Assembly (NCBI GenBank): GCA_025210555.1
Contig: JAOARL010000020.1
Span: 72,883 to 136,882, forward strand
DNA from: Clostridia bacterium
GTDB lineage: Bacteria > Bacillota > Clostridia > Lachnospirales > JAOARL01
Direction of reading: 5' to 3'
Length of the DNA: 64,000 nucleotides
The notes under the pieces were generated by a model, which ran no database searches, was not told the DNA's origin, and was given only the letters and a program-made list of their open reading frames with translations. The position numbers and the translations under genes were made by a program. Below are positions 1 to 64,000 of this stretch, in pieces (the first letter of the stretch is position 1; the number at the start of each line of letters is the position of its first letter).

Positions 1-444
1 TTGCTTAAGAAAAGATATGATTTAATTCCTAACTTAGTTGCAACAGTTAAGAGTTATATGGAGCATGAAAAGGAACTTTTAACTAAAATTACAGAGTTAA
101 GAAGTAAAGCAATGGATGCAGGAGATTCAAAAGAAGAAAGATTTAATGCGGATAATGAAGTTTCAAAAGCTGTTAGAGGAATAATGTTAGCAGTTGAGAA
201 TTATCCAGATTTAAAAGCTAACCAAAACTTTATTCAACTTCAAGCTACAATGACAGAAGTTGAAGAACAAATATCAGCAGGTAGAAGAGCTTATAATGCA
301 GCAGTTTTAGAATATAATAACGCAGTACAAATGTTTCCAACGAACATTTTTGCAAGTATGTTTAACTACACGTTAGAGAAGTTCTTTGAAGCTGATGAAA
401 CAGAAAGACAAAATGTAAATGTTTCAGAACTTTTTAAAGGATAA
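1..444 (+). CDS. lemA: LemA family protein (N-terminus probably truncated by window edge)
   Basis: Translation (KKRYDLIPNLV...ENYPDLKAN.NF..LQ...E.E..I...R..YN..V..YN) matches the conserved LemA core. Followed by a hairpin terminator. Confidence 0.8.
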   Translation: MLKKRYDLIPNLVATVKSYMEHEKELLTKITELRSKAMDAGDSKEERFNADNEVSKAVRGIMLAVENYPDLKANQNFIQLQATMTEVEEQISAGRRAYNAAVLEYNNAVQMFPTNIFASMFNYTLEKFFEADETERQNVNVSELFKG

Positions 445-450
445 TATTTT

Positions 451-479
451 AAAACACTCTTCGGAGTGTTTTTATTTTT
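451..479 (+). terminator. Rho-independent terminator after lemA
   Basis: Stem AAAACACTC / GAGTGTTTT with TTCG loop, then a T-run. Confidence 0.7.
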
Positions 480-553
480 AGGAGCATAGTTATGGATAGA
501 AGTGCTAAAAAATTTAAACAAGTATTTTAAAAATAAAGTAAGGGAGCATAGGT

Positions 554-1516
554 ATGAAAAATATAGATGAAATATTTAGTAGTGTTGAAAAAGATTTAGC
601 TAAGTTTGAAGAAAAAAGATTAAGCATTAAAGAAAAAGAAAAAGGGCTTCCACTTTTGATAGCTCCTTCAGTAGTATGTTTTATTTTAGGAATAATAGGT
701 AACAGCTCATTATTTTTTATAGGAGCTGTGGTAGGATTACCATTCTTAGTAAAGGGACTTAGCAAGTTAACAGAGGTAATGAAATTAAAAAATGAATATA
801 CATATAAGTACAAAAACGAAGTAGTTGCAAAGGTAATTAAAAGTTTTGATGAAGAATACGAATATAATCCAGCTAGTGGAATATCAAAAAGTGAATATTT
901 AGAAAGTAAAATATTTACAACAAGACCAGACAGATATAGTACAGAAGATTTAGTTGAAGGTAAGTATGGAAATAGAGGTTTTAAATTTGCAGAAATACAC
1001 TCAGAATATAAAACCGAAACTAGAGATAAAGATGGGCACAGACATGTTCATTGGCATACTATATTTAAAGGTATTTTCTTTATAGGTGAATTTAACAAGA
1101 ATTTTAATGGATACACACTTATTTATCCAGATACTGCTGAGAAGATGCTAGGGATATTTGGAAAGTCTTTACAAAAGTTAAGTTTTAAGGGGAAATTAAT
1201 AACGCTTGAAGATCCAGAGTTTGAAAAAGAATTTGCCGTGTATTCTGATGATGAAGTGGAAAGTAGATATATATTATCAACTTCTTTAATGAGAAGAATA
1301 CTAGATTATAAAATCAAAAATGGAAAAGGAATTCATTTAGGTTTTGTTGATAATAAGATATATGTAGCAATAAGTAATATGAAAGATTGTTTTGAACCAG
1401 ACTTTTCTAAAAGTGCACTAGATAAAACAGAAATTGAAAGTTATTATAATGATTTAAAAGTTGTTTTAGATATAATAGAAGAGTTTAATTTAGATCAAAA
1501 AGTATTTAAAAATTAG
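554..1516 (+). CDS. Membrane protein, DUF3137-like (typical LemA neighbour)
   Basis: N-terminal hydrophobic hairpin, then a soluble domain. Adjacent to lemA as in many genomes. RBS AAGGGAG 7 nt upstream. Family assignment is from memory only. Confidence 0.5.
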   Translation: MKNIDEIFSSVEKDLAKFEEKRLSIKEKEKGLPLLIAPSVVCFILGIIGNSSLFFIGAVVGLPFLVKGLSKLTEVMKLKNEYTYKYKNEVVAKVIKSFDEEYEYNPASGISKSEYLESKIFTTRPDRYSTEDLVEGKYGNRGFKFAEIHSEYKTETRDKDGHRHVHWHTIFKGIFFIGEFNKNFNGYTLIYPDTAEKMLGIFGKSLQKLSFKGKLITLEDPEFEKEFAVYSDDEVESRYILSTSLMRRILDYKIKNGKGIHLGFVDNKIYVAISNMKDCFEPDFSKSALDKTEIESYYNDLKVVLDIIEEFNLDQKVFKN

Positions 1517-1586
1517 ATGAATTTGAATGAGATAAATTAATTATATATAATGTTAAGTAGAAGTGTTTAACATGGGAGGAGGAAGT

Positions 1587-2957
1587 ATGAAAATATACAA
1601 TACAGAAACAAGAAAAAAAGAAAATTTCGTACCAATAAATGAAGAAGAAGTGAAGATATATACTTGTGGACCTACAGTTTATAACTTTGCACACATAGGA
1701 AATTTAAGAACATATGTATTTGAAGATATTTTAGTAAAGGTATTTAAGTATTTAGGATATGACGTTAATAGAGTTATGAATATAACTGATGTAGGACATC
1801 TTGAGTCTGATGCTGATGAAGGCGAAGACAAAATGATGAAGGCAGCAAAAAGAGAAAATAAAAATCCGCTAGAGATAGCAAGATATTATGAAGATAAGTT
1901 TTTTGAGGATATGAAAGAACTTAATATAGAGAGGCCTAATACAGTTTGCAGAGCTACAGAAGAAATTGATACTATGATAGAACTAGTTAAAAAGCTTGAA
2001 GAAAAAGGATATACTTACGTAGCAGATGGAAATGTATATTTTGATATTTCTAAATTTGAAAAGTATGCAGAATTTGCAGGTCTTGAAATAGGAGCAGAAA
2101 ATTATAGTAGAGTAGAGATAGATGAAAATAAGAGAAATCAAGAGGATTTTGTTCTGTGGTTTACTAATTCAAAATTTGAGAATCAGATTCTCAAATGGGA
2201 TTCTCCTTGGGGAGTAGGATATCCAGGGTGGCACCTTGAATGTTCAGCTATGTCAATTAAGTATTTAGGAGAAAAGCTAGACATACACTGTGGGGGTGTT
2301 GACCATATAAAAGTTCACCATACTAATGAAATTGCACAGTCTGAAGCTGCAATTGGACATAAATGGGTTAATTACTGGATGCATGGGGAATTTTTGAATG
2401 ATGAAACAGGTAAGATGAGTAAGTCAAAAGGTGAGTTTTTAACTCTAGAAGTTTTGAAAAATAATGGAGTTAATCCACTTGTTTATAGATTTTATTTGCT
2501 TGAATCTAGATACAGAAAGCAGTTAGTATTTTCATATGACAATATGAAAAAAGCAGAGCAAACATTAGGTAAATTAAGAGAAAAAATTGACTTAATTGAA
2601 AAAGATGGAGATATAGAGCAAGATAACATAAAAGCATATGTAGAGAGGTTTAAAGATGAAATAGCTGATGATTTAAACACAGCTAATGCTTTAACTGTTT
2701 TATATGATGTGCTAAAAGATGACACTTTAAGCGGCAATAGTAAAATAGAGCTAATTAAAGATTTTGATAGAGTACTATCACTTGATTTAATAGTTGAAAA
2801 AGAATTACCAGAAGGAGCAAAGGGACTTATAGATGCTAGAATAGAAGCTAGAGCTAATAAAGATTTTGCTAAATCAGATGAACTTAGAGATGCATTACTT
2901 GAATTAGGAGTAGCTGTTAAAGACACTCGTGAAGGAATGAAGTGGATAGTGAAATGA
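1587..2957 (+). CDS. cysS: Cysteine--tRNA ligase
   Basis: HIGN (HIGH-type) and KMSKS motifs and full-length similarity to CysS. Start moved to ATG 1587 behind GGGAGGAGGA; the track start 1563 is a GTG inside the RBS region. Confidence 0.95.
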   Translation: MKIYNTETRKKENFVPINEEEVKIYTCGPTVYNFAHIGNLRTYVFEDILVKVFKYLGYDVNRVMNITDVGHLESDADEGEDKMMKAAKRENKNPLEIARYYEDKFFEDMKELNIERPNTVCRATEEIDTMIELVKKLEEKGYTYVADGNVYFDISKFEKYAEFAGLEIGAENYSRVEIDENKRNQEDFVLWFTNSKFENQILKWDSPWGVGYPGWHLECSAMSIKYLGEKLDIHCGGVDHIKVHHTNEIAQSEAAIGHKWVNYWMHGEFLNDETGKMSKSKGEFLTLEVLKNNGVNPLVYRFYLLESRYRKQLVFSYDNMKKAEQTLGKLREKIDLIEKDGDIEQDNIKAYVERFKDEIADDLNTANALTVLYDVLKDDTLSGNSKIELIKDFDRVLSLDLIVEKELPEGAKGLIDARIEARANKDFAKSDELRDALLELGVAVKDTREGMKWIVK

Positions 2958-3355
2958 TAAAAGAAATTATGAATGAAAAAATAGATGCTAAGGGATATTC
3001 TCCTTTAGCACTTGCTTATATAGGAGATTGTATATTCGAACTTTTGGTAAGAACGATGCTTGTTAAAAAAGAAAATAAGCAAGTGTATAAATATCATAAG
3101 GAAGCAGTTAAGTACGTTAAAGCATCTGCTCAAGCTAGCATTTCAAAGTCAATAGAGCATATGCTAAGTGAAGAAGAGATTGCAGTATTTAAAAGAGGTA
3201 GAAACTCAAAGTCTAAACCACCTAAAAATGCAGACACTCTTGAGTATAAGTATGCAACAGGATTTGAAGCTCTTATAGGGTATTTATATTTAAAAGGTGA
3301 TATGGAAAGAATATATAAAATTGTTGATGAAGGGATAAAAGAATTAGATGTTTAG
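2942..3355 (+). CDS. mrnC: Mini-ribonuclease 3 (Mini-III)
   Basis: LALAYIGDCIFEL...YKYATGFEALIGYLYL motifs typical of Mini-III, and conserved cysS-mrnC-rlmB order. Alternative start is ATG 2954, which overlaps the cysS stop (ATGA). Confidence 0.85.
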   Translation: MDSEMIKEIMNEKIDAKGYSPLALAYIGDCIFELLVRTMLVKKENKQVYKYHKEAVKYVKASAQASISKSIEHMLSEEEIAVFKRGRNSKSKPPKNADTLEYKYATGFEALIGYLYLKGDMERIYKIVDEGIKELDV

Positions 3356-4079
3356 TTATATAGAAGGTAGAAATGCCGTAGCAGAAGCGATAAAACAAGA
3401 GAAAAACATAGATCATATACTTTTACAAAAAGGTGAGAGGAAAGGATCTATAATTAAAATAGTAAATGATGCAAATAAAAAAGGTATTCTTATTAAGGAG
3501 GTTGATAAATCTAAATTAGATAAAATCTCAGAAACAAGTAACCATCAGGGTGTAATTGCCTATATAAATGACTATGAATATAGTAGTGTTGAAGAAATTC
3601 TTGAATATGCAAAATCAAAAGATGAAGCGCCGGTAGTTTTAATTCTTGATGGAATAACTGATCCTCATAATTTAGGAGCCATAGTTAGAACGGCAGTAGC
3701 TTCTGGAGTTCATGGAGTTGTAATTGGTAAGAGAAGATCGGTTTCGGTTAATTCAACTGTTCATAAGGTTTCAGTTGGAGCAGTTATGAATATGAGAATT
3801 GCAAGAGTAACAAATATTACAAATACTATTAAAGAGCTAAAAAAGCATGGATTATGGATAGCATCAGCTGATATGGATGGAGATGTTATATATAAATCAG
3901 ATTTAAAAGGAGCACTTGGAATAGTAATTGGGGCTGAAGGTAGTGGTGTTGGAAGATTAGTTAAAGAACAATGTGATTTTAACTTTAGTATACCAATGGT
4001 AGGAGATGTAGAATCTCTTAATGCATCAGTAGCAGCATCACTTATAATGTACGAAGTACTTAGACAAAATAATTACTAG
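3348..4079 (+). CDS. rlmB: TrmH-family 23S rRNA 2'-O-ribose methyltransferase (RlmB/YacO-like)
   Basis: SpoU/TrmH motifs (DGITDPHNLGAIVRTA, IVIGAEGSGV, IPM.G..ESLNASVAA) and synteny with mrnC and sigH. Confidence 0.85.
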   Translation: MFSYIEGRNAVAEAIKQEKNIDHILLQKGERKGSIIKIVNDANKKGILIKEVDKSKLDKISETSNHQGVIAYINDYEYSSVEEILEYAKSKDEAPVVLILDGITDPHNLGAIVRTAVASGVHGVVIGKRRSVSVNSTVHKVSVGAVMNMRIARVTNITNTIKELKKHGLWIASADMDGDVIYKSDLKGALGIVIGAEGSGVGRLVKEQCDFNFSIPMVGDVESLNASVAASLIMYEVLRQNNY

Positions 4080-4089
4080 GAGGTGTTAC

Positions 4090-4647
4090 ATGCTTGAGAT
4101 GGTTGATGAAAAATTAGTATTAATGGCTCAAGATGGAGATAAAGTAGCAGAAGGGGAACTGCTAAGCAAGCACAAGCAGACAGTAATTAAAATAGCAAAG
4201 AAATATTATATGTTAGGATCAGATTATGATGATGTGATTCAAGAAGGTATGATAGGATTATTTAAAGCAATAAGGGATTTTAAAATATCAGAGAGAGGTA
4301 ATTCTTTTTATAACTTTGCAAATATGTGTATTAAGAGGCAAATATTAAGTGGGGTTTCAAATGCAAATAGGCTTAAACATTCACCTCTTAATAATGCGAT
4401 ATTTATAGAAAAAGAGGAGTTTTTGGAAAACTTAGAAACTCCTGAAAAAATACAACTTAATAAAGAAAAACTTTTGGATTTTAATGATAGTAAAAATAAA
4501 CTTTTAACTAAGTATGAAAAAAAAGTATTAGAACTTTTTATAGATGGTAAAAAATATAAAGAGATTGCAGAAGTTGTTAGAAGGGATGAAAAGTCTGTTA
4601 ACAATGCAATGCAGAGGATAAGAAAGAAGTTTAAAGAAAACAATTAA
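4090..4647 (+). CDS. sigH: RNA polymerase sigma factor SigH
   Basis: DVIQEGMIGLFKAIRDFK...FANMCIKRQILSGV...RLKHSPLN closely parallels B. subtilis SigH regions 2-3. Position after rlmB is conserved. RBS TAGGAGGTG. Confidence 0.85.
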   Translation: MLEMVDEKLVLMAQDGDKVAEGELLSKHKQTVIKIAKKYYMLGSDYDDVIQEGMIGLFKAIRDFKISERGNSFYNFANMCIKRQILSGVSNANRLKHSPLNNAIFIEKEEFLENLETPEKIQLNKEKLLDFNDSKNKLLTKYEKKVLELFIDGKKYKEIAEVVRRDEKSVNNAMQRIRKKFKENN

Positions 4648-4674
4648 AATAAAAAAGAAAGTGGATTGATTTTT

Positions 4675-4845
4675 ATGAAGAATGAACTTGGTGAAAACTA
4701 TGATGTTTATGAGCAATATGGTCTTGATAAAGAAGAGGTATCTAGATTGAAAAAGAAGCAAGATAGATGTGATAGAACAGATAAAGAGTGTATTAGAAAT
4801 AAGGATCATAATACTAAAAAGAAGACAAATATAAAGAAAAAGTAG
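4675..4845 (+). CDS. Possible small basic protein (56 aa), not in the ORF track
   Basis: ATG-to-TAG ORF read by hand (MKNELGENYDVYEQYGLDKEEVSRLKKKQDRCDRTDKECIRNKDHNTKKKTNIKKK). It fills the gap between sigH and a good terminator. RBS is weak. Confidence 0.3.
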   Translation: MKNELGENYDVYEQYGLDKEEVSRLKKKQDRCDRTDKECIRNKDHNTKKKTNIKKK

Positions 4846-4847
4846 AT

Positions 4848-4873
4848 AAGAACTAGGTAACTAGTTCTTTTTA
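4848..4873 (+). terminator. Rho-independent terminator
   Basis: AAGAACTAG / CTAGTTCTT stem, GTAA loop, T-run. Confidence 0.7.
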
Positions 4874-4930
4874 TGTTGATTAAAATTATGAATAATAGTA
4901 ATATATAAGGTGTTAAGAGGAGGTTTGTAT

Positions 4931-6784
4931 ATGAAGAAAAAAATAGTAATGATTATAATATTTATAATTGCATTTAGTAAAGGGAATGCACTTGAGATAA
5001 AAGATGTTTTACCTAAAGTAAAGGATAATTATGTAATAGGGTCAAATTTTGAAGAAAGTTTTAAAAAGATAATAAAGCTTAAAGGTGGTAATTACTTAGC
5101 AGTAGGTGAGAAAGAATATAGAGACAAGGAAGTAGAAAAACTTTATCAGGGCTATGCTGTTAAATTAAACGATAAGTTTGAAACTATATGGTCTTATGAA
5201 TATGGGAAAGAAAAGATTGAAAACTTTTTTGACGTTGCAGAAGAGGCTAATGGGAATTATATAATGGTAGGGAAAACCAATGATTATAATGAAGGTTCAG
5301 CTATGACTATAAATGAAAATGGATATATGGTATCTGTTAACAAAGATGGAGAGAAAAATTGGGAAAAAATTTATGGTGATAGATCATCAGAAGTTTTTTA
5401 TGGTATTGAGCCAATTGCAAATAATAAGTTTTTTGTTTATGGTCAAAAAACTAGTGCTACTGGAGATGTGGATTTATTAGTTTTAAAAATGAATAGTGTT
5501 GGTACTATAGAAAATGAATTAGTACTTAAAAGACCAGGTAATAATTATGCAGTAGCTAGTTCAATTGATTCAAAAGGTAATGTTTGGTTAGTTGGATCAA
5601 CTAATATAAATCCTGAAAAAGATTATGATGGATGGATTATAAAGATAGATGTTAATTTAAATATTGTTGGTGGTTCATATATTGGCGGAACTGATATTGA
5701 ATACTTAAACGATATAAAAATATTGGAAAATGATGATTTTATTGTTGTAGGAACAACAAAGTCAAAAGATATTAAAGGTATTAAAAATGGTGAAAAAGAA
5801 GACGTTTTAGTTGTTAAATATGATAAAAACTTAAATCAGAAATGGATTAAGACAATTGGAACTAGAGAGTCAGATTTTGGATATTTTGTTGATGAATTAA
5901 ATGATGGTGGCTATTTAATTGGAGCTGCTTCAGATGTTATAAGAGAAGATGGCAAGAAAAATTTTGATGTATTAGTATCTAGATTAGATATAAGCGGTAA
6001 ACTTATATGGACAAATTTTTATGGTGGAACTAATGATGATATAGCCTATGATGTAAATATATTAGATAACAATGAATTTTTATTAGTGGGAGAGACTAAT
6101 TCAAATAATGGAGATATAAAAAAATCAAATGGCTTAAGAGATACACTATTATTAAAAGTAGAAAAGGAAATTGATAATATTGAAATTAAAATAAAAGAAA
6201 TAAAAGATGCGAAAGCCAAAGAAGAGGCATTAAGGTTACAAAAGGAAAAAGAAAAAATGAAAGATAAAGAAGTTTTTGCCGATGTAAAAAAAGATGATTG
6301 GTATTTTGAGTATGTTATGAGTTTATATGCTAAGGATATAATTAAAGGTTATCCTGATAATACATTTAAACCGCTTAATACTATGAATGTAGACGCTTTT
6401 ATAAAAACTATGGTAACTGCTATGGGATATAAAGATATTAAAAATGGAGAAGTTTATTGGGCTGAAAATTACATAAACAAAGCTATAGACTTAAGAATTG
6501 TAAATGAAGGTGAATTTGAAAATTATCAAAGACCTATTAGTAGATATGAAATATCAAGAATAGTAGTAAGAGCACTAGATGAAGATTTTGATGTAGATGT
6601 TTTAAGTTTACAAAGTAAAATAATAGATGTAGATGAAAATATGAAGGATATAGTGTATAAGATATATTCTAAGGGTATAATAACAGGTTATGAAGATGGA
6701 ACCTTTAAACCGTTAAATAATGCGAATAGAGCAGAAGTAAGTGTTATTATAAACAGAATGCTTGATAAGAGTAAAAGAAAGTAA
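4931..6784 (+). CDS. Secreted beta-propeller-repeat protein with C-terminal SLH domains
   Basis: Signal peptide. Repeated ~50-aa W..(Y)G(G)..D.(A/G)Y.V modules. Lys/Glu coiled linker. Two to three SLH-type segments (FADVKKDDWYFEYV..., GYPDNTFKP, GYEDGTFKP...RAE). Start set at ATG 4931 after AGAGGAGG. Confidence 0.75.
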   Translation: MKKKIVMIIIFIIAFSKGNALEIKDVLPKVKDNYVIGSNFEESFKKIIKLKGGNYLAVGEKEYRDKEVEKLYQGYAVKLNDKFETIWSYEYGKEKIENFFDVAEEANGNYIMVGKTNDYNEGSAMTINENGYMVSVNKDGEKNWEKIYGDRSSEVFYGIEPIANNKFFVYGQKTSATGDVDLLVLKMNSVGTIENELVLKRPGNNYAVASSIDSKGNVWLVGSTNINPEKDYDGWIIKIDVNLNIVGGSYIGGTDIEYLNDIKILENDDFIVVGTTKSKDIKGIKNGEKEDVLVVKYDKNLNQKWIKTIGTRESDFGYFVDELNDGGYLIGAASDVIREDGKKNFDVLVSRLDISGKLIWTNFYGGTNDDIAYDVNILDNNEFLLVGETNSNNGDIKKSNGLRDTLLLKVEKEIDNIEIKIKEIKDAKAKEEALRLQKEKEKMKDKEVFADVKKDDWYFEYVMSLYAKDIIKGYPDNTFKPLNTMNVDAFIKTMVTAMGYKDIKNGEVYWAENYINKAIDLRIVNEGEFENYQRPISRYEISRIVVRALDEDFDVDVLSLQSKIIDVDENMKDIVYKIYSKGIITGYEDGTFKPLNNANRAEVSVIINRMLDKSKRK

Positions 6785-6811
6785 AAAGTGCTAATTTTTA
6801 GCACTTTTTTT
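6784..6811 (+). terminator. Rho-independent terminator
   Basis: AAAAGTGCTA / TAGCACTTTT stem followed by a T-run. Confidence 0.75.
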
Positions 6812-6877
6812 ATATAAAAAATTTTATGAAAATTGGTTATGTTAACTAAAAAAACAATCGTTCTTGTGCAAAAAAAG

Positions 6878-6959
6878 TGTGGATAACTATGATGATGTAA
6901 CATAAATGTAATAAAAACAAGGGTTTTTCTGTTAATAAGTATGTGGATAATGTGGATTA
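6878..6959. promoter_or_regulatory. DnaA-box cluster (three boxes in the same orientation)
   Basis: TGTGGATAA at 6878-6886 and 6942-6950 are perfect reverse complements of TTATCCACA. TGTGGATTA at 6951-6959 has one mismatch and directly abuts the second box. Confidence 0.5.
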
Positions 6960-7036
6960 CTCTGTGCAAAACTATAAAAATGTAAGATTATTGTAAACAA
7001 ATTGGTGATTGATAATTATTTTTATATTAGATATAA

Positions 7037-7061
7037 TAAAAAACAAGAGAAATGCCGATAA
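7037..7061 (+). promoter_or_regulatory. Possible sigma-D/sigma-28-type promoter upstream of mbl-flhO-flhP
   Basis: GCCGATAA at 7054-7061 matches the flagellar-sigma -10 consensus GCCGATA(A/T). TAAA at 7037-7040, but the spacer is 13 nt rather than the canonical 15. Confidence 0.35.
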
Positions 7062-7085
7062 ATTATATATGAGAGGGAGTATGTT

Positions 7086-8078
7086 ATGTTTGGAATGGAT
7101 ATAGGAATTGATTTAGGAACAGCAAATATTCTTGTTTATATTAAAGGTAGAGGAATTGTGCTGAGAGAACCATCAGTAGTAGCTATAAATAGAGATAATG
7201 GAAAAGTTATAGAAGTTGGTGAAGAAGCTAGAAAAATGATTGGTAAAGTACCTGCAAATATTGAAGTTATAAGACCACTTAGAGAGGGTGTTATTTCAAA
7301 TTTCAGTGCAACAGAAAAAATGCTAAAGTATTTTATTAATAAAGTTGTTGAAAGAAAAAGTTTTTTTCTAAAACCAAGAATTGCTGTTTGCGTTCCAAGT
7401 GGAGTAACAGAAGTTGAAAAGAGAGCTGTTAAAGATGCTGCCATGCAAGTTGGCGCAAGATTAGTAGCGATTATAGAAGAACCGATAGCAGCTGCTATTG
7501 GAGCAGGGATAGACATAACAAAAGCAAGAGGTAGTATGGTAATTGATATCGGTGGAGGAACCAGTGATGTGGCAGTTATATCATTAGGTGGAATTGTAGT
7601 TAGTAATTCAATAAAAGTAGCAGGAGATGTATTTGATGACGCTATTGTTAAATATATAAGAAAAAAATATAATTTATTAATAGGTGAAAGAAGTGCAGAG
7701 AGAGTAAAGATTGAAATAGGAACTGCTGATGAAAAGTATGAAGATAATATAATGAAAATAAGCGGTAGAAATTTAGTTTCAGGATTGCCTAAAGAAGTAG
7801 AAATAACATCAAGAGAAATAAAGGAAGCTTTGTATGAATCAGTTTCGGCTGTTGCAGAATCAGTTCATGCAGCTTTTGAAAAGACACCACCAGAATTAGC
7901 ATCTGATATATCAGATAGAGGTGTTGTAATGACAGGTGGAGGAAGTTTACTTCATGGTTTAGATAAATTAATAGAAAAAAGAACAGGTATAAAAGTTATA
8001 ATTGCTGAAGATACACTTAGTTGTGTAGCTTTAGGAACTGGAAAATATGTAGAGATATGTGATTGGTCAAAAGTGTAA
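7086..8078 (+). CDS. mbl: Rod-shape determining actin homologue MreB/Mbl
   Basis: DLGTANILVY...REPSVVA...DIGGGT..VAVISLGG...GGGSLL motifs of MreB. Lies immediately upstream of flhO-flhP, as mbl does in B. subtilis. Confidence 0.9.
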   Translation: MFGMDIGIDLGTANILVYIKGRGIVLREPSVVAINRDNGKVIEVGEEARKMIGKVPANIEVIRPLREGVISNFSATEKMLKYFINKVVERKSFFLKPRIAVCVPSGVTEVEKRAVKDAAMQVGARLVAIIEEPIAAAIGAGIDITKARGSMVIDIGGGTSDVAVISLGGIVVSNSIKVAGDVFDDAIVKYIRKKYNLLIGERSAERVKIEIGTADEKYEDNIMKISGRNLVSGLPKEVEITSREIKEALYESVSAVAESVHAAFEKTPPELASDISDRGVVMTGGGSLLHGLDKLIEKRTGIKVIIAEDTLSCVALGTGKYVEICDWSKV

Positions 8079-8091
8079 AAGGAGGAAACAC

Positions 8092-8805
8092 ATGATTAGA
8101 AGTATGTACACATCGGCAATAGGGATGAGAAAAGGAATGCAAAATTTAGATGTTATATCTAATAATATTGCTAATGCAAATACAACAGGATTTAAAAAAG
8201 ATACAGCTGTGTTTGGAGATTTTAAAACTATTATTGAAGGTGAAATGGCAAAAAAGGACTTATTAACTTTAGATGAGGTTGCATCAGATTATTCTCAAGG
8301 AAGCCTAGATGAAACTGGTGGTAAATATGATCTTGCTATAAAAGGAAATGGTTTTTTTGCAGTAGATGTAGAGGGAACTGAAAAGTATACAAGAGATGGA
8401 AGTTTTACACTTGATAAAAATGGATATATGGTAGATAAATTAGGAAATAGAGTTAAAGGTGAAAAAGGAAATATTAAATGCTCTACAACTAATGTTATAG
8501 TAGACCCTAGTGGTAAAGTTTTTGATAATGGAAAAGAAGTTGGAATCATAAAAATGGTAGATTTTGAGAATGAAAAATCATTGAAAAAATCTGGAGATAA
8601 TTTTGTCGAAAAGACAGATCTGACTAAAGAAAAGAAGTTTAAAGGAACTTTGATGCAAGGTTATTTAGAATCATCAAATGTTAATGTAATTAATGAGATG
8701 GTAGAAATGATGAATGTTATGAGAAATTATGAAACAAATCAAAAGATACTTAAAGTTCAAGACGAAATATTAGGAAAATCAGTAAATGATGTAGGGAGAG
8801 TATAA
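8092..8805 (+). CDS. flhO: Flagellar basal-body rod protein (FlhO/FlgF-like)
   Basis: N-terminal SMYTSAIGM..Q...DVISNNIANANTTGFKKD and C-terminal LESSNVN...EMV.M....R.YE rod-protein signatures. Start at ATG 8092 after AAGGAGGA. Confidence 0.8.
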   Translation: MIRSMYTSAIGMRKGMQNLDVISNNIANANTTGFKKDTAVFGDFKTIIEGEMAKKDLLTLDEVASDYSQGSLDETGGKYDLAIKGNGFFAVDVEGTEKYTRDGSFTLDKNGYMVDKLGNRVKGEKGNIKCSTTNVIVDPSGKVFDNGKEVGIIKMVDFENEKSLKKSGDNFVEKTDLTKEKKFKGTLMQGYLESSNVNVINEMVEMMNVMRNYETNQKILKVQDEILGKSVNDVGRV

Positions 8806-8807
8806 TT

Positions 8808-9632
8808 ATGATAGGAGCATTTAAAACTTCAACAGCAGGAATGAAAAATGTTCAAGCTCAGCTTGATACAATAGCTAATAACATTGCTAATGTTAATACC
8901 GCTTCATATAAAAAGCAAGGACAAGAATTTAAAGATTTTTTGTATGAAAGCATAGAAAAAGTAGAAGTGGATAAAAATAAAAATTCAGAAGTTAAGCCTT
9001 CTATGATTCAAATTGGTAGAGGTTCAAAAATAGCAGCTACGAGAAGATCATTTGAGGTTGGAAATATTACTCAAACTAGTAATAAATTTGATTTTGCTAT
9101 AGATGGAGATGGATTCTTTGAAGTTATAACAACTGGTGGAGAAAGAATGTATACAAGAGATGGTAGATTTAAAACATCAACATCAGAAGAAACTGGTGAA
9201 ACGGCACTTGTTACAGCAGAAGGATATCCTATTGTTGATGAAGAGGGAGAATATATAACAATTCCAGAAGAAGTTAATATGAGTACATTAACAGTTGATG
9301 GTGAAGGTAAATTTTTATACAAAAATACTGACGGGGAAATGGTTGATACAGGAATAGTTCTTAGAACAGTGTTATTTAAAAACAATCAAGGACTTGAGGC
9401 TAAAGGTGATAACTTATATAAGAAAACTTTAGCCTCAGGAGAGCCTATAACAGAAGCAGATGAAAATACTAAAAAAGGTGAAATTAAGCAAGGATTTGTT
9501 GAGATGTCAAATGTTAAAGTTGTTGAAGAAATGGTTAACCTTATAACGGCACAAAGAGCTTATGAGCTTAATTCGAAAGTTATTCAGGCAGCAGATGAAA
9601 TGCTCTCACAAGTTAACAATTTAAGAAGATAG
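8808..9632 (+). CDS. flhP: Flagellar basal-body rod protein FlgG/FlhP
   Basis: IANNIANVNT.SYKK at the N-terminus and GFVEMSNVKVVEEMVNLITAQRAYELNSKVIQ at the C-terminus are typical of FlgG. Confidence 0.85.
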   Translation: MIGAFKTSTAGMKNVQAQLDTIANNIANVNTASYKKQGQEFKDFLYESIEKVEVDKNKNSEVKPSMIQIGRGSKIAATRRSFEVGNITQTSNKFDFAIDGDGFFEVITTGGERMYTRDGRFKTSTSEETGETALVTAEGYPIVDEEGEYITIPEEVNMSTLTVDGEGKFLYKNTDGEMVDTGIVLRTVLFKNNQGLEAKGDNLYKKTLASGEPITEADENTKKGEIKQGFVEMSNVKVVEEMVNLITAQRAYELNSKVIQAADEMLSQVNNLRR

Positions 9633-9643
9633 TGGTGATATAA

Positions 9644-9988
9644 GTGGAAATAAATAACATTTCTATGAAAGAAAATTTTAACATTGTTAATAATAAAGCA
9701 AAAAAAGAAGATACATCAAAATTCGAAGATATTTTAAAAGATAAAATAACAGATAAAGATAAGGAAGAACTTAAAGATGTTTGTGATAAGTTAGAGAGTC
9801 AATTTATCAACCTTATGTTTAAAGAGATGAGAAAAGGTTCTCAAAATCCTCTAATTCCTAAAAGTCAGACTGAAGAAATGTTTCAAGGGATGATAGATGA
9901 GGAATATTCTAAAAGGGCAAGTGAGTCGGATGGATTTGGATTATCTAAAATGATGTATGATCAATTAATTAGAAAGACTATTCAATAA
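9644..9988 (+). CDS. Rod-binding (FlgJ N-terminal-like) protein
   Basis: LESQFINLMFKEMRK...GFGLSKMMYDQL resembles the rod-binding domain of FlgJ. Follows the rod genes. GTG start; alternative start ATG 9665. Confidence 0.6.
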   Translation: MEINNISMKENFNIVNNKAKKEDTSKFEDILKDKITDKDKEELKDVCDKLESQFINLMFKEMRKGSQNPLIPKSQTEEMFQGMIDEEYSKRASESDGFGLSKMMYDQLIRKTIQ

Positions 9989-10003
9989 GAGTAGTCTTTT
10001 TTT
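9973..10003 (+). terminator. Rho-independent terminator overlapping the flgJ-like stop
   Basis: AAAGACTA / TAGTCTTT stem with an 11-nt loop, then a T7 run. Confidence 0.6.
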
Positions 10004-10074
10004 AGATGAATTTTATTAAATTTAAATTATGCATTATAATTATAGTAAGAACCATGTATAAAGGGGGGATTAAA

Positions 10075-11637
10075 ATGGCTGGAGTAAAAGATGAAAAAAT
10101 AAGGAAAATAGAAAAAAGAGTTAAGAGAATTGAAAAGAAAAGCGGAGAAAGGAAAAAGATTGCTCAAAATGATTTTGAATTTGTTCTTGAAGGTATAATA
10201 TTAGTTTTTTACACTCTTGTATTTTTACCACTACTTTTAATTTCAGTTCTTGTTTACTTTTTGGCAAAAGCTTTTAATTTGAGTAAATATACATTGTTTT
10301 TTGGAAGCATTGTTTTGGGATTTATAAATCATTTAGTCCTAGGAAATGATATTGGAAATTATGTTGTAAAGTATTTTTACGAAATGATTTTATTTATGCA
10401 AAATATAACAGAGTTTCCAAGTAGTTTGGTAACTGTATTCATGAATGTATTAAGGCTTGAGAGTACATGGCATGTTATAATATCAATGTTCTTAGTTAGT
10501 ACATATATGATACTAATTAATGAAGTTAAAAGGAAAAAAGAAAAAAGTAGAATACCTGTTAGGAGAAAGATTAAGTGTAGTACATTTAATCATCCCAATA
10601 ATCAAATTATAGTTGGAATGAATAGAAACGAGTGCGTTGCAATAAATGAACAAACTAAGAGAGTTGTTATAAGTGGAAAAAGTATTAAGACTAGAAAGTC
10701 ACTAATGATGAATTTTATAGAAAATAATCTGCAAAAAGATAAAAAAACAATAATACTTAATATAGATAAAAGTATAAATAAAGCAGATTTTATAAAAACT
10801 GTATCGAATTATGGGAAGAATATTAGAGAAATTGATATAGGAGAAAAAGATTTTAACTACAATCCTATGATTACAAGTGATAGTGAAGCATTAAAAGATA
10901 TGATTTTAATATTTTTAAAAAGATTTCCTGATCTTAAAACAGCATATAGAATGTATATGGATAGAATAGAATATATATTGGAAAGCAATAATATTAAATT
11001 TAATTTTGAAACATTAAGAAAATATCCACCGGAAAAATATAAAGATATGGTAGATAAGGATACTAAGATGAGTACAGTGCAAAAAGATATGGAAAGATCA
11101 TTTATTGATACATATTATGAAATTTCGATAGAAGCACATGAAAAAGTGTTTAATATTATAAATTTATATTTTTCAGGATTTTATACTGAGTATGAAAATA
11201 ATATGGAGAAGCTATTAAAAGATAATGAATTGCTTATATATAGTTTTGCGTTTAGAAGATATGATGAAAAATCATTATACATGTTAGGATTTATTGTTAA
11301 AGAACTTGAAAATAAAGGTATAACAGTTATTATTAATGGCTTTAATGATTCAATAACTAAAAAATATAATGAATTTGTAATGAATACTAAAAATAAAATT
11401 ATTACAATAATAGAAGAGTTAGATGAGAATGAACTTGGAAATTTTGATATTAAACATCATGATATATATGTTATAATTAAGCAAAATCCTGATAGAGAGA
11501 TCTGGAATAAAATAAGCTCAATTGATTATGAAAATGTTATAAGGGATATTATTAAACTTACAGAAAAACAAGGGATAATTTTTTATAATAAAAGTAATGA
11601 GTATAAGAAAATATTAATAAGAGGGATGAAAAAATGA
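10075..11637 (+). CDS. Membrane protein with a coupling-protein/HerA-like NTPase-shaped domain and a degenerate Walker A
   Basis: ATG 10075 after AAAGGGGGG. Lys-rich N-terminus, about 4 hydrophobic helices, then a soluble domain (VVISGKSIKTRKS ... IILNIDKS ... FNYNP ... ITVIINGFNDS). No confident family match. Confidence 0.55.
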   Translation: MAGVKDEKIRKIEKRVKRIEKKSGERKKIAQNDFEFVLEGIILVFYTLVFLPLLLISVLVYFLAKAFNLSKYTLFFGSIVLGFINHLVLGNDIGNYVVKYFYEMILFMQNITEFPSSLVTVFMNVLRLESTWHVIISMFLVSTYMILINEVKRKKEKSRIPVRRKIKCSTFNHPNNQIIVGMNRNECVAINEQTKRVVISGKSIKTRKSLMMNFIENNLQKDKKTIILNIDKSINKADFIKTVSNYGKNIREIDIGEKDFNYNPMITSDSEALKDMILIFLKRFPDLKTAYRMYMDRIEYILESNNIKFNFETLRKYPPEKYKDMVDKDTKMSTVQKDMERSFIDTYYEISIEAHEKVFNIINLYFSGFYTEYENNMEKLLKDNELLIYSFAFRRYDEKSLYMLGFIVKELENKGITVIINGFNDSITKKYNEFVMNTKNKIITIIEELDENELGNFDIKHHDIYVIIKQNPDREIWNKISSIDYENVIRDIIKLTEKQGIIFYNKSNEYKKILIRGMKK

Positions 11638-11981
11638 TGAAAAATAAAAAATATTGTGTATTTGTATCTATGCTTGCAGTTCTTGGGATCTGGGTTGGAT
11701 TTAATACTTTGAGTTTTGAAAATTTTAATCTGGAGAGTATATTAGGGATAGCTAATATGCTGCTTATAATTATAACGTTAGTTTTTAGTATTAGTTCAAA
11801 GAAACCATTAGAAAATAATTTTACTAGGTTCTTCGTAGTATTTACAATTGGAGTGAATTTATTTTTTGAAATATATATATCTGTTTTGAAAGAAATTGAG
11901 TTAAACAAGCTGCTTTTAATTTACTTGGTAGTTATATCAGTATATTATACATATTTAATAAAACAAAAAAAGAGTTCTTAA
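11634..11981 (+). CDS. Small polytopic membrane protein (115 aa)
   Basis: ATGA start/stop overlap with the upstream ORF. RBS GAGGGA 7 nt upstream. Three to four hydrophobic segments. Confidence 0.5.
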   Translation: MMKNKKYCVFVSMLAVLGIWVGFNTLSFENFNLESILGIANMLLIIITLVFSISSKKPLENNFTRFFVVFTIGVNLFFEIYISVLKEIELNKLLLIYLVVISVYYTYLIKQKKSS

Positions 11982-11991
11982 TGAACTCTTT
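11969..11991. terminator. Bidirectional hairpin formed by the 3' ends of two convergent genes
   Basis: AAAGAGTTC-TTAAT-GAACTCTTT, flanked by an A-run upstream and a T-run downstream. The loop contains both stop codons. Confidence 0.6.
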
Positions 11992-13120
11992 TTGGTGGTT
12001 TAGGACCGTAAAAATTGTATAAATAACACTTAAGTTTTCCGTTATATACTTTTCTGTTTTTATTAGCTTTTTTGCCGTAAGTCTTTTCAAAATTTTCAAA
12101 AGACGTAACGATTGAGAAAGACCAAGTATCTAAAGTGTCAAATGATTTTCTCATTTTGTTATATAGTTTAATAACTGAAGATTTATCTTCAAGTCTTTCT
12201 CCATAAGGTGGATTTGTTACGATATAACCATATTTATCATTTGATTTTATTTCTGAAACATTCATTTGTTGGAAATGGATACAATCATCAACTCCTGCAT
12301 TTTCAGCGTTCTCTCTGGCAATTTTTAAAACCTCAGGATCAATATCTGTACCTATTAGTTTTAATTCTTTATCATAATCCATTTGTTTAAAAGCTTCTTT
12401 CTTTGCTTCTCTAAAAAGTTTGCTATCAATGAATTTCCAATGTTCAAAATCGAAACTTCTTGAAAGTCCTGGCGCTATATTTCTAGCAGCTAAAGCAGCT
12501 TCTATTAAGATTGTTCCAGAACCACAAAATGGATCAATTAATGTTCTGTCAGGTTTCCACATACTTAAATTGACAATGGCAGCAGCTAAAGTTTCTCTTA
12601 TAGGCGCTGCACTAGTTTTGATTCTATATCCACGTTTGTGAAGTCCTGCACCGGAAGAATCTAGCATAATAGAAACACGATCTTTCATTATTTCTACTAA
12701 TATTTTATAAGTTTCCTCTGATTCATCTAGCCACTTTGTGTTATATACTTCAGAAAGTCTTTTAACTATAGCTTTTTTACTTATAGATTGAATATCAGAA
12801 AGGCTAAATAATGTTGAGTTTATTGATTTAGCATTAACTGGAAACTTTCCTTTTTCTGAAATATAGTTTTCCCATTTTATATTCGAGATTTCTTCAAATA
12901 AATTTTCGAAAGTTGTACATTCAAAAGATGCAATTTCTACAAAAACTCTTTCAGCAGACCTAAGCCATAGGTTGCATATACTTATATCTTTTGCTGTTCC
13001 AATGAAGCTAACTTTATTAACATCAGCCTTTAAATTTTCATATCCTAATTTTTCTAATTCTCGCTTTACAATCCCTTCAAGACCAAAGGTTGTAGTAGCT
13101 ACTATTTTAAATTTTTCCAT
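11978..13120 (-). CDS. THUMP-domain class I SAM-dependent RNA methyltransferase (YpsC/RlmL-like)
   Basis: N-terminal THUMP-like region. DPFCGSGTILIEAA (SAM motif I) and NPPYGERL (motif IV). Confidence 0.85.
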   Translation of the reverse strand: MEKFKIVATTTFGLEGIVKRELEKLGYENLKADVNKVSFIGTAKDISICNLWLRSAERVFVEIASFECTTFENLFEEISNIKWENYISEKGKFPVNAKSINSTLFSLSDIQSISKKAIVKRLSEVYNTKWLDESEETYKILVEIMKDRVSIMLDSSGAGLHKRGYRIKTSAAPIRETLAAAIVNLSMWKPDRTLIDPFCGSGTILIEAALAARNIAPGLSRSFDFEHWKFIDSKLFREAKKEAFKQMDYDKELKLIGTDIDPEVLKIARENAENAGVDDCIHFQQMNVSEIKSNDKYGYIVTNPPYGERLEDKSSVIKLYNKMRKSFDTLDTWSFSIVTSFENFEKTYGKKANKNRKVYNGKLKCYLYNFYGPKPPKRVH

Positions 13121-13198
13121 AAACTCCTCCTGTAAAATCCATTAACATATGGTATACTATAATAAAATTTGTGTCAAATAAAAGGTGGAGGTAAAAGA

Positions 13199-13813
13199 AT
13201 GTATTGTCAAAAATGTGGTACTAAAATAGAGGATATTTCAAATTATTGTAGAGAGTGTGGTTTTAGAGTTAATCCAGATAAAGAAGAAGAAAGAGATAAG
13301 TTATTATTATCTGTAAAGCCAAAATTTGATAAAATGGTTTCAATTTCTGAAATTGAACTTAATCAAATAGTGTTTACTGTAATAGCAACAGTAGCATTTG
13401 GGTTTTATACGCTTGAGCCGTTAAGTCAAACAGGTATAAGTAGCATCGTTGTACCAATTATGTTTGCATTATATGGGATAATATTTTTCGCTATGAGCAC
13501 AGCGTCAAAATATTATTTAGAGAAAAATACTTTAGAGAAAACAGAATATAGATTTTTTAAAAATAAACTTGAATATTTTGAAGGATTTTCAACTATGGAG
13601 CAAAAGATTGTTAAATACAGAAACGTAACAGAAATATACATGAGAAGAAGTGTTTTGCAGAAGAAAGCTAATGTTGGAACAATTGTTATTTCTACTCCAA
13701 TGACTTCTATGAAAAACAATGGTGCTAGAAGTAATGGAGTTGTTTTGAAAAATGTTGAAAACCCAACTGAAACTTATAAGGCTATAAGAAAGTTAATTAA
13801 TGAGGCTGAATAA
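13199..13813 (+). CDS. Zinc-ribbon / membrane / bacterial PH-domain protein
   Basis: MYCQKCGTKI...YCRECG zinc ribbon, two TM helices, and a C-terminal YdbS/YdbT-like segment (RRSVLQKKANVGTIVIST). Start at ATG 13199 after GGTGGAGG. Confidence 0.6.
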   Translation: MYCQKCGTKIEDISNYCRECGFRVNPDKEEERDKLLLSVKPKFDKMVSISEIELNQIVFTVIATVAFGFYTLEPLSQTGISSIVVPIMFALYGIIFFAMSTASKYYLEKNTLEKTEYRFFKNKLEYFEGFSTMEQKIVKYRNVTEIYMRRSVLQKKANVGTIVISTPMTSMKNNGARSNGVVLKNVENPTETYKAIRKLINEAE

Positions 13814-14382
13814 TGAAAGAAAAATTGAAAAAGGTAGATAGAGAATTATATGTAGCTATAAATAACAGGTATGATTCAAGAATAATTAAATTAGTGATGT
13901 TAATAATAACATTTTTAGGTGGAGTGACAGTATCAATAGCTATGCCGTTTGCTTTATATTTTATGGGAAATAAAGAGTTGTTTTTAAAAATGACATTAGG
14001 ATTAATTGTTATAACAGTGATTGTTCAAAGTATTAAAATTATATATAAAAGAACAAGACCCTATGAAAAAGTAGAAGGTAGTGTAAGAATAGGATGTAAA
14101 TTAAAAACGTATTCATTTCCTTCTGGTCATACGTCAACCAGTTTTATGCTTATGACATTATTAGCAATTAATTTTGGAATGCCTATAGCTATATTATTTT
14201 TGTCTACAGCAGTTTTGATAGGGGTTTCTAGAATATATTTAGGAGTACATTATCCAGTTGATGTAATTGTAGGAGCTTTTCTAGGAACAATTGTTGCTAT
14301 TAGCATTAATATTTTTGGAGGTGTTTATATATGGGAAAATGTATTGAATCAAATTTTGAAGGTGGTTCAATTGAGTATATAG
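13813..14382 (+). CDS. PAP2-family lipid phosphatase
   Basis: KR.RP ... SFPSGHTS ... SRIYLGVHYP.DV acid-phosphatase motifs in a polytopic membrane protein. Confidence 0.8.
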   Translation: MKEKLKKVDRELYVAINNRYDSRIIKLVMLIITFLGGVTVSIAMPFALYFMGNKELFLKMTLGLIVITVIVQSIKIIYKRTRPYEKVEGSVRIGCKLKTYSFPSGHTSTSFMLMTLLAINFGMPIAILFLSTAVLIGVSRIYLGVHYPVDVIVGAFLGTIVAISINIFGGVYIWENVLNQILKVVQLSI

Positions 14383-15443
14383 AAAATGATGATAAAAAAA
14401 TAAGTTTAAGTCTTGAGCATTTAGAAAAAGATAAAACTAATCATTGGTTTAACTTTAAAGTTGAAAAAGATTTTGAAGATCTAGTAATAAACATTGAAAA
14501 TGCACACTTAACAGGTTTTTGGAGAGGCTGGGAAGGATATGCTCCGTATATATCAAAAGATGGAGTAAGGTTTGAAAGAACAGTTAACCCTTTTAATTAT
14601 AAATACGAGGAAAATGATGATTATAGAATGGGAACGCTTAGTCTTGAACTTAATAATGTGGGAAAAGGTACACAATTAGCCTGGTATAAGCCTTATACTA
14701 TAAAAGATTATGAAAAATATATGGAAAAAGTAGATTCAAGATCTGAATTTAACGTTGTTAATCATAAAAAAGGATTTAAAACTGTAGAGTATATAAGTTC
14801 CCAAGAGGCAGAAACTTTGATGTTTATTGGGAGACAACATCCAGGAGAGACAATGAGTTCTTTCTTTATGGAAGGTATAATAAATAAATGCATAGAGATA
14901 ATAGATAAGTTTAAAAATAAAAATATCATAATAGCACCATTTGTAAATATGTCAGGAGCAATTGCTGGTAAGCAAAGAACTGATATTGATGGTGTTGATT
15001 ATAACAGAGCTTGGAATAGAGGAGATATACCTAATATAAATGTTTTGAAGACATACATTAAAAATTATAATGTTACTGTTTTTGGAGATATTCACGGGGA
15101 TGAAGTGGATAAAGATGACTTTATGTATGTTAATCCAGAAACAACAGTAGGGAAAAATAGAAAAATATGCGAATCAATAGTTGGAAATATAGAAGGACTT
15201 AAACTTAAGCCTATGTTAACTAAAAATCAAGCTATTAAAAATGCTATAGCTAATGGCAAGGTTTATATACCTAATGGTCAAACAGCTTCAAGATTTGTAG
15301 AAGAAAACAATGGATTTGAAGATGTATTTGGATTTATATATGAAATTAGTGCACATAGTACCGAGCCAAAGGAAGCATATAAGCAAGGGGAAAAATTAAT
15401 AGAGGCAATATCTTTAAATATGGATGAAGAATTACAAGGTTAA
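14331..15443 (+). CDS. M14-family zinc carboxypeptidase-like protein (cytosolic carboxypeptidase type)
   Basis: GRQHPGETMSSF (HxxE zinc motif), a later DIHGDE, and an N-terminal beta-sandwich-like region. RBS GGAGGTG 7 nt upstream. Overlaps the PAP2 gene by 52 nt. Confidence 0.65.
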   Translation: MGKCIESNFEGGSIEYIENDDKKISLSLEHLEKDKTNHWFNFKVEKDFEDLVINIENAHLTGFWRGWEGYAPYISKDGVRFERTVNPFNYKYEENDDYRMGTLSLELNNVGKGTQLAWYKPYTIKDYEKYMEKVDSRSEFNVVNHKKGFKTVEYISSQEAETLMFIGRQHPGETMSSFFMEGIINKCIEIIDKFKNKNIIIAPFVNMSGAIAGKQRTDIDGVDYNRAWNRGDIPNINVLKTYIKNYNVTVFGDIHGDEVDKDDFMYVNPETTVGKNRKICESIVGNIEGLKLKPMLTKNQAIKNAIANGKVYIPNGQTASRFVEENNGFEDVFGFIYEISAHSTEPKEAYKQGEKLIEAISLNMDEELQG

Positions 15444-15506
15444 TTCTTCATTTTTAATTGCATATATTAGTAAAGTTTAATAAAATTAATAGAAAGGGGG
15501 AAAGTA

Positions 15507-17477
15507 ATGAAAAAGATAATAATTTGCTTACTGATGATTGTTATGGTGACAACTGTGAGCGCTAAAGAAATAGAAGTAATGATTTATGATAAAGAGATAA
15601 AAATTAATGACAATATAATAAATAATAAAAATAGTAAATATCCAGTGCTTAAATATAATAATAATATTTACTATCCTTTAAGATCTGATTTTTGTAAGAA
15701 TTTAGGAATAATATATGATAAAGAATATTTGAAAATAGACAATACTACCAACTTGCCAGAGGTTAGTAGTATCAATCAAAATTTAATATTTGAAAATGAT
15801 TTTTCGTATAAATATAATGCTGAGATAAAAGAGGAAAAAATAACTATAGATGGAAATGACTACTCTAATGCTGAGATGGAAAAACCGCTTATAGAGTTTG
15901 GAAAGCAGAAGTATATAGCCCTAGATGAAAGAGATGCAGCATTGCTTAATATGAATTACGAAGAAACAGATAAGGGTATAGTTATTAGTAAAAAAAGTAA
16001 TGATAATATATATAATGTTATTAGGGCGATAGAAAGTATAAATGATATTATAAAGGTAAATGCTAAAGAAAACGATAATATAGCAAGAAGTGTGAAAGAA
16101 TATAATAGAGTTAAAATAGATGCTGAAAACAAAAAAACTGAAGAAGAGAAACTGAAAAAAGAAGCAGAGGAGAAGGCAAGATTAGCAAAGTTGGAAGAAG
16201 ATAAGAGAAAAGCTGAAGAGGAAAGACTTAGAAAAGAAGCAGAAGAAAAGGAAAGGCTAGCAAAATTAGAAGAAGATAAGAGAAAAGCTGAAGAGGAAAG
16301 ACTTAGAAAAGAGGCTGAAGAAAAGGAAAGGCTAGCAAAATTAGAAGAAGATAAGAGGAAAGCTGCAGAGGAAAGACTTAGAAAAGAAACTGAAGAAAAA
16401 GAAAGACTAGCAAAGTTAGAGGCAGATAAGAGGAAAGCTGAAGAGGAAAGACTTAGAAAAGAAACTGAAGAAAAAGAAAGACTAGCAAAGTTAGAGGCAG
16501 ATAAGAGAAAAGCTGAAGAGGAAAGACTTAGAAAAGAGACTGAGGAAAAAGAAAGATTAGCAAAGTTAGAAGAAGATAAGAGGAAAGCTGAAGAGGAAAG
16601 ACTTAGGAAAGAGACTGAAGAAAAGGCAAGACTAGTAAAGTTAGAGGCAGAAAAAAGAAAAATTGAAGAAGAAAGACTTAGAAAAGAAGCAGAAGAAAAA
16701 GCAAGGATAGTTAAAGTTAAGGACAATGCAATAAAAAGTAGAGAAGCAACTAATAAAATTGCGGCAGCTATAGCACTTAATTTTGAAAATAGAATGAAAG
16801 AAGTAACAACGGGTAATAGTGATAAAATAAACGGAAATCAAAACAAAGATACTAGCATAAATTTATTTGATGACTTGGTATTTGGTAAGACAGATTATGT
16901 CATAGCAAATATAGATAAAGTTGATTTAAATAAAACTAACAATTTTGGAAAAACACTTTTAATTGTTGCTATTGAAAATGAAAAATATGAAGTGGCAAAG
17001 AAAATATTAGAACTTAAGTCAGATTTAAATGTTGCGGCTAATAACGGTAAAACAGCTCTTATGGCAGCGATAGAAAAAGGTCAATATAATATTGTTTCAT
17101 CAATAATAGCTAACGGAGCAGATATAGATATAAAAAATAATAGAGATAATTATGCGCTTAACATGGCAATTGAGTTTAGAGAATTTGAAATTGCTGAGTT
17201 GTTAGTAAATTCAGGAGCAAATTTAAATAATAAAATAAATAATGGAGAAACTATATTAATAAAGGCTGTTAAAGATGGAAATAGCGAACTTGTTAAGGCT
17301 ATAATAGAAAAAGATAAGAAAAGTATTAATGTGAAGGATGACAAGGGAAATACTCCACTTATACATGCTTCAATGAGAAGAAAGTCTGATGTTTATGAAA
17401 TTCTTGTAAGTGCAGGAGCAGACAGTAAAGCGAAAAATAATTTTGGTAAAGATGCAATGTTTTATTTAGAATATTAA
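15507..17477 (+). CDS. Secreted protein: Cu-amine-oxidase-N-like domain, charged 25-aa tandem repeats, C-terminal ankyrin repeats
   Basis: Signal peptide. About 8 copies of EEERLRKEAEEKERLAKLEEDKRKA. About 5 ANK repeats (G.T.L..A......V..L...GA..N). Confidence 0.8.
   Translation: MKKIIICLLMIVMVTTVSAKEIEVMIYDKEIKINDNIINNKNSKYPVLKYNNNIYYPLRSDFCKNLGIIYDKEYLKIDNTTNLPEVSSINQNLIFENDFSYKYNAEIKEEKITIDGNDYSNAEMEKPLIEFGKQKYIALDERDAALLNMNYEETDKGIVISKKSNDNIYNVIRAIESINDIIKVNAKENDNIARSVKEYNRVKIDAENKKTEEEKLKKEAEEKARLAKLEEDKRKAEEERLRKEAEEKERLAKLEEDKRKAEEERLRKEAEEKERLAKLEEDKRKAAEERLRKETEEKERLAKLEADKRKAEEERLRKETEEKERLAKLEADKRKAEEERLRKETEEKERLAKLEEDKRKAEEERLRKETEEKARLVKLEAEKRKIEEERLRKEAEEKARIVKVKDNAIKSREATNKIAAAIALNFENRMKEVTTGNSDKINGNQNKDTSINLFDDLVFGKTDYVIANIDKVDLNKTNNFGKTLLIVAIENEKYEVAKKILELKSDLNVAANNGKTALMAAIEKGQYNIVSSIIANGADIDIKNNRDNYALNMAIEFREFEIAELLVNSGANLNNKINNGETILIKAVKDGNSELVKAIIEKDKKSINVKDDKGNTPLIHASMRRKSDVYEILVSAGADSKAKNNFGKDAMFYLEY
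16140..16720 (+). repeat. 75-bp in-frame tandem repeat, about 7.7 copies
   Basis: Units start at 16140, 16215 and so on. Neighbouring units differ by only a few nucleotides. Encodes the 25-aa E/K/R-rich unit. Confidence 0.9.
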
Positions 17478-17490
17478 AGGAGAAGTTAAT

Positions 17491-17646
17491 ATGAAATTAG
17501 TAAAAGAAAATCTTTCAAGAATAGCTATAATAGGTATTTTATTATCAGGAACAACAGCAAATTCTAATAATCCCAATTCAATGCTTATATTAGCAGCATT
17601 TGTGTTTTTATATATAATATCGCCTAAAAACATAAAAAAGGGATAA
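17491..17646 (+). CDS. Possible small membrane protein (51 aa), not in the ORF track
   Basis: ATG 17491 after AAAGGAGAAG, right after the ankyrin gene stop. Two hydrophobic segments (IAIIGILLSG, MLILAAFVFLYII). Confidence 0.3.
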   Translation: MKLVKENLSRIAIIGILLSGTTANSNNPNSMLILAAFVFLYIISPKNIKKG

Positions 17647-17650
17647 ATAC

Positions 17651-17679
17651 TTGAAAAAAGACAGAAAATATAGTAATAT
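17651..17679 (+). promoter_or_regulatory. Sigma-A-type promoter for rpsF-ssb-rpsR
   Basis: TTGAAA (17651-17656), 17-nt spacer, TAATAT (17674-17679). Confidence 0.45.
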
Positions 17680-17756
17680 ATATAACTGTTAGGAATTTAA
17701 TTCCTATCCTTGCTCATATATAGTTATATGGGCCAAAGACCAGAAGGAGGTGCGTT
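17680..17756 (+). other. Structured rpsF 5' leader (candidate S6:S18 autoregulatory leader)
   Basis: Hairpins TAGGAAT/ATTCCTA (17690-17706) and CATATA/TATATG (17714-17729) lie between the promoter and the RBS. Identity with the known rpsF leader was not verified. Confidence 0.25.
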
Positions 17757-18044
17757 ATGAACAATTACGAATTAGCATTAGTTATCAACCCAACTATAAG
17801 CGAAGAAGAAGTAAAAGCTACAGTTGAGAAGGTAAAATCTTTAATAACTAGAGCTGGTGGAGAAATCACTAACGTAGACGAATGGGGAAAAAGAAAGTTA
17901 GCTTACGAAATTGAAAAGCTAAGAGAAGGTTTCTATTTCTTTATTACGTATACTGCAAACGTTGATGCTCCAGCAGAAATCGAACGTGATGTTAAAATCA
18001 TGGAAAAAGTTATGCGTTATATGACAGTTAAAGAAGAAAAATAA
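17757..18044 (+). CDS. rpsF: 30S ribosomal protein S6
   Basis: YE...V..P...EE......E.....I...GG.I...D.WG.R.LAY.I signature and rpsF-ssb-rpsR order. Confidence 0.95.
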   Translation: MNNYELALVINPTISEEEVKATVEKVKSLITRAGGEITNVDEWGKRKLAYEIEKLREGFYFFITYTANVDAPAEIERDVKIMEKVMRYMTVKEEK

Positions 18045-18064
18045 TTTCGAGGAGGTCCTATTAA

Positions 18065-18487
18065 ATGAATAAAGTTATATTAATGGGAAGATTAACAAAA
18101 GATCCAGAAGTTAGATATACTCAAAGTGACCAGCCATTGGCAGTTGCTAGATATACTCTTGCTGTTAACAGAAGGTTTTCACGTAATAGTGAGCAAACTG
18201 CAGATTTCATAAATGTAGTAGCATTTGGAAAATCTGGAGAATTTGCAGAAAAGTATTATAGAAAAGGACAATTAGTTAGTATTGTTGGAAGACTTCAAGT
18301 TAGAAGTTGGGAAAATCAAGAAGGTGTTAGACAATGGTCTACAGAAGTTGTTGTTGAAGAACAACACTTTGCTGAAAGTAAAGGAGCAAGTTCTTCTAAT
18401 CAATCAGCAGCACCAGCGACTGGTAATACAGATGAAGGATTTTACCCAATAAATGAAAGCATGGATGACGACGATTTACCATTCTAA
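18065..18487 (+). CDS. ssb: Single-stranded DNA-binding protein
   Basis: MNKVILMGRLTKDPE.RYT OB-fold N-terminus and acidic C-terminal tail DDDLPF. Confidence 0.95.
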   Translation: MNKVILMGRLTKDPEVRYTQSDQPLAVARYTLAVNRRFSRNSEQTADFINVVAFGKSGEFAEKYYRKGQLVSIVGRLQVRSWENQEGVRQWSTEVVVEEQHFAESKGASSSNQSAAPATGNTDEGFYPINESMDDDDLPF

Positions 18488-18508
18488 TTGTTGGAAGGAG
18501 AGATAGCT

Positions 18509-18727
18509 ATGTTCAAAAGAAGAAGAAGAGCTAAGTATTGTGTATTTTGTGCTAACGATTCAACTTTAGATTACAAAGATGAAGCAGCAGTAAAAAAATA
18601 CATTAGCGATAGAGGTAAAATTTTACCAAGAAGAGCTACTGGAAACTGTGCTAAGCACCAAAGAATGGTTGCAGGAACAGTTAAAAGAGCTAGACAAATA
18701 GCTTTAGTGCCATTTGTTGCTGAATAA
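18509..18727 (+). CDS. rpsR: 30S ribosomal protein S18
   Basis: [11 protein letters not shown]....LDYKD...[21 protein letters not shown]. Start at ATG 18509 after GGAAGGAGAG. Confidence 0.95.
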
Positions 18728-18735
18728 TAAATATA

Positions 18736-18769
18736 AGCATGAATTGAATTTCAATTCGTGCTTTTTTTA
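18736..18769 (+). terminator. Rho-independent terminator after rpsR
   Basis: 12-bp stem AGCATGAATTGA / TCAATTCGTGCT (one G-U pair), 3-nt loop, T7 run. Confidence 0.85.
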
Positions 18770-18811
18770 TTGGTGTATAAATGATATAATTTTAAGGGAA
18801 AGAGAGGCATT

Positions 18812-19702
18812 ATGAGAATAATTATTTTAAGTGTTTTAATACTTATATCCTATATGGGAAAAGAGTTAAATGGACTAGATGTGATATCAAATTTATTAGG
18901 AATAGTAAGTATTCAAATTCTAGTAAATATATTATTAGATAAAACAGAAAATAAAAAAGTTTATTTGATTTTATCTGTAGGTGCAGTGATTTTAGGTATG
19001 TATTTAGCTGGAAACAAAAGTTATATAATATATAGCATGCTAGCTATGACCTTTATACCAGTTATAATAATGAATATAATGTTACATAAAAATAGTATAA
19101 TAGATAAAATTAAATATGCAGGATTGTTTCAATTTTTGATATTTATAGTTGTAGGATTATTACTAAAATATTTAGATGGAGTAGATTTGATTATAGAATA
19201 TAATAATATAGTTGCAGAGAGTTTTAATATGGAATTTTTTGCAAGTATTGATGAGGGTATTGAAAAATATGAGCTTATTGATAGAATAAGAAATGTTGCT
19301 ATAATATATATTCCGGCAATATTATTAATATACTCATATATAATAGCAATGTTATCGGTTATTATCGAATCTATGATTAGAAAGCATAAAGTGTATGTAG
19401 AAGTATTGAAATTCAATGTAAGCAAGAAATATATATATGCATTTTTTATTGGTAGCTTGCTAATAAGAATGTTTAGCAATAATGAAAGTGTTGCTTATGA
19501 ACTTTTATTAAATGCACAGTTAATAGTTAGTTCATTAATATATGTTCAAGGTGTTATAACAGCAGTATATTACATTTTTAAAAATACAAAAAGCAAGTTG
19601 ATTGCTGGATTTATATTAGCCTTATCAATGATATTACAAGAGATATTTTTGTTGCTAGGTTTTGTTGATATAGCGTTTGGGATAAGAAAAAAGATAAAGT
19701 AG
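18812..19702 (+). CDS. yybS: YybS-like polytopic membrane protein (DUF2232)
   Basis: Highly hydrophobic protein located immediately upstream of gdpP-rplI-dnaB, the same position as B. subtilis yybS. Confidence 0.65.
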   Translation: MRIIILSVLILISYMGKELNGLDVISNLLGIVSIQILVNILLDKTENKKVYLILSVGAVILGMYLAGNKSYIIYSMLAMTFIPVIIMNIMLHKNSIIDKIKYAGLFQFLIFIVVGLLLKYLDGVDLIIEYNNIVAESFNMEFFASIDEGIEKYELIDRIRNVAIIYIPAILLIYSYIIAMLSVIIESMIRKHKVYVEVLKFNVSKKYIYAFFIGSLLIRMFSNNESVAYELLLNAQLIVSSLIYVQGVITAVYYIFKNTKSKLIAGFILALSMILQEIFLLLGFVDIAFGIRKKIK

Positions 19703-19710
19703 GAGGCATT

Positions 19711-21726
19711 ATGATAAGTTTAGAGGCAACTAAAGGAAAGTTTGAAGGTTGGTTTAAATATCAATATTTAAATTTAATCATTTTAGTATTTGCAATATTA
19801 GCTTTTTATAACAAGGATTGGGAAATGGTAAGACTTGATATAACAATGTTAATAGTTGTTCTTTTGGCAACTATGGTATGGTCAGCAGTAATGAAAAGAA
19901 GTAGAGATATGCATCTAAAAAATATTGAAGATGGTATGGCTTTAATACAAAGAGATGTATTTCAAAATAGTCCATGGCCTTATGTTGTTTTAGATTTAAG
20001 TGGTGATGTTAAATGGCATAATCCTAAGTTTGAAGAGCTTATAGGAAGTAAAGATGCAATTATGAATGAAAATATAAATAGGCTGATTACAGAGCTACAT
20101 GTAGATCAATTTAAGAAAGACGTAGAAACGTTTGATAAGGAAATTGTATTTGATGGAAGAACATACAGAGTTTATGTTCATTTGATAGAAGTTCCAGAAC
20201 AAAAAAATGAAGTTGGGGATTATGTATATTCAGTAGCATTTTTTGATAAAACAGATTATGAAGAATTGATGGAGAAATATACAAATGAAAAAATAACAAC
20301 AATGCTCATATCGGTTGATAATTATGAAGGTATAATTATGGAAATGGAAGAAATTAAAACATCAATATTATTTGCACTAATAGATAAGAGTTTAAATGAA
20401 TTTGCAGAGAGTATAGATGCAATATTAAAGAAGTATGAAAAAGATAAATATATACTTCTATTTACAAATGATAAAATCAAAATGCTTGAACAAAATAAAT
20501 TTGAGATAATAGATAAAATTAGAAAAATAGATGTAGGAAATGAAGTTCCAATAACACTTAGTGTTGGTGTTGGTGGAATTGTAACAAGTCTCACTCAAAA
20601 TTTTGATTATGCAAAAGAAGCTATTGATTTAGCTGTTGGTAGAGGTGGAGATCAAGTAATCATAAAGTATGAAGATAAATATACATTTTTTGGTGGAAAA
20701 GAAAAGCCAGAAGTTGATAAAAAAACTAAAGTTAAATCAAGAGTTAAAGCTTTAGAGTTAAAATCGATGATAGAAGAGGCAGACAATGTTTTAGTAATGG
20801 GACATAAGAGACCCGATCTTGATTGTTTAGGAGCTGGAGTAGGGGTTTATAGAATTGCTAAGCATTTAGGTAAGGAAGCTCATATAATACTAAATGATGT
20901 AAATACATCTATACACCATTTGTATTCTAAGCTTAAATTATCTGGTGAGTTTCAAGAAGATATGTTTGTTGATGGTAATTTTGCACTTGATGTAGTTAAT
21001 AAGAAAACATTGCTTGTAATAGTTGATGTTAATGCACCTACATATACAGAATTTCCAGATATAATAGAAAAAGTAGATGACATAGTTGTTTTTGATCATC
21101 ATAGAAAAACGACAGATTATGTAAAAAAAGCAAAGATGAGCTATGTAGAAACATATGCTTCATCGGCTTCAGAAATGATAACAGAAATGATACAATATAT
21201 TGATGGAATTGAACTTAATGCATTAGAAGCAGAATCCCTACTTGCAGGGATAACAGTAGATACACAAAACTTTATATTTAGAGTTGGTGTAAGGACATTT
21301 GAAGCGGCTGCATTTTTAAGAAGAAATGGAGCAAAAGGATCTAATGTATCAATGCTTTTCCAAAATAATATTGATTCATTCATGGCAAAAAATGAAACTC
21401 TTAGTAACACAGAAATATTTAATGATAACGTAGCAATAGCTATAGGAACGAGTAAGGCTGAAAACCCATCTTTAGTGGCGGCTCAATCAGCAAATGACTT
21501 ATTAACTATTTCAGGAGTTAAAGCTTCGTTTGTACTCACAGAAATAAAAGATGATGTGGTAATAAGTGCAAGAAGTTTTGGAGATATAAATGTTCAAAGA
21601 ATTATGGAAAAATTAGGTGGTGGAGGACACTTCACTGCAGCTGGAGGACAGCTTAAGAATGAAATAGTAGAAAATGCAGTAGTTCAGGTTAAAAATGTAA
21701 TAACAGAGTATTTTAGGGAGGTATAA
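19711..21726 (+). CDS. gdpP: Cyclic-di-AMP phosphodiesterase GdpP
   Basis: Two N-terminal TM helices, a PAS-like segment, a degenerate GGDEF region, and DHH/DHHA1 motifs (VFDHHRK, GGGGH). Confidence 0.9.
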
Positions 21727-21727
21727 T

Positions 21728-22177
21728 ATGAAGGTTATATTATTAAGTGATGTTAAAAAATTAGGTAAAAAAGGTGATGTTTTAAATGTAGCGGAAGGAT
21801 ATGCTAAAAATATGCTTTTTAAAAAAGGATTGGCAGTTGAAGCTAATGCTCAAAATATGAATAATTTAAAAGTGCAAAAAGCTGCACATGATCATAAAAT
21901 GGAAGAGGAACTTAAGCAATCAAGAGAAATTAGCAAAGTTATAGAAGAAAATCATATAGTTATACTTGTAAAATCAGGAGATGAAGGTAAAATATATGGA
22001 TCTGTTACAAATAAAGAAATTTCTTCTGAGATAAAAGAACAATTGAAATTAGAAATTGATAAAAAGAAAATAGTTTTAAAAGAACCAATTAAAACATTAG
22101 GAGTACATAAAGTAAAGATAAAGCTACATACAAAAGTAATAGCTGAATTAGATGTTAATGTAAAAGAATTGGGATAG
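21728..22177 (+). CDS. rplI: 50S ribosomal protein L9
   Basis: [25 protein letters not shown]-terminus. Confidence 0.95.
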
Positions 22178-22187
22178 GAGGAGAACT

Positions 22188-23519
22188 ATGGATAAACAAA
22201 TTTTAGGTAAAGTTCCACCACATAGCATAGAAGCGGAGCAATCTGTAATAGGTTCTATGATGATAGATCCAGATGCTATTTTGGTTGCTGTTGAAACACT
22301 TAATGAGGAAGATTTTTATAAGCCAAGCCATAGAGAACTTTTTAAAGCGATGAAAGAGCTTTATATGAAAAACGAACCAGTAGATTTAGTAACTATAAAA
22401 AACAAAATAGAAGAAAAAGGTGTTTTAAATGAAATAGGTGGAATTAATTATTTGTCTGAAATGATAGATATAGTTCCTACATCAGCAAGAATTAAAACAT
22501 ATGTAGCTATTGTAGAAGAAAAATCTGTGCTTAGAAAGTTGATTAGGGCAGGAAGAGATATATCAGCAGCCAGTTATGAAGGTGAAGAAGGCGTAGATAG
22601 CATACTTGATATGGCTGAAAAAAGCATATTCAACATAATGGAAAATAAGAGCTCTGAAGACTTTGCTGAGATGAGAGATGTTCTTATGGAAGCATTTGAG
22701 CAAATAGAAAATATATATACTAATGATCAAGATGTAACAGGAGTTTCAACAGGATTTTCAGAACTTGATCATAGAACCTCAGGAATGCAGCCATCAGATT
22801 TAGTGTTAGTTGCTGCAAGACCTTCAATGGGGAAAACAGCATTAGCAATAAATATGGCCCAATATGCATCTACTAGAAAAAATGTTCCAGTAGCAATATT
22901 CTCACTTGAGATGTCAAAGACACAACTTATTAATCGTATGCTTTGTACAGAAGCTATGGTTGATGCTCAAAAAGTAAGAACAGGTAACTTGAGTCAAGAT
23001 GACTGGGTTAAAATAACAAGAGCTATGGGACCTTTATCAGAGGCACCTGTATATATAGATGATACACCAGGAATATCTATAATGGAAATGAGAGCCAAGT
23101 GTAGAAGGCTAAAGATGGAAAAAGGTCTTGGTATGATAGTTATAGATTATTTACAACTAATGTCGGGTAGTGGAAAAACAGAATCAAGACAACAGGAAAT
23201 ATCTGATATATCTAGAAATTTAAAAGCATTAGCTAGAGAACTTAGTGTTCCTGTAATAGCTTTATCTCAGCTCTCACGTGCTTGTGAAAGTAGAGCAGAT
23301 AGAAGACCTATGCTTTCAGATCTAAGAGAATCAGGAGCAATAGAGCAGGATGCAGATGTAGTAATGTTTTTATATAGAGATGAATATTATAATCCAGATA
23401 CAACTGAATTTAAAAATCAAGCTGAAGTAATAATAGCAAAGCAGAGAAATGGACCTACGGGAACTGTGCATTTAGCATGGTTAGGCCAATACACAAAATT
23501 TGCTAATTTACAGCAATAA
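22188..23519 (+). CDS. dnaB: Replicative DNA helicase (DnaB family; DnaC in B. subtilis nomenclature)
   Basis: PPHSIEAEQSVIGSM, Walker A ARPSMGKTA, IDYLQLM, RELSVPVIALSQLSR, AKQRNGPTG. Confidence 0.95.
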   Translation: MDKQILGKVPPHSIEAEQSVIGSMMIDPDAILVAVETLNEEDFYKPSHRELFKAMKELYMKNEPVDLVTIKNKIEEKGVLNEIGGINYLSEMIDIVPTSARIKTYVAIVEEKSVLRKLIRAGRDISAASYEGEEGVDSILDMAEKSIFNIMENKSSEDFAEMRDVLMEAFEQIENIYTNDQDVTGVSTGFSELDHRTSGMQPSDLVLVAARPSMGKTALAINMAQYASTRKNVPVAIFSLEMSKTQLINRMLCTEAMVDAQKVRTGNLSQDDWVKITRAMGPLSEAPVYIDDTPGISIMEMRAKCRRLKMEKGLGMIVIDYLQLMSGSGKTESRQQEISDISRNLKALARELSVPVIALSQLSRACESRADRRPMLSDLRESGAIEQDADVVMFLYRDEYYNPDTTEFKNQAEVIIAKQRNGPTGTVHLAWLGQYTKFANLQQ

Positions 23520-23545
23520 AAAAAGACTTTAAGGTCTTTTTTTGT
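23517..23545. terminator. Bidirectional terminator between dnaB and the ferredoxin gene
   Basis: A-run, AGACT/GGTCT core stem, T-run. Symmetric A/T flanks allow function on both strands. Confidence 0.6.
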
Positions 23546-23549
23546 TGCT

Positions 23550-23726
23550 CTATTCTGGTTTTGGAGCGTCAACAGGACAAACGTTTGCACAAGCGCCACA
23601 ATCGATACAAGTATCTTCATCGATAACATATTGTCCTTTTGAATCATCAAATGTTATAGCATCAACTGGACACTCAGGCTCACAAGCACCGCAAGCTATA
23701 CATTCTTCACTAATTTGATATGCCAT
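23550..23726 (-). CDS. fdx: 2x[4Fe-4S] ferredoxin (clostridial type)
   Basis: CIACGACEPECP and CIDCGACANVCP motifs. Start at the ATG behind AGGAGGTG; the track ORF is 5'-extended. Confidence 0.9.
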   Translation of the reverse strand: MAYQISEECIACGACEPECPVDAITFDDSKGQYVIDEDTCIDCGACANVCPVDAPKPE

Positions 23727-23860
23727 TGTTACACCTCCTAAATTCTTAAGTATAATATATAACATTTTGACTAAATTATCAATGATGAAGGTGAGTTTTT
23801 AGAAACAATTAAGATGTGTTAAAATATAAGGGAAGTAAAATATTTTATATGGAGGTAACT

Positions 23861-24319
23861 ATGGTGGAAAATGTTAGTGGTATATCTTATGAAGAAATGA
23901 GAAATATTTTATTAAAAGAAGTAGGGATAGATATTAGCGAAAAAGCTTATAAAAGTATTGTAGCAAGTTTGAAAGAGGAAGGTAACTATAAAGAGCAGTC
24001 CTTAGATATGCTTGAAAGGGATTTAGAGTTTTTTTGTGCATTAACAGGAGAAATGAAAGAAAATATGCTGTATAGCAATGCTTATGAGTTATTTAGAGGA
24101 TTAGATCGTATTGTAGGAGAAGAATTATTTATAACAACAGGTAAACCAGAAAAACCAATGGACAGAGTAGATATATTAGATGAAGTAGAAGAGTATATGG
24201 AAGAGCATGGGATGGAAGAAAATATGTTTAAAAAGGCAGAAGCAGTAGTTAAAACAACTAAGTTAGAAGATGATTTGATTAATAAAATAGAAGTATATGT
24301 AGACCAATTAAAAAGATAG
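23861..24319 (+). CDS. Hypothetical acidic protein
   Basis: ATG 23861 five nt after GGAGGT. No recognisable motif. Confidence 0.5.
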   Translation: MVENVSGISYEEMRNILLKEVGIDISEKAYKSIVASLKEEGNYKEQSLDMLERDLEFFCALTGEMKENMLYSNAYELFRGLDRIVGEELFITTGKPEKPMDRVDILDEVEEYMEEHGMEENMFKKAEAVVKTTKLEDDLINKIEVYVDQLKR

Positions 24320-24418
24320 AGAGGGCTCTTTTAAAGAGCTTTCTTTAATGTTATAATATTTTTAATAAACAGCCCTAGCTTTTTTAAAGTTAGGGCATAA
24401 AGTCATGGAGGTGTAAAT

Positions 24419-24976
24419 GTGAAAATAGTAATTGGATTAGGAAATCCAGGCGCTAAATTTGATGAAACAAGACATAATGTCGGGTTTGACATAATAGATG
24501 CTTTTGTTGATGAAAAAGGTCTTAAAATAGATAAAAATAAGTTTAAAGGGATTTATACTAAGTTTAAACTAAATGGAGAAGATGTGGTTGTTCTTAAACC
24601 AGAGACATATATGAATTTAAGTGGAGAATCAGTTATAGAGGTGATGAATTTCTTTAAAGTAACTAATGAAGATATTATTGTTATCTATGATGATATAAGT
24701 TTAGATGTAGGGAAAATAAGAATAAAGAAAAAAGGTAGTGCTGGAGGACATAATGGTATAAAAAATATTATTAAGATGATAGGTACAGAAGAATTTGATA
24801 GATTAAGATTTGGTGTTGGAAATAAACCAGATTACATGGACCTTGCAGACTATGTTTTAGGTAGGTTTAATAAAGAAGATAAAGTTATAGTAGATAGAGA
24901 AATAAAAACTGCTGTCGAAGCCTTAAATGTATATTTAAGCGCTGGAATAGATGAAGCTATGAATAATTATAATTAA
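24419..24976 (+). CDS. pth: Peptidyl-tRNA hydrolase
   Basis: GLGNPG..(F/Y)..TRHN.GF ... YMN.SG ... DD..L..G..R....GS.GGHNG. Confidence 0.95.
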   Translation: MKIVIGLGNPGAKFDETRHNVGFDIIDAFVDEKGLKIDKNKFKGIYTKFKLNGEDVVVLKPETYMNLSGESVIEVMNFFKVTNEDIIVIYDDISLDVGKIRIKKKGSAGGHNGIKNIIKMIGTEEFDRLRFGVGNKPDYMDLADYVLGRFNKEDKVIVDREIKTAVEALNVYLSAGIDEAMNNYN

Positions 24977-24986
24977 GGGAGAGGCT

Positions 24987-27900
24987 ATGAATAAGACACT
25001 TGAAATATTAGATGGAAATAAGAAATATATAGAACTTATAGATAAACTAGATAAAAAGCCCTTGGTTATGGGGCTTACAGATTCTCAAAAAATTCATTTT
25101 GCAAAGTGGATAAGTGAAAAGACAGGTAAGTCATTATTGATAATAACTAACAATGACTATAGAGCTCAAGAAGTAGTGGAAGATATGAAGTATTTTGAAA
25201 ATACCGACTTGAGTTATTTTCCTGCTAAAAACTTATTGTTTTTTATAGCTGATGCTAGTAGTAAAAATGTACTTAATAAAAGAGCTGAAGTCCTGAAAAA
25301 GCTAGTCGCAAACAAACCAGTTACAGTAGTTATGTCAGTAGAATCTTTAATGGAAAAAATGTTAAGAAAAGAAGACTATGAAAAAGCTATAGTAGAGATA
25401 AAATTAGGAGATACATATGAACTCGACGTATTGATAGATAATATAAATTTATTAGGATATGAAAGAGTTGATGCTGTTGAGGCAAGAGGACAATATAGTG
25501 TTAAAGGTGGAGTTTTAGATATTTATTCTTTAGGACAAGAACATCCTACAAGAATTGAATTTTGGGATGATGAAGTTGATTCTATAAGATATTTTGATTT
25601 AGATACTCAAAGATCATTAGAAAAACTAGAGAAGTCTAAAATAATTCCAGCTAAAGAGTTTTTTATTGAAAATGCCAGCACAGATAAATTAAGAGAAGAT
25701 TTCGAAAGTCAAAAGAGTTTGCTTAAAACAAAAGGGCTAGAAGAATCAGCAGAAAACTTAGAAGGTAAATTTGAGAGATTGATAGATTGTATTGAGAACA
25801 AACAAAAAATAGATCATCCTGAAGCGTATATAAATTATTTATATGAGAATCCAAGTAATATATTAGATTATTTTGGTGAAGATTATATAATATGTATTGA
25901 TGAACCTATTAAACTTGAAAGAAAGTATCATGCGTCATATAAAGAGTTTGAAGACTCGATTAAGTTAAGAATTGAAAGAGGAACCATGCTTCCGATGCAA
26001 AGTAATATGATATTTTCTTATGAAGAAATAATGAGTAAACTTAACAAGAGAGAAAATGTTAAATTTGCAATGCTTGATGAAGGAATAAAGACAGGCTTTA
26101 AGCTAGATGTAAAAAGTAAATCTATAATAAATTTTAATAAGCAATTTGATATTTTAGAAGAAGAGTTAAAACATTATGTTAAAGAAAAATATAAGATACT
26201 TCTTCTTGCAGGTAATGAAAATAGAGGACTAAGGTTTGAGAAAGAACTTAATGATAAAAATATATTGTCAGTTTATAAAAATCATATAGAAATTCCACTT
26301 CATGAAGGAATTGTAACTATTCACCATGGGAGTTTTAAAAAAGGTTTTGAGTATGTAGATGAAAAGTTTGTAGTAATATCTGATAGAGAATTTTTTGGAG
26401 ATGAGAACAAGAAGGTAAAGAGGGCTAAATATACTGGTGGTAAAAAGATTGAAAACTTTACAGAGCTTAAGTTAAATGATTATGTTGTTCATGTTAATCA
26501 TGGAATTGGTGTTTATAGAGGAATCGAAAGAATGACAGTTAATAGCATAATAAAAGACTACCTTAAGATTGAATATGCTAAAGGTGGAGCTTTATTTATA
26601 CCAACTACGCAAATGGACAATATTCAAAAGTATATAGGATCAGAAGGTGCCGCGCCAAAGCTTACAAAATTAGGTGGAGCTGATTGGGTAAAAACAAAGG
26701 CTAAAGCAAAAGCAGCTATTGAGGATATGGCTAAAGAGTTAATAGAACTTTATGCCCAAAGGGAAAATGTTAAAGGATTTAAATATACAGATGATAGTGT
26801 TTGGCAAAAAGAGTTTGAAAGTATGTTTATTTATGATGAAACAGAGGATCAACTTTTAGCCATTGATGAAGTTAAGGAAGATATGGAATCAGAGAAAGTT
26901 ATGGATAGACTTGTTTGTGGAGATGTAGGATATGGAAAAACAGAAGTTGCAATAAGAGCTGCATTTAAGGCTGTTCAAGATAATAAGCAAGTAGCATATT
27001 TAGTTCCTACAACTATACTTGCGCAACAACATTATAATACTTTTGTAGAAAGAATGAGCAGTTTTCCGATTAACATTGAAACGGTATCAAGATTTAAAAC
27101 TAAGAAAGAACAAGAACAAATTCTTAGAAGGCTAGAACGTGGAGATGTGGATATTTTAATAGGGACTCATAGAATATTATCAAAGGATGTGAAGTATAAA
27201 GATTTAGGACTTTTAATTATTGATGAAGAGCAAAGGTTTGGAGTGGCGCAGAAAGAGAAATTGAAGCAGTTTAAAGATGAAGTAGATGCAATATCGCTTA
27301 CAGCAACACCAATACCAAGAACTTTACATATGAGTTTGTCAGGTATAAGAGATATAAGTATATTAAAACAGCCGCCTAAAGAGAGAATGCCTATACAGAC
27401 ATTTGTACTTGAAAAAGATGATTTGATAATAAAAGAGGCTATTTATAGAGAACTTGCAAGAGAAGGACAAGTTTTTTACTTGTACAATCAGGTAAAAGAT
27501 ATTGTAGAATTTGCAAATAAAGTTAATGAGTTAGTTCCAGAAGCAAGAATTGTAGTAGCTCATGGACAGATGAGTAAAAGCGAACTTGAGAAAATAATGG
27601 TTGATTTTGTTAATAAGGAATATGATGTTTTAGTATGTACAACAATAATAGAAACAGGGATAGATATTCAAAATGTTAATACCATGATAATTGAAAATGC
27701 TGATAGAATGGGATTATCTCAGCTTTATCAAATAAGAGGTAGAGTTGGAAGAAGTAATAGACTAGCATATGCATATTTAACATATAAGAAAGATAAAATA
27801 TTAAATGAAGATGCTGAAAAGAGACTTCACGCTATTAAAGAATTCACTGAGTTTGGTTCAGGGTTTAAAATAGCTATGAGGGATTTAGAAATAAGAGGAG

Positions 27901-28481
27901 CAGGAAATCTTGTAGGTAAACAGCAGCATGGACATATGGAGACTATAGGGTATGAACTCTATTGTAAATTGCTAGAAGAGGCTGTTATGCTGAAAAAGGG
28001 TATAAAAGTTAGACCGAAGTTTGAAACTAGCGTAGAAGTTGAAGTAAATGCTTATATACCAAGGGAATATATAGGTGATGAAGTGCAAAAACTTGAAATG
28101 TATAAAAAGATTTCAAATATTAGAAATGCAGAAGATTATAATGATATTTGGGAAGAAATTGAAGATAGATTTGGAACGCTTACAAAGCCTGTACAAAATT
28201 TATTAGCAGTTTCTCTTATAAAAGCCGAAGCTAATGAGATTGGAATTACAGATATTATGCAGACTGGTAATGAGATCGAATTTAAATTTTTAAAAGATGC
28301 GCCTATTGATATTGATAAGCTTAAGAAGTTTATGGATAAGTTTTCAGGTAAGATGCATCTGGAAATATCAGAGCAGCCTAAAGTTATATATAGACCGTGG
28401 GAGCTTAATAGAAAAGATATAATAGACAAAATGAAGGTTCTTGTAAAAGAGTTTAAAATGTTGAAAAAAGAAGAAAAGTAA
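24987..28481 (+). CDS. mfd: Transcription-repair coupling factor
   Basis: 1164 aa. RNAP-interaction/CarD-like segment (DYVVHVNHGIG), SF2 helicase motifs (GDVGYGKTEVA, DEEQRFG), TRG motif region. Confidence 0.95.
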   Translation: MNKTLEILDGNKKYIELIDKLDKKPLVMGLTDSQKIHFAKWISEKTGKSLLIITNNDYRAQEVVEDMKYFENTDLSYFPAKNLLFFIADASSKNVLNKRAEVLKKLVANKPVTVVMSVESLMEKMLRKEDYEKAIVEIKLGDTYELDVLIDNINLLGYERVDAVEARGQYSVKGGVLDIYSLGQEHPTRIEFWDDEVDSIRYFDLDTQRSLEKLEKSKIIPAKEFFIENASTDKLREDFESQKSLLKTKGLEESAENLEGKFERLIDCIENKQKIDHPEAYINYLYENPSNILDYFGEDYIICIDEPIKLERKYHASYKEFEDSIKLRIERGTMLPMQSNMIFSYEEIMSKLNKRENVKFAMLDEGIKTGFKLDVKSKSIINFNKQFDILEEELKHYVKEKYKILLLAGNENRGLRFEKELNDKNILSVYKNHIEIPLHEGIVTIHHGSFKKGFEYVDEKFVVISDREFFGDENKKVKRAKYTGGKKIENFTELKLNDYVVHVNHGIGVYRGIERMTVNSIIKDYLKIEYAKGGALFIPTTQMDNIQKYIGSEGAAPKLTKLGGADWVKTKAKAKAAIEDMAKELIELYAQRENVKGFKYTDDSVWQKEFESMFIYDETEDQLLAIDEVKEDMESEKVMDRLVCGDVGYGKTEVAIRAAFKAVQDNKQVAYLVPTTILAQQHYNTFVERMSSFPINIETVSRFKTKKEQEQILRRLERGDVDILIGTHRILSKDVKYKDLGLLIIDEEQRFGVAQKEKLKQFKDEVDAISLTATPIPRTLHMSLSGIRDISILKQPPKERMPIQTFVLEKDDLIIKEAIYRELAREGQVFYLYNQVKDIVEFANKVNELVPEARIVVAHGQMSKSELEKIMVDFVNKEYDVLVCTTIIETGIDIQNVNTMIIENADRMGLSQLYQIRGRVGRSNRLAYAYLTYKKDKILNEDAEKRLHAIKEFTEFGSGFKIAMRDLEIRGAGNLVGKQQHGHMETIGYELYCKLLEEAVMLKKGIKVRPKFETSVEVEVNAYIPREYIGDEVQKLEMYKKISNIRNAEDYNDIWEEIEDRFGTLTKPVQNLLAVSLIKAEANEIGITDIMQTGNEIEFKFLKDAPIDIDKLKKFMDKFSGKMHLEISEQPKVIYRPWELNRKDIIDKMKVLVKEFKMLKKEEK

Positions 28482-28519
28482 ATTATAATTTTAAAAAAGA
28501 AAGTATAGGGGGAATTAAA

Positions 28520-29659
28520 TTGAAAAAAATATTAGTATTATTTTTAGCTTTAGCTGTAATGTTTACAGGTTGTAGCAAAGCTAATAAAACAGTTTTAACA
28601 ATTGGTGATAATGAGGTGAGCCAATACGAATTTGAAACATATTTCAAAATGATGAAAGATGTTTATGAAAAAAATGGTGGATCAAATATATGGGAAGTTG
28701 AGATAGAAGGCGAAAATGCTTACGATAAAGCAAAAGATCAAACGGTTAAAGCTATATCAGAAGTTAAATATGCTATCATGAAAGTAAAAGAAGAAGAAGT
28801 AACAATAGAAAAACAAGAAGAATTAGTAGATTCAAGTTATGAAAATTTACCAGAATTCTTAAAATACAATAAAGAAACAGCAAATGTTGATGAAAAAACA
28901 CATGAAGAAATAGTTAAGAAGGTAATAAGTGAAGGTATGCTTGTTAGTGAATATATGAGAAAAATGGGTGAATCAGTTAAAGTTGATGAACCAACATATG
29001 AAATTGCTAAAAAACATGTTGATGATAAAACAGAAGAAGAAAAACAAATGGTAGAAATGGCACTTGAAAGAAGAATAGATGAAGCTAAAAAAGGCGAGTT
29101 AACAGAAGTTAAAGGAAGAAAAACAGCTAAAAAAGGTGATGTTGCAAACATTGACTATGAAGGTATATTAGATGGAATTGCATTTGAAGGTGGAACTGCT
29201 AAAGGGCATGATTTAGGTCTTGGATCAGGAACATTTATTCCAGGATTTGAAGAGCAAATTATAGGGAAAAAAGTTGGAACAAATTTTGATATTAATGTAA
29301 CTTTCCCGGAAAATTATGGACAACCTACACTAGCTGGCAAAGCAGTAATATTTAAAATAAAGTTAAATAATCTTAAATCATATGAAGTTAATAAAATAAA
29401 TGAAGAAGAAATAAAAGAAGAGTTTTATAAATATGTATATGTTGTAGATAAAGAAAATGAAGAATATAAAAATATTATGGATAGTTATAATGAAGCATTA
29501 GAAACATGGAAAAAAGAAGTAGAAATTGTTAAAGATGAAGAATATTTTGAGAATCTTAAATATGAGAAAAAAGAAGTTGAAAATGAAGAAAACAAAGAAG
29601 AAATAGTGGAAGATAATGCTGAAGAACTTAAAAATAAAGAGGAAGAAGAAACAAAATAG
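28520..29659 (+). CDS. Lipoprotein peptidyl-prolyl isomerase with a trigger-factor-type FKBP domain
   Basis: Lipobox FTGC. GDVANIDYEG.LDG..FEGG.A....L.LGSG.FIPGFEEQI.G.K.G....I.VTFPE.Y closely parallels the trigger-factor PPIase domain. TTG start. Confidence 0.75.
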   Translation: MKKILVLFLALAVMFTGCSKANKTVLTIGDNEVSQYEFETYFKMMKDVYEKNGGSNIWEVEIEGENAYDKAKDQTVKAISEVKYAIMKVKEEEVTIEKQEELVDSSYENLPEFLKYNKETANVDEKTHEEIVKKVISEGMLVSEYMRKMGESVKVDEPTYEIAKKHVDDKTEEEKQMVEMALERRIDEAKKGELTEVKGRKTAKKGDVANIDYEGILDGIAFEGGTAKGHDLGLGSGTFIPGFEEQIIGKKVGTNFDINVTFPENYGQPTLAGKAVIFKIKLNNLKSYEVNKINEEEIKEEFYKYVYVVDKENEEYKNIMDSYNEALETWKKEVEIVKDEEYFENLKYEKKEVENEENKEEIVEDNAEELKNKEEEETK

Positions 29660-29736
29660 TAAAAAAAGCTTGATTTTTGAGATACGGTATTATAAAATGT
29701 ACGAAAGAACAAATAAATAAATTTTTTTGAAATACC

Positions 29737-29765
29737 TTGACAAAAATAACGAATAGGGGTATAAA
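29737..29765 (+). promoter_or_regulatory. Strong sigma-A-type promoter for hup
   Basis: TTGACA (29737-29742), 17-nt spacer, TATAAA (29760-29765). The ~85-nt leader contains a GAAACC...GGTTTC hairpin. Confidence 0.55.
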
Positions 29766-29853
29766 TAACTTGAAACCCTTAGTCGATAGGCACTTAAAGG
29801 TACATCGGTTTCGGAAAAATTTAAAATAAAAGAATTATGGGGAGGCACTAATA

Positions 29854-30129
29854 ATGAACAAAGCTGAATTAGTAGCAGCAATGGCTGCAGAAACTGGTCT
29901 TACAAAGAAGGATGCTGAAAGAGCATTAAAAGCTTTCGAAGGAGCAGTAGCAAGTGAATTAGCTAAGAAAGGAAAAGTTCAATTAGTTGGATTTGGAACT
30001 TTCGACGTAACTGAAAGAAAAGCAAGAAAAGGAAGAAATCCTCAAACAGGAGCAGAAATTAAAATTCCTGCAAGCACTGTACCAAGATTTAAAGCTGGAA
30101 AAGCTTTAAAAGATGCAGTAAATAAGTAA
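29854..30129 (+). CDS. hup: DNA-binding protein HU
   Basis: MNKAELV...GFG.F.V.ER.AR.GRNP.TG..I.IPA...P.FKAGK.LK. Confidence 0.95.
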
Positions 30130-30140
30130 TTATAAATTAG

Positions 30141-30166
30141 ACCTACGCTTTTGCGTAGGTTTTTTC
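30141..30166 (+). terminator. Rho-independent terminator after hup (probably leaky, next RBS 10 nt away)
   Basis: ACCTACGC-TTTT-GCGTAGGT then TTTTT. Confidence 0.7.
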
Positions 30167-30179
30167 TTTAGGAGGAAAT

Positions 30180-30419
30180 ATGAGATTAGACAAATATTTA
30201 AAGGTATCTAGAATAATAAAAAGAAGAACTGTAGCAAAAGAAGCAGCAGATTCAGGAAGAATAAAAGTAAATGGAAAAGATGCTAAATCATCTACAAGTT
30301 TAAAAGTTGGAGATGTGTTAGAAATAAAGTTTGGTGAAGAAATTAAAAAAGTAAAGATTTTAATCATTAAAGAAACAGTAAAAAAAGAAGAAGCAGAGAA
30401 TATGTATGAAGTTTTATAA
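30180..30419 (+). CDS. yabO: S4-domain RNA-binding protein (YabO/Hsp15-like)
   Basis: [19 protein letters not shown]....GRI.VNG..AK.S S4 motif and position between hup and divIC. Confidence 0.8.
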
Positions 30420-30484
30420 AAAATATTTACATATGGCCTAAAAAGTTATAAACTAAATGTAATAAGAACTAGCAGGGTGGTTAT

Positions 30485-30772
30485 ATGAGATTGATTGGGA
30501 AGAATAAAATATTTTTAATATTAACTCTTTCACTTTTGATGTTTACATACATGAGATACACAGAAGTTAATTCTAAGATACAAGAGCAAAATGAATTACT
30601 TGTTGAATTAGAGAATAAATACGAAAATACTTCTGATGAAGAAAAGATGGTAAGACTTGAAAAAGAAGAATGTATGACAGATGAATACATTGAAGAGCTT
30701 GCTAGAAAATTAGGATATATAAAGAAAAATGAGTTTATATTTGTAGATAGTGCACAAGATGTAGTAAAATAA
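30485..30772 (+). CDS. divIC: Septum formation initiator (DivIC/FtsB family)
   Basis: Single N-terminal TM, coiled coil, C-terminal YIEELARKLGYIKKNE motif. Confidence 0.7.
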   Translation: MRLIGKNKIFLILTLSLLMFTYMRYTEVNSKIQEQNELLVELENKYENTSDEEKMVRLEKEECMTDEYIEELARKLGYIKKNEFIFVDSAQDVVK

Positions 30773-30793
30773 CCTTATAGAGGTTATTTTTTA
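30768..30793 (+). terminator. Rho-independent terminator
   Basis: ATAACCT / AGGTTAT stem, TATAG loop, T-run. Confidence 0.6.
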
Positions 30794-30814
30794 TTTGGAA
30801 AAGGTGAGATTGTA

Positions 30815-32134
30815 GTGAGGGAAAAAATTTTAAAAACAATTAAAAAATATAATATGGTAAATAAAGGTGATAATATAGTTTTAGGTGTTTCAGGCGGACC
30901 AGATTCGATGGCTATGCTTAACTTTTTCTTAACAATTAGAAAAGAGATGAATGTTAAAATAGTAGCTGTACATATAAATCATAAGTTTAGAGAAGGAACT
31001 GCGGAAAGAGATGAGCAGTTTGTTAAAGAATACTGTAGTAATAATGATGTTATATGTTATACAAAAGCATTTGATGTTTCAAAAATAGCAAAAGAGATGA
31101 AGATAACTGACGAAGAGGCCGGTAGATATGTAAGATATAGTTATTATAGAGAAGTTGCTGATAAGGAAGATTGTAATAAGATAGCTGTTGCTCATAATAG
31201 CAATGATCAAGTTGAAACTTTTTTTATGAGACTTTTTAGAGGAACTGGAATAAAAGGTTTAAGAGGTATTATGCCATCATCAAAAAATATTATTAGGCCA
31301 TTAATTGAATGTAGCAGAGAAGAAATAGAAGATTATTGTGAAAAGGAAAATGTTGAATTTGTAATAGATGAAACTAATGCTAAAAATATATACTCAAGAA
31401 ACAAGATAAGAAATATTCTTTTGCCATACTTAAAACAAAACTTTGATGAAAATATATTAAACGATGTTAATAGACTTATGGATATAATAAGAGAAGAAGA
31501 TAATTATGTTGAAGAAATTATAAATAATATATATGAAAATATAGTAAAAGAGAATGAAGTTATAAACATTGATAAATTTAATGCTCTTAGAGTTTTTGAA
31601 AAAAAGAAAATAATATATAAGTTATTAGAAGCAAAAGAAGTTTCGAAAGATGTCGGATACAAGCATATGGAGCTGATATTAGATTTTATTGCTTATAGGA
31701 AGACCGGAAAGATTATGGATTTGCCCAATAATGTAAAGTTAGCTGTAGAGTATGATGAAATTAAGCTAAGGAAAGAGCTTAAGAATATAGAGAAATTTGA
31801 ATATGACTATAAAAGCTTCATAGAGATAAAAGAATTAGGCTTAAATATATATACAGAAGAGGTTGTTAGTAAATTAGCAATTGATCTTGATAAAGTTGGA
31901 GAATTAGAAAAACTTAAAATAAGAAACAGAAGAGATGGTGACTATATTAAACTTGGTGGGACTAGAAAACTAAAGAGTTTCTTTATAAACAATAAAGTGC
32001 CAAGAGAAGAAAGGGACAGTAAAGTTTTATTAGCAAAAGGAAATGAAATTATACTTATAATTGGTGAGGTTATATCAAGTGAATATGGAGTAGATAAAAG
32101 CACAAAAAAACCTTTGACAATAAAGGTTAGATGA
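30815..32134 (+). CDS. tilS: tRNA(Ile)-lysidine synthetase
   Basis: PP-loop VSGGPDSMA. HNSNDQVETF. C-terminal R.R..GD.......KLK.FFI..KVP...R. Confidence 0.9.
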   Translation: MREKILKTIKKYNMVNKGDNIVLGVSGGPDSMAMLNFFLTIRKEMNVKIVAVHINHKFREGTAERDEQFVKEYCSNNDVICYTKAFDVSKIAKEMKITDEEAGRYVRYSYYREVADKEDCNKIAVAHNSNDQVETFFMRLFRGTGIKGLRGIMPSSKNIIRPLIECSREEIEDYCEKENVEFVIDETNAKNIYSRNKIRNILLPYLKQNFDENILNDVNRLMDIIREEDNYVEEIINNIYENIVKENEVINIDKFNALRVFEKKKIIYKLLEAKEVSKDVGYKHMELILDFIAYRKTGKIMDLPNNVKLAVEYDEIKLRKELKNIEKFEYDYKSFIEIKELGLNIYTEEVVSKLAIDLDKVGELEKLKIRNRRDGDYIKLGGTRKLKSFFINNKVPREERDSKVLLAKGNEIILIIGEVISSEYGVDKSTKKPLTIKVR

Positions 32135-32190
32135 TTGATTTTACGAGTTCGTTGTGATAACATTCATTATAGAAAAAAGGAGGAGATTAA

Positions 32191-34089
32191 GTGAAAGATA
32201 AAAGTGGATTAGGTATATGGCTTATCATATTTACCGTATTTATAGCAATATTAGTAGTTGCTCCTGAAGGTGGTGTTAAATCATCTCAAACAAAAGGGTT
32301 AACATATAAAGATATTATAACTGAATATAAAAAAGGTGATGAGGGGTTAATTGAAGAATTAACTGTTGTTACAGAGAAAGAAAGCAGAAGTGGTGTAGTA
32401 AAAGTTAAGATTAAAGCTGATGAGAAGATACAAGAAATTGTACTTCCAGATACATCGAACTTCTTAAATGAACTTAATAAATATGATGGAGAAGATATTA
32501 AAGTTAATACTAAATTAGCTGAGAATTATGATTGGGTTATTAATTTAATACCAACACTTCTAGGTATTGGACTTCTAATATTTGTATTTAGCTTCTTTAT
32601 GAGTTCATCTCAAGGTGGAAGTGGTGGCGGAAAAGTCATGAACTTCGGAAAGAGTAAAGCTAGGCTTATAGATAAGGATAAAAATAAAATAAAGTTTAAA
32701 GATGTTGCAGGGTTAGATGAAGAAAAAGAAGAAGTAACAGAAATTGTTGAATTTTTAAAGACTCCTAAGAAGTTTATGGACCTAGGTGCAAGAATACCTA
32801 AAGGATTCTTGTTAGTTGGACCTCCAGGAACAGGTAAAACTTTATTGGCTAAAGCTGTAGCAGGCGAAGCGGAAGTACCATTTTTCACAATATCAGGATC
32901 GGATTTTGTTGAAATGTTTGTTGGGGTAGGAGCTTCAAGAGTTAGAGATTTATTTACACAAGCAAAGAAAAATGCACCAAGTGTAATATTTATAGATGAA
33001 ATAGATGCAGTAGGAAGAAAAAGAGGAGCAGGTCTTGGTGGTGGACATGATGAAAGAGAACAGACACTTAACCAAATGCTTGTAGAAATGGATGGTTTTG
33101 CAGAGAACGAAGGAGTAATAGTATTAGCTGCAACAAATAGACCAGATATCCTAGATCAAGCTTTACTTAGACCAGGTAGATTTGATAGACAAATAGTTGT
33201 AGGTAGACCTGATATAAAAGGTAGAGAAGCTATATTAAAAGTGCATGCCGAAGGAAAACCTTTTGAAGATGAAGTTGATTTGTCAGAAATTGCGAAGATG
33301 ACTTCAGGATTCACAGGTGCAGATCTTGAGAATTTATTAAATGAGAGTGCCATAGAAGCTGCAAGAGCAGATCGAAAAAAGATAATTATGAATGATGTAA
33401 GAGAAGCATTTATAAAAGTCGGAATAGGAAAAGAAAAGAAGAGTAGAGTAATATCAGATAAAGAAAAGAAAGTTACAGCTTATCATGAAGCTGGTCATGC
33501 AATACTTCATGAAGTACTTAGTGAAATGGATCCAGTTCATAGCGTTTCTATTATACCTACAGGATTAGCAGGTGGATATACTATGCATATTCCTGAAGAA
33601 GATAGATTATATGTTACTAAGACTGAAATGGAACAGGAAATTGTTACTTTATTAGGTGGTAGAGCTGCTGAAAAGATTATATTTGATGATATAACAACAG
33701 GAGCATCAAATGATATACAAAGAGCAACAAGTATAGCTAGAAATATGGTTTCTAAATATGGTATGAGCGATAAGCTTGGACCAATACAATTTGGTTCAGA
33801 TAACGATGAAGTCTTCTTAGGAAGAGATTATGGACATACAAGAGTATATGGTGAAGAGGTTGCAGCTACAATAGACAATGAAATTAAAAATATTGTAGAA
33901 ACAGCTTATAAGAAAGCTATAGACTTGTTAAAAGAAAATATGGATATGCTTCATAAAATGTCTGAGACTTTATTAGATAAAGAAAAAATAACAGGTGATG
34001 AAATAGAAGCAATGTTTATTGATTTATATGGTAAAGCACCTAAAATTAGAAAAGTTATAGAAGCTGACACAGTAATAGATGAAGAATAA
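32191..34089 (+). CDS. ftsH: ATP-dependent zinc metalloprotease FtsH
   Basis: Two TM helices. Walker A GPPGTGKT, Walker B IFIDEID, SRH, HEAGH zinc motif. Confidence 0.97.
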
Positions 34090-34090
34090 T

Positions 34091-34121
34091 AAAAAGCCTC
34101 TACATATGTAGAGGCTATTTT
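34091..34121 (+). terminator. Rho-independent terminator after ftsH
   Basis: AGCCTCTACA-TA-TGTAGAGGCT perfect 10-bp stem. Short T tail. Confidence 0.65.
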
Positions 34122-34136
34122 AAAAGGGGGATATAA

Positions 34137-35291
34137 ATGAAGAAAGGTATAACTAAATTTTGGATCTATATAATTATATTTTTTGCAGTTGTTTTTGTAA
34201 TTAAATATGTTAAAGAAAATCCAAATTCTTTTGTAGGGGAAAAAGCTAGAGAAATATTAAAACAAGAAGATGAGATTGAAGAGGTTGAAATTGATTTATC
34301 ATCATTTAATAAAAAAGATAATGAAGAAGTTTCTAAAGAAGAATTAGTTAAAGAAGAAATTTTAGAAATAGATTATGAAAAAATTAAACCCAATGAACTT
34401 TTAGAAATACCAGTTATTATGTATCATGGGTTAACTGAAAAACCAAGCAAAAATGTATATAGAAGAACAATAGAGGACTTTGAAGGTGATTTAAAGTACC
34501 TATATGAGAATGATTTTAGATTAATATCTATGGAAGAATTTATAAGTGGTAAGATAGATGTAGAAGCTGGTAAACATCCTATTGTATTTACGTGGGATGA
34601 TGGATTAGATACATCATTCTCTATGGTAAGAAATGAGAATGGAGATTTAATTGTTAAGGAAAACACAGCGGTAGATATAATGAATAAATTTGCAGAAGAA
34701 TATCCAGATTTTGGTAAGGCATCTATATTTTATGTAAATGGAAATAATAATCCTTTCCAAGGGGAAGGCACTTTAGAAGAAAAGTTTAAGTATTTATTAG
34801 ATAATGGATATGAGTTAGGTAATCATACTTATACACATTGTAATTTTACAAATAAGACAAGTGAAGAAATGCAAAAAGAAATTGGTAAGGTTGAAAGCAT
34901 GCTTGCTGATAATATAGAAGGGTATGTAGGAAAAACTTTATCCCTTCCGTTTGGAAGTTCTCCTAAGAACCAGGATTTAAATAAATTTTTATTTGATGGA
35001 AAATATGAGAATACAGAGTATAATTACTTAATTGCATTTAAAGAAGGACCAAGTATTCCTAAGTTTTATCCTTATTATCATGCAAAGTATCCAAAACTTA
35101 AAGCTCCTAGATTAAGAGGAGATGATAAGAATTCTTGGGATATGGGAGATTTCTTACGAAAATATAAGCAAAATCCAAGCAGATTATATGTGTCTGATGG
35201 TAATCCAAATAGAATATCAGTGCCAGCGGGAACGGAAGATAATATAAACAAAGATAGACTTCCAGAAGGCATAGACATTTATACATATTAA
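34137..35291 (+). CDS. Membrane-anchored polysaccharide deacetylase (NodB homology domain)
   Basis: N-terminal TM. FTWDDG motif and GNHTYTH motif. Confidence 0.75.
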   Translation: MKKGITKFWIYIIIFFAVVFVIKYVKENPNSFVGEKAREILKQEDEIEEVEIDLSSFNKKDNEEVSKEELVKEEILEIDYEKIKPNELLEIPVIMYHGLTEKPSKNVYRRTIEDFEGDLKYLYENDFRLISMEEFISGKIDVEAGKHPIVFTWDDGLDTSFSMVRNENGDLIVKENTAVDIMNKFAEEYPDFGKASIFYVNGNNNPFQGEGTLEEKFKYLLDNGYELGNHTYTHCNFTNKTSEEMQKEIGKVESMLADNIEGYVGKTLSLPFGSSPKNQDLNKFLFDGKYENTEYNYLIAFKEGPSIPKFYPYYHAKYPKLKAPRLRGDDKNSWDMGDFLRKYKQNPSRLYVSDGNPNRISVPAGTEDNINKDRLPEGIDIYTY

Positions 35292-35314
35292 AGAGCTAAA
35301 AAGCTCTTTTTTTG
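35290..35314 (+). terminator. Rho-independent terminator
   Basis: AAGAGCT-AAAA-AGCTCTT then T-run. Confidence 0.75.
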
Positions 35315-35393
35315 TGCAAATTTCTATTGAAAAACAAAAAAAGCATGATATAATTGTATTTGTCGCTGCTGCGAAATAAGGGGAGAATATAAG

Positions 35394-35729
35394 ATGAATT
35401 TAGAAAGTTTAAGAAAACTATTTATAAGGGCATATAATTTAATCAGAGAGGTTTTAGTTTATAAGAAAAAAGAAACTAAGTCTGATGAAAATAACAATGG
35501 TGAGGAGCTAATGTTTTTTGATGATAATATAGAATATTTAAAGTCGATGCTTGAAGAAATTGATAAACATATAGAATCAGTTGATAAGTTAATTGAAAAA
35601 GAAGATGAGAAAATTAGAAATATAGAATACTTAGCAAATAAAATGGAAGAAGAAATAGTTTTTGATAATGTTATAGATTTGGATACAATAGAAGAGAGTA
35701 TTGTAAGCGAGGAAATAGAAGTTGCTTAG
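35394..35729 (+). CDS. Hypothetical acidic coiled-coil protein
   Basis: RBS AAGGGGAG. Glu/Ile/Lys-rich heptad-like sequence. Overlaps the next ORF by 8 nt. Confidence 0.5.
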   Translation: MNLESLRKLFIRAYNLIREVLVYKKKETKSDENNNGEELMFFDDNIEYLKSMLEEIDKHIESVDKLIEKEDEKIRNIEYLANKMEEEIVFDNVIDLDTIEESIVSEEIEVA

Positions 35730-36366
35730 TAAAGTGAAAAATGTATTAAGTGATTATAGAATAATTAAGATAGAAGATAAGAATCTAGCAAGATATTATG
35801 TAGAAAACAAAGTAAAACTTCCAATAGTACCACTTACTACAAACAGGGCAAAGAAAATAAAAAAGCTTCCTAAAATGGTTAATATAGGAGCAGAAAATTT
35901 TAATTCGATTGAGAAATTTGAAAATATTGAAGAGTTATATATATCAGGTGAGAATTTAAAAGACAATATATCTTTTCTTAAGAAATTAAAAAAATTAAAG
36001 AGATTAACAATAAGAAATTGTAATTTAAGGAATATATATGATCTTTATAACCTAGAAGAATTAGAGGAGTTATATTTAGAAGATAATGATATTACAAATA
36101 TAGATATATTAATGCATTTGATAAATCTAGAAGTAGTTAGATTAAATAACAATAAAATTAAAGATATAAGTTCAATTAATTTTATTAATAATTTAAAAGA
36201 GATAAACCTTAAAGGTAATCCTGTTCAGTCAGATGTTGTATTAGATGAGCATAAGGATAAAGTTATATATGAAGAAGAAAAAAAGAAAGGGTTTGATATA
36301 TTAAATATGGAGCATGTTGCTGAATTAATATCTCAAACTTTTGATGAAATACTATTAGAGTTTTGA
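35722..36366 (+). CDS. Leucine-rich-repeat protein without a signal peptide
   Basis: About 5 consecutive 22-aa LRRs (L..L..L.L..N.I.DI..L). TTG start with GAGGA upstream. No hydrophobic N-terminus. Confidence 0.65.
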   Translation: MLSKVKNVLSDYRIIKIEDKNLARYYVENKVKLPIVPLTTNRAKKIKKLPKMVNIGAENFNSIEKFENIEELYISGENLKDNISFLKKLKKLKRLTIRNCNLRNIYDLYNLEELEELYLEDNDITNIDILMHLINLEVVRLNNNKIKDISSINFINNLKEINLKGNPVQSDVVLDEHKDKVIYEEEKKKGFDILNMEHVAELISQTFDEILLEF

Positions 36367-36407
36367 TATACTAGTATAGTGAAAATATATTTAAAGGGGA
36401 AACTATA

Positions 36408-38606
36408 ATGAGTATATATGATAATTTAAATGATCGACAAAAAGAGGCTGTTTTAAATGTAGAAGGACCAATGTTAGTGTTAGCTGGAGCTGGTTCTGGT
36501 AAGACTAAAGTTATTACTACAAGAATAGGTCATATGATAAAAGATATAGGAATAAAGCCATGGAATATACTGGCAATAACATTTACTAATAAAGCTGCAA
36601 AGGAAATGAAAGAGAGAGTGGAAGATATTGATGGTGTTGATGCAAGCGATGTTTGGGTCAGTACATTTCACTCTTTTTGTGTAAGAATTTTAAGAATGGA
36701 AATAGAAAATTTAGGATATAATAGAAACTTTGTTATATATGATGGAAATGATCAAAAGACATTAGTTAAAGAGTGTTTAAAAGAATTAAATATTAGTGAC
36801 AAGTTATATCCTGTAAATAGTGTTATGGGAAAGATAAGTTCTAAAAAAAATGAACTAATTGAACCAATGCAATATTTAAAAGAAACAGAAGATGATTTTA
36901 GAGAAAATGTATATGCAAATATATATAGATTATATCAAAGTAAGTTAGAAAAAAATGGAGCGTTAGATTTTGATGATCTAATAGGAATGACAGTTAAGTT
37001 GTTTAAAACTAGAGAAGATATATTGTCTAAATATCAAAATAGATTTAAATATATTATGGTTGATGAGTATCAAGATACTAATACTGCTCAGTATACTTTA
37101 ACTAGACTTCTTGCAATAGCACATACTAATTTATGTGTTGTTGGAGATGATGATCAAAGTATTTATAGCTGGAGAAGTGCGGATATAAAAAATATTTTGA
37201 ATTTCGAACATGATTTTGACAATGTAAAAGTTGTTAAGCTTGAACAAAACTATAGATGTAGTCAAAATATACTAAATGCAGCAAATGAAGTTATTAAAAA
37301 TAATATTTCAAGAAAAAGCAAAACACTTTGGACTGATAATAATGAAGGAAATAAAATAAAGTATTTTGTTTCAGATACAGAAAAGGAAGAAGCGAGATTT
37401 ATAACAGATCAAATTGCTAAAAGTGTTAGAGGGTGCGAAAGAATATATTCAGATTTTGCGCTTTTATATAGAACCAATGCTCAATCACGTGTTCTTGAGG
37501 AATACTTAGTAAAAAAAGGTATACCTTATGCACTTTTTGGAGGAACTAGATTCTACGAGAGAATGGAAATAAAAGATGTTATATCATATCTTAGAACTGT
37601 ACTTAATCCTATAGATGATATAGCTGTAAAGAGAATTATAAATGTGCCTAAAAGAGGGATCGGAAATACTACAATAGAGAAAGTAGCTAAGATTGCAAGA
37701 GAAGAAAATTTAAACTTTTATGATGTATTAGGTAGAGCGAGTGATTATACAGAACTTAAATCACCAGCTACAAAACTTAAAACATTCCATACTATGATTG
37801 AAAATTTGAGAAATCAAATGGAAAGTTTAGGGCTTTCTATGTTCATAGAGGAAGTTTTAACAGAAGTAGGATATGTAGCTTCTTATGAAAATGAAAACAC
37901 AATTGAAGCTGATGGAAGAGTAGAAAATATAAACGAATTTATTTCAAAGGCAGTAGAATTTGAAAATGAAAATGAAGATGCAACGTTGGAATCTTTATTA
38001 GAAGAGATATCGCTTGTTGCAGATATAGATGGACTTAAAGAAGATGCAGATACGGTTAAGCTTATGACTATTCATAGTGCCAAAGGATTAGAATTTCCTG
38101 TCGTATTTTTAACAGGACTTGAGGATGGAATATTCCCAGGATACAGAGCTATGACTTCTGAAAATGAAAATGATATGGAAGAAGAAAGACGTTTATGTTA
38201 CGTTGCTATAACAAGAGCTAAGCAAGAGCTTTATATGACTCATGCTGTTTCAAGATTAACGCATGGTAGAGTTCAGTATAATAGAGTTTCAAGGTTTATG
38301 GATGAAATACCAAAAGAACTTATTGATGATAGTTTAGCGCCAAAGAAGAAAGTTAATAAAGAATATGCAAGTAATGAAACGAAAATTAATGACTTTTTCA
38401 AGAAAAATGTTTATAATAAAGTAGAGAAACCAAAAAATATAGAAATCAATTATTCTGAAGGGGATATAGTTTCTCACATGAAGTTTGGAAAAGGGACTGT
38501 AATAAAGATTAATCCAGCAGGAGCAGATTATGAAGTTACAGTAGATTTTACAAAGGTTGGAGAGAAGAAATTAATGTCTACTTTTGCAAAATTGAAGAAA
38601 GTGTAA
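36408..38606 (+). CDS. pcrA: ATP-dependent DNA helicase PcrA (UvrD family)
   Basis: AGAGSGKT, TFTNKAA.EM, VDEYQDTN, QNYR, TIHSAKGLEF, VA.TRA motifs. Confidence 0.95.
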   Translation: MSIYDNLNDRQKEAVLNVEGPMLVLAGAGSGKTKVITTRIGHMIKDIGIKPWNILAITFTNKAAKEMKERVEDIDGVDASDVWVSTFHSFCVRILRMEIENLGYNRNFVIYDGNDQKTLVKECLKELNISDKLYPVNSVMGKISSKKNELIEPMQYLKETEDDFRENVYANIYRLYQSKLEKNGALDFDDLIGMTVKLFKTREDILSKYQNRFKYIMVDEYQDTNTAQYTLTRLLAIAHTNLCVVGDDDQSIYSWRSADIKNILNFEHDFDNVKVVKLEQNYRCSQNILNAANEVIKNNISRKSKTLWTDNNEGNKIKYFVSDTEKEEARFITDQIAKSVRGCERIYSDFALLYRTNAQSRVLEEYLVKKGIPYALFGGTRFYERMEIKDVISYLRTVLNPIDDIAVKRIINVPKRGIGNTTIEKVAKIAREENLNFYDVLGRASDYTELKSPATKLKTFHTMIENLRNQMESLGLSMFIEEVLTEVGYVASYENENTIEADGRVENINEFISKAVEFENENEDATLESLLEEISLVADIDGLKEDADTVKLMTIHSAKGLEFPVVFLTGLEDGIFPGYRAMTSENENDMEEERRLCYVAITRAKQELYMTHAVSRLTHGRVQYNRVSRFMDEIPKELIDDSLAPKKKVNKEYASNETKINDFFKKNVYNKVEKPKNIEINYSEGDIVSHMKFGKGTVIKINPAGADYEVTVDFTKVGEKKLMSTFAKLKKV

Positions 38607-38714
38607 AAATTAATAATACTACCAAGGGCATACAAAATTTATTTTTGTGTGTCTTTTTATATATCACTAGAGAACTGACATAAGGTAATAAAAAAGTTTT
38701 GAAAGGTGAGGGGT

Positions 38715-40748
38715 ATGAGTATTAAGAAGAAAATGGTTGGTATCTTTATGCTAATTATTATAATTCCGTTTTTTGTTTATATGGCTATGGCTTATAGAAC
38801 AACATATGGGTTTATAAAAACTGGTATAGAGGAAGAGGCATTACAGTTAGTTGAAGAAAAGAGTAAAGGTGTTGAGAGTTATTTTGACACATTTAAAAAA
38901 GGGTTAACGTTTTTAGCAAAAACTAATACGATGAGTGAAGCGGTTAAAGATTTTGAAAAAGCAGGAGTTAGAGGCTATATAAAAAATATAGAGGAAGCTT
39001 CATTTAGGACAGTTAATCAAAAAAATGTAGCAGGATTATTTAAGAAGTTTTATGATAGTTATAAGATAGCTACATGTATTTATTTAGGAGATTATAGGGA
39101 TAACTTTATACTAGTGCCTTACACTAAGCTTGATGAAGGCTATAAGGCAACAGGAAGAGACTGGTATAAGGAAGTTGAAACAAAGAGATTGCCTATTTGT
39201 ACAGCTCCTTATATAGATGATACGGAAGATGTAGATAAGGTTGTTATGACTATAGCGGTTCCTTTAATAAGAGAAGATAAATTTTTAGGGGTTATAGCAG
39301 CTGATATAGAACTCGAAGAATTTTTAAAAACAGTAAATAGTAGTAAAATTGGAGAAAGTGGATATGTATATATATTAGATGATGAAAATATTATTTCAGC
39401 ACATAATAATATGGATTTAATAGGTAAACTTGTTCCAGTAAGTAAGATAGAAGAAGAAATGTTAAAAGGAAAAGAGTCTGGGACTTTCACATATGTATAT
39501 AAAGGCGTTGAAAAGAAAGAATCTTATAAAAGACTTAGTAATGGATGGACTGTTCATGCAACTATACCAGTGCATGAAATTGATGGGCAAATAACAGATT
39601 TTGTGCTTAATTTCATATTTGCAGGAATGATAATATTGGTTCTAAGCGTAATAGTTTCATGGAATTATTCTAATGGATTTGTTAAAGAAATAAATAAGTT
39701 AATAGCAGGTGTTGAAAAATTAAAGGCTGGAGATTTAACTACTAAAGTTGATATCAATACTAATGATGAATTAGGTAAACTTGCTAGTGGATTTAACTCT
39801 ATGGCAGTAGTTATGAAAGGGCTATTAAACAGTATAAATGATTCAGCTGTTAAAATGTTTGATAGTTCAAGTAATCTTTCAGACAGTTCAAGCGAATTAA
39901 GCAAAAAGACTGAAGATGTTTCTAAGTCAACAGAAAATATTGCATCAGGTGCAACGGAACAAGCTGAGCAAGTTCAAGATATGGCAAGTAAAATTTCAGA
40001 TTTATCTAGTTCTATAGGAATAGTATCTGAAAGTATGGAGAGCATAAAAGACAATTCAAATAGCACATTAGATTTAAGTAATGATGGAATAGAAGTGGTA
40101 AAGAGTTTAAACACTAATTTCGAAGATACAAGAAATATTGTAAATGATATAGGAGAGGTTATTGATGATTTAGGTAAAAAGTCATTAGATATAGAGAAGA
40201 TTATAGAGACAATAACTCAAATATCAGAGCAAACTAACTTACTAGCACTTAATGCATCAATCGAAGCTGCAAGAGCTGGAGAACATGGTAAGGGATTTGC
40301 AGTAGTTGCAGATGAAATTAGAAAACTTGCAGAGCAGACAGCAAGTGCTACCCAAGAAATTGAAAAAATAATACAAGACATACAAAGTAGTACGGGTTCA
40401 GCTGTTAACATAATGGATAATTCAAAAGAAACTATGGCAGAAGGTGGAAAATCTGTTATAAATATGGAAGAATCATTTGGTAAGATAAATAATTCAATTA
40501 CATCTGTTGCAGAGCAAATACTTAGAGTTAATGGGGAAATAGAAAGCATAAACTCGAATAAAGATGTATTAATATCATCAGTTGAAAATATTTCATCTAT
40601 ATCAGAAGAGTTTGCAGCATCTAGTGAAGAGGTAACAGCTATGACTGAAACTCAAGTAGAGGAAGTTGGAAAAGTTGTAAGTGAAGTAGAAGAGCTTAAA
40701 AATCTTGGAAATAATTTGAAAGAAATAGTGAAGAGATTTAAAATATAA
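38715..40748 (+). CDS. Transmembrane methyl-accepting chemotaxis protein (double-Cache-like sensor, HAMP)
   Basis: TM1, a ~270-aa periplasmic domain, TM2, HAMP, and the conserved hairpin [40 protein letters not shown]. Confidence 0.9.
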
Positions 40749-40771
40749 AGAGAGCGCATAAGCGCTTTCTT
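40748..40771 (+). terminator. Rho-independent terminator after the MCP gene
   Basis: AAGAGAGCGC-ATAA-GCGCTTTCTT stem-loop. Weak T tail. Confidence 0.55.
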
Positions 40772-40910
40772 GCATTTTTAAATGGTTGTGATAGAATTAA
40801 TTTATAAATATTACAAAATAGTAAAAAGATTTCTGAAAATTCGTTGACTTTTTATGTGTTTAATAATATAATGGTATTACAGTTTTTAAAAAATATTTAG
40901 GAGGGATAGT

Positions 40911-41150
40911 ATGTTAAGAAGTTTATTTAATGTAAAGAACTATGAAGAAAAAACAACTGAAAAAGTAGTTGATAATGCTATTCCCGTACCTAAGACAAAG
41001 TTAGCATTAGATATAGAAGATTTTTTAATGGGAAGAGTTGAAGCACAACATGTTGTTACTAAAGCTCTTGATGAAAAAGATACTATTAGAAAATTTGAGC
41101 TTTCTGATGAAGTTATAACAGAAAATATAACAGGAAATATAGCAAAATAA
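40911..41150 (+). CDS. Hypothetical small protein (79 aa)
   Basis: Strong RBS TAGGAGGGA. Own terminator downstream. No motif recognised. Confidence 0.5.
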   Translation: MLRSLFNVKNYEEKTTEKVVDNAIPVPKTKLALDIEDFLMGRVEAQHVVTKALDEKDTIRKFELSDEVITENITGNIAK

Positions 41151-41164
41151 TACAATTGATTATA

Positions 41165-41199
41165 AAAACCATGCATTTAAGCGTGGTTTTATTTTTTTT
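41165..41199 (+). terminator. Rho-independent terminator
   Basis: AAAACCATGC / GCGTGGTTTT stem followed by ATTTTTTTT. Confidence 0.8.
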
Positions 41200-41248
41200 G
41201 CCTAAAAGTATAATAAAATAAATAAGAATATATTTAAGGAGGCAGTAA

Positions 41249-42277
41249 ATGAAAAAGATTATAAGTGTATTTCTATTTATGTTAGTAGCTAGTAGATGTA
41301 ATGCAATTGGATTTAGTGATGTAAATAAAAATGATTGGTATTATGAGAGTATTAGTGAGTTAGAAAGTTTTGGGGTTGTAAATGGTTATGAAGACGGTAG
41401 TTTTAGACCTAAGGGTAAGGTTAAAGTTACGGAGTTTTTAAAGATGATATTAGAAACTGAAGGTTTTGACGTTGTAAAAAAAGATTTATGGCATGAGGGA
41501 TATATCGATAAATCAAGAGAATTAAAATTATTTGATGAAGAGTATACATATAGTGAAGATATAAAGAGAAAAGATGTTGCACTTATAATTAAAAGAATCA
41601 GTGAAAGTGATAGAAATTATAAGTCTATTAATTTTATAGATTTAGAAAATATAGAACCCAAATATGTAGATGCAATAGCTTATGTTTACAATAAAGAAAT
41701 TATAAATGGTTATCCAGATGGAACATTTAGACCAGAAGAAACACTGACAAGAGCTGAGGCAGCAACGTTAATAAAGAAATTTATCGAGTGGAAGGATAAA
41801 AAAGGCAAGTATACTGAAGAAGATAGTTTGACCTGGGAAGAAAAGGTGGATAAATTTTGGGAAGAAGAGTTTGTAGAGCCTGAATTTGAGGTTGTATATG
41901 ATTATCCTAGAGCATTTCATGCAATAAGAGTAATTAATTATGATAGAATGAATAATCCTAAAAAAATATATTTATCAGAATCCAGAATAAATTGTCTTAA
42001 TGTAATGGAATTAAATACGAGAGATAATTTTAATTTAAAAGAAGGCAAGTGGCTAACTTATAGACAAGATGAATGGAATTCTACAGGAAAACATATAAAG
42101 GTTTTAAAGGATAAATATTATACAACAAAAGATAATTTTAACAAGGGATTCAAAATAAGTAGTGACATGCATTTGGATTATAAAATTGAGTTAAAATTTT
42201 ATGGGATTTTAGAAGGTTCAAAAATATATAAAGAAAAAACATATTATTTGAAAAATATAAAGGCTAAGAAGGTATAA
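41249..42277 (+). CDS. SLH-domain cell-wall protein
   Basis: Signal peptide. SLH-type segments FSDVNKNDWYYESI...NGYEDGSFRP and YVDAIAYVY....INGYPDGTFRPEE.LTRAEAA. C-terminal domain unknown. Confidence 0.7.
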   Translation: MKKIISVFLFMLVASRCNAIGFSDVNKNDWYYESISELESFGVVNGYEDGSFRPKGKVKVTEFLKMILETEGFDVVKKDLWHEGYIDKSRELKLFDEEYTYSEDIKRKDVALIIKRISESDRNYKSINFIDLENIEPKYVDAIAYVYNKEIINGYPDGTFRPEETLTRAEAATLIKKFIEWKDKKGKYTEEDSLTWEEKVDKFWEEEFVEPEFEVVYDYPRAFHAIRVINYDRMNNPKKIYLSESRINCLNVMELNTRDNFNLKEGKWLTYRQDEWNSTGKHIKVLKDKYYTTKDNFNKGFKISSDMHLDYKIELKFYGILEGSKIYKEKTYYLKNIKAKKV

Positions 42278-42279
42278 TT

Positions 42280-45200
42280 ATGATTAAAAAAATTGTATTT
42301 AGTATGGTTATTATAATTGTTTTAAGTATTAAGTGTAGTGCAGAAAAAATAATATTAGATTATAAGGATATGAATCCTAACGAGGTTGCTACAGCTAAAT
42401 TAGAATTGATAAATAAAACTACAAATGAAAGACAAGTTTCAAATTTTATAGATTATCCTAGAGAAACAAAATTTGATCAGCAGCCGACTATTTTAAAAGC
42501 AATAGAAGGTGACGAAATAGAACTAAGAGACTTAAGTATTCCAAGTCAAAATGAACTAGATATTGAAAAATGGGATTTACAGATATATTCTCCATCAGGT
42601 AAAAAGTGGATTAATGTATATTCAAATATAAAAGATGTTGAAAAAACTATTGTAATGGATGAGGCAGGAACATGGAAGTTTTATTTGTGTGTAAAAGATT
42701 CGGCGCCCCTAAAGGAAGGTTATGAAAACTGGTCTTATAACGGTAATAGAAGGGCAATTAAAAAAGTACCTAATTTAGATAATGTCTATTATTATTGGTA
42801 TTTTACTCAGATAAATGTAGAAGTCTATGAAAAGCCAGATTCTAACTTATACATAGAAGGTAATATATCAGGAGATATCTTATCATTTACTGGAATATCA
42901 AAAGTATATGATATTTCAAAATATAAAGTAGAAGCTTTAGAGACAACATTAGATAGTGGAGTAGGAAATTACGGAAAAGTGATAGAGAAGAACATTAAAT
43001 TAGAGTTTGAAGAGAATACTTCAATAGATATTGTAATAGAAGATGCTAATGGAAAGAAAGCATATAAGAAATTGCAATATAGCCCGCATGAAAAGGTTAA
43101 TCCTAAAACAGAAATAAAGTTATTATCAGGAGGAGTAGAAACAGATCAATTTGTACCTGAAAAAGTAAGTGATGTAGATGGGATTATAAATGCTATAGAG
43201 TGGAGTTATGTAGATAGTGATAAATTTAAAAAAGCTAACATAGAAATTTATAGGTTGTCTGATAATGGAGAAGTGTTAATTTATAGAGGAAGATGTGACA
43301 AAAGAAGTTATATATTTAAGGGTGGATATGGAATATATAAGGTTTTGTGTTCTGTTGAAAATGAACTAGAAGAGTATGCGGAAGACAGTGGAATTTTTTA
43401 TGTGTCTGAACCAAAGCCAAGTGTTGAAATTACGGCAGATAGCAAAGTATTTCAAAAAGATAATTTGAAAATAAGTATAGATGAAAAAGATGATGAATAT
43501 CCAAATAAATATTATGAAGTTACTTATAAATCGTGGGAGATAATATCAATTTATAACAATAAGACTATCTTGAGTGGAGATGGAAGAATTCCAAGTAAAA
43601 TATATATAGATCAAAGTTTTGAAGAAGGAAATTCATACGTAATAAAGCAAAAAATTGAAAACGGAATATTCACAGCAGATAGTGAAACAATATTTTATGT
43701 TGAGCGAGTACTTTTGCCGACAATTAATATGACTAATTTTAATATATTTGAAGGGGAGACTAAAGAAATAGATGTAGATATATATCAAACATATGAATCT
43801 GATTTTAAATATGAAGATAAAATTGAAAAGAGATATGAAATTTTAGATTCAGATATGAATATCATAAAATCAGCTAGAGGTGTTAAAAATATTTTTAATT
43901 CAAATGGTTATGAAGTTGGAAAAAATTATTACTATAAGCAATATGCAACAAATGTTAAAGGTAAGACTTCAGATAGAAAGATATCATTTAGCGTTATGAA
44001 AGTTAACTCGCCAGAAATAACTATGGAAATAGTCGATAGAGATGAAGATATATTGACGTTGCCTAATCAAATATATATAGGGGAGACAATTATTTTAGAA
44101 ACTAAAGTGAAAGATAACTATTTTGAAATTATAGATGAGTATTATGAAATTAAAAATCATAAATTTAATGGAATTGTTAATGGAGAAATATATTTTAATT
44201 TTGAGTTAGGTGATAATCTTATAACTCAATATGCTACAAATGCTAAATATAAGACGGCAAATGATACTGTTAGAGTGTTTGTAAGAGAACCTGAAATTCC
44301 GATAATAAGATCTAGAGGAGATTTGGTTGAAAATGTATATATAAGAGATGAAATAAATCTTAAATTAGAAATTCTTGATGTAAATAAATCTGATATGCAC
44401 CCAAATGGATATGAACTTGAAGGGCATTATAGAGTTGTATGTGAAGATGAAAATGTAATACTAGAAGAAAATGGAATAAGTACAGGATTATTAACAATAG
44501 ATTCAAGATATAGTGTTAATAAAAAGTATAAATTTATTCAAGTTGTTAATAATGTAGAACATAAAGATAAAAAAGCAACTTTTGAATATAGTTTCAGGGT
44601 TTTAAATAGATTCCCAAATATAGAAGCAGAAGTTTTTATAGGTGATAATAAACTACCTAATTATATGGGAGAATATATAAATATAGACTTATTAATTACA
44701 GATGAAGATGGTTATATTGAAACGGTTGAGTACAATAAAAAGAAAGCTCTAAAAGAGAAATTTGTAAATGGAAAATACTATGCAAATATAAAATATAAAG
44801 CAGATAAAATAGGGAGTGAAGAAATAATAATAAAAGCAATTGATGATGCTGGTGGAATTAGCACTAAGAGAATTTTAATAGATATAGGATATCCGAATAT
44901 TGAACTGGAACTAAAATTTAATGGAGATAGAATGAAAGAAAATAGATATATAACATTGGATATTGAGGATAATAATAAAACAGATATGAAAATTCAAAAA
45001 TATGAGATTGATTATGATAGTGAGCTAGTTCGATTAGTTTATAATGATATGGGTAGTTATGGGATGTATTTTAAAAAGAAGGGTGAATACAAGTTTAGAG
45101 TGAGAGGAATTTGTGACAATGAAATAGTAACTAAGTGGTTTGAAAAAAGTATAAACATAGAAGAAGATTTTGTTCCAAATTCAGGATTTAAAGTTATGAA

Positions 45201-45693
45201 TAAAGGGCATAGAGTTATAGAAGGTGAAAATTTTGGAAGTATAGAATTAGGATGTGTAGGAAATAAAAACTTAGATGACGAGGTGATTAGTATATACAAG
45301 ATTACATATGATTATAATGAAAACGGAATTTATGAAGAAGATGAAATAGATTATGTAGGTGATTTTAATGATATATATGATGGAAAGAATTTAGGTAATT
45401 ATAAGATTGAAAGGGTTGTTACTGATAATATTAAGCAGTTACCAGATAAGGGGCATGAGTTACATGATGAAATAAGAAGAAAAGTAAAAAAATCCAGAAC
45501 GATACTTAAAGATATATTTATTGATAATTTAAGACCGACAATAACATTTAATTATAATGATGAAAAAGATATAACATTAATTGTACAATATGATTTTCAT
45601 CCAACTAAAGACGACAGAGATGCTATAAATGAACTTATTGATAAACTCAAAGGTGTTGGGGTGAGAGTGAATCTTGTAGAAGATATTTATTAA
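42280..45693 (+). CDS. Very large secreted multi-module protein (1137 aa), function unknown
   Basis: Signal peptide. At least four recurring beta-rich modules ending in ..Q(Y/K)ATN.K.KT....(V/F)..V-like strings. Starts 3 nt after the SLH gene stop. Confidence 0.7.
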   Translation: MIKKIVFSMVIIIVLSIKCSAEKIILDYKDMNPNEVATAKLELINKTTNERQVSNFIDYPRETKFDQQPTILKAIEGDEIELRDLSIPSQNELDIEKWDLQIYSPSGKKWINVYSNIKDVEKTIVMDEAGTWKFYLCVKDSAPLKEGYENWSYNGNRRAIKKVPNLDNVYYYWYFTQINVEVYEKPDSNLYIEGNISGDILSFTGISKVYDISKYKVEALETTLDSGVGNYGKVIEKNIKLEFEENTSIDIVIEDANGKKAYKKLQYSPHEKVNPKTEIKLLSGGVETDQFVPEKVSDVDGIINAIEWSYVDSDKFKKANIEIYRLSDNGEVLIYRGRCDKRSYIFKGGYGIYKVLCSVENELEEYAEDSGIFYVSEPKPSVEITADSKVFQKDNLKISIDEKDDEYPNKYYEVTYKSWEIISIYNNKTILSGDGRIPSKIYIDQSFEEGNSYVIKQKIENGIFTADSETIFYVERVLLPTINMTNFNIFEGETKEIDVDIYQTYESDFKYEDKIEKRYEILDSDMNIIKSARGVKNIFNSNGYEVGKNYYYKQYATNVKGKTSDRKISFSVMKVNSPEITMEIVDRDEDILTLPNQIYIGETIILETKVKDNYFEIIDEYYEIKNHKFNGIVNGEIYFNFELGDNLITQYATNAKYKTANDTVRVFVREPEIPIIRSRGDLVENVYIRDEINLKLEILDVNKSDMHPNGYELEGHYRVVCEDENVILEENGISTGLLTIDSRYSVNKKYKFIQVVNNVEHKDKKATFEYSFRVLNRFPNIEAEVFIGDNKLPNYMGEYINIDLLITDEDGYIETVEYNKKKALKEKFVNGKYYANIKYKADKIGSEEIIIKAIDDAGGISTKRILIDIGYPNIELELKFNGDRMKENRYITLDIEDNNKTDMKIQKYEIDYDSELVRLVYNDMGSYGMYFKKKGEYKFRVRGICDNEIVTKWFEKSINIEEDFVPNSGFKVMNKGHRVIEGENFGSIELGCVGNKNLDDEVISIYKITYDYNENGIYEEDEIDYVGDFNDIYDGKNLGNYKIERVVTDNIKQLPDKGHELHDEIRRKVKKSRTILKDIFIDNLRPTITFNYNDEKDITLIVQYDFHPTKDDRDAINELIDKLKGVGVRVNLVEDIY

Positions 45694-45727
45694 ATATGCT
45701 ATAATCCTATAGTGAGGTGGTTATAAA

Positions 45728-46832
45728 ATGATAGAATTAGATCAAATTAAACAAAGTATGAGTAATTATAAATTGGAAGAAATTAGGGATTCACTTTGAC
45801 TATGATAAAGCAAAAAATAAAATAGAAGAATTAGAAGAACTAAGTGCAGCTCCAGATTTTTGGAATGATGTTGATGCTGCCAATAAAGTTATGCAAGAGG
45901 TTAAATATTATAAAAGCAAAGTATCTATATTTGACAATTTAGAAACTGAGTATGAAGATATTTTAGTGCTCATAGAAATGGCAATAGAAGAAAATGATGA
46001 GGGCTTAATAAGTGAAGTTGATGAAACTTTTGAGTCATTTAAAAGAGATTTTGAAGAAGCAAAGTTAAATAGTTTGTTAGATGGTGAATTTGATAAAAAT
46101 AACGCAATATTGTCTTTGCATGCTGGAGCTGGTGGAACAGAAGCATGTGACTGGGTAGCTATGCTATATAGAATGTATATAAGGTATGCGGAAAGAGCTG
46201 GATATAAAACAGAATTAATTGATATGTTAGATGGAGAAGAAGCAGGAATTAAGTCAGTTACATTTTCAATTATAGGACCTAATGCGTATGGTTTTTTAAA
46301 ATCAGAAAAGGGTGTACATAGACTAGTAAGAATATCACCTTTTGATTCATCAGGAAGAAGACATACGTCATTTGCAGCATGTGATGTTCTTCCAGAGATT
46401 GAAGATGATAGTACGATAGATATAAAAACAGAAGATCTTAAAATAGATACATATAGAGCAAGTGGAGCTGGTGGACAGCATGTAAACACTACTGATTCAG
46501 CTGTTAGAATAACACACATTCCAACAGGAATAGTTGTTCAATGTCAAAATGAAAGATCTCAACATAAAAATAAAGATAGAGCTATGAAAATGTTAAAATC
46601 AAAACTAGCAGAAGCAATGGAAATAGAAAGAATGGAAAAGCTAGATGATATTAGAGGAGATGTTAAGCATATAGATTTTGGAAGTCAAATACGATCATAT
46701 GTATTCCAGCCTTATAACATGGTAAAAGATCATAGGACAAGTGCTGAAACAGGTAACGCCAATGGTGTTATGGATGGGAATATAGAATTATTTATAAATG
46801 AATATCTAAAATGGATTCATAAAAGTGAATAA
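45728..46832 (+). CDS. prfB: Peptide chain release factor 2, requires a +1 programmed frameshift at 45797
   Basis: Frame 0 is ATG 45728 ... CTT TGA (45794-45799). The +1 frame from GAC 45798 is continuous with track ORF 45891-46832 and contains SPF and GGQ motifs. Confidence 0.9.
45785..45800 (+). promoter_or_regulatory. prfB +1 frameshift site
   Basis: AGGGA (SD-like), 4 nt, then CTT TGA C. This is the canonical RF2 autoregulatory slippery site. Confidence 0.85.
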
Positions 46833-46871
46833 TACATATTATATTTAATAAGTTTAGAGGGGAGATAAAAT

Positions 46872-46985
46872 ATGAATAAACTAGTTATATTAGCTATTAC
46901 ATTAATAGCATTGCTTGTAGGGATTATATTTTATACAACATATCCTGTTCAAAGTAAGACTGTAAACTATATAAATGCAAACTAA
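46872..46985 (+). CDS. Possible small membrane protein (37 aa), not in the ORF track
   Basis: ATG 46872 after AGAGGGGAG. MNKLVILAITLIALLVGIIFY is a single TM helix. Followed by a terminator. Confidence 0.35.
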   Translation: MNKLVILAITLIALLVGIIFYTTYPVQSKTVNYINAN

Positions 46986-46986
46986 T

Positions 46987-47013
46987 AAAAAACTCATATA
47001 TGTGAGTTTTTTT
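46987..47013. terminator. Bidirectional terminator
   Basis: AAAAACTCATA-TA-TGTGAGTTTTT with A- and T-runs on either side. Sits between convergent genes. Confidence 0.75.
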
Positions 47014-47014
47014 G

Positions 47015-47254
47015 TTATATAATCATTGAATTTACAGATACATCATCGAACTGGTTAAGATCTTTTTCAAGTTTTGTTATGTCTTCGCTAAGACCAATAG
47101 TTTGAAGTATTATAAGTCCGCTCTCAGTGCACCCTGCTTCAGAACATCCTAATCTAGTCTTAATTAGACATCCATGTTTTGTAAGAATATCTTGAACTTT
47201 AGATGCATGAGATGATCTTGCTGATATTCTAATTGCAACAATTTTTGTAATCAT
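47015..47254 (-). CDS. Small ACT/ferredoxin-fold-like protein, possibly TM1266-type (putative iron-only hydrogenase system regulator family)
   Basis: 79 aa with a beta-alpha-beta-beta-alpha-beta pattern (IVAIRISARS..ASKVQDILTKHG.LIKTRLG....GLIILQTIG....I..LE.DL......V). Family call is from memory and tentative. Confidence 0.35.
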   Translation of the reverse strand: MITKIVAIRISARSSHASKVQDILTKHGCLIKTRLGCSEAGCTESGLIILQTIGLSEDITKLEKDLNQFDDVSVNSMII

Positions 47255-47356
47255 GTAAAATTCCTCCTTAATATATTTGCTTTGATTATATCTATTAATG
47301 GGGGAAAAAACAAGGTATATATGGTATAATAGTACTGATAAATTTGGAGGTATGAT

Positions 47357-49489
47357 ATGGATAAAATAGTAGGAAAGATAGTTAGTGACTTAGGAATAAG
47401 AGAAAATCAAGTTATAGCAACAATAAAACTTATAGATGAAGGTAATACAATACCTTTTATATCACGTTATAGAAAAGAGATGACGGGTGGTCTTAATGAT
47501 GAAATATTAAGAGATCTTTATGATAAGTTAGTATATTACAGAAATTTAGAAGAAAAAAAGGAAGATGTAATAAGACTTATAGATGAACAGGGGAAACTTA
47601 CAGATGAACTTAAAAAGAGTATAGAAGAAGCAACAACTATTACAGAGGTTGATGATATTTATAGACCATATAGACCTAAAAAAAGAACAAGAGCAACTAT
47701 TGCAAAAGAAAAAGGTTTAGAGCCATTAGCTGAAGTTATAATTAAGCAAGATGGTACAGATATAGAAAAAGAGGCAGAGAAATATATAGATGAAGAGAAA
47801 GAAGTGTTAACAGTAGAGGATGCAATAAAAGGTGCCTCAGATATAATTGCAGAAACTATATCAGATAATGCAGATTATAGAAAAATAATAAGAAAAGAAA
47901 CTTTTTTTAATGGTTTTGTTGTTTCAAACAAAGCTAAGGGAGAAGATGAAAAGCAAGTTTATGAAATGTATTATGAATACAAAGAAATGATAAAGAAGGT
48001 TCCAGGACATAGAATTTTAGCTATGAACAGAGGGGAAAAAGAGAAAATATTATCAATTAAGATAGATGTTGAAGTAGAAAATATTTATAGAAAACTGGAA
48101 TATAAGATTATGAAGAAAGAGTCAAAGCTTATAAAGGATATAATAGAAGACTCATATAAAAGACTTATAGCGCCAGCAATAGAAAGAGAATTAAGAAATG
48201 ACTTAACCGAAAAAGCTGAAGAAGGAGCGATGAAAGTATTTAAGGGTAACTTAGAACAACTTCTTATGCAAGCACCTATAAAAGATAAGGTTGTATTAGG
48301 GTTAGATCCTGCATATAGAACCGGGTGTAAAATAGCAGTAGTAGATGGGACTGGTAAAGTATTAGATAACACAGTCGTATATCCAACACCACCTCAAAAT
48401 AAGGTTGAGGAAGCCAATAAAGTAATTAAAGGATTAATTGAAAAATATAATGTTGATGTAGTATCAATAGGAAATGGAACAGCTTCAAGAGAAGCGGAAG
48501 AATTTACAGCAAACCTAATTAAAAATATGGATAGAGTTGTTTATTATGTAATAGTTAATGAAGCGGGTGCGTCAGTGTATTCAGCGTCAAAACTTGCAAC
48601 AGAGGAATTTCCAAATTTTGATGTAGGAACTAGATCAGCAGCATCGATAGCAAGAAGATTACAAGATCCACTTGCAGAGTTAGTTAAAATTGACCCTAAA
48701 GCAATAGGAATAGGGCAATACCAGCATGATATGAATCAGAAAAGATTATCAGAAACATTAGGTGGAGTTGTTGAAGATAGTGTTAATAGTGTTGGTGTAG
48801 ATATTAATACAGCTTCAAGTTCACTTCTTGAATATGTATCGGGAATAAGCAAGGTAATAGCTAAAAACATTATTGAATATAGAAAAGAAAATGGTAAATT
48901 TACAAGCAGAAAAGAGCTTTTAAAAGTAGCTAAGCTAGGACCAAAAGCATTTGAACAAAGTGCAGGGTTCTTAAGAATTCCTGAAGCTAAGGAAATATTA
49001 GATAGTACAGCAGTGCATCCAGAAAGCTATAAAGCTGCAAAAATGCTATTAGACATAACAGGAAATACAGCGGAAGATATTAAGGCTAAGAAAGTAGATT
49101 TAAGTAAGGTAAATAATAAAAGTGAAATTGCTGAGCAAATTGGTGTTGGAATTATGACGCTTGAAGATATAATAAGTGAGATTGAAAAACCAGGTAGAGA
49201 TAAAAGAGAAGATATGCCAAAGCCAATATTAAAATCAGATGTACTATCTATGGATGACTTATATGTAGGGTTAGTGTTAGATGGAACAGTAAGAAACATC
49301 GTGGATTTCGGTGCTTTTATTGATATAGGTGTTCATCAAGATGGGTTAGTTCATATATCTCAAATGAGTGATACATTTATAAAAAATCCTATGGATATAG
49401 TTTCAGTAGGAGATATAGTAAAAGTTAAAATAATAGAATTTGATAAAGATAGAGGAAGAATATCATTCTCTATGAAGGGGGTTAATTAA
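47357..49489 (+). CDS. tex: Tex-family RNA-binding transcriptional accessory protein
   Basis: NTIPFI.RYRKE.TG N-terminus, YqgF-like and HhH regions, C-terminal S1 domain (G.V...V.FGAF.DIGVHQDGLVHIS). Confidence 0.93.
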   Translation: MDKIVGKIVSDLGIRENQVIATIKLIDEGNTIPFISRYRKEMTGGLNDEILRDLYDKLVYYRNLEEKKEDVIRLIDEQGKLTDELKKSIEEATTITEVDDIYRPYRPKKRTRATIAKEKGLEPLAEVIIKQDGTDIEKEAEKYIDEEKEVLTVEDAIKGASDIIAETISDNADYRKIIRKETFFNGFVVSNKAKGEDEKQVYEMYYEYKEMIKKVPGHRILAMNRGEKEKILSIKIDVEVENIYRKLEYKIMKKESKLIKDIIEDSYKRLIAPAIERELRNDLTEKAEEGAMKVFKGNLEQLLMQAPIKDKVVLGLDPAYRTGCKIAVVDGTGKVLDNTVVYPTPPQNKVEEANKVIKGLIEKYNVDVVSIGNGTASREAEEFTANLIKNMDRVVYYVIVNEAGASVYSASKLATEEFPNFDVGTRSAASIARRLQDPLAELVKIDPKAIGIGQYQHDMNQKRLSETLGGVVEDSVNSVGVDINTASSSLLEYVSGISKVIAKNIIEYRKENGKFTSRKELLKVAKLGPKAFEQSAGFLRIPEAKEILDSTAVHPESYKAAKMLLDITGNTAEDIKAKKVDLSKVNNKSEIAEQIGVGIMTLEDIISEIEKPGRDKREDMPKPILKSDVLSMDDLYVGLVLDGTVRNIVDFGAFIDIGVHQDGLVHISQMSDTFIKNPMDIVSVGDIVKVKIIEFDKDRGRISFSMKGVN

Positions 49490-50451
49490 TGAAAAGATTA
49501 TTAATGTTAATGTTAGCTATTAGTTTAATCGTTTCAGGATGTACAAGTAAAAAAGATTCTAAAGAAACTATTAATATACTTACAGGTATTGATCCAATTA
49601 AGACTTTTGTAGAGAAAGTTGCTGGAGATAAGGTTGTAGTAACGTCTCTTATAAAAGAAGGGAATAGTCCGGTAATATCTAAATTTACACCAAAGCAAAT
49701 GACTTTAGTTGAAGATACTGATTTATATTTTTATACAGGTGTGCCAGCAGAAATTAATTTAGTTGAAAAACTTCCAATGGACAATTTAGAATTAGTTGAT
49801 TTATTAGATAAGGTTGCAGATGTTTATCCAGAAATAAAGTTATATGAAGAACATGAAGAGGATATGCATCATGAAGAACATGAAGAGGATATGCATCATG
49901 AAGAACATGAAGAAGATATGCATCATGAAGAACATGAAGAAGATATGCATCATGAAGGACACGTTCATGGGCCAGTAGATCCACATATTTGGTTATCTCC
50001 AAAGAGAGCAATCGAAATAGTTAAAATAATAAGTGTTGAACTTAGTGAAATTGATGAAGAAAACAAAGAGTATTATGAAGATAATGCGGCTAAATACATA
50101 GAAGAGTTGAAGCTATTAGACAAAGAAATAAAAGATGAAATAACAGGTGGAAATATATTGGTATTCCATTCATCATTTAGTTATTTTGCAGATGATTATG
50201 GAATTAACTTAATATCTGTTGAAGAAAATGGAAAAAAAGCTTCAATAAATAGAATTGCAAGTATAATAGAAGAAGCTAAAGAACTTGAAATTGACAAAGT
50301 TTTTTATCAAGGAGAGTTTGATAAGAGTCAAGTTCAAAGTATAGCTGATGAACTGGGCGTTGAATTAATAGAAATAAAAGCTTTGACGGGAGATTATATA
50401 AACAATCTAAGAGATATAAAGAATAAAATAAAGGATAAAAACAATGATTAA
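49489..50451 (+). CDS. znuA: Zinc ABC transporter substrate-binding lipoprotein (ZnuA/AdcA-like) with a His/Glu-rich loop
   Basis: Lipobox VSGC. DPHIWLSP motif. Central EEHEEDMHH x4 loop. TAATG overlap with the tex stop. Confidence 0.85.
   Translation: MKRLLMLMLAISLIVSGCTSKKDSKETINILTGIDPIKTFVEKVAGDKVVVTSLIKEGNSPVISKFTPKQMTLVEDTDLYFYTGVPAEINLVEKLPMDNLELVDLLDKVADVYPEIKLYEEHEEDMHHEEHEEDMHHEEHEEDMHHEEHEEDMHHEGHVHGPVDPHIWLSPKRAIEIVKIISVELSEIDEENKEYYEDNAAKYIEELKLLDKEIKDEITGGNILVFHSSFSYFADDYGINLISVEENGKKASINRIASIIEEAKELEIDKVFYQGEFDKSQVQSIADELGVELIEIKALTGDYINNLRDIKNKIKDKNND
49846..49953 (+). repeat. 27-bp in-frame tandem repeat x4 (His-rich loop of ZnuA)
   Basis: GAAGAACATGAAGA(G/A)GATATGCATCAT repeated four times head to tail. 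Confidence 0.9.
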
Positions 50452-51151
50452 ATTAATTGATGTGGGTGTTAATATTGAAAACAACAATATATTGGAAGGT
50501 ATTAATTTAGAAATTAATAAAGGAGATTTTTTAGCTATATTAGGTCCAAATGGTGGTGGAAAGACGACTCTTATAAAATTAATGTTAGGACTAATAGAAC
50601 CAAATCAAGGTAAAGTTGAAAAATCACCTAAGCTTAATATAGGATATGTTCCACAATTTAACACGTTTAATAAAATGTTTCCTATAAAAGTTAGAGATGT
50701 AGTTTTGTCTGGTAAAATTGATAAAGGCATTAAACTGTTTAAAAAATATAGTTTAGGCGATAAAAAAGAAGTTTTTGAAGTTTGCAAAAAATTAGGAATT
50801 GAAAATCTTCTAGATAGAAAAGTTGATAAATTATCAGGTGGAGAAGTTCAAAAAGTACTTATTGCTAGAGCACTTGTATCAAAACCAGAACTTATAGTGC
50901 TTGATGAACCTACAGCAAGTTTGGATAGAGATTCTAAAAAAAGCATATACGAATTATTAAATAAGCTTAATAAGGATATATCGGTAGTTGTAGTCAGTCA
51001 TGATACACATGTAATAAGCAAATATACAAAAAATATATTTTGTGTAAATAAAACTGGACATTGCCATGTAGATACTAAAGAACATTTTGAAGAAGTTTAT
51101 GGGGAAAACATGGAGGAAATTGTGCATAGGGAGTTGGATAGCCATGATTAA
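50444..51151 (+). CDS. znuC: Zinc ABC transporter ATP-binding protein
   Basis: Walker A GPNGGGKTT, signature LSGGE.QKV, Walker B LDEPT. Confidence 0.85.
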   Translation: MIKLIDVGVNIENNNILEGINLEINKGDFLAILGPNGGGKTTLIKLMLGLIEPNQGKVEKSPKLNIGYVPQFNTFNKMFPIKVRDVVLSGKIDKGIKLFKKYSLGDKKEVFEVCKKLGIENLLDRKVDKLSGGEVQKVLIARALVSKPELIVLDEPTASLDRDSKKSIYELLNKLNKDISVVVVSHDTHVISKYTKNIFCVNKTGHCHVDTKEHFEEVYGENMEEIVHRELDSHD

Positions 51152-51947
51152 TAATATTTTAAGCTATGCATTTTTACAAAACGCCATAATGTCAATTGTA
51201 ATGGTAAGCATAATATGTGGAATAATTGGGTCAATAATAGTTGAGAAAAAGGCGGTAATGTTAAGTGGGGGTATAGCACATATATCTTTTGCAGGTATTG
51301 GTTTAGGATTTTTTTTAGGAATAGAACCTATAATACCAGCTCTGATAGTGGCCGTACTAGCAACTTTTGTGATATCAATAATTAATAGAAGAACAGATAC
51401 AAATACTGATTCAGTAATAGGAATATTTTGGTCGTTTGGTATGGCGTTAGGTATATTTTTTGCTTTTTTTAGCAAAGGATACAATCCTGATATGCTTTCA
51501 TATCTGTTTGGAGATGTATTAACAATTTCTAGGTTTTATTTAAATTTAGAAGTAGTAATAACTCTTGCTAATATTATATTAGTAACAGCAATGTATGAAT
51601 ATATAAAACCCTATTTATTTGATGAGACGCATTTTGAGATAAGAGTAAGTAAGAATAGTTTAATGGAAATATTACTTAATGTAATGATTGCAGTTAGTAT
51701 AGTTATATTAATAAAAGTTGTTGGTATAATTTTAATTATAGCAATGTTAACAATACCGGTAACAATAGCGAAAAAATATATAAATGATTTTAAATATGTG
51801 ATGATAGCATCAGCCATAATTAGCATAGTTTTATCATTTGCAGGGTTATATATATCATATATATTAGATGTTCCAGCAAGTGCAACAATTATAATTGTCA
51901 TGTCTGTTGTATATTTTGCAACAATAGTATTTAGAAGGAGAAAATGA
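51144..51947 (+). CDS. znuB: Zinc ABC transporter permease
   Basis: Polytopic ABC-3 type permease. Start at ATG 51144, which overlaps the znuC stop (ATGA); the track ORF is 5'-extended. Confidence 0.85.
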   Translation: MINNILSYAFLQNAIMSIVMVSIICGIIGSIIVEKKAVMLSGGIAHISFAGIGLGFFLGIEPIIPALIVAVLATFVISIINRRTDTNTDSVIGIFWSFGMALGIFFAFFSKGYNPDMLSYLFGDVLTISRFYLNLEVVITLANIILVTAMYEYIKPYLFDETHFEIRVSKNSLMEILLNVMIAVSIVILIKVVGIILIIAMLTIPVTIAKKYINDFKYVMIASAIISIVLSFAGLYISYILDVPASATIIIVMSVVYFATIVFRRRK

Positions 51948-51948
51948 A

Positions 51949-52368
51949 ATGATATATGAAACATATTCTGAAGAAGAAACAAAAAAAATTGGATATGAAA
52001 TTGCTAAAAAGGCAAAAGAAGGAGAAGTGTATTGTTTAGAAGGAGATCTAGGTGTAGGTAAAACTGTTTTCACTAAAGGATTTGCGGAAGGTCTAGAAAT
52101 TACTGAACATATTACAAGTCCTACATTTACAATTGTTAATGAGTATACTGGCAAATATAAGTTTAATCATTTTGATGTATACAGAATAGAAAGTAGTGAA
52201 GAAATGGAAGAGATTGGGTTTGACGAATATATATATTCAGATGCTATAACTCTAATTGAATGGCCAAGTCTTATTAGTGATATACTTCCAAGTGAGTGTA
52301 TAAATATAACAATAAAAAAAGATCTTTCAAAAGGTCTGGATTATAGAAAAATAGAAATTCTAAAATAA
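51949..52368 (+). CDS. tsaE: tRNA t6A37 biosynthesis ATPase TsaE
   Basis: L.GDLG.GKT.F.KG ... SPTF..V..Y ... HFD.YR. Confidence 0.9.
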   Translation: MIYETYSEEETKKIGYEIAKKAKEGEVYCLEGDLGVGKTVFTKGFAEGLEITEHITSPTFTIVNEYTGKYKFNHFDVYRIESSEEMEEIGFDEYIYSDAITLIEWPSLISDILPSECINITIKKDLSKGLDYRKIEILK

Positions 52369-52391
52369 CCTCTTTTTAAAGGGGTTTTTTA
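52366..52391 (+). terminator. Rho-independent terminator after tsaE
   Basis: AACCTCTTT-TT-AAAGGGGTT then TTTT. Confidence 0.6.
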
Positions 52392-52451
52392 ATTACAATA
52401 AAAGCCATATATGTTATAATATTCCTAATATAAAGGATAGGAGATGATTAT

Positions 52452-53165
52452 TTGAAGGTTTTAGCATTAGACACAGCAAGCAAGGTTTCGACAGTAGCTA
52501 TAATAGAAGATAACAAGTTAATAGGAGAGTTTACTGTTAATTCATCAAAAACACACTCAAAAATGCTTATGCCTATAATAGATGAAGTATTAAAATATAC
52601 AGAAACAGAGTTAGATGAAATTGATTATATAGCAGTTTCTTCAGGACCTGGATCTTTTACAGGTCTTAGAATAGGAGCAGCAACAGTAAAAGGAATAGCT
52701 CATGGTAAAAACATACCAATAATAGGAGTGCCTACACTAGATGGCTTAGCACATAATGTTATATATACAGATATGTATATATGTCCAATTATAGATGCTA
52801 AAAGAAATGAAGTTTTTGCAGCTATATATAAATCAAACAAAGAAAAAATAAATATGATTTCAGAGCATGAGTTAATCAATATAGATGAATTAATGTTTAA
52901 ATTAGAGGAACTAGATAGCGACATTATTTTTGTTGGTGATGCTGTAGAAGTACAACAAGATAGAATTAAAGAATTATTAGGTGAGAAAGCAATATTTGGA
53001 ATGCATACAGTAAATATGCAAAAGGCATCTTCAATAGGGCTAGCAGCATTTGAATATATTGATCAGGGTATAGTAAACAACTACATAAACTTTGAACCAA
53101 TATACTTAAAAAAATCTCAGGCTGAAATAGAAAGAGAAGATAATGAACGTAAGAAAAGTAATTGA
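52452..53165 (+). CDS. tsaB: tRNA t6A37 biosynthesis protein TsaB
   Basis: LALDT......VA ... GPGSFTGLRIG....KG.A. TTG start. Confidence 0.9.
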   Translation: MKVLALDTASKVSTVAIIEDNKLIGEFTVNSSKTHSKMLMPIIDEVLKYTETELDEIDYIAVSSGPGSFTGLRIGAATVKGIAHGKNIPIIGVPTLDGLAHNVIYTDMYICPIIDAKRNEVFAAIYKSNKEKINMISEHELINIDELMFKLEELDSDIIFVGDAVEVQQDRIKELLGEKAIFGMHTVNMQKASSIGLAAFEYIDQGIVNNYINFEPIYLKKSQAEIEREDNERKKSN

Positions 53166-53574
53166 TAGTGATATTGAAAGACTTTTGGAAATAGAAAAAG
53201 AAAACTTTCCAGATCCTTGGACTAAGGAAATGTTTTTGAATACATCAGCTGATATATATATACTTTTAAATGCAGAAGAGATTGTTGGTTATATAGAAGT
53301 GATGCTAGTAATTGATGAACTACATATAAATAATATTGCTATTTCTGATCAATATAAAGGAAGTGGAGCAAGTAAATATTTATATGATGAAGTCATAAAA
53401 AAATATGGTAAAATAATAGGTGTAACATTAGAAGTAAGAAGTGGAAATTATAGAGCAATAAAATTTTATGAAAAATTAGGATTTGAAAAATATGGATTAA
53501 GAAAAAATTATTATACTAATCCTAAAGAAGATGCGTTAATTATGTGGAATTATGCGAAAGGGGAGAGCAAATGA
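53143..53574 (+). CDS. rimI: Ribosomal-protein-alanine N-acetyltransferase
   Basis: GNAT fold (LEVR..N..A...YEKLGF). Conserved position after tsaB. 23-nt overlap with tsaB. Confidence 0.85.
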   Translation: MNVRKVIDSDIERLLEIEKENFPDPWTKEMFLNTSADIYILLNAEEIVGYIEVMLVIDELHINNIAISDQYKGSGASKYLYDEVIKKYGKIIGVTLEVRSGNYRAIKFYEKLGFEKYGLRKNYYTNPKEDALIMWNYAKGESK

Positions 53575-55970
53575 AACGTAGTAAAAAATTAAGTTATGAG
53601 GAATTATCACACAAGTGTGATTTTAGCAAATTAGATTTTAAATCAACAAAGGAAGTTGAGCCGATTTTTGAAATAATAGGCCAAAATAGAGCTGAAAAAG
53701 CTATGGAATTTGGACTTAATATAGATATTAAAGGGTATAATATTTATATGTCTGGACCAACAGGAGTTGGTAAAACAAGTTATGCACTTAATCATATAAC
53801 TGAAATAGCAAAAGGTAAGGAAATTCCAAACGATTGGTGTTATGTTTATAATTTTGAAAACAAATCACATCCAAGAGTTCTTGAATTTGAAGCTGGACAA
53901 GCTAAACTTTTTGCAAAAGATATAGACAAAATGGTAGAAGATATGATTATTGATATACCAAAAATGTTTAATGCAGAAACTTATGATGCTGAGAAAATAA
54001 AAATTGTAAGAAAGTACCAACTTCAAAAAGATGAAGTTATGAAGGAACTTAAGAAAAAAGCTAAAGATATGGGATTTGTTGTTAAAAGTAATGAATCTAC
54101 AATATACTTTATGCCTATTGTTAATGGAGAAACTCTTGATGAAGAAAAATACAATGAATTAAGTGAAAAGAAAAAAGATGAAATTAACAAAAAATCTATG
54201 GAGATTCAAGTAGATGCTGAAGAAATTATGAAAAGTGTAAGAGAGCTTGATAAGAATTTCAAATCAGATATGGATGAACTTGAAAAAACAACAGGTGATT
54301 TGGCTATCAACCATCATATAGTTCAAATGAAAAAGAAATATGAAGAAGTGGATAAGGTAGATGAGTATTTAGATGCTCTTAAAAAAGATGTTATTGAAAA
54401 TATTAGAGAGTTTTTAGATGAAGAAGGTGAAGCTGAGGAAGAAAGTATAATTCCTTGGACAGTAAAGAAAGATTTGAAAGAAGTTACACGTAAATATAAA
54501 GTTAACTTATTTATTGATAACTCAAAACTTGAAGGAGCACCAGTTGTAATAGATTCTAATCCAACTTATGACAAGCTTATTGGTAAGGTTGAATATGAAA
54601 ATGAAATGGGTAACTTAGTTACTGATTTTGAAAAGATAAAACCAGGACTATTACACAAAGCTAATGGAGGATATTTGATTTTACAAGCTAAGGATTTGTT
54701 ATCTAATCAATATTCTTGGGAAGCACTTAAGAGAGCTCTTAAGCTAAAAGAAATACATATTGAAAGTTTGAGAGACCAATATTCATTAGTTTCAATAGTT
54801 ACTCTTAAGCCAGAAGAAATTCCGTTAGATGTAAAAGTAGTATTAGTAGGTGGGGAAGATATTTACCATATGCTATATGACTATGATGAAGAGTTTAATA
54901 AGTACTTTAAAGTAAGAGTTGATTTTAATGGTGAAATGGAAAATAATGCAGAAAATGCACTTAGAATAGCAGAGTTTGTTAGAGCATTTGTAGACAATGA
55001 AAAAACTAATCACTTTAACAAAAAAGCTGTTGAAGAAATAATTAAGTATTCTTCAAGAATGTGTGAAAGTAGAGATAAGCTTTCTACTAAATTTAATAAA
55101 ATGATAGAAATATTATCAGAGGCTGCAACATTCTCTAAACTTGAGGGAAAGAAACTTGTAACGGACAAGCATGTAGAGAGAGCTATAGTAGAAAGAGAAT
55201 ATAGATCAAATTTATATGAAGAAAGAATGAGAGAGCTTACGGAAAAAGAAGTATTCTTAATAGATACTAAAGGTGAAGCTGTTGGGCAAATTAATGGACT
55301 TGCTGTTTTAGATACAGGAGATTATACATTTGGAAGACCTCAAAGAATTACAGCTACTACATATATGGGTGGAGCTGGAGTTGTAAACATAGAAAAAGAA
55401 GCAGATCTTAGTGGTAACATACATGATAAAGGTATAAATATATTAGGTGGTTATTTAGGGCAAAAATATGCTCAAGAGTTCCCATTAACATTATCTTGTA
55501 GAATAGCATTTGAACAAAGTTATGGTGGAGTAGATGGAGATAGTGCATCAAGTACTGAGTTATATGCTATACTATCATCTCTTTCAGATCTTCCAATAAC
55601 ACAAGAAATTGCAGTTACAGGATCTATAAACCAAAAAGGAGAAATACAACCAATTGGTGGTGTTAATCATAAAATAGAAGGATTCTATAAGCTTTGTAAG
55701 CACAGAGGTCTTACAGGTAATCAAGGAGTTATAATACCATATCAAAATGTAAATGATTTAGTATTAAAAGATGAAGTAATGGATTCAATTAAAAAAGGAA
55801 AGTTTAGTGTATATGCAATTAAAAATATAGAAGAAGGAATTGAAATTTTAACAGGAGCAAAAGCTGGTAAAAAAGGGAAAAACGGTAAATATCCTAAAGA
55901 TTCTATACATGGAAAGGTTTATGACAAACTTACTAAGTTTCATGATAATTTAAGTAAAGGTGGAAAATAA
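53571..55970 (+). CDS. Lon-like (LonC/AAA_32-type) protease
   Basis: Walker A GPTGVGKTS. Long coiled insertion. Walker-B position reads GGYLILQAKD with no hhhhDE. Lon proteolytic dyad context is present (GDSAS ... GGV..K). ATG 53571 overlaps the rimI stop. Confidence 0.85.
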   Translation: MKRSKKLSYEELSHKCDFSKLDFKSTKEVEPIFEIIGQNRAEKAMEFGLNIDIKGYNIYMSGPTGVGKTSYALNHITEIAKGKEIPNDWCYVYNFENKSHPRVLEFEAGQAKLFAKDIDKMVEDMIIDIPKMFNAETYDAEKIKIVRKYQLQKDEVMKELKKKAKDMGFVVKSNESTIYFMPIVNGETLDEEKYNELSEKKKDEINKKSMEIQVDAEEIMKSVRELDKNFKSDMDELEKTTGDLAINHHIVQMKKKYEEVDKVDEYLDALKKDVIENIREFLDEEGEAEEESIIPWTVKKDLKEVTRKYKVNLFIDNSKLEGAPVVIDSNPTYDKLIGKVEYENEMGNLVTDFEKIKPGLLHKANGGYLILQAKDLLSNQYSWEALKRALKLKEIHIESLRDQYSLVSIVTLKPEEIPLDVKVVLVGGEDIYHMLYDYDEEFNKYFKVRVDFNGEMENNAENALRIAEFVRAFVDNEKTNHFNKKAVEEIIKYSSRMCESRDKLSTKFNKMIEILSEAATFSKLEGKKLVTDKHVERAIVEREYRSNLYEERMRELTEKEVFLIDTKGEAVGQINGLAVLDTGDYTFGRPQRITATTYMGGAGVVNIEKEADLSGNIHDKGINILGGYLGQKYAQEFPLTLSCRIAFEQSYGGVDGDSASSTELYAILSSLSDLPITQEIAVTGSINQKGEIQPIGGVNHKIEGFYKLCKHRGLTGNQGVIIPYQNVNDLVLKDEVMDSIKKGKFSVYAIKNIEEGIEILTGAKAGKKGKNGKYPKDSIHGKVYDKLTKFHDNLSKGGK

Positions 55971-56794
55971 TGAAAAAATATGCTTTTTATTTAATAGTTA
56001 TATATATATTCTTAAGGTTGTTTAATATAAACAACTTTGAGGATCTTAATAAAACACTAAGTAGAGCTTGGGATGAGAGAGATAATTTTATAGAGCTGGT
56101 TACAGAAGCTTTTTCTGAAGTAGAAGAAGATTATGATAATATATATAATGATGACTTAAAATATATTTCTGCAAGTGAAAAAATCAAAAAAGATGTTGAA
56201 AATAATAGGGATATGTTTTTGACAGTAAGAATCTCAAAAGATGAAGAAGCATATATATTCTCAGATGTTAATTTTTCTCTAAAGATAAATAGTACATCTT
56301 TAAAAGATGCAGGATTAAATATGTTTAGAAAAATAGAAGATACAAAGGCAGAAGATATCGAAGATTTAAAAATTATAGGTGGAAGTAATATTTATAGCCT
56401 TGATGATTTAATTGATATAGTAGATGAAGAAAATTATAAAGGGAATTTGTATTTATATCTTGCAGATTCTAAAGGAGAAGCAGCAGACGCTATATTAAAT
56501 GAAGTTAAGGATTTAAAAGTAACAATATTAGTAGATAATAAAAAGGATTATGACAAAGTTGAATTTGATAATAAGGGATTGTACATTAAAGATGATATCA
56601 AATTAGATGAGAATATTGAATTTGCAATTGTTAGAGAGGAATATATAAAGAGTAATCATAAAAATATAAATAGATTATTTGCAATAAAAACAGCGCTTAA
56701 TGAAAAGTTTAAAGTTAATGAGATTAACTCATTAGATAAAAAATATAAAACAAATGGTTTTGTTGTTAGTAATATAGAAGACATATTAAAATAG
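55970..56794 (+). CDS. Hypothetical membrane-anchored protein (274 aa)
   Basis: TAATG overlap with the Lon-like gene. RBS AAGGTGGA. Single N-terminal TM. Confidence 0.5.
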   Translation: MKKYAFYLIVIYIFLRLFNINNFEDLNKTLSRAWDERDNFIELVTEAFSEVEEDYDNIYNDDLKYISASEKIKKDVENNRDMFLTVRISKDEEAYIFSDVNFSLKINSTSLKDAGLNMFRKIEDTKAEDIEDLKIIGGSNIYSLDDLIDIVDEENYKGNLYLYLADSKGEAADAILNEVKDLKVTILVDNKKDYDKVEFDNKGLYIKDDIKLDENIEFAIVREEYIKSNHKNINRLFAIKTALNEKFKVNEINSLDKKYKTNGFVVSNIEDILK

Positions 56795-56803
56795 GAGGCA
56801 ACT

Positions 56804-57097
56804 ATGAAAAAATATTTACTTTTACTACTTATATGGGTTGGTTATATGCAAATGGAAGGAAACATTGATGTTAATGAAATAATATCGGATGTTGCAAGCG
56901 GTTCATTTATGACAGAATCTGACTCGGAGGATTCAAATGGTGTTAATGAATTAATGGATAAGATTATCGAATCATTTGATGGAGAGTTGACAAAAGCGGA
57001 AAAAGAAGAATTAAAAAAAGATTTAGAAGAACTAAAAAAAGAAAATCCAGATGCAGAAATTGAAGATTTGGAAATAGCTGATTTGAGAGATTATTAA
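56804..57097 (+). CDS. Hypothetical small exported acidic protein (97 aa)
   Basis: RBS TAGGAGG. N-terminal hydrophobic segment, then an Asp/Glu-rich tail. Confidence 0.45.
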   Translation: MKKYLLLLLIWVGYMQMEGNIDVNEIISDVASGSFMTESDSEDSNGVNELMDKIIESFDGELTKAEKEELKKDLEELKKENPDAEIEDLEIADLRDY

Positions 57098-57100
57098 TAA

Positions 57101-57136
57101 AAAAATAAGTCATGACATAAGTCATGACTTTTATTT
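57101..57136. terminator. Bidirectional terminator (between the + strand operon and rplT)
   Basis: AAGTCATGAC-ATAA-GTCATGACTT perfect 10-bp stem flanked by A- and T-runs. Confidence 0.85.
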
Positions 57137-57139
57137 TTA

Positions 57140-57496
57140 TTATTTTAAGTTAGCTTTTGCAGTTTCAACTACTTGAGCGAAAGCAGCCATATCGTTTACA
57201 GCCATTTCAGAAAGCATTTTTCTGTTGATGTTAACGTTAGCTTTTTTAAGTCCACCCATTAATTTACTATATGATAATCCATTCATTCTAGCAGCAGCAT
57301 TGATTCTAGTAATCCAAAGACTTCTAAAATCTCTTTTCTTAAGCTTTCTACCAATGTAAGAATACTTCATTGACTTCATTACAGCTTGCTTTGCTGTTTT
57401 GAATTGCTTAGATTTTGCTCCTCTATATCCTTTAGCTAATTTTAAAATTTTCTTGTGTGATTTTTTTGCGTTTAATCCGCCTTTAACTCTTGCCAT
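57140..57496 (-). CDS. rplT: 50S ribosomal protein L20
   Basis: MARVKGG..A...HKKILK.AKGYRG. Confidence 0.97.
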
Positions 57497-57514
57497 TTAC
57501 TTTCCCTCCTTATC

Positions 57515-57712
57515 TTATCCGTATGGTAATAATCTTTTTATTTGAGCTACATTTGAACTATCAGTCATAGTTCCTTTTCTAAGATTTCTTTTTCTCTTAG
57601 CACTTTTCTTTGTTAAAATATGGCTTGTATAAGCTTTGTTTCTCTTAAGCTTACCAGTACCTGTGAATTTGAAACGCTTAGCAGCGCCTTTGTGTGTTTT
57701 TAATTTAGGCAT
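57515..57712 (-). CDS. rpmI: 50S ribosomal protein L35
   Basis: [24 protein letters not shown]. Confidence 0.97.
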
Positions 57713-57735
57713 AATAATTATCCTCCTTTAATAAA

Positions 57736-58251
57736 CTAGTTTTTTGGTGCTATTACAGCTATAATGCTTCTGCCTTCTAATTTAGCAGGTTTATCAATCT
57801 TTGCAAACTCTTCAGCATCTTTAATGAAATTACTCATTATAGTAAGTCCAATATCTTTGTAAGCTATTTCTCTACCTCTAAATCTGATAGATAATTTAAC
57901 TTTGTTACCTGCTGAAATAAACTTTTTTGTTTGATTAAGTTTGATTTCTAAATCGTGTTTTTCAATTTTCGCACTTAATCTAACTTCTTTGATACTTACG
58001 GTCTTTTGTTTTTTCTTAGCTTCTTTTTCTTTCTTAGCTAATTCAAAACGATATTTACCGAAATCAATTATTTTGCAAACTGGTGGATTAGCATTTGGTG
58101 AAATCAGAACTAAATCAAGTTCTTTTTCATCAGCAATTTTTTGAGCATCCTTTGCAGGCATAACCCCTAAAGCTTCTCCCTCAGCTGAGATAACACGTAC
58201 CTCTTTAGCGCGAATTTGTTCATTGATTAAAACATCATTACTTTTCTTAAT
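57736..58251 (-). CDS. infC: Translation initiation factor IF-3, ATT start codon
   Basis: On the - strand, TAGGAGGTG, then 7 nt, then ATT AAG AAA (IKKSNDVLINEQIRAKEVRVI...). The track ORF (to 58305) is an artefactual 5' extension through the leader. Confidence 0.9.
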   Translation of the reverse strand: MKKSNDVLINEQIRAKEVRVISAEGEALGVMPAKDAQKIADEKELDLVLISPNANPPVCKIIDFGKYRFELAKKEKEAKKKQKTVSIKEVRLSAKIEKHDLEIKLNQTKKFISAGNKVKLSIRFRGREIAYKDIGLTIMSNFIKDAEEFAKIDKPAKLEGRSIIAVIAPKN

Positions 58252-58395
58252 AGTAAAGCACCTCCTAAAATCAACAAAAAAAGTGGATCTGCGATCTGCA
58301 TCCACCTATAGTATATTTTCTACTAAGTATTAACCATATGACTAGTGTGCCATAGGTGAGAGTGGATACCTCTTCTTGTTGTGATATTTAACATA
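58252..58395 (-). promoter_or_regulatory. infC-rpmI-rplT leader with intrinsic-terminator-type attenuator (candidate L20 leader)
   Basis: On the - strand, GTGGAT-GCAGATCGCAG-ATCCAC followed by TTTTTTT (about 58276-58305) lies just upstream of the infC RBS. An upstream GTATCCAC could form an alternative pairing. Confidence 0.5.
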
Positions 58396-58399
58396 GAAA

Positions 58400-58428
58400 A
58401 TAATAACATATATAATGCAGTGTGTCAA
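58400..58428 (-). promoter_or_regulatory. Sigma-A-type promoter of the infC operon
   Basis: On the - strand: TTGACA (58428-58423), 17-nt spacer, TATTAT (58405-58400). Confidence 0.55.
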
Positions 58429-58527
58429 TGCCTAAGATATAAAATATTACAATAGTTTTACGTATCTTGAAAAATGTAATGTTTTTTGATAAAATTAATT
58501 AAGAAAACTTAAGAAGCAGGTGACGAG

Positions 58528-59460
58528 ATGACAAGCACTGTAAATGTTGAAAAGAGATGTATGTCGAATATGCTAAGTTCTACAAATGTTTATTTTGGAG
58601 GGCAGCATTTTTATTTGGAACTTCCAGAAATAGATCTTGTTTACGTGGAGCTAGATGCTCTTAAGGAAAAACTAATAAAAGAAGTTAGTGCTTGCTATAA
58701 TAAAACTGTTAAGATGGGCTTTGCAATTAATGATAAAGAAGTATTAGTATCGATAACTCAAAAGTATACTAAAAATATTATAGGACAACTTATTAAAAAA
58801 GCTGAAGGCCACTATAAACCAGAAGTAGCTAAGTTTTTAAGTGAATTATATGATGGTAGAAAAATAATAAAATTTGTTGAAGAAGCAGACGCAATAGAGG
58901 CTAGAGAGTTAGAAAAAATACAATTATCTAATATCGAGCATAAAGAGAAAGCAGATTTCAATGAAATTGTAGAAAATATGATAAAAGAATTTAAAGAAGC
59001 ATTTGTATTCATGCCTATGAGTGATTATGTTAAACTTAAGAAGTTTATAATGAAGAAGGCAGCACAAATATATGAAGAGAACAAAGAAAGTTTTGAAAAG
59101 CCACTTAATTACATAAGAGGGTATAACATAAAAGAGAAAGCAGAAGCTTTTAAAGAAAAAGTAGATACTACAAAGAAAAGGGTAGCATGGAAATTATTAA
59201 AAGCTGATTATAAGTTTAAAAAGAATATGAGAGTTCTTAAAGCGGAAGTAGAAGTTCAAATTGGAAATATAAAAGAAAAAATGAATGTGTTATTTAATAG
59301 TAAAAATGTTACTAGTGAAAAGTATATAAAGCATGAACTTTTTGAAATGGAAGATCTATCAAGTATAGTAGATGTAAAGAAAGCTGCTTTAGAAGAACAA
59401 TATGAGCAAAATTCAATTGAATTTGGAGAACTTGATTTAGAAGAAGAAAATGTAATGTAA
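58528..59460 (+). CDS. Hypothetical Lys/Glu-rich protein (310 aa)
   Basis: RBS AGGTGA. No TM and no recognisable motif. Own terminator. Confidence 0.5.
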   Translation: MTSTVNVEKRCMSNMLSSTNVYFGGQHFYLELPEIDLVYVELDALKEKLIKEVSACYNKTVKMGFAINDKEVLVSITQKYTKNIIGQLIKKAEGHYKPEVAKFLSELYDGRKIIKFVEEADAIEARELEKIQLSNIEHKEKADFNEIVENMIKEFKEAFVFMPMSDYVKLKKFIMKKAAQIYEENKESFEKPLNYIRGYNIKEKAEAFKEKVDTTKKRVAWKLLKADYKFKKNMRVLKAEVEVQIGNIKEKMNVLFNSKNVTSEKYIKHELFEMEDLSSIVDVKKAALEEQYEQNSIEFGELDLEEENVM

Positions 59461-59464
59461 ATTA

Positions 59465-59498
59465 AAAGAGTAGGCTATAAGTCTACTCTTATTTTTTT
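59465..59498. terminator. Terminator between convergent genes
   Basis: AAGAGTAGGC-TATAA-GTCTACTCTT then ATTTTTTT. Confidence 0.75.
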
Positions 59499-59499
59499 G

Positions 59500-59874
59500 C
59501 TATTTAACTTTTTTGATTCCCACAATGTATATACCTGCAACTTCTGCAACTATAGTTTTCTTTTCTGGTAATGTTTTGTATATCTTATCATCACATAAAA
59601 GAGTCATCACTTGAGAACCAACTTTAGCTTTTACTAAAGCAACTTTTCTATTTCTCATTAATTTAGGAATTTGCTCTAGAGCTCCCTTAGGAAGTTTTGC
59701 ATTACTAAGCTTATCCTTCTTTTTAGATATGATAAAAAGCTGCATAGATTGCTTATATTCATCAATCATAGATTGCTGAGAATTTAATTGATCTTTAATT
59801 CTGTTTTTAAATACAAAGTATAATAATACTAATATTAAAAGTATTACTCCTACTACTGTAAGAAAAATTTGCAT
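59500..59874 (-). CDS. Hypothetical single-pass membrane protein
   Basis: N-terminal TM (IFLTVVGVILLILVLLYFVF). Start taken at the ATG one nt after the upstream gene's stop codon; the track start is a GTG abutting the RBS. Confidence 0.5.
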   Translation of the reverse strand: MQIFLTVVGVILLILVLLYFVFKNRIKDQLNSQQSMIDEYKQSMQLFIISKKKDKLSNAKLPKGALEQIPKLMRNRKVALVKAKVGSQVMTLLCDDKIYKTLPEKKTIVAEVAGIYIVGIKKVK

Positions 59875-59875
59875 A

Positions 59876-61054
59876 TTATTCACTCTCCTTATTTTCTAGT
59901 TCGTCGTTATTTGGTACATACTTATTTAATAAGTGATTACTTATAAATTTATTAACAAATACTTTAATAATAACAAATATTGGAACACCAAGGAACATAC
60001 CTAATACTCCAAATAGAGTTCCACCTGTTAAAATTGCAAATATAACCCAAAGTGGGTTAAGCCCTGTTGATTCTCCAAGAATTTTAGGACCAAGTACAAT
60101 TCCATCAAATTGTTGTAGTACAAATATAAAGAATCCTACCCACATTGCTTGTGTTGGTGTAGATGTTGCAAGTGTAATAATGATTGCTGGAATGGCACCA
60201 ATAAAAGGTCCAAAATAAGGAATCATATTTGTTATTGCAACAATTAAAGCTATTACAAAAGATGCTTCTACATTAAAAGATGCAAGTACTATATAACATA
60301 TAATACCTATAATAGATGAATCTAATGTCTTTCCAACATAAAAATCTGTAAATGCTTTATGAAAATCCAAACAAGTATAAATTATTTTTTTTGCAGTATG
60401 CTTATCTAAGAATATAAAAAGCCCTTTAATTGTATTCTTTAAGAACTTTTCTTTTCCAACTATTAAGTAGAATGATATAACTAATCCCATTAATAATCTA
60501 AAGAAACCAGTCGCTGCATTTGAAATCGCTTTTGTAAGTGAAACAATTGCATCTTTATCAGAGGAAAAGATGCTACTAAAGAATGAAGAAAAACCTTCAG
60601 TTAAATTCTTAACTTGACCTTCAGTGAAAATCTTTGTTTCTACAATTAGATCACCTAATTTTGAGAAACCACCATCTGATAATATCTTTTGCTCTGTTAA
60701 TAGTTTTTGTAATTGTGGAACAAGATTTATAAATAATCCAGCCACAAGTATAGCTACGATAGAATAAACAGTTATTGTAGAAAAAATTCTACGAATATAT
60801 CTATTTTTGTCGAATATTTTTCCATATAATTTTCTATCAAAGAAATTTACTAATGGAACTAACAAATATGCTATAAATACACCATATATAAATGGTGATA
60901 ATATTATTAAAGTATAATCTAAAATAATTTTTAATATTGCAAAAAAGTTTCCAAGTTGATCAAACATTTTAAAAAAAGTGATTGATGCAACAATAACTAA
61001 TAAAGCATATTTTGAAATATTTAAATATTTTTCATCATTGAAAAACTTAATCAT
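59876..61054 (-). CDS. AI-2E family transporter (PerM/UPF0118)
   Basis: About 8 TM helices. Conserved ..IPY.GP.IG..P........... and NPL.V....L.GG..FG..G motifs. Start at the ATG behind AGGAGGGG. Confidence 0.85.
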   Translation of the reverse strand: MIKFFNDEKYLNISKYALLVIVASITFFKMFDQLGNFFAILKIILDYTLIILSPFIYGVFIAYLLVPLVNFFDRKLYGKIFDKNRYIRRIFSTITVYSIVAILVAGLFINLVPQLQKLLTEQKILSDGGFSKLGDLIVETKIFTEGQVKNLTEGFSSFFSSIFSSDKDAIVSLTKAISNAATGFFRLLMGLVISFYLIVGKEKFLKNTIKGLFIFLDKHTAKKIIYTCLDFHKAFTDFYVGKTLDSSIIGIICYIVLASFNVEASFVIALIVAITNMIPYFGPFIGAIPAIIITLATSTPTQAMWVGFFIFVLQQFDGIVLGPKILGESTGLNPLWVIFAILTGGTLFGVLGMFLGVPIFVIIKVFVNKFISNHLLNKYVPNNDELENKESE

Positions 61055-61185
61055 AAAACCCCTCCTAAACATAATTTTCTAAGTATGATTATAATATAAA
61101 AAGCGCTAATAATCTATCTAATTGATGAAATGAAACTAAATTTTAATAATTAGTAAAAAAGTAACAGAAAAGTAACAAAATTTAG

Positions 61186-61213
61186 TTTACATATTTCATG
61201 GTTTTGATATAAT
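61186..61213 (+). promoter_or_regulatory. Sigma-A-type promoter with an extended -10
   Basis: TTTACA (61186-61191), 16-nt spacer, TGaTATAAT (61205-61213). Confidence 0.45.
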
Positions 61214-61244
61214 TAACTTACCAAACTTATAAGGAGGGCATTAA

Positions 61245-63161
61245 ATGCAAAAAGGGCTAATATACACGGTTGAGGAAAATTGTGTAGGATGTAACTCATG
61301 TATCAGAAGCTGTCCAGTTGCAACAGCAAATGTTGCTGAATTGCAAGGGGACGGAACAGCAAAAATTCATATCGATTATGATAGCTGTATTCATTGTGGA
61401 AAATGTATAGACGTATGTAATCACGAAGCAAGAGAATATAGAGATGATATAGATAGATTTTTTGAAGATCTTGAAAAAGGAAAGGTAATATCACTGGTGG
61501 TAGCACCAGCAATAAGAACTAACTTTGTTACAAATTATAAGAATCTTTTTGGATTTTTAAAATCAAAAGGTGTAAATTTAATTTATGATACTTCGTTTGG
61601 AGCAGAAATCACAACGTGGGCATATATTAAAAAAATAACAGAAAATGGACTTGAGGGAACTATATCTCAACCTTGTCCAGCAATTGTTAATTACATTGAA
61701 AAATTTGAAGATGGACTTATAAAGAAATTAGCACCAGTGCACAGTCCAATGATGTGTACAGCAGTATATATGAGAGAATATGATGGAATAAAAGATAATA
61801 TTGCATTTATTTCACCGTGTATTGCTAAAACTGATGAGGTAAATGATGATAACACAGATAAATATGCAAGCTATAATATAACATTTAAAAAATTAGATGA
61901 ATATATTAAGAAAAATGGAATAAATTTAAACCAATACGAAAGTGCAAATTTCGATGATATGGGACATGGATTTGGAGCGGTATTTCCAAGGCCAGGAGGA
62001 CTTAAAGAAAATGTATTATACCATGTACCAGCAGCTTGGGTAAGACAAGTTGAGGGACAAGGTGAAGTATATGAGTATTTTGGAGAGTATGATGAGAGGG
62101 TAAACAATACAAGCAAGAGTTTACCACTACTTGTTGATGCACTTAATTGTCCGCATGGGTGTAACATGGGAACAGGAACTAAAAAAGAAGTTTCAATAGA
62201 TGATATTGATGAAATTATGGATATAAAGAGGTTGCAAGCAAAAGGTCAAGAAAAAGGTATGCTTAAGAAGAAGTATATGCTTTTTGAAGATTTTAACAAG
62301 AATTTAGATGTTGAAAAGTTTGTAAGAGATTATGATAATAAGTCAATAAAGGTAAAAGTGCCTACTAAATTAGAAATTGAATCAGAGTATGAAAAGTTAT
62401 ATAAAGTTACAACTGAAGACAAGAAAATAGATTGTTCAGCTTGTGGTTATGAGAGCTGTGAGGATATGGCAGTTGCAATGGCGAGAGGAATAAATACTAA
62501 AGAAAATTGTATTTACTATAATAGAAAATTAGTAGAGCATGAAAAAATGGGAATAGAAGATAAAAATAAAGAAATAGAACAGGTTCTTGAAGAGGTTAAA
62601 ACATTAAGTTCTGAAAGAGAAAAATCTGCAAAAGAACTTCAAAAGAGCGTTCAATCTATAACAAGTGCACTTACAGAAGTTTCAAGTGGAAATGAAAATA
62701 CTACAAATGAAATAGATATGATTGGAAGAAAGATTGAAAACATAGTTAAACTTTCAAATGAACTAAAAAGTGTTGTAGGAGTAATAGAAGAAGATATTGA
62801 GAAGTATATTAAATCTTCAGAGGCAATTGTTAAGATTGCAGGACAAACAAACTTACTTTCACTTAATGCGTCAATTGAAGCAGCTAGAGCTGGAGAACAT
62901 GGAAAAGGTTTTGCGGTTGTTGCAGAGGAAGTAAGAAATCTTTCAGAGGAAACAAAAATTTCAGCAGAGTCAACTCAGAATAATAATGAGGAGTTAAAGA
63001 ACATTATAGATAAGATTTCTGGGATGTCTGACGAAATAGAAACAGAAATGGAAGAAATAAATGATGCTATTCAAAGTATTGCAGCTCAATCAGAAGAGAT
63101 TACAGCTAATACTCAAGAAATAGCAGCAGTGGCAAATACAATTGCTAATAAGGAAAATTAA
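61245..63161 (+). CDS. Soluble methyl-accepting chemotaxis protein with an [FeFe]-hydrogenase-like (H-cluster) sensor domain
   Basis: Two CxxCxxCxxxCP ferredoxin motifs. H-cluster motifs SQPCP (Cys codon 61674), SPCIAKTDE (Cys 61818), [11 protein letters not shown] (Cys 62148 and 62160). [13 protein letters not shown] FeS motif. MCP hairpin [37 protein letters not shown]. No TM. Confidence 0.85.
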
Positions 63162-63164
63162 GAA

Positions 63165-63192
63165 GAGATTGCTAATAGCAATCTTTTTTTGT
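63165..63192 (+). terminator. Rho-independent terminator
   Basis: AGAGATTGCT-AAT-AGCAATCTTT then T-run. Confidence 0.8.
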
Positions 63193-63307
63193 GAAATAAA
63201 TTAATAAAAATATCACTAAAGTAGAAAAAAGTCTTGAGATTTTTTCGACTTAATAGGTATAATTAAAATAGTTATAAAAATATATTAGTACACTAAGGAG
63301 CGAGGGT

Positions 63308-63487
63308 ATGAATAAAGAAGAAAGAGAAAGTTGTATACAAAAATTTATAGATGAAGTAAATGCAGCTAATTACTCAGAAAGTCCTATAAACCAAAGATTT
63401 GACGGGACATTAGTAGATGATAATGGAAATCCATTAGGAAAAGAAAAAGCGGAGCAAGATCTTGGGGAAATTGAGGTAACAGCATAA
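63308..63487 (+). CDS. Possible small acidic protein (59 aa), not in the ORF track
   Basis: ATG 63308, 7 nt after AAGGAG. MNKEERESCIQKFIDEVNAANYSESPINQRFDGTLVDDNGNPLGKEKAEQDLGEIEVTA. Confidence 0.35.
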   Translation: MNKEERESCIQKFIDEVNAANYSESPINQRFDGTLVDDNGNPLGKEKAEQDLGEIEVTA

Positions 63488-63535
63488 TAATGTATTGATT
63501 TTTTTTGTGGTAAGTGATAAGCTTATATCGTTCAA

Positions 63536-63620
63536 GCAATTGTGGCGGAATTGGCATACGCGCTAGACTAAGGATCTAGTGCCCGTATAGGGCTTGAGGG
63601 TTCGAGTCCCTCCAATTGCA
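63536..63620 (+). tRNA. tRNA-Leu, class II, anticodon AAG (A34)
   Basis: Hand-folded. Acceptor GCAATTG/CAATTGC plus discriminator A. D-arm with GG. Anticodon stem CTAGA/TCTAG, loop C-T-AAG-G-A. Variable arm GCCC/GGGC. T-arm GAGGG-TTCGAGT-CCCTC. No encoded CCA. Confidence 0.85.
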
Positions 63621-63626
63621 TAGATG

Positions 63627-63650
63627 AAGAGTCAAATGACTCTTTTTTTA
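63627..63650 (+). terminator. Rho-independent terminator after the tRNA
   Basis: AAGAGTC-AAAT-GACTCTT then TTTTT. Confidence 0.8.
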
Positions 63651-63816
63651 TTGCTATAATGTTTACACTAAAAGTTATAGTTATAAATAGAATTATTAGA
63701 ATGAAATGCAAAACTTTATATTGGTAGATAGAGTATTACTTTTTTGATAGAAATAATATATATATTATTATTGTTGTGTTAGAATAAGATATATATAAAT
63801 AGAAAGGAAGTATACT

Positions 63817-64000
63817 ATGTTTATTAATTTAACAAATGAAGAGAAAGAAGATAGATTTGAGCAAATATTAAGTTATTCACAAAAAATAAAAAATCCTATA
63901 TTAAAAAAAGTTGCTATTAATATCTTAAATGATAAAAAGGATAAGATTTTCAAAATGGCTGCAGGAAATGATGGGATAGAAGGAAGAAAGGTTAGAAAAA
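63817..64000 (+). CDS. Hypothetical protein, 3'-truncated by the window edge
   Basis: ATG 63817 after GAAAGGAAG, open to the end of the window (MFINLTNEEKEDRFEQILSYSQKIKNPILKK...). Confidence 0.4.
   Translation, partial: MFINLTNEEKEDRFEQILSYSQKIKNPILKKVAINILNDKKDKIFKMAAGNDGIEGRKVRK

What the first reader, a model, noticed from the sequence alone, without database searches (positions are those of the whole stretch)
61245..63161. Cytoplasmic chemoreceptor whose input module is an [FeFe]-hydrogenase-like H-cluster domain lacking the proton-relay cysteine
**Seen in sequence.** A 638-aa protein with no TM segment has this domain order:
- Two clostridial 4Fe-4S ferredoxin motifs ([24 protein letters not shown]).
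- A domain with the three H-cluster signature motifs of [FeFe]-hydrogenase large subunits.
- [14 protein letters not shown]-type extra Fe-S motif.
- A coiled coil and the near-invariant MCP signalling hairpin.

In motif 1, the canonical TSCCP is SQPCP. The cluster-ligating Cys is kept, but the adjacent Cys used for proton transfer in catalytic enzymes is Pro (codon 61671-61673). Motifs 2 (SPCIAKTDE) and 3 (NCPHGCNMG) keep their cysteines.

**Established knowledge.** Loss of the proton-relay Cys is a hallmark of sensory (HydS-type, group C) [FeFe]-hydrogenases. Genome surveys have predicted an MCP-linked chemotactic subgroup. As far as I know, no member has been characterised biochemically or shown to mediate H2 or redox taxis.

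**Inference.** This is a candidate H2 or redox taxis receptor feeding the flagellar system, whose rod genes are also in this window.
Basis: partly seen in the sequence, partly recalled or inferred. Interest (0 to 1): 0.72.

Follow-up and report, generated by a model that had tools for sequence, protein, structure and literature searches.

The report
Hydrogenase-like sensor fused to a chemoreceptor
This gene encodes a soluble chemotaxis receptor whose sensing part is a non-catalytic-type iron-iron hydrogenase domain, a predicted but never tested kind of hydrogen or redox sensor, and this copy is an ordinary member of a large family.

Summary
ORF 61245-63161 (+) encodes a 638-aa protein with no TM segment. 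It has two ferredoxin-type 4Fe-4S motifs, an [FeFe]-hydrogenase H-domain and a Cx2Cx4Cx16C cluster. An MCP signalling hairpin follows.

All four H-cluster cysteines align, and the proton-relay Cys position is Pro143 (codon 61671-61673). An AlphaFold model (pLDDT 84) matches solved [FeFe]-hydrogenases over about 430-450 alignment columns.

It is not a one-off. More than 100 full-length homologues (45-71% identity) share the architecture. The class is already named in HydDB as [FeFe] group C2, "Chemotactic (putative)". I found no paper characterising a member.

New points:
- Pro in an (S/A/T)QPCP motif is clade-wide. The two characterised sensory enzymes, TmHydS and TamHydS, have Ala there.
- The same ~430-aa module is fused interchangeably to MCP, GGDEF, histidine-kinase, EAL and PP2C outputs. 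That argues for a portable sensor.
- The last cluster cysteine sits on the helix that becomes the MCP coiled coil.
- The gene stands alone, with no conserved neighbours.

Untestable here: whether hydEFG are present and whether a [2Fe] subcluster binds. The signal could therefore be H2, or only redox state or O2.

Verdict: new member of a known, predicted kind; moderate interest.

The parts
61186..61213 (+). Promoter-like site: TTTACA, 16-nt spacer, TATAAT, with TG before the -10 hexamer.
   Evidence: 11 of 12 matches, the best in the region. This is a consensus match only.
61231..61238 (+). Ribosome-binding site AAGGAGGG, 6 nt before the ATG.
   Evidence: Read directly.
61245..63161 (+). CDS for the 638-aa cytoplasmic chemoreceptor with a hydrogenase-like sensor module.
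61263..61430 (+). Residues 7-62: two ferredoxin-type [4Fe-4S] motifs (Cys 13, 16, 19, 23, 48, 51, 54, 58).
   Evidence: Pfam Fer4_7 and Fer4_10. All 8 Cys are invariant in 34 family members.
61488..62171 (+). Residues 82-309: [FeFe]-hydrogenase H-domain.
   Evidence: PF02906, E 9e-29. Sequence matches to solved hydrogenases. Foldseek match to 8a6t, 8zqd, CpI and others.
61665..61679 (+). Motif 1, SQPCP (residues 141-145). Pro143 occupies the proton-relay Cys (CpI C299) position. Cys144 is the cluster ligand (CpI C300).
   Evidence: Aligned to TSCCP of CbA5H. Codon cct at 61671-61673. Pro in 132 of 144 representatives.
61812..61838 (+). Motif 2, SPCIAKTDE (residues 190-198). Ser190 is at the CpI M353 position. 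Cys192 = C355, Lys195 = K358, Glu198 = E361.
   Evidence: Aligned to MPCIAKKYE. C, K and E are invariant or nearly so.
62136..62171 (+). Motif 3, [12 protein letters not shown] (residues 298-309). Leu300 is at the CpI M497 position. Cys302 = C499, Cys306 = C503.
   Evidence: Aligned to EIMACVGGCIGG as a separate weak segment. C302 and C306 are invariant.
62433..62510 (+). C-terminal accessory cluster motif Cx2Cx4Cx16C (Cys 397, 400, 405, 422).
   Evidence: Pfam FeS PF04060. All four Cys are invariant. The spacing was found in every family member where the pattern was detected. The same motif is described for TmHydS and TamHydS.
62499..63152 (+). Residues 419-636: two long helices (419-548 and 550-636) forming the linker stalk plus the MCP hairpin. 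Cys422 lies in the first turn of the first helix.
   Evidence: AlphaFold secondary structure. MCPsignal at 513-634.
62856..62912 (+). Conserved MCP hairpin tip [19 protein letters not shown] (residues 538-556), the CheA/CheW-contact region.
   Evidence: Invariant residues at L538-F556. 54% identity to the tip region of the window's other MCP. Matches to 2ch7 and 3g6b.
63166..63190 (+). Terminator-like hairpin AGATTGCT-AAT-AGCAATCT followed by six T.
   Evidence: Sequence. The hairpin is listed, reported there on the minus strand because it is palindromic.

Best explanation
The gene encodes a soluble chemoreceptor, presumably dimeric, whose input is a HydS-type (non-catalytic) [FeFe]-hydrogenase module.

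**Proposed mechanism**
- The module carries two N-terminal [4Fe-4S] clusters, an H-cluster site and a C-terminal [4Fe-4S] cluster.
- H2 reacts slowly at the H-cluster because the group-A proton relay is missing: C299 is Pro143, and E279, E282 and S319 are not conserved.
- H2 level, read against the redox state of the accessory clusters, therefore sets the redox or conformational state of the module.
- That state passes through the C-terminal cluster domain into the MCP hairpin. The last ligand of that cluster, Cys422, sits on the start of the continuous 130-residue helix that forms one arm of the hairpin.
- The hairpin tip then modulates CheA, and through CheY the flagellar motor.

**Shown here:** domain architecture, ligand conservation, fold, family size, and reuse of the same module with many signalling outputs.

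**Inferred:** [2Fe] cofactor binding, H2 as the signal, the transmission route, and coupling to the flagellar Che pathway.
For: **Architecture and fold**
- Domains score above the Pfam cutoffs.
- Scores for the catalytic group A and B1 NCBIfam models are far below their cutoffs: 107 against 406, and 134 against 450.
- The four H-cluster Cys, K358, E361 and the A230/P231 equivalents are invariant or nearly so.
- The AlphaFold model has pLDDT 84. It matches solved [FeFe]-hydrogenases at Foldseek E 4e-17 to 1e-12 over 430-450 alignment columns.

**Sensory-type features**
- The C299 position is Pro, M353 is Ser190 and M497 is Leu300.
- Ser and Leu at those two positions are the same pair as in TamHydS.
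- The Cx2Cx4Cx16C motif is the one shared by TmHydS and TamHydS. Both enzymes take up [2Fe]adt, react with H2 and turn over slowly.

**Portable sensor module**
- In a search of 1.84 billion representative proteins, 711 hits had E <= 1e-30. In 149 of the top 150 the match starts within the first 30 residues. Total lengths range from 296 to 1693 aa, and some of the shortest look truncated.
- Of 145 with the C-terminal motif, 56 end in an MCP domain.
- Of 57 others scanned: 20 GGDEF, 20 HisKA, 6 EAL, 4 SpoIIE/PP2C, 13 receiver domains, and 12 with PAS_9, the commonest PAS model.
- Output types are interleaved in sequence space. Module identity is 41.4% between MCP-fused members and 39.9% between MCP-fused and other members. 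A GGDEF-fused relative is 53% identical to this module.

**Expression and setting**
- The gene has its own promoter-like site, RBS and terminator.
- The organism has flagellar rod genes and a second MCP.
Against: - No hydE, hydF, hydG, cheA, cheW or cheY was found in the 64-kb window or in about 13 kb of flanks. None was found next to homologues in three genomes with gene annotations. In 23 MAG loci no neighbour recurred across the family, and the ten recurrent neighbour clusters that I scanned are housekeeping genes.
- From my own knowledge, eukaryotic Nar1/NARFL proteins keep the same cysteine motifs yet carry no [2Fe] site. Motif conservation therefore does not prove an H-cluster.
- Pro at the C299 position has not been studied. 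Both characterised sensory enzymes have Ala.
[quoted passage not shown] That argues against the simplest redox-relay version of the mechanism.
- One genome survey discarded group C2 hits because they failed its validation checks for hydrogenases (PMC9431212).
- The signalling domain is short, about 24 heptads. Pathway assignment for 24H receptors is generally unresolved (PMC7534058).
Confidence: 0.58

Rival explanations
1. It is a [4Fe-4S]-only redox or oxygen sensor. The H-domain keeps only its cubane, as in Nar1/NARFL-type hydrogenase-like proteins, and no [2Fe] subcluster is inserted. The four clusters then report the ferredoxin-pool redox state, or oxidative damage, to the chemotaxis machinery. 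That would be energy taxis or aerophobic taxis.
For: - No maturase genes were seen anywhere I could look.
- Pro at the position next to the adt bridgehead is untested and could hinder cofactor insertion or function (describes only Ala).
- The loop at 242-251 next to the pocket is the only low-confidence stretch of the model.
- C2 hits were dropped because they failed one survey's validation checks for hydrogenases.
Against: - Pocket residues that serve the [2Fe] site in group A stay nearly invariant across 144 representatives: K195, A87/P88, S167/P168 and G251-G252-L253.
- The nearest characterised relatives with the same Ser/Leu second sphere and the same C-terminal cluster do bind [2Fe]adt and react with H2.
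- Named hosts are anaerobes of lineages rich in [FeFe]-hydrogenases, such as Sporomusa and Clostridia. That these lineages are hydrogenase-rich is my own knowledge.
Confidence: 0.22
2. It carries an H-cluster, but the physiological signal is O2 or CO rather than H2. Both bind the distal iron, and binding would report an inhibitor or danger signal for a strict anaerobe.
For: TamHydS shows unusual CO tolerance and forms a defined O2-derived state (Hair) instead of simply being destroyed. Sensory-type pockets therefore do react distinctively with these gases.
Against: TamHydS has a lower Km for H2 (90-100 uM) than group A and C enzymes (above 400 uM), which fits H2 detection. No data exist for the QPCP clade.
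Confidence: 0.1
3. The sensor reading is right, but the output is not flagellar chemotaxis. The short MCP domain would feed a Che-like pathway that controls another behaviour, such as biofilm formation, pili or development.
For: - The signalling domain is about 24 heptads, against 44 for the membrane MCP in the same window.
- The pathway for 24H receptors is often unassigned.
- Sister proteins drive c-di-GMP and two-component outputs.
Against: - The hairpin tip is nearly identical to that of the window's dCache MCP (54% identity over the tip region).
- Flagellar genes are present.
- No alternative Che cluster was seen.
Confidence: 0.15
4. It is an active metabolic hydrogenase that happens to be tethered to the chemoreceptor array.
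For: It has the full complement of cluster ligands and a ferredoxin-like electron entry domain.
Against: - The group-A proton pathway is missing.
- Scores against the group A and B models are far below the cutoffs.
- Relatives lacking the relay turn over about a thousand-fold more slowly.
- The module is reused with purely regulatory outputs.
Confidence: 0.02

Closest known systems
HydDB [FeFe]-hydrogenase group C2, 'Chemotactic (putative)' (Sondergaard, Pedersen & Greening 2016, PMC5037454)
   Same: It has a hydrogenase-like H-domain of the putative sensory type that is associated with a methyl-accepting chemotaxis signalling domain. The proposed role is H2 sensing that feeds chemotaxis.
   Different: Nothing differs in kind. 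This is a typical member, 45-71% identical to more than 100 proteins of the same architecture. The class is defined only by sequence clustering and has no characterised member. I could not run the HydDB classifier.
TamHydS, Thermoanaerobacter mathranii (group D / M2e putative sensory [FeFe]-hydrogenase)
   Same: - Two N-terminal [4Fe-4S] motifs, an H-domain and a C-terminal Cx2Cx4Cx16C cluster.
- C299 lost, M353 replaced by Ser and M497 replaced by Leu.
   Different: - TamHydS has Ala137 at the C299 position; this protein has Pro143 in a QPCP motif.
- TamHydS has no fused output domain; this protein continues into an MCP hairpin.
- If TamHydS E252 corresponds to CpI V423, as I infer from the paper's statement that Val occupies this position in group A, then it corresponds here to Leu253. 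Leu is found there in 137 of 144 representatives. The group-D proton path is then probably not shared. This mapping is inferred from the GG(L/V) motif and my own CpI numbering.
- TamHydS was not among the 269 relatives retrieved.
TmHydS, Thermotoga maritima (group C / M2f putative sensory [FeFe]-hydrogenase)
   Same: The sensor layout is the same, and an output-type domain follows the C-terminal cluster. C299 is lost.
   Different: - TmHydS has Ala131, with M353 replaced by Gly and M497 by Ser.
- Its C-terminal domain is PAS, not MCP.
Cytoplasmic redox/gas chemoreceptors (Aer with FAD-PAS, HemAT with haem-globin, soluble PAS-24H receptors of Vibrio)
   Same: These are soluble or inward-facing MCPs that read an intracellular cofactor's state and drive energy or gas taxis. 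Vibrio also has short soluble 24H receptors.
   Different: The cofactor and fold are unrelated. Here the sensor is a four-cluster hydrogenase module. This comparison rests on my own knowledge of Aer and HemAT.
Nar1 / NARFL (IOP1) hydrogenase-like proteins
   Same: They have the H-domain fold with the cluster cysteines kept and the proton-relay Cys lost.
   Different: - They are eukaryotic cytosolic Fe-S assembly factors.
- They have no [2Fe] site, no Cx2Cx4Cx16C domain and no signalling output.
- Cited from my own knowledge and not tested here.

Membership tests
[FeFe]-hydrogenase H-domain superfamily (PF02906) | Profile match above the curated cutoff. | tested here: met
   101.3 bits against a cutoff of 22.1, residues 82-309.
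[FeFe]-hydrogenase H-domain superfamily (PF02906) | Four cysteines that ligate the H-cluster (CpI C300, C355, C499, C503). | tested here: met
   C144, C192, C302 and C306 align to the TSCCP, MPCxxK and MxCxxGC motifs of CbA5H. All four are invariant in the family.
[FeFe]-hydrogenase H-domain superfamily (PF02906) | Hydrogenase fold. | tested here: met
   AlphaFold model with pLDDT 84. Foldseek E 4e-17 to 8a6t_A, followed by CbA5H, TmHydA, DdH and CpI.
[FeFe]-hydrogenase H-domain superfamily (PF02906) | A [2Fe] subcluster installed by HydE/F/G. | not testable with these tools
   No maturase genes were found in the window or its flanks. The source genome is not available: the best genome match to this protein is only 47% identical.
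Catalytic [FeFe]-hydrogenases, groups A and B | NCBIfam TIGR02512 (group A) or TIGR04105 (B1) above the cutoff, and a TSCCP motif with the proton-relay Cys. | tested here: not met
   107.3 bits against 405.95, and 133.7 against 450. The motif is SQPCP.
Putative sensory [FeFe]-hydrogenases (HydS, groups C/D) | Proton-relay Cys (C299) absent and the group-A proton pathway not conserved. | tested here: met
   Position 143 is Pro. By alignment to CbA5H and CpI numbering from my own knowledge, E279 falls in a gap next to W125, E282 is Y127 and S319 is A163.
Putative sensory [FeFe]-hydrogenases (HydS, groups C/D) | C-terminal Cx2Cx4Cx16C accessory cluster after the H-domain. | tested here: met
   C397, C400, C405 and C422 are invariant with exact spacing. 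The motif is defined.
Putative sensory [FeFe]-hydrogenases (HydS, groups C/D) | Ala at the C299 position, as in both characterised members. | tested here: not met
   Pro in this protein and in 132 of 144 representatives. Ala occurs in only 5.
Group C (M2f) HydS | PAS domain after the C-terminal cluster. | tested here: not met
   No PAS hit. An MCP hairpin follows directly.
HydDB group C2 (chemotactic) | Sensory-type H-domain linked to a methyl-accepting chemotaxis protein domain. | tested here: met
   Both domains are in one polypeptide. The same is true of all 120 listed homologues.
HydDB group C2 (chemotactic) | Assignment by the HydDB k-NN / sequence-similarity-network classifier. | not testable with these tools
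   The classifier and reference set are not available here.
Methyl-accepting chemotaxis proteins | MCPsignal profile above the cutoff, with the conserved hairpin tip. | tested here: met
   89.1 bits against 34.6. The tip residues are invariant. Matches to 2ch7 and 3g6b.
Methyl-accepting chemotaxis proteins | Methylation (adaptation) sites. | tested here: inconclusive
   Two consensus-like sites lie one heptad apart: AAQS-EE(617/618)-ITAN and TANT-QE(624/625)-IAAV (sequence). This is motif inspection only.
Methyl-accepting chemotaxis proteins | Partner CheA/CheW/CheY in the genome. | not testable with these tools
   None in the window or its flanks. Flagellar rod genes and a second MCP are present.

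The most novel reading that the evidence does not exclude
The (S/A/T)QPCP clade is a distinct, biochemically unexplored type of H-cluster site, with Pro rather than Ala or Cys beside the adt bridgehead. Bacteria would use it as a universal plug-in H2 sensor, wired to chemotaxis, c-di-GMP turnover, two-component signalling and PP2C phosphatases. This protein would then be a direct H2 chemoreceptor. I found no report of a molecular receptor for bacterial H2 taxis.
Probability: 0.4. Interest if true: 0.75.

Novelty: new member of a known kind. Interest (0 to 1): 0.45.

Why it matters
H2 is a central currency of anaerobic communities, yet no receptor for H2 taxis has been identified in bacteria. 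The only demonstrated H2 taxis I found is in the archaeon Methanococcus maripaludis, and I did not check that paper for a receptor (PMC3817446).

If this family binds an H-cluster and signals H2, three things would follow:
- It would explain how fermenters, acetogens and syntrophs position themselves in H2 gradients.
- It would give a clean readout (CheA activity) for the still unproven "sensory hydrogenase" hypothesis.
- It would add a Pro-type second sphere to the set used to understand how proteins tune the H-cluster.

This particular copy comes from an uncultured low-GC member of the Clostridia. Orthologues in cultured Sporomusa, Serpentinicella and Alkalithermobacter are the practical test systems.

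Tried and rejected
**1. Maturase and che genes.** I looked for hydE/F/G and cheA/W/Y in these places and found none:
- Every ORF of the window large enough to matter.
- 10 kb upstream and about 3 kb downstream of the window, on sister contigs.
- Next to orthologues in Serpentinicella, Alkalithermobacter and Sporomusa.
- In 23 MAG loci I clustered ORFs of at least 120 aa and scanned only the ten recurrent neighbour clusters. All ten are housekeeping genes.

This says the gene stands alone. It says nothing about the rest of the genome.

**2. Source genome.** It is not in the species-representative collection. The best match to this protein is 47% identical, and Tex is 65% identical to Lachnospiraceae, Anaerosporobacter, Anaerocolumna and Vallitalea.

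**3. Conserved small partner.** The 59-aa ORF downstream (63308-63487) shows no evident similarity, by inspection of its sequence, to the 55-aa ORF downstream of the Serpentinicella orthologue. My own translation call was one base out of frame.

**4. TamHydS and TmHydS among the relatives.** I searched the 269 retrieved proteins with published residue numbers as a fingerprint. Neither was present. The comparison with them therefore rests on the papers, not on an alignment made here. Supplements held no sequence.

**5. Literature.** Searches for any characterised MCP-linked hydrogenase or bacterial H2 chemoreceptor found only the HydDB class definition and passing mentions. Greening et al. 2016 (PMC4817680) is not held.

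**6. Motif conservation as proof of [2Fe] binding.** I rejected this argument. From my own knowledge, Nar1-type proteins keep the same motifs without the cofactor.
Full report
**Observation**

The ORF at 61245-63161 (+) is real and encodes 638 residues. The codon for the residue replacing the proton-relay cysteine is cct (Pro143) at 61671-61673.

Pfam places four elements in the order described, all above their gathering scores:
- a ferredoxin-type dicluster domain (residues 7-62);
- Fe_hyd_lg_C (82-309, E 9e-29);
- the small "FeS" domain PF04060 (394-424);
- MCPsignal (513-634, E 4e-25).

The protein has no hydrophobic stretch long enough for a membrane helix: the highest 19-residue Kyte-Doolittle mean is 0.91. 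Sixteen of its 17 cysteines fall in the four cluster motifs. The identical protein is encoded on independent metagenome contigs, so it is not an assembly chimera.

**Mapping onto hydrogenases**

Sequence comparison with solved structures aligns three motifs to the O2-tolerant group-A enzyme CbA5H (8zqd/9f46):
- SQPCP aligns to TSCCP.
- [10 protein letters not shown] aligns to IMPCIAKKYE.
- With a family profile, DiLNCxxGCNxG aligns to EIMACVGGCIGG.

In CpI numbering, which is established knowledge for these motifs:
- the ligands C300, C355, C499 and C503 are Cys144, 192, 302 and 306;
- K358 is Lys195 and E361 is Glu198;
- C299 is Pro143, M353 is Ser190 and M497 is Leu300.

The other group-A proton-pathway residues are not conserved. 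E279 falls in a gap next to Trp125, E282 is Tyr127 and S319 is Ala163. These three use the CbA5H alignment together with my recollection of the CpI sequence around residues 267-326.

NCBIfam models for catalytic groups A and B1 score far below their cutoffs. An AlphaFold model built on a 34-sequence family alignment is confident (mean pLDDT 84, pTM 0.67). Foldseek matches its first ~430 residues to HydA1 of the T. kivui HydABC complex, CbA5H, TmHydA, DdH and CpI, with E 4e-17 to 1e-12.

**The family**

The protein is an ordinary member of a large family.
- The 120 best database hits are all 628-682 aa and cover 96-100% of the query at 45-71% identity. All carry both PF02906 and PF00015.
- Named hosts include Alkalithermobacter, Serpentinicella, Desulfitispora, Desulfonispora and Sporomusa. 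MAGs labelled Lachnospiraceae, Ignavibacteriales and Deltaproteobacteria also carry it.
- In a 34-member alignment all 16 cluster cysteines are invariant. So are Q142-P143-C144-P145, S190-P191-C192, K195, E198, G251-G252-L253 and the MCP tip residues.
- Motif 1 is AQPCP or SQPCP in 112 of the 120.

**A portable sensor module**

I searched residues 1-430 against 1.84 billion representative proteins. This gave 3303 hits at E <= 1e-3, and 711 at E <= 1e-30.
- In 149 of the best 150 the match starts within the first 30 residues. Total lengths run from 296 to 1693 aa, and some of the shortest look truncated.
- Of 145 that carry the Cx2Cx4Cx16C motif, 56 end in an MCP domain.
- Of 57 others scanned with Pfam: 20 have GGDEF, 20 HisKA (19 with HATPase_c), 13 receiver domains, 6 EAL, 4 SpoIIE/PP2C, 3 Hpt, 1 an HD-GYP-type HD domain and 1 STAS. 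PAS_9, the commonest PAS model, is in 12.
- Output types are interleaved in sequence space. Mean module identity is 41.4% between MCP-fused members and 39.9% between MCP-fused and other members. The nearest neighbour has the same output type in only 107 of 144 cases. A GGDEF-fused protein is 53% identical to this module, about as close as the best MCP-fused representatives.
- Across all these outputs, Pro occupies the C299 position in 132 of 144, Ser the M353 position in 130, and Leu the M497 position in 139.

Repeated recombination of one input with many signalling outputs is the classic signature of a sensor domain. I regard it as the strongest comparative argument that this module senses rather than catalyses.

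**What is known**

[quoted passage not shown] The class is therefore already named.
- Only two sensory-type enzymes have been characterised: TmHydS (group C, PAS-linked) and TamHydS (group D, no output domain).
- Both have the two N-terminal clusters and the Cx2Cx4Cx16C cluster, and both lack C299. Both bind [2Fe]adt, react with H2 and turn over slowly (PMC8163306; PMC10407848; PMC11803613).
- In both, C299 is Ala (A131 and A137). The literature says the residue is "mostly" Ala in groups C and D.
- This clade has Pro instead. It shares TamHydS's Ser/Leu pair at M353/M497, not TmHydS's Gly/Ser.
- I found no paper that characterises an MCP-linked member or identifies a bacterial H2 chemoreceptor.
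- One survey of acetogenic clostridia discarded its group C2 hits because they failed its validation checks (PMC9431212).

**Signal transmission**

In the model, helix 419-548 runs without a break from the C-terminal cluster domain to the hairpin tip, and helix 550-636 returns. Cys422, the fourth ligand of the C-terminal cluster, lies in the first turn of that helix. This gives a direct mechanical link between the cluster domain and the signalling coiled coil (inference from a predicted monomer; MCPs are dimers).

Against a simple redox relay, the C-terminal cluster of TamHydS did not change redox state under H2, and the authors favour another role for this region (PMC13104023). [quoted passage not shown]

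The tip is at Glu551 and the returning arm is 87 residues, about 12 heptads. By length the signalling domain is therefore of the short ~24H type. The dCache-HAMP MCP in the same window (38706-40748) has a 154-residue returning arm, which makes it 44H. Pathway assignment for 24H receptors is generally unsettled (PMC7534058). Two consensus-like methylation sites, E617/E618 and Q624/E625, lie one heptad apart (sequence; motif inspection only).

**Genomic setting**

The gene stands alone.
- It has a strong promoter-like site (61186-61213), a good RBS, and a hairpin followed by a T-run after the stop codon.
- Upstream, on the opposite strand, is an AI-2E-family transporter gene. Downstream are a 59-aa ORF and tRNA-Leu.
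- The rest of the window is housekeeping. It includes cysS, mbl-flgF-flgG, rpsF-ssb, gdpP-rplI-dnaB, pth-mfd, tilS-ftsH, pcrA, prfB, tex, znuABC, tsaEB, a Lon-like protease and infC-rpmI-rplT (rpmI is from the gene table of sister contig L001).
- No hydE/F/G or che genes occur there, or in 10 kb upstream and ~3 kb downstream on sister contigs.
- Orthologues in Serpentinicella, Alkalithermobacter and Sporomusa have unrelated neighbours. In 23 MAG loci no neighbour recurs across the family, and the ten recurrent neighbour clusters I scanned are housekeeping genes.
- The organism is an uncultured low-GC (29%) member of the Clostridia. Its Tex protein is at most 65% identical to Lachnospiraceae, Anaerosporobacter, Anaerocolumna and Vallitalea.

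**Verdict**

- I am about 90% confident that this is a cytoplasmic chemoreceptor with a HydS-type hydrogenase-like sensor, a member of the predicted HydDB C2 class.
- I am about 58% confident that it binds a [2Fe] subcluster and reports H2.
- The main rival, at about 22%, is a [4Fe-4S]-only redox or O2 sensor. Cysteine-motif conservation cannot exclude it, because Nar1-type proteins keep these motifs without the cofactor (my own knowledge).
- The decisive in-silico test, co-occurrence with hydEFG in complete genomes, could not be run with these tools.

Novelty: a new member of a known but uncharacterised kind. The points worth carrying forward are the clade-wide Pro at the C299 position, the promiscuous reuse of the module, and the placement of the last cluster ligand on the signalling helix.

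Noticed in passing
63536-63620 (+): A tRNA-Leu with anticodon AAG (anticodon loop CTAAGGA). An A34 leucine tRNA is unusual in bacteria, where A34 is normally confined to tRNA-Arg(ACG). It could imply wobble inosine in a Leu tRNA.
   Followed up: partly
45729-46832 (+): prfB (release factor 2) with the classic programmed +1 frameshift site CTT TGA C at 45794-45800. The mechanical ORF list shows only the 313-aa downstream part (45891-46832).
   Followed up: partly
15507-17477 (+): A 656-aa protein with several ankyrin repeats in its C-terminal part (residues 513-643). This is uncommon in free-living bacteria.
   Followed up: no
41249-45693 (+): An SLH-domain protein (41249-42277) followed by a 1137-aa ORF with no Pfam hit. 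It is probably a cell-surface or S-layer locus. Another SLH protein lies at 4910-6784.
   Followed up: no
38706-40748 (+): A second chemoreceptor: a dCache-HAMP-MCP with a 44-heptad signalling domain. The hydrogenase-linked receptor is about 10 heptads per arm shorter, which raises the question of whether the two can share one array.
   Followed up: partly
7086-11981 (+): An mbl - flgF-like - flgG-like - rod-binding-protein block, followed by 543-aa and 115-aa ORFs with no Pfam hits.
   Followed up: no
53544-57097 (+): A LonC/LonB-like AAA protease (808 aa), followed by 274-aa and 97-aa ORFs with no Pfam hits. The trio is kept on sister contig L001.
   Followed up: no
Relatives P0121-P0269 (no window coordinates): The same hydrogenase-like module is fused to GGDEF, EAL, histidine-kinase, PP2C, HD-GYP-type and STAS outputs, in proteins up to 1693 aa. 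HydDB names kinase-, MCP- and phosphatase-linked subgroups. The papers I read did not mention the c-di-GMP-linked forms.
   Followed up: partly
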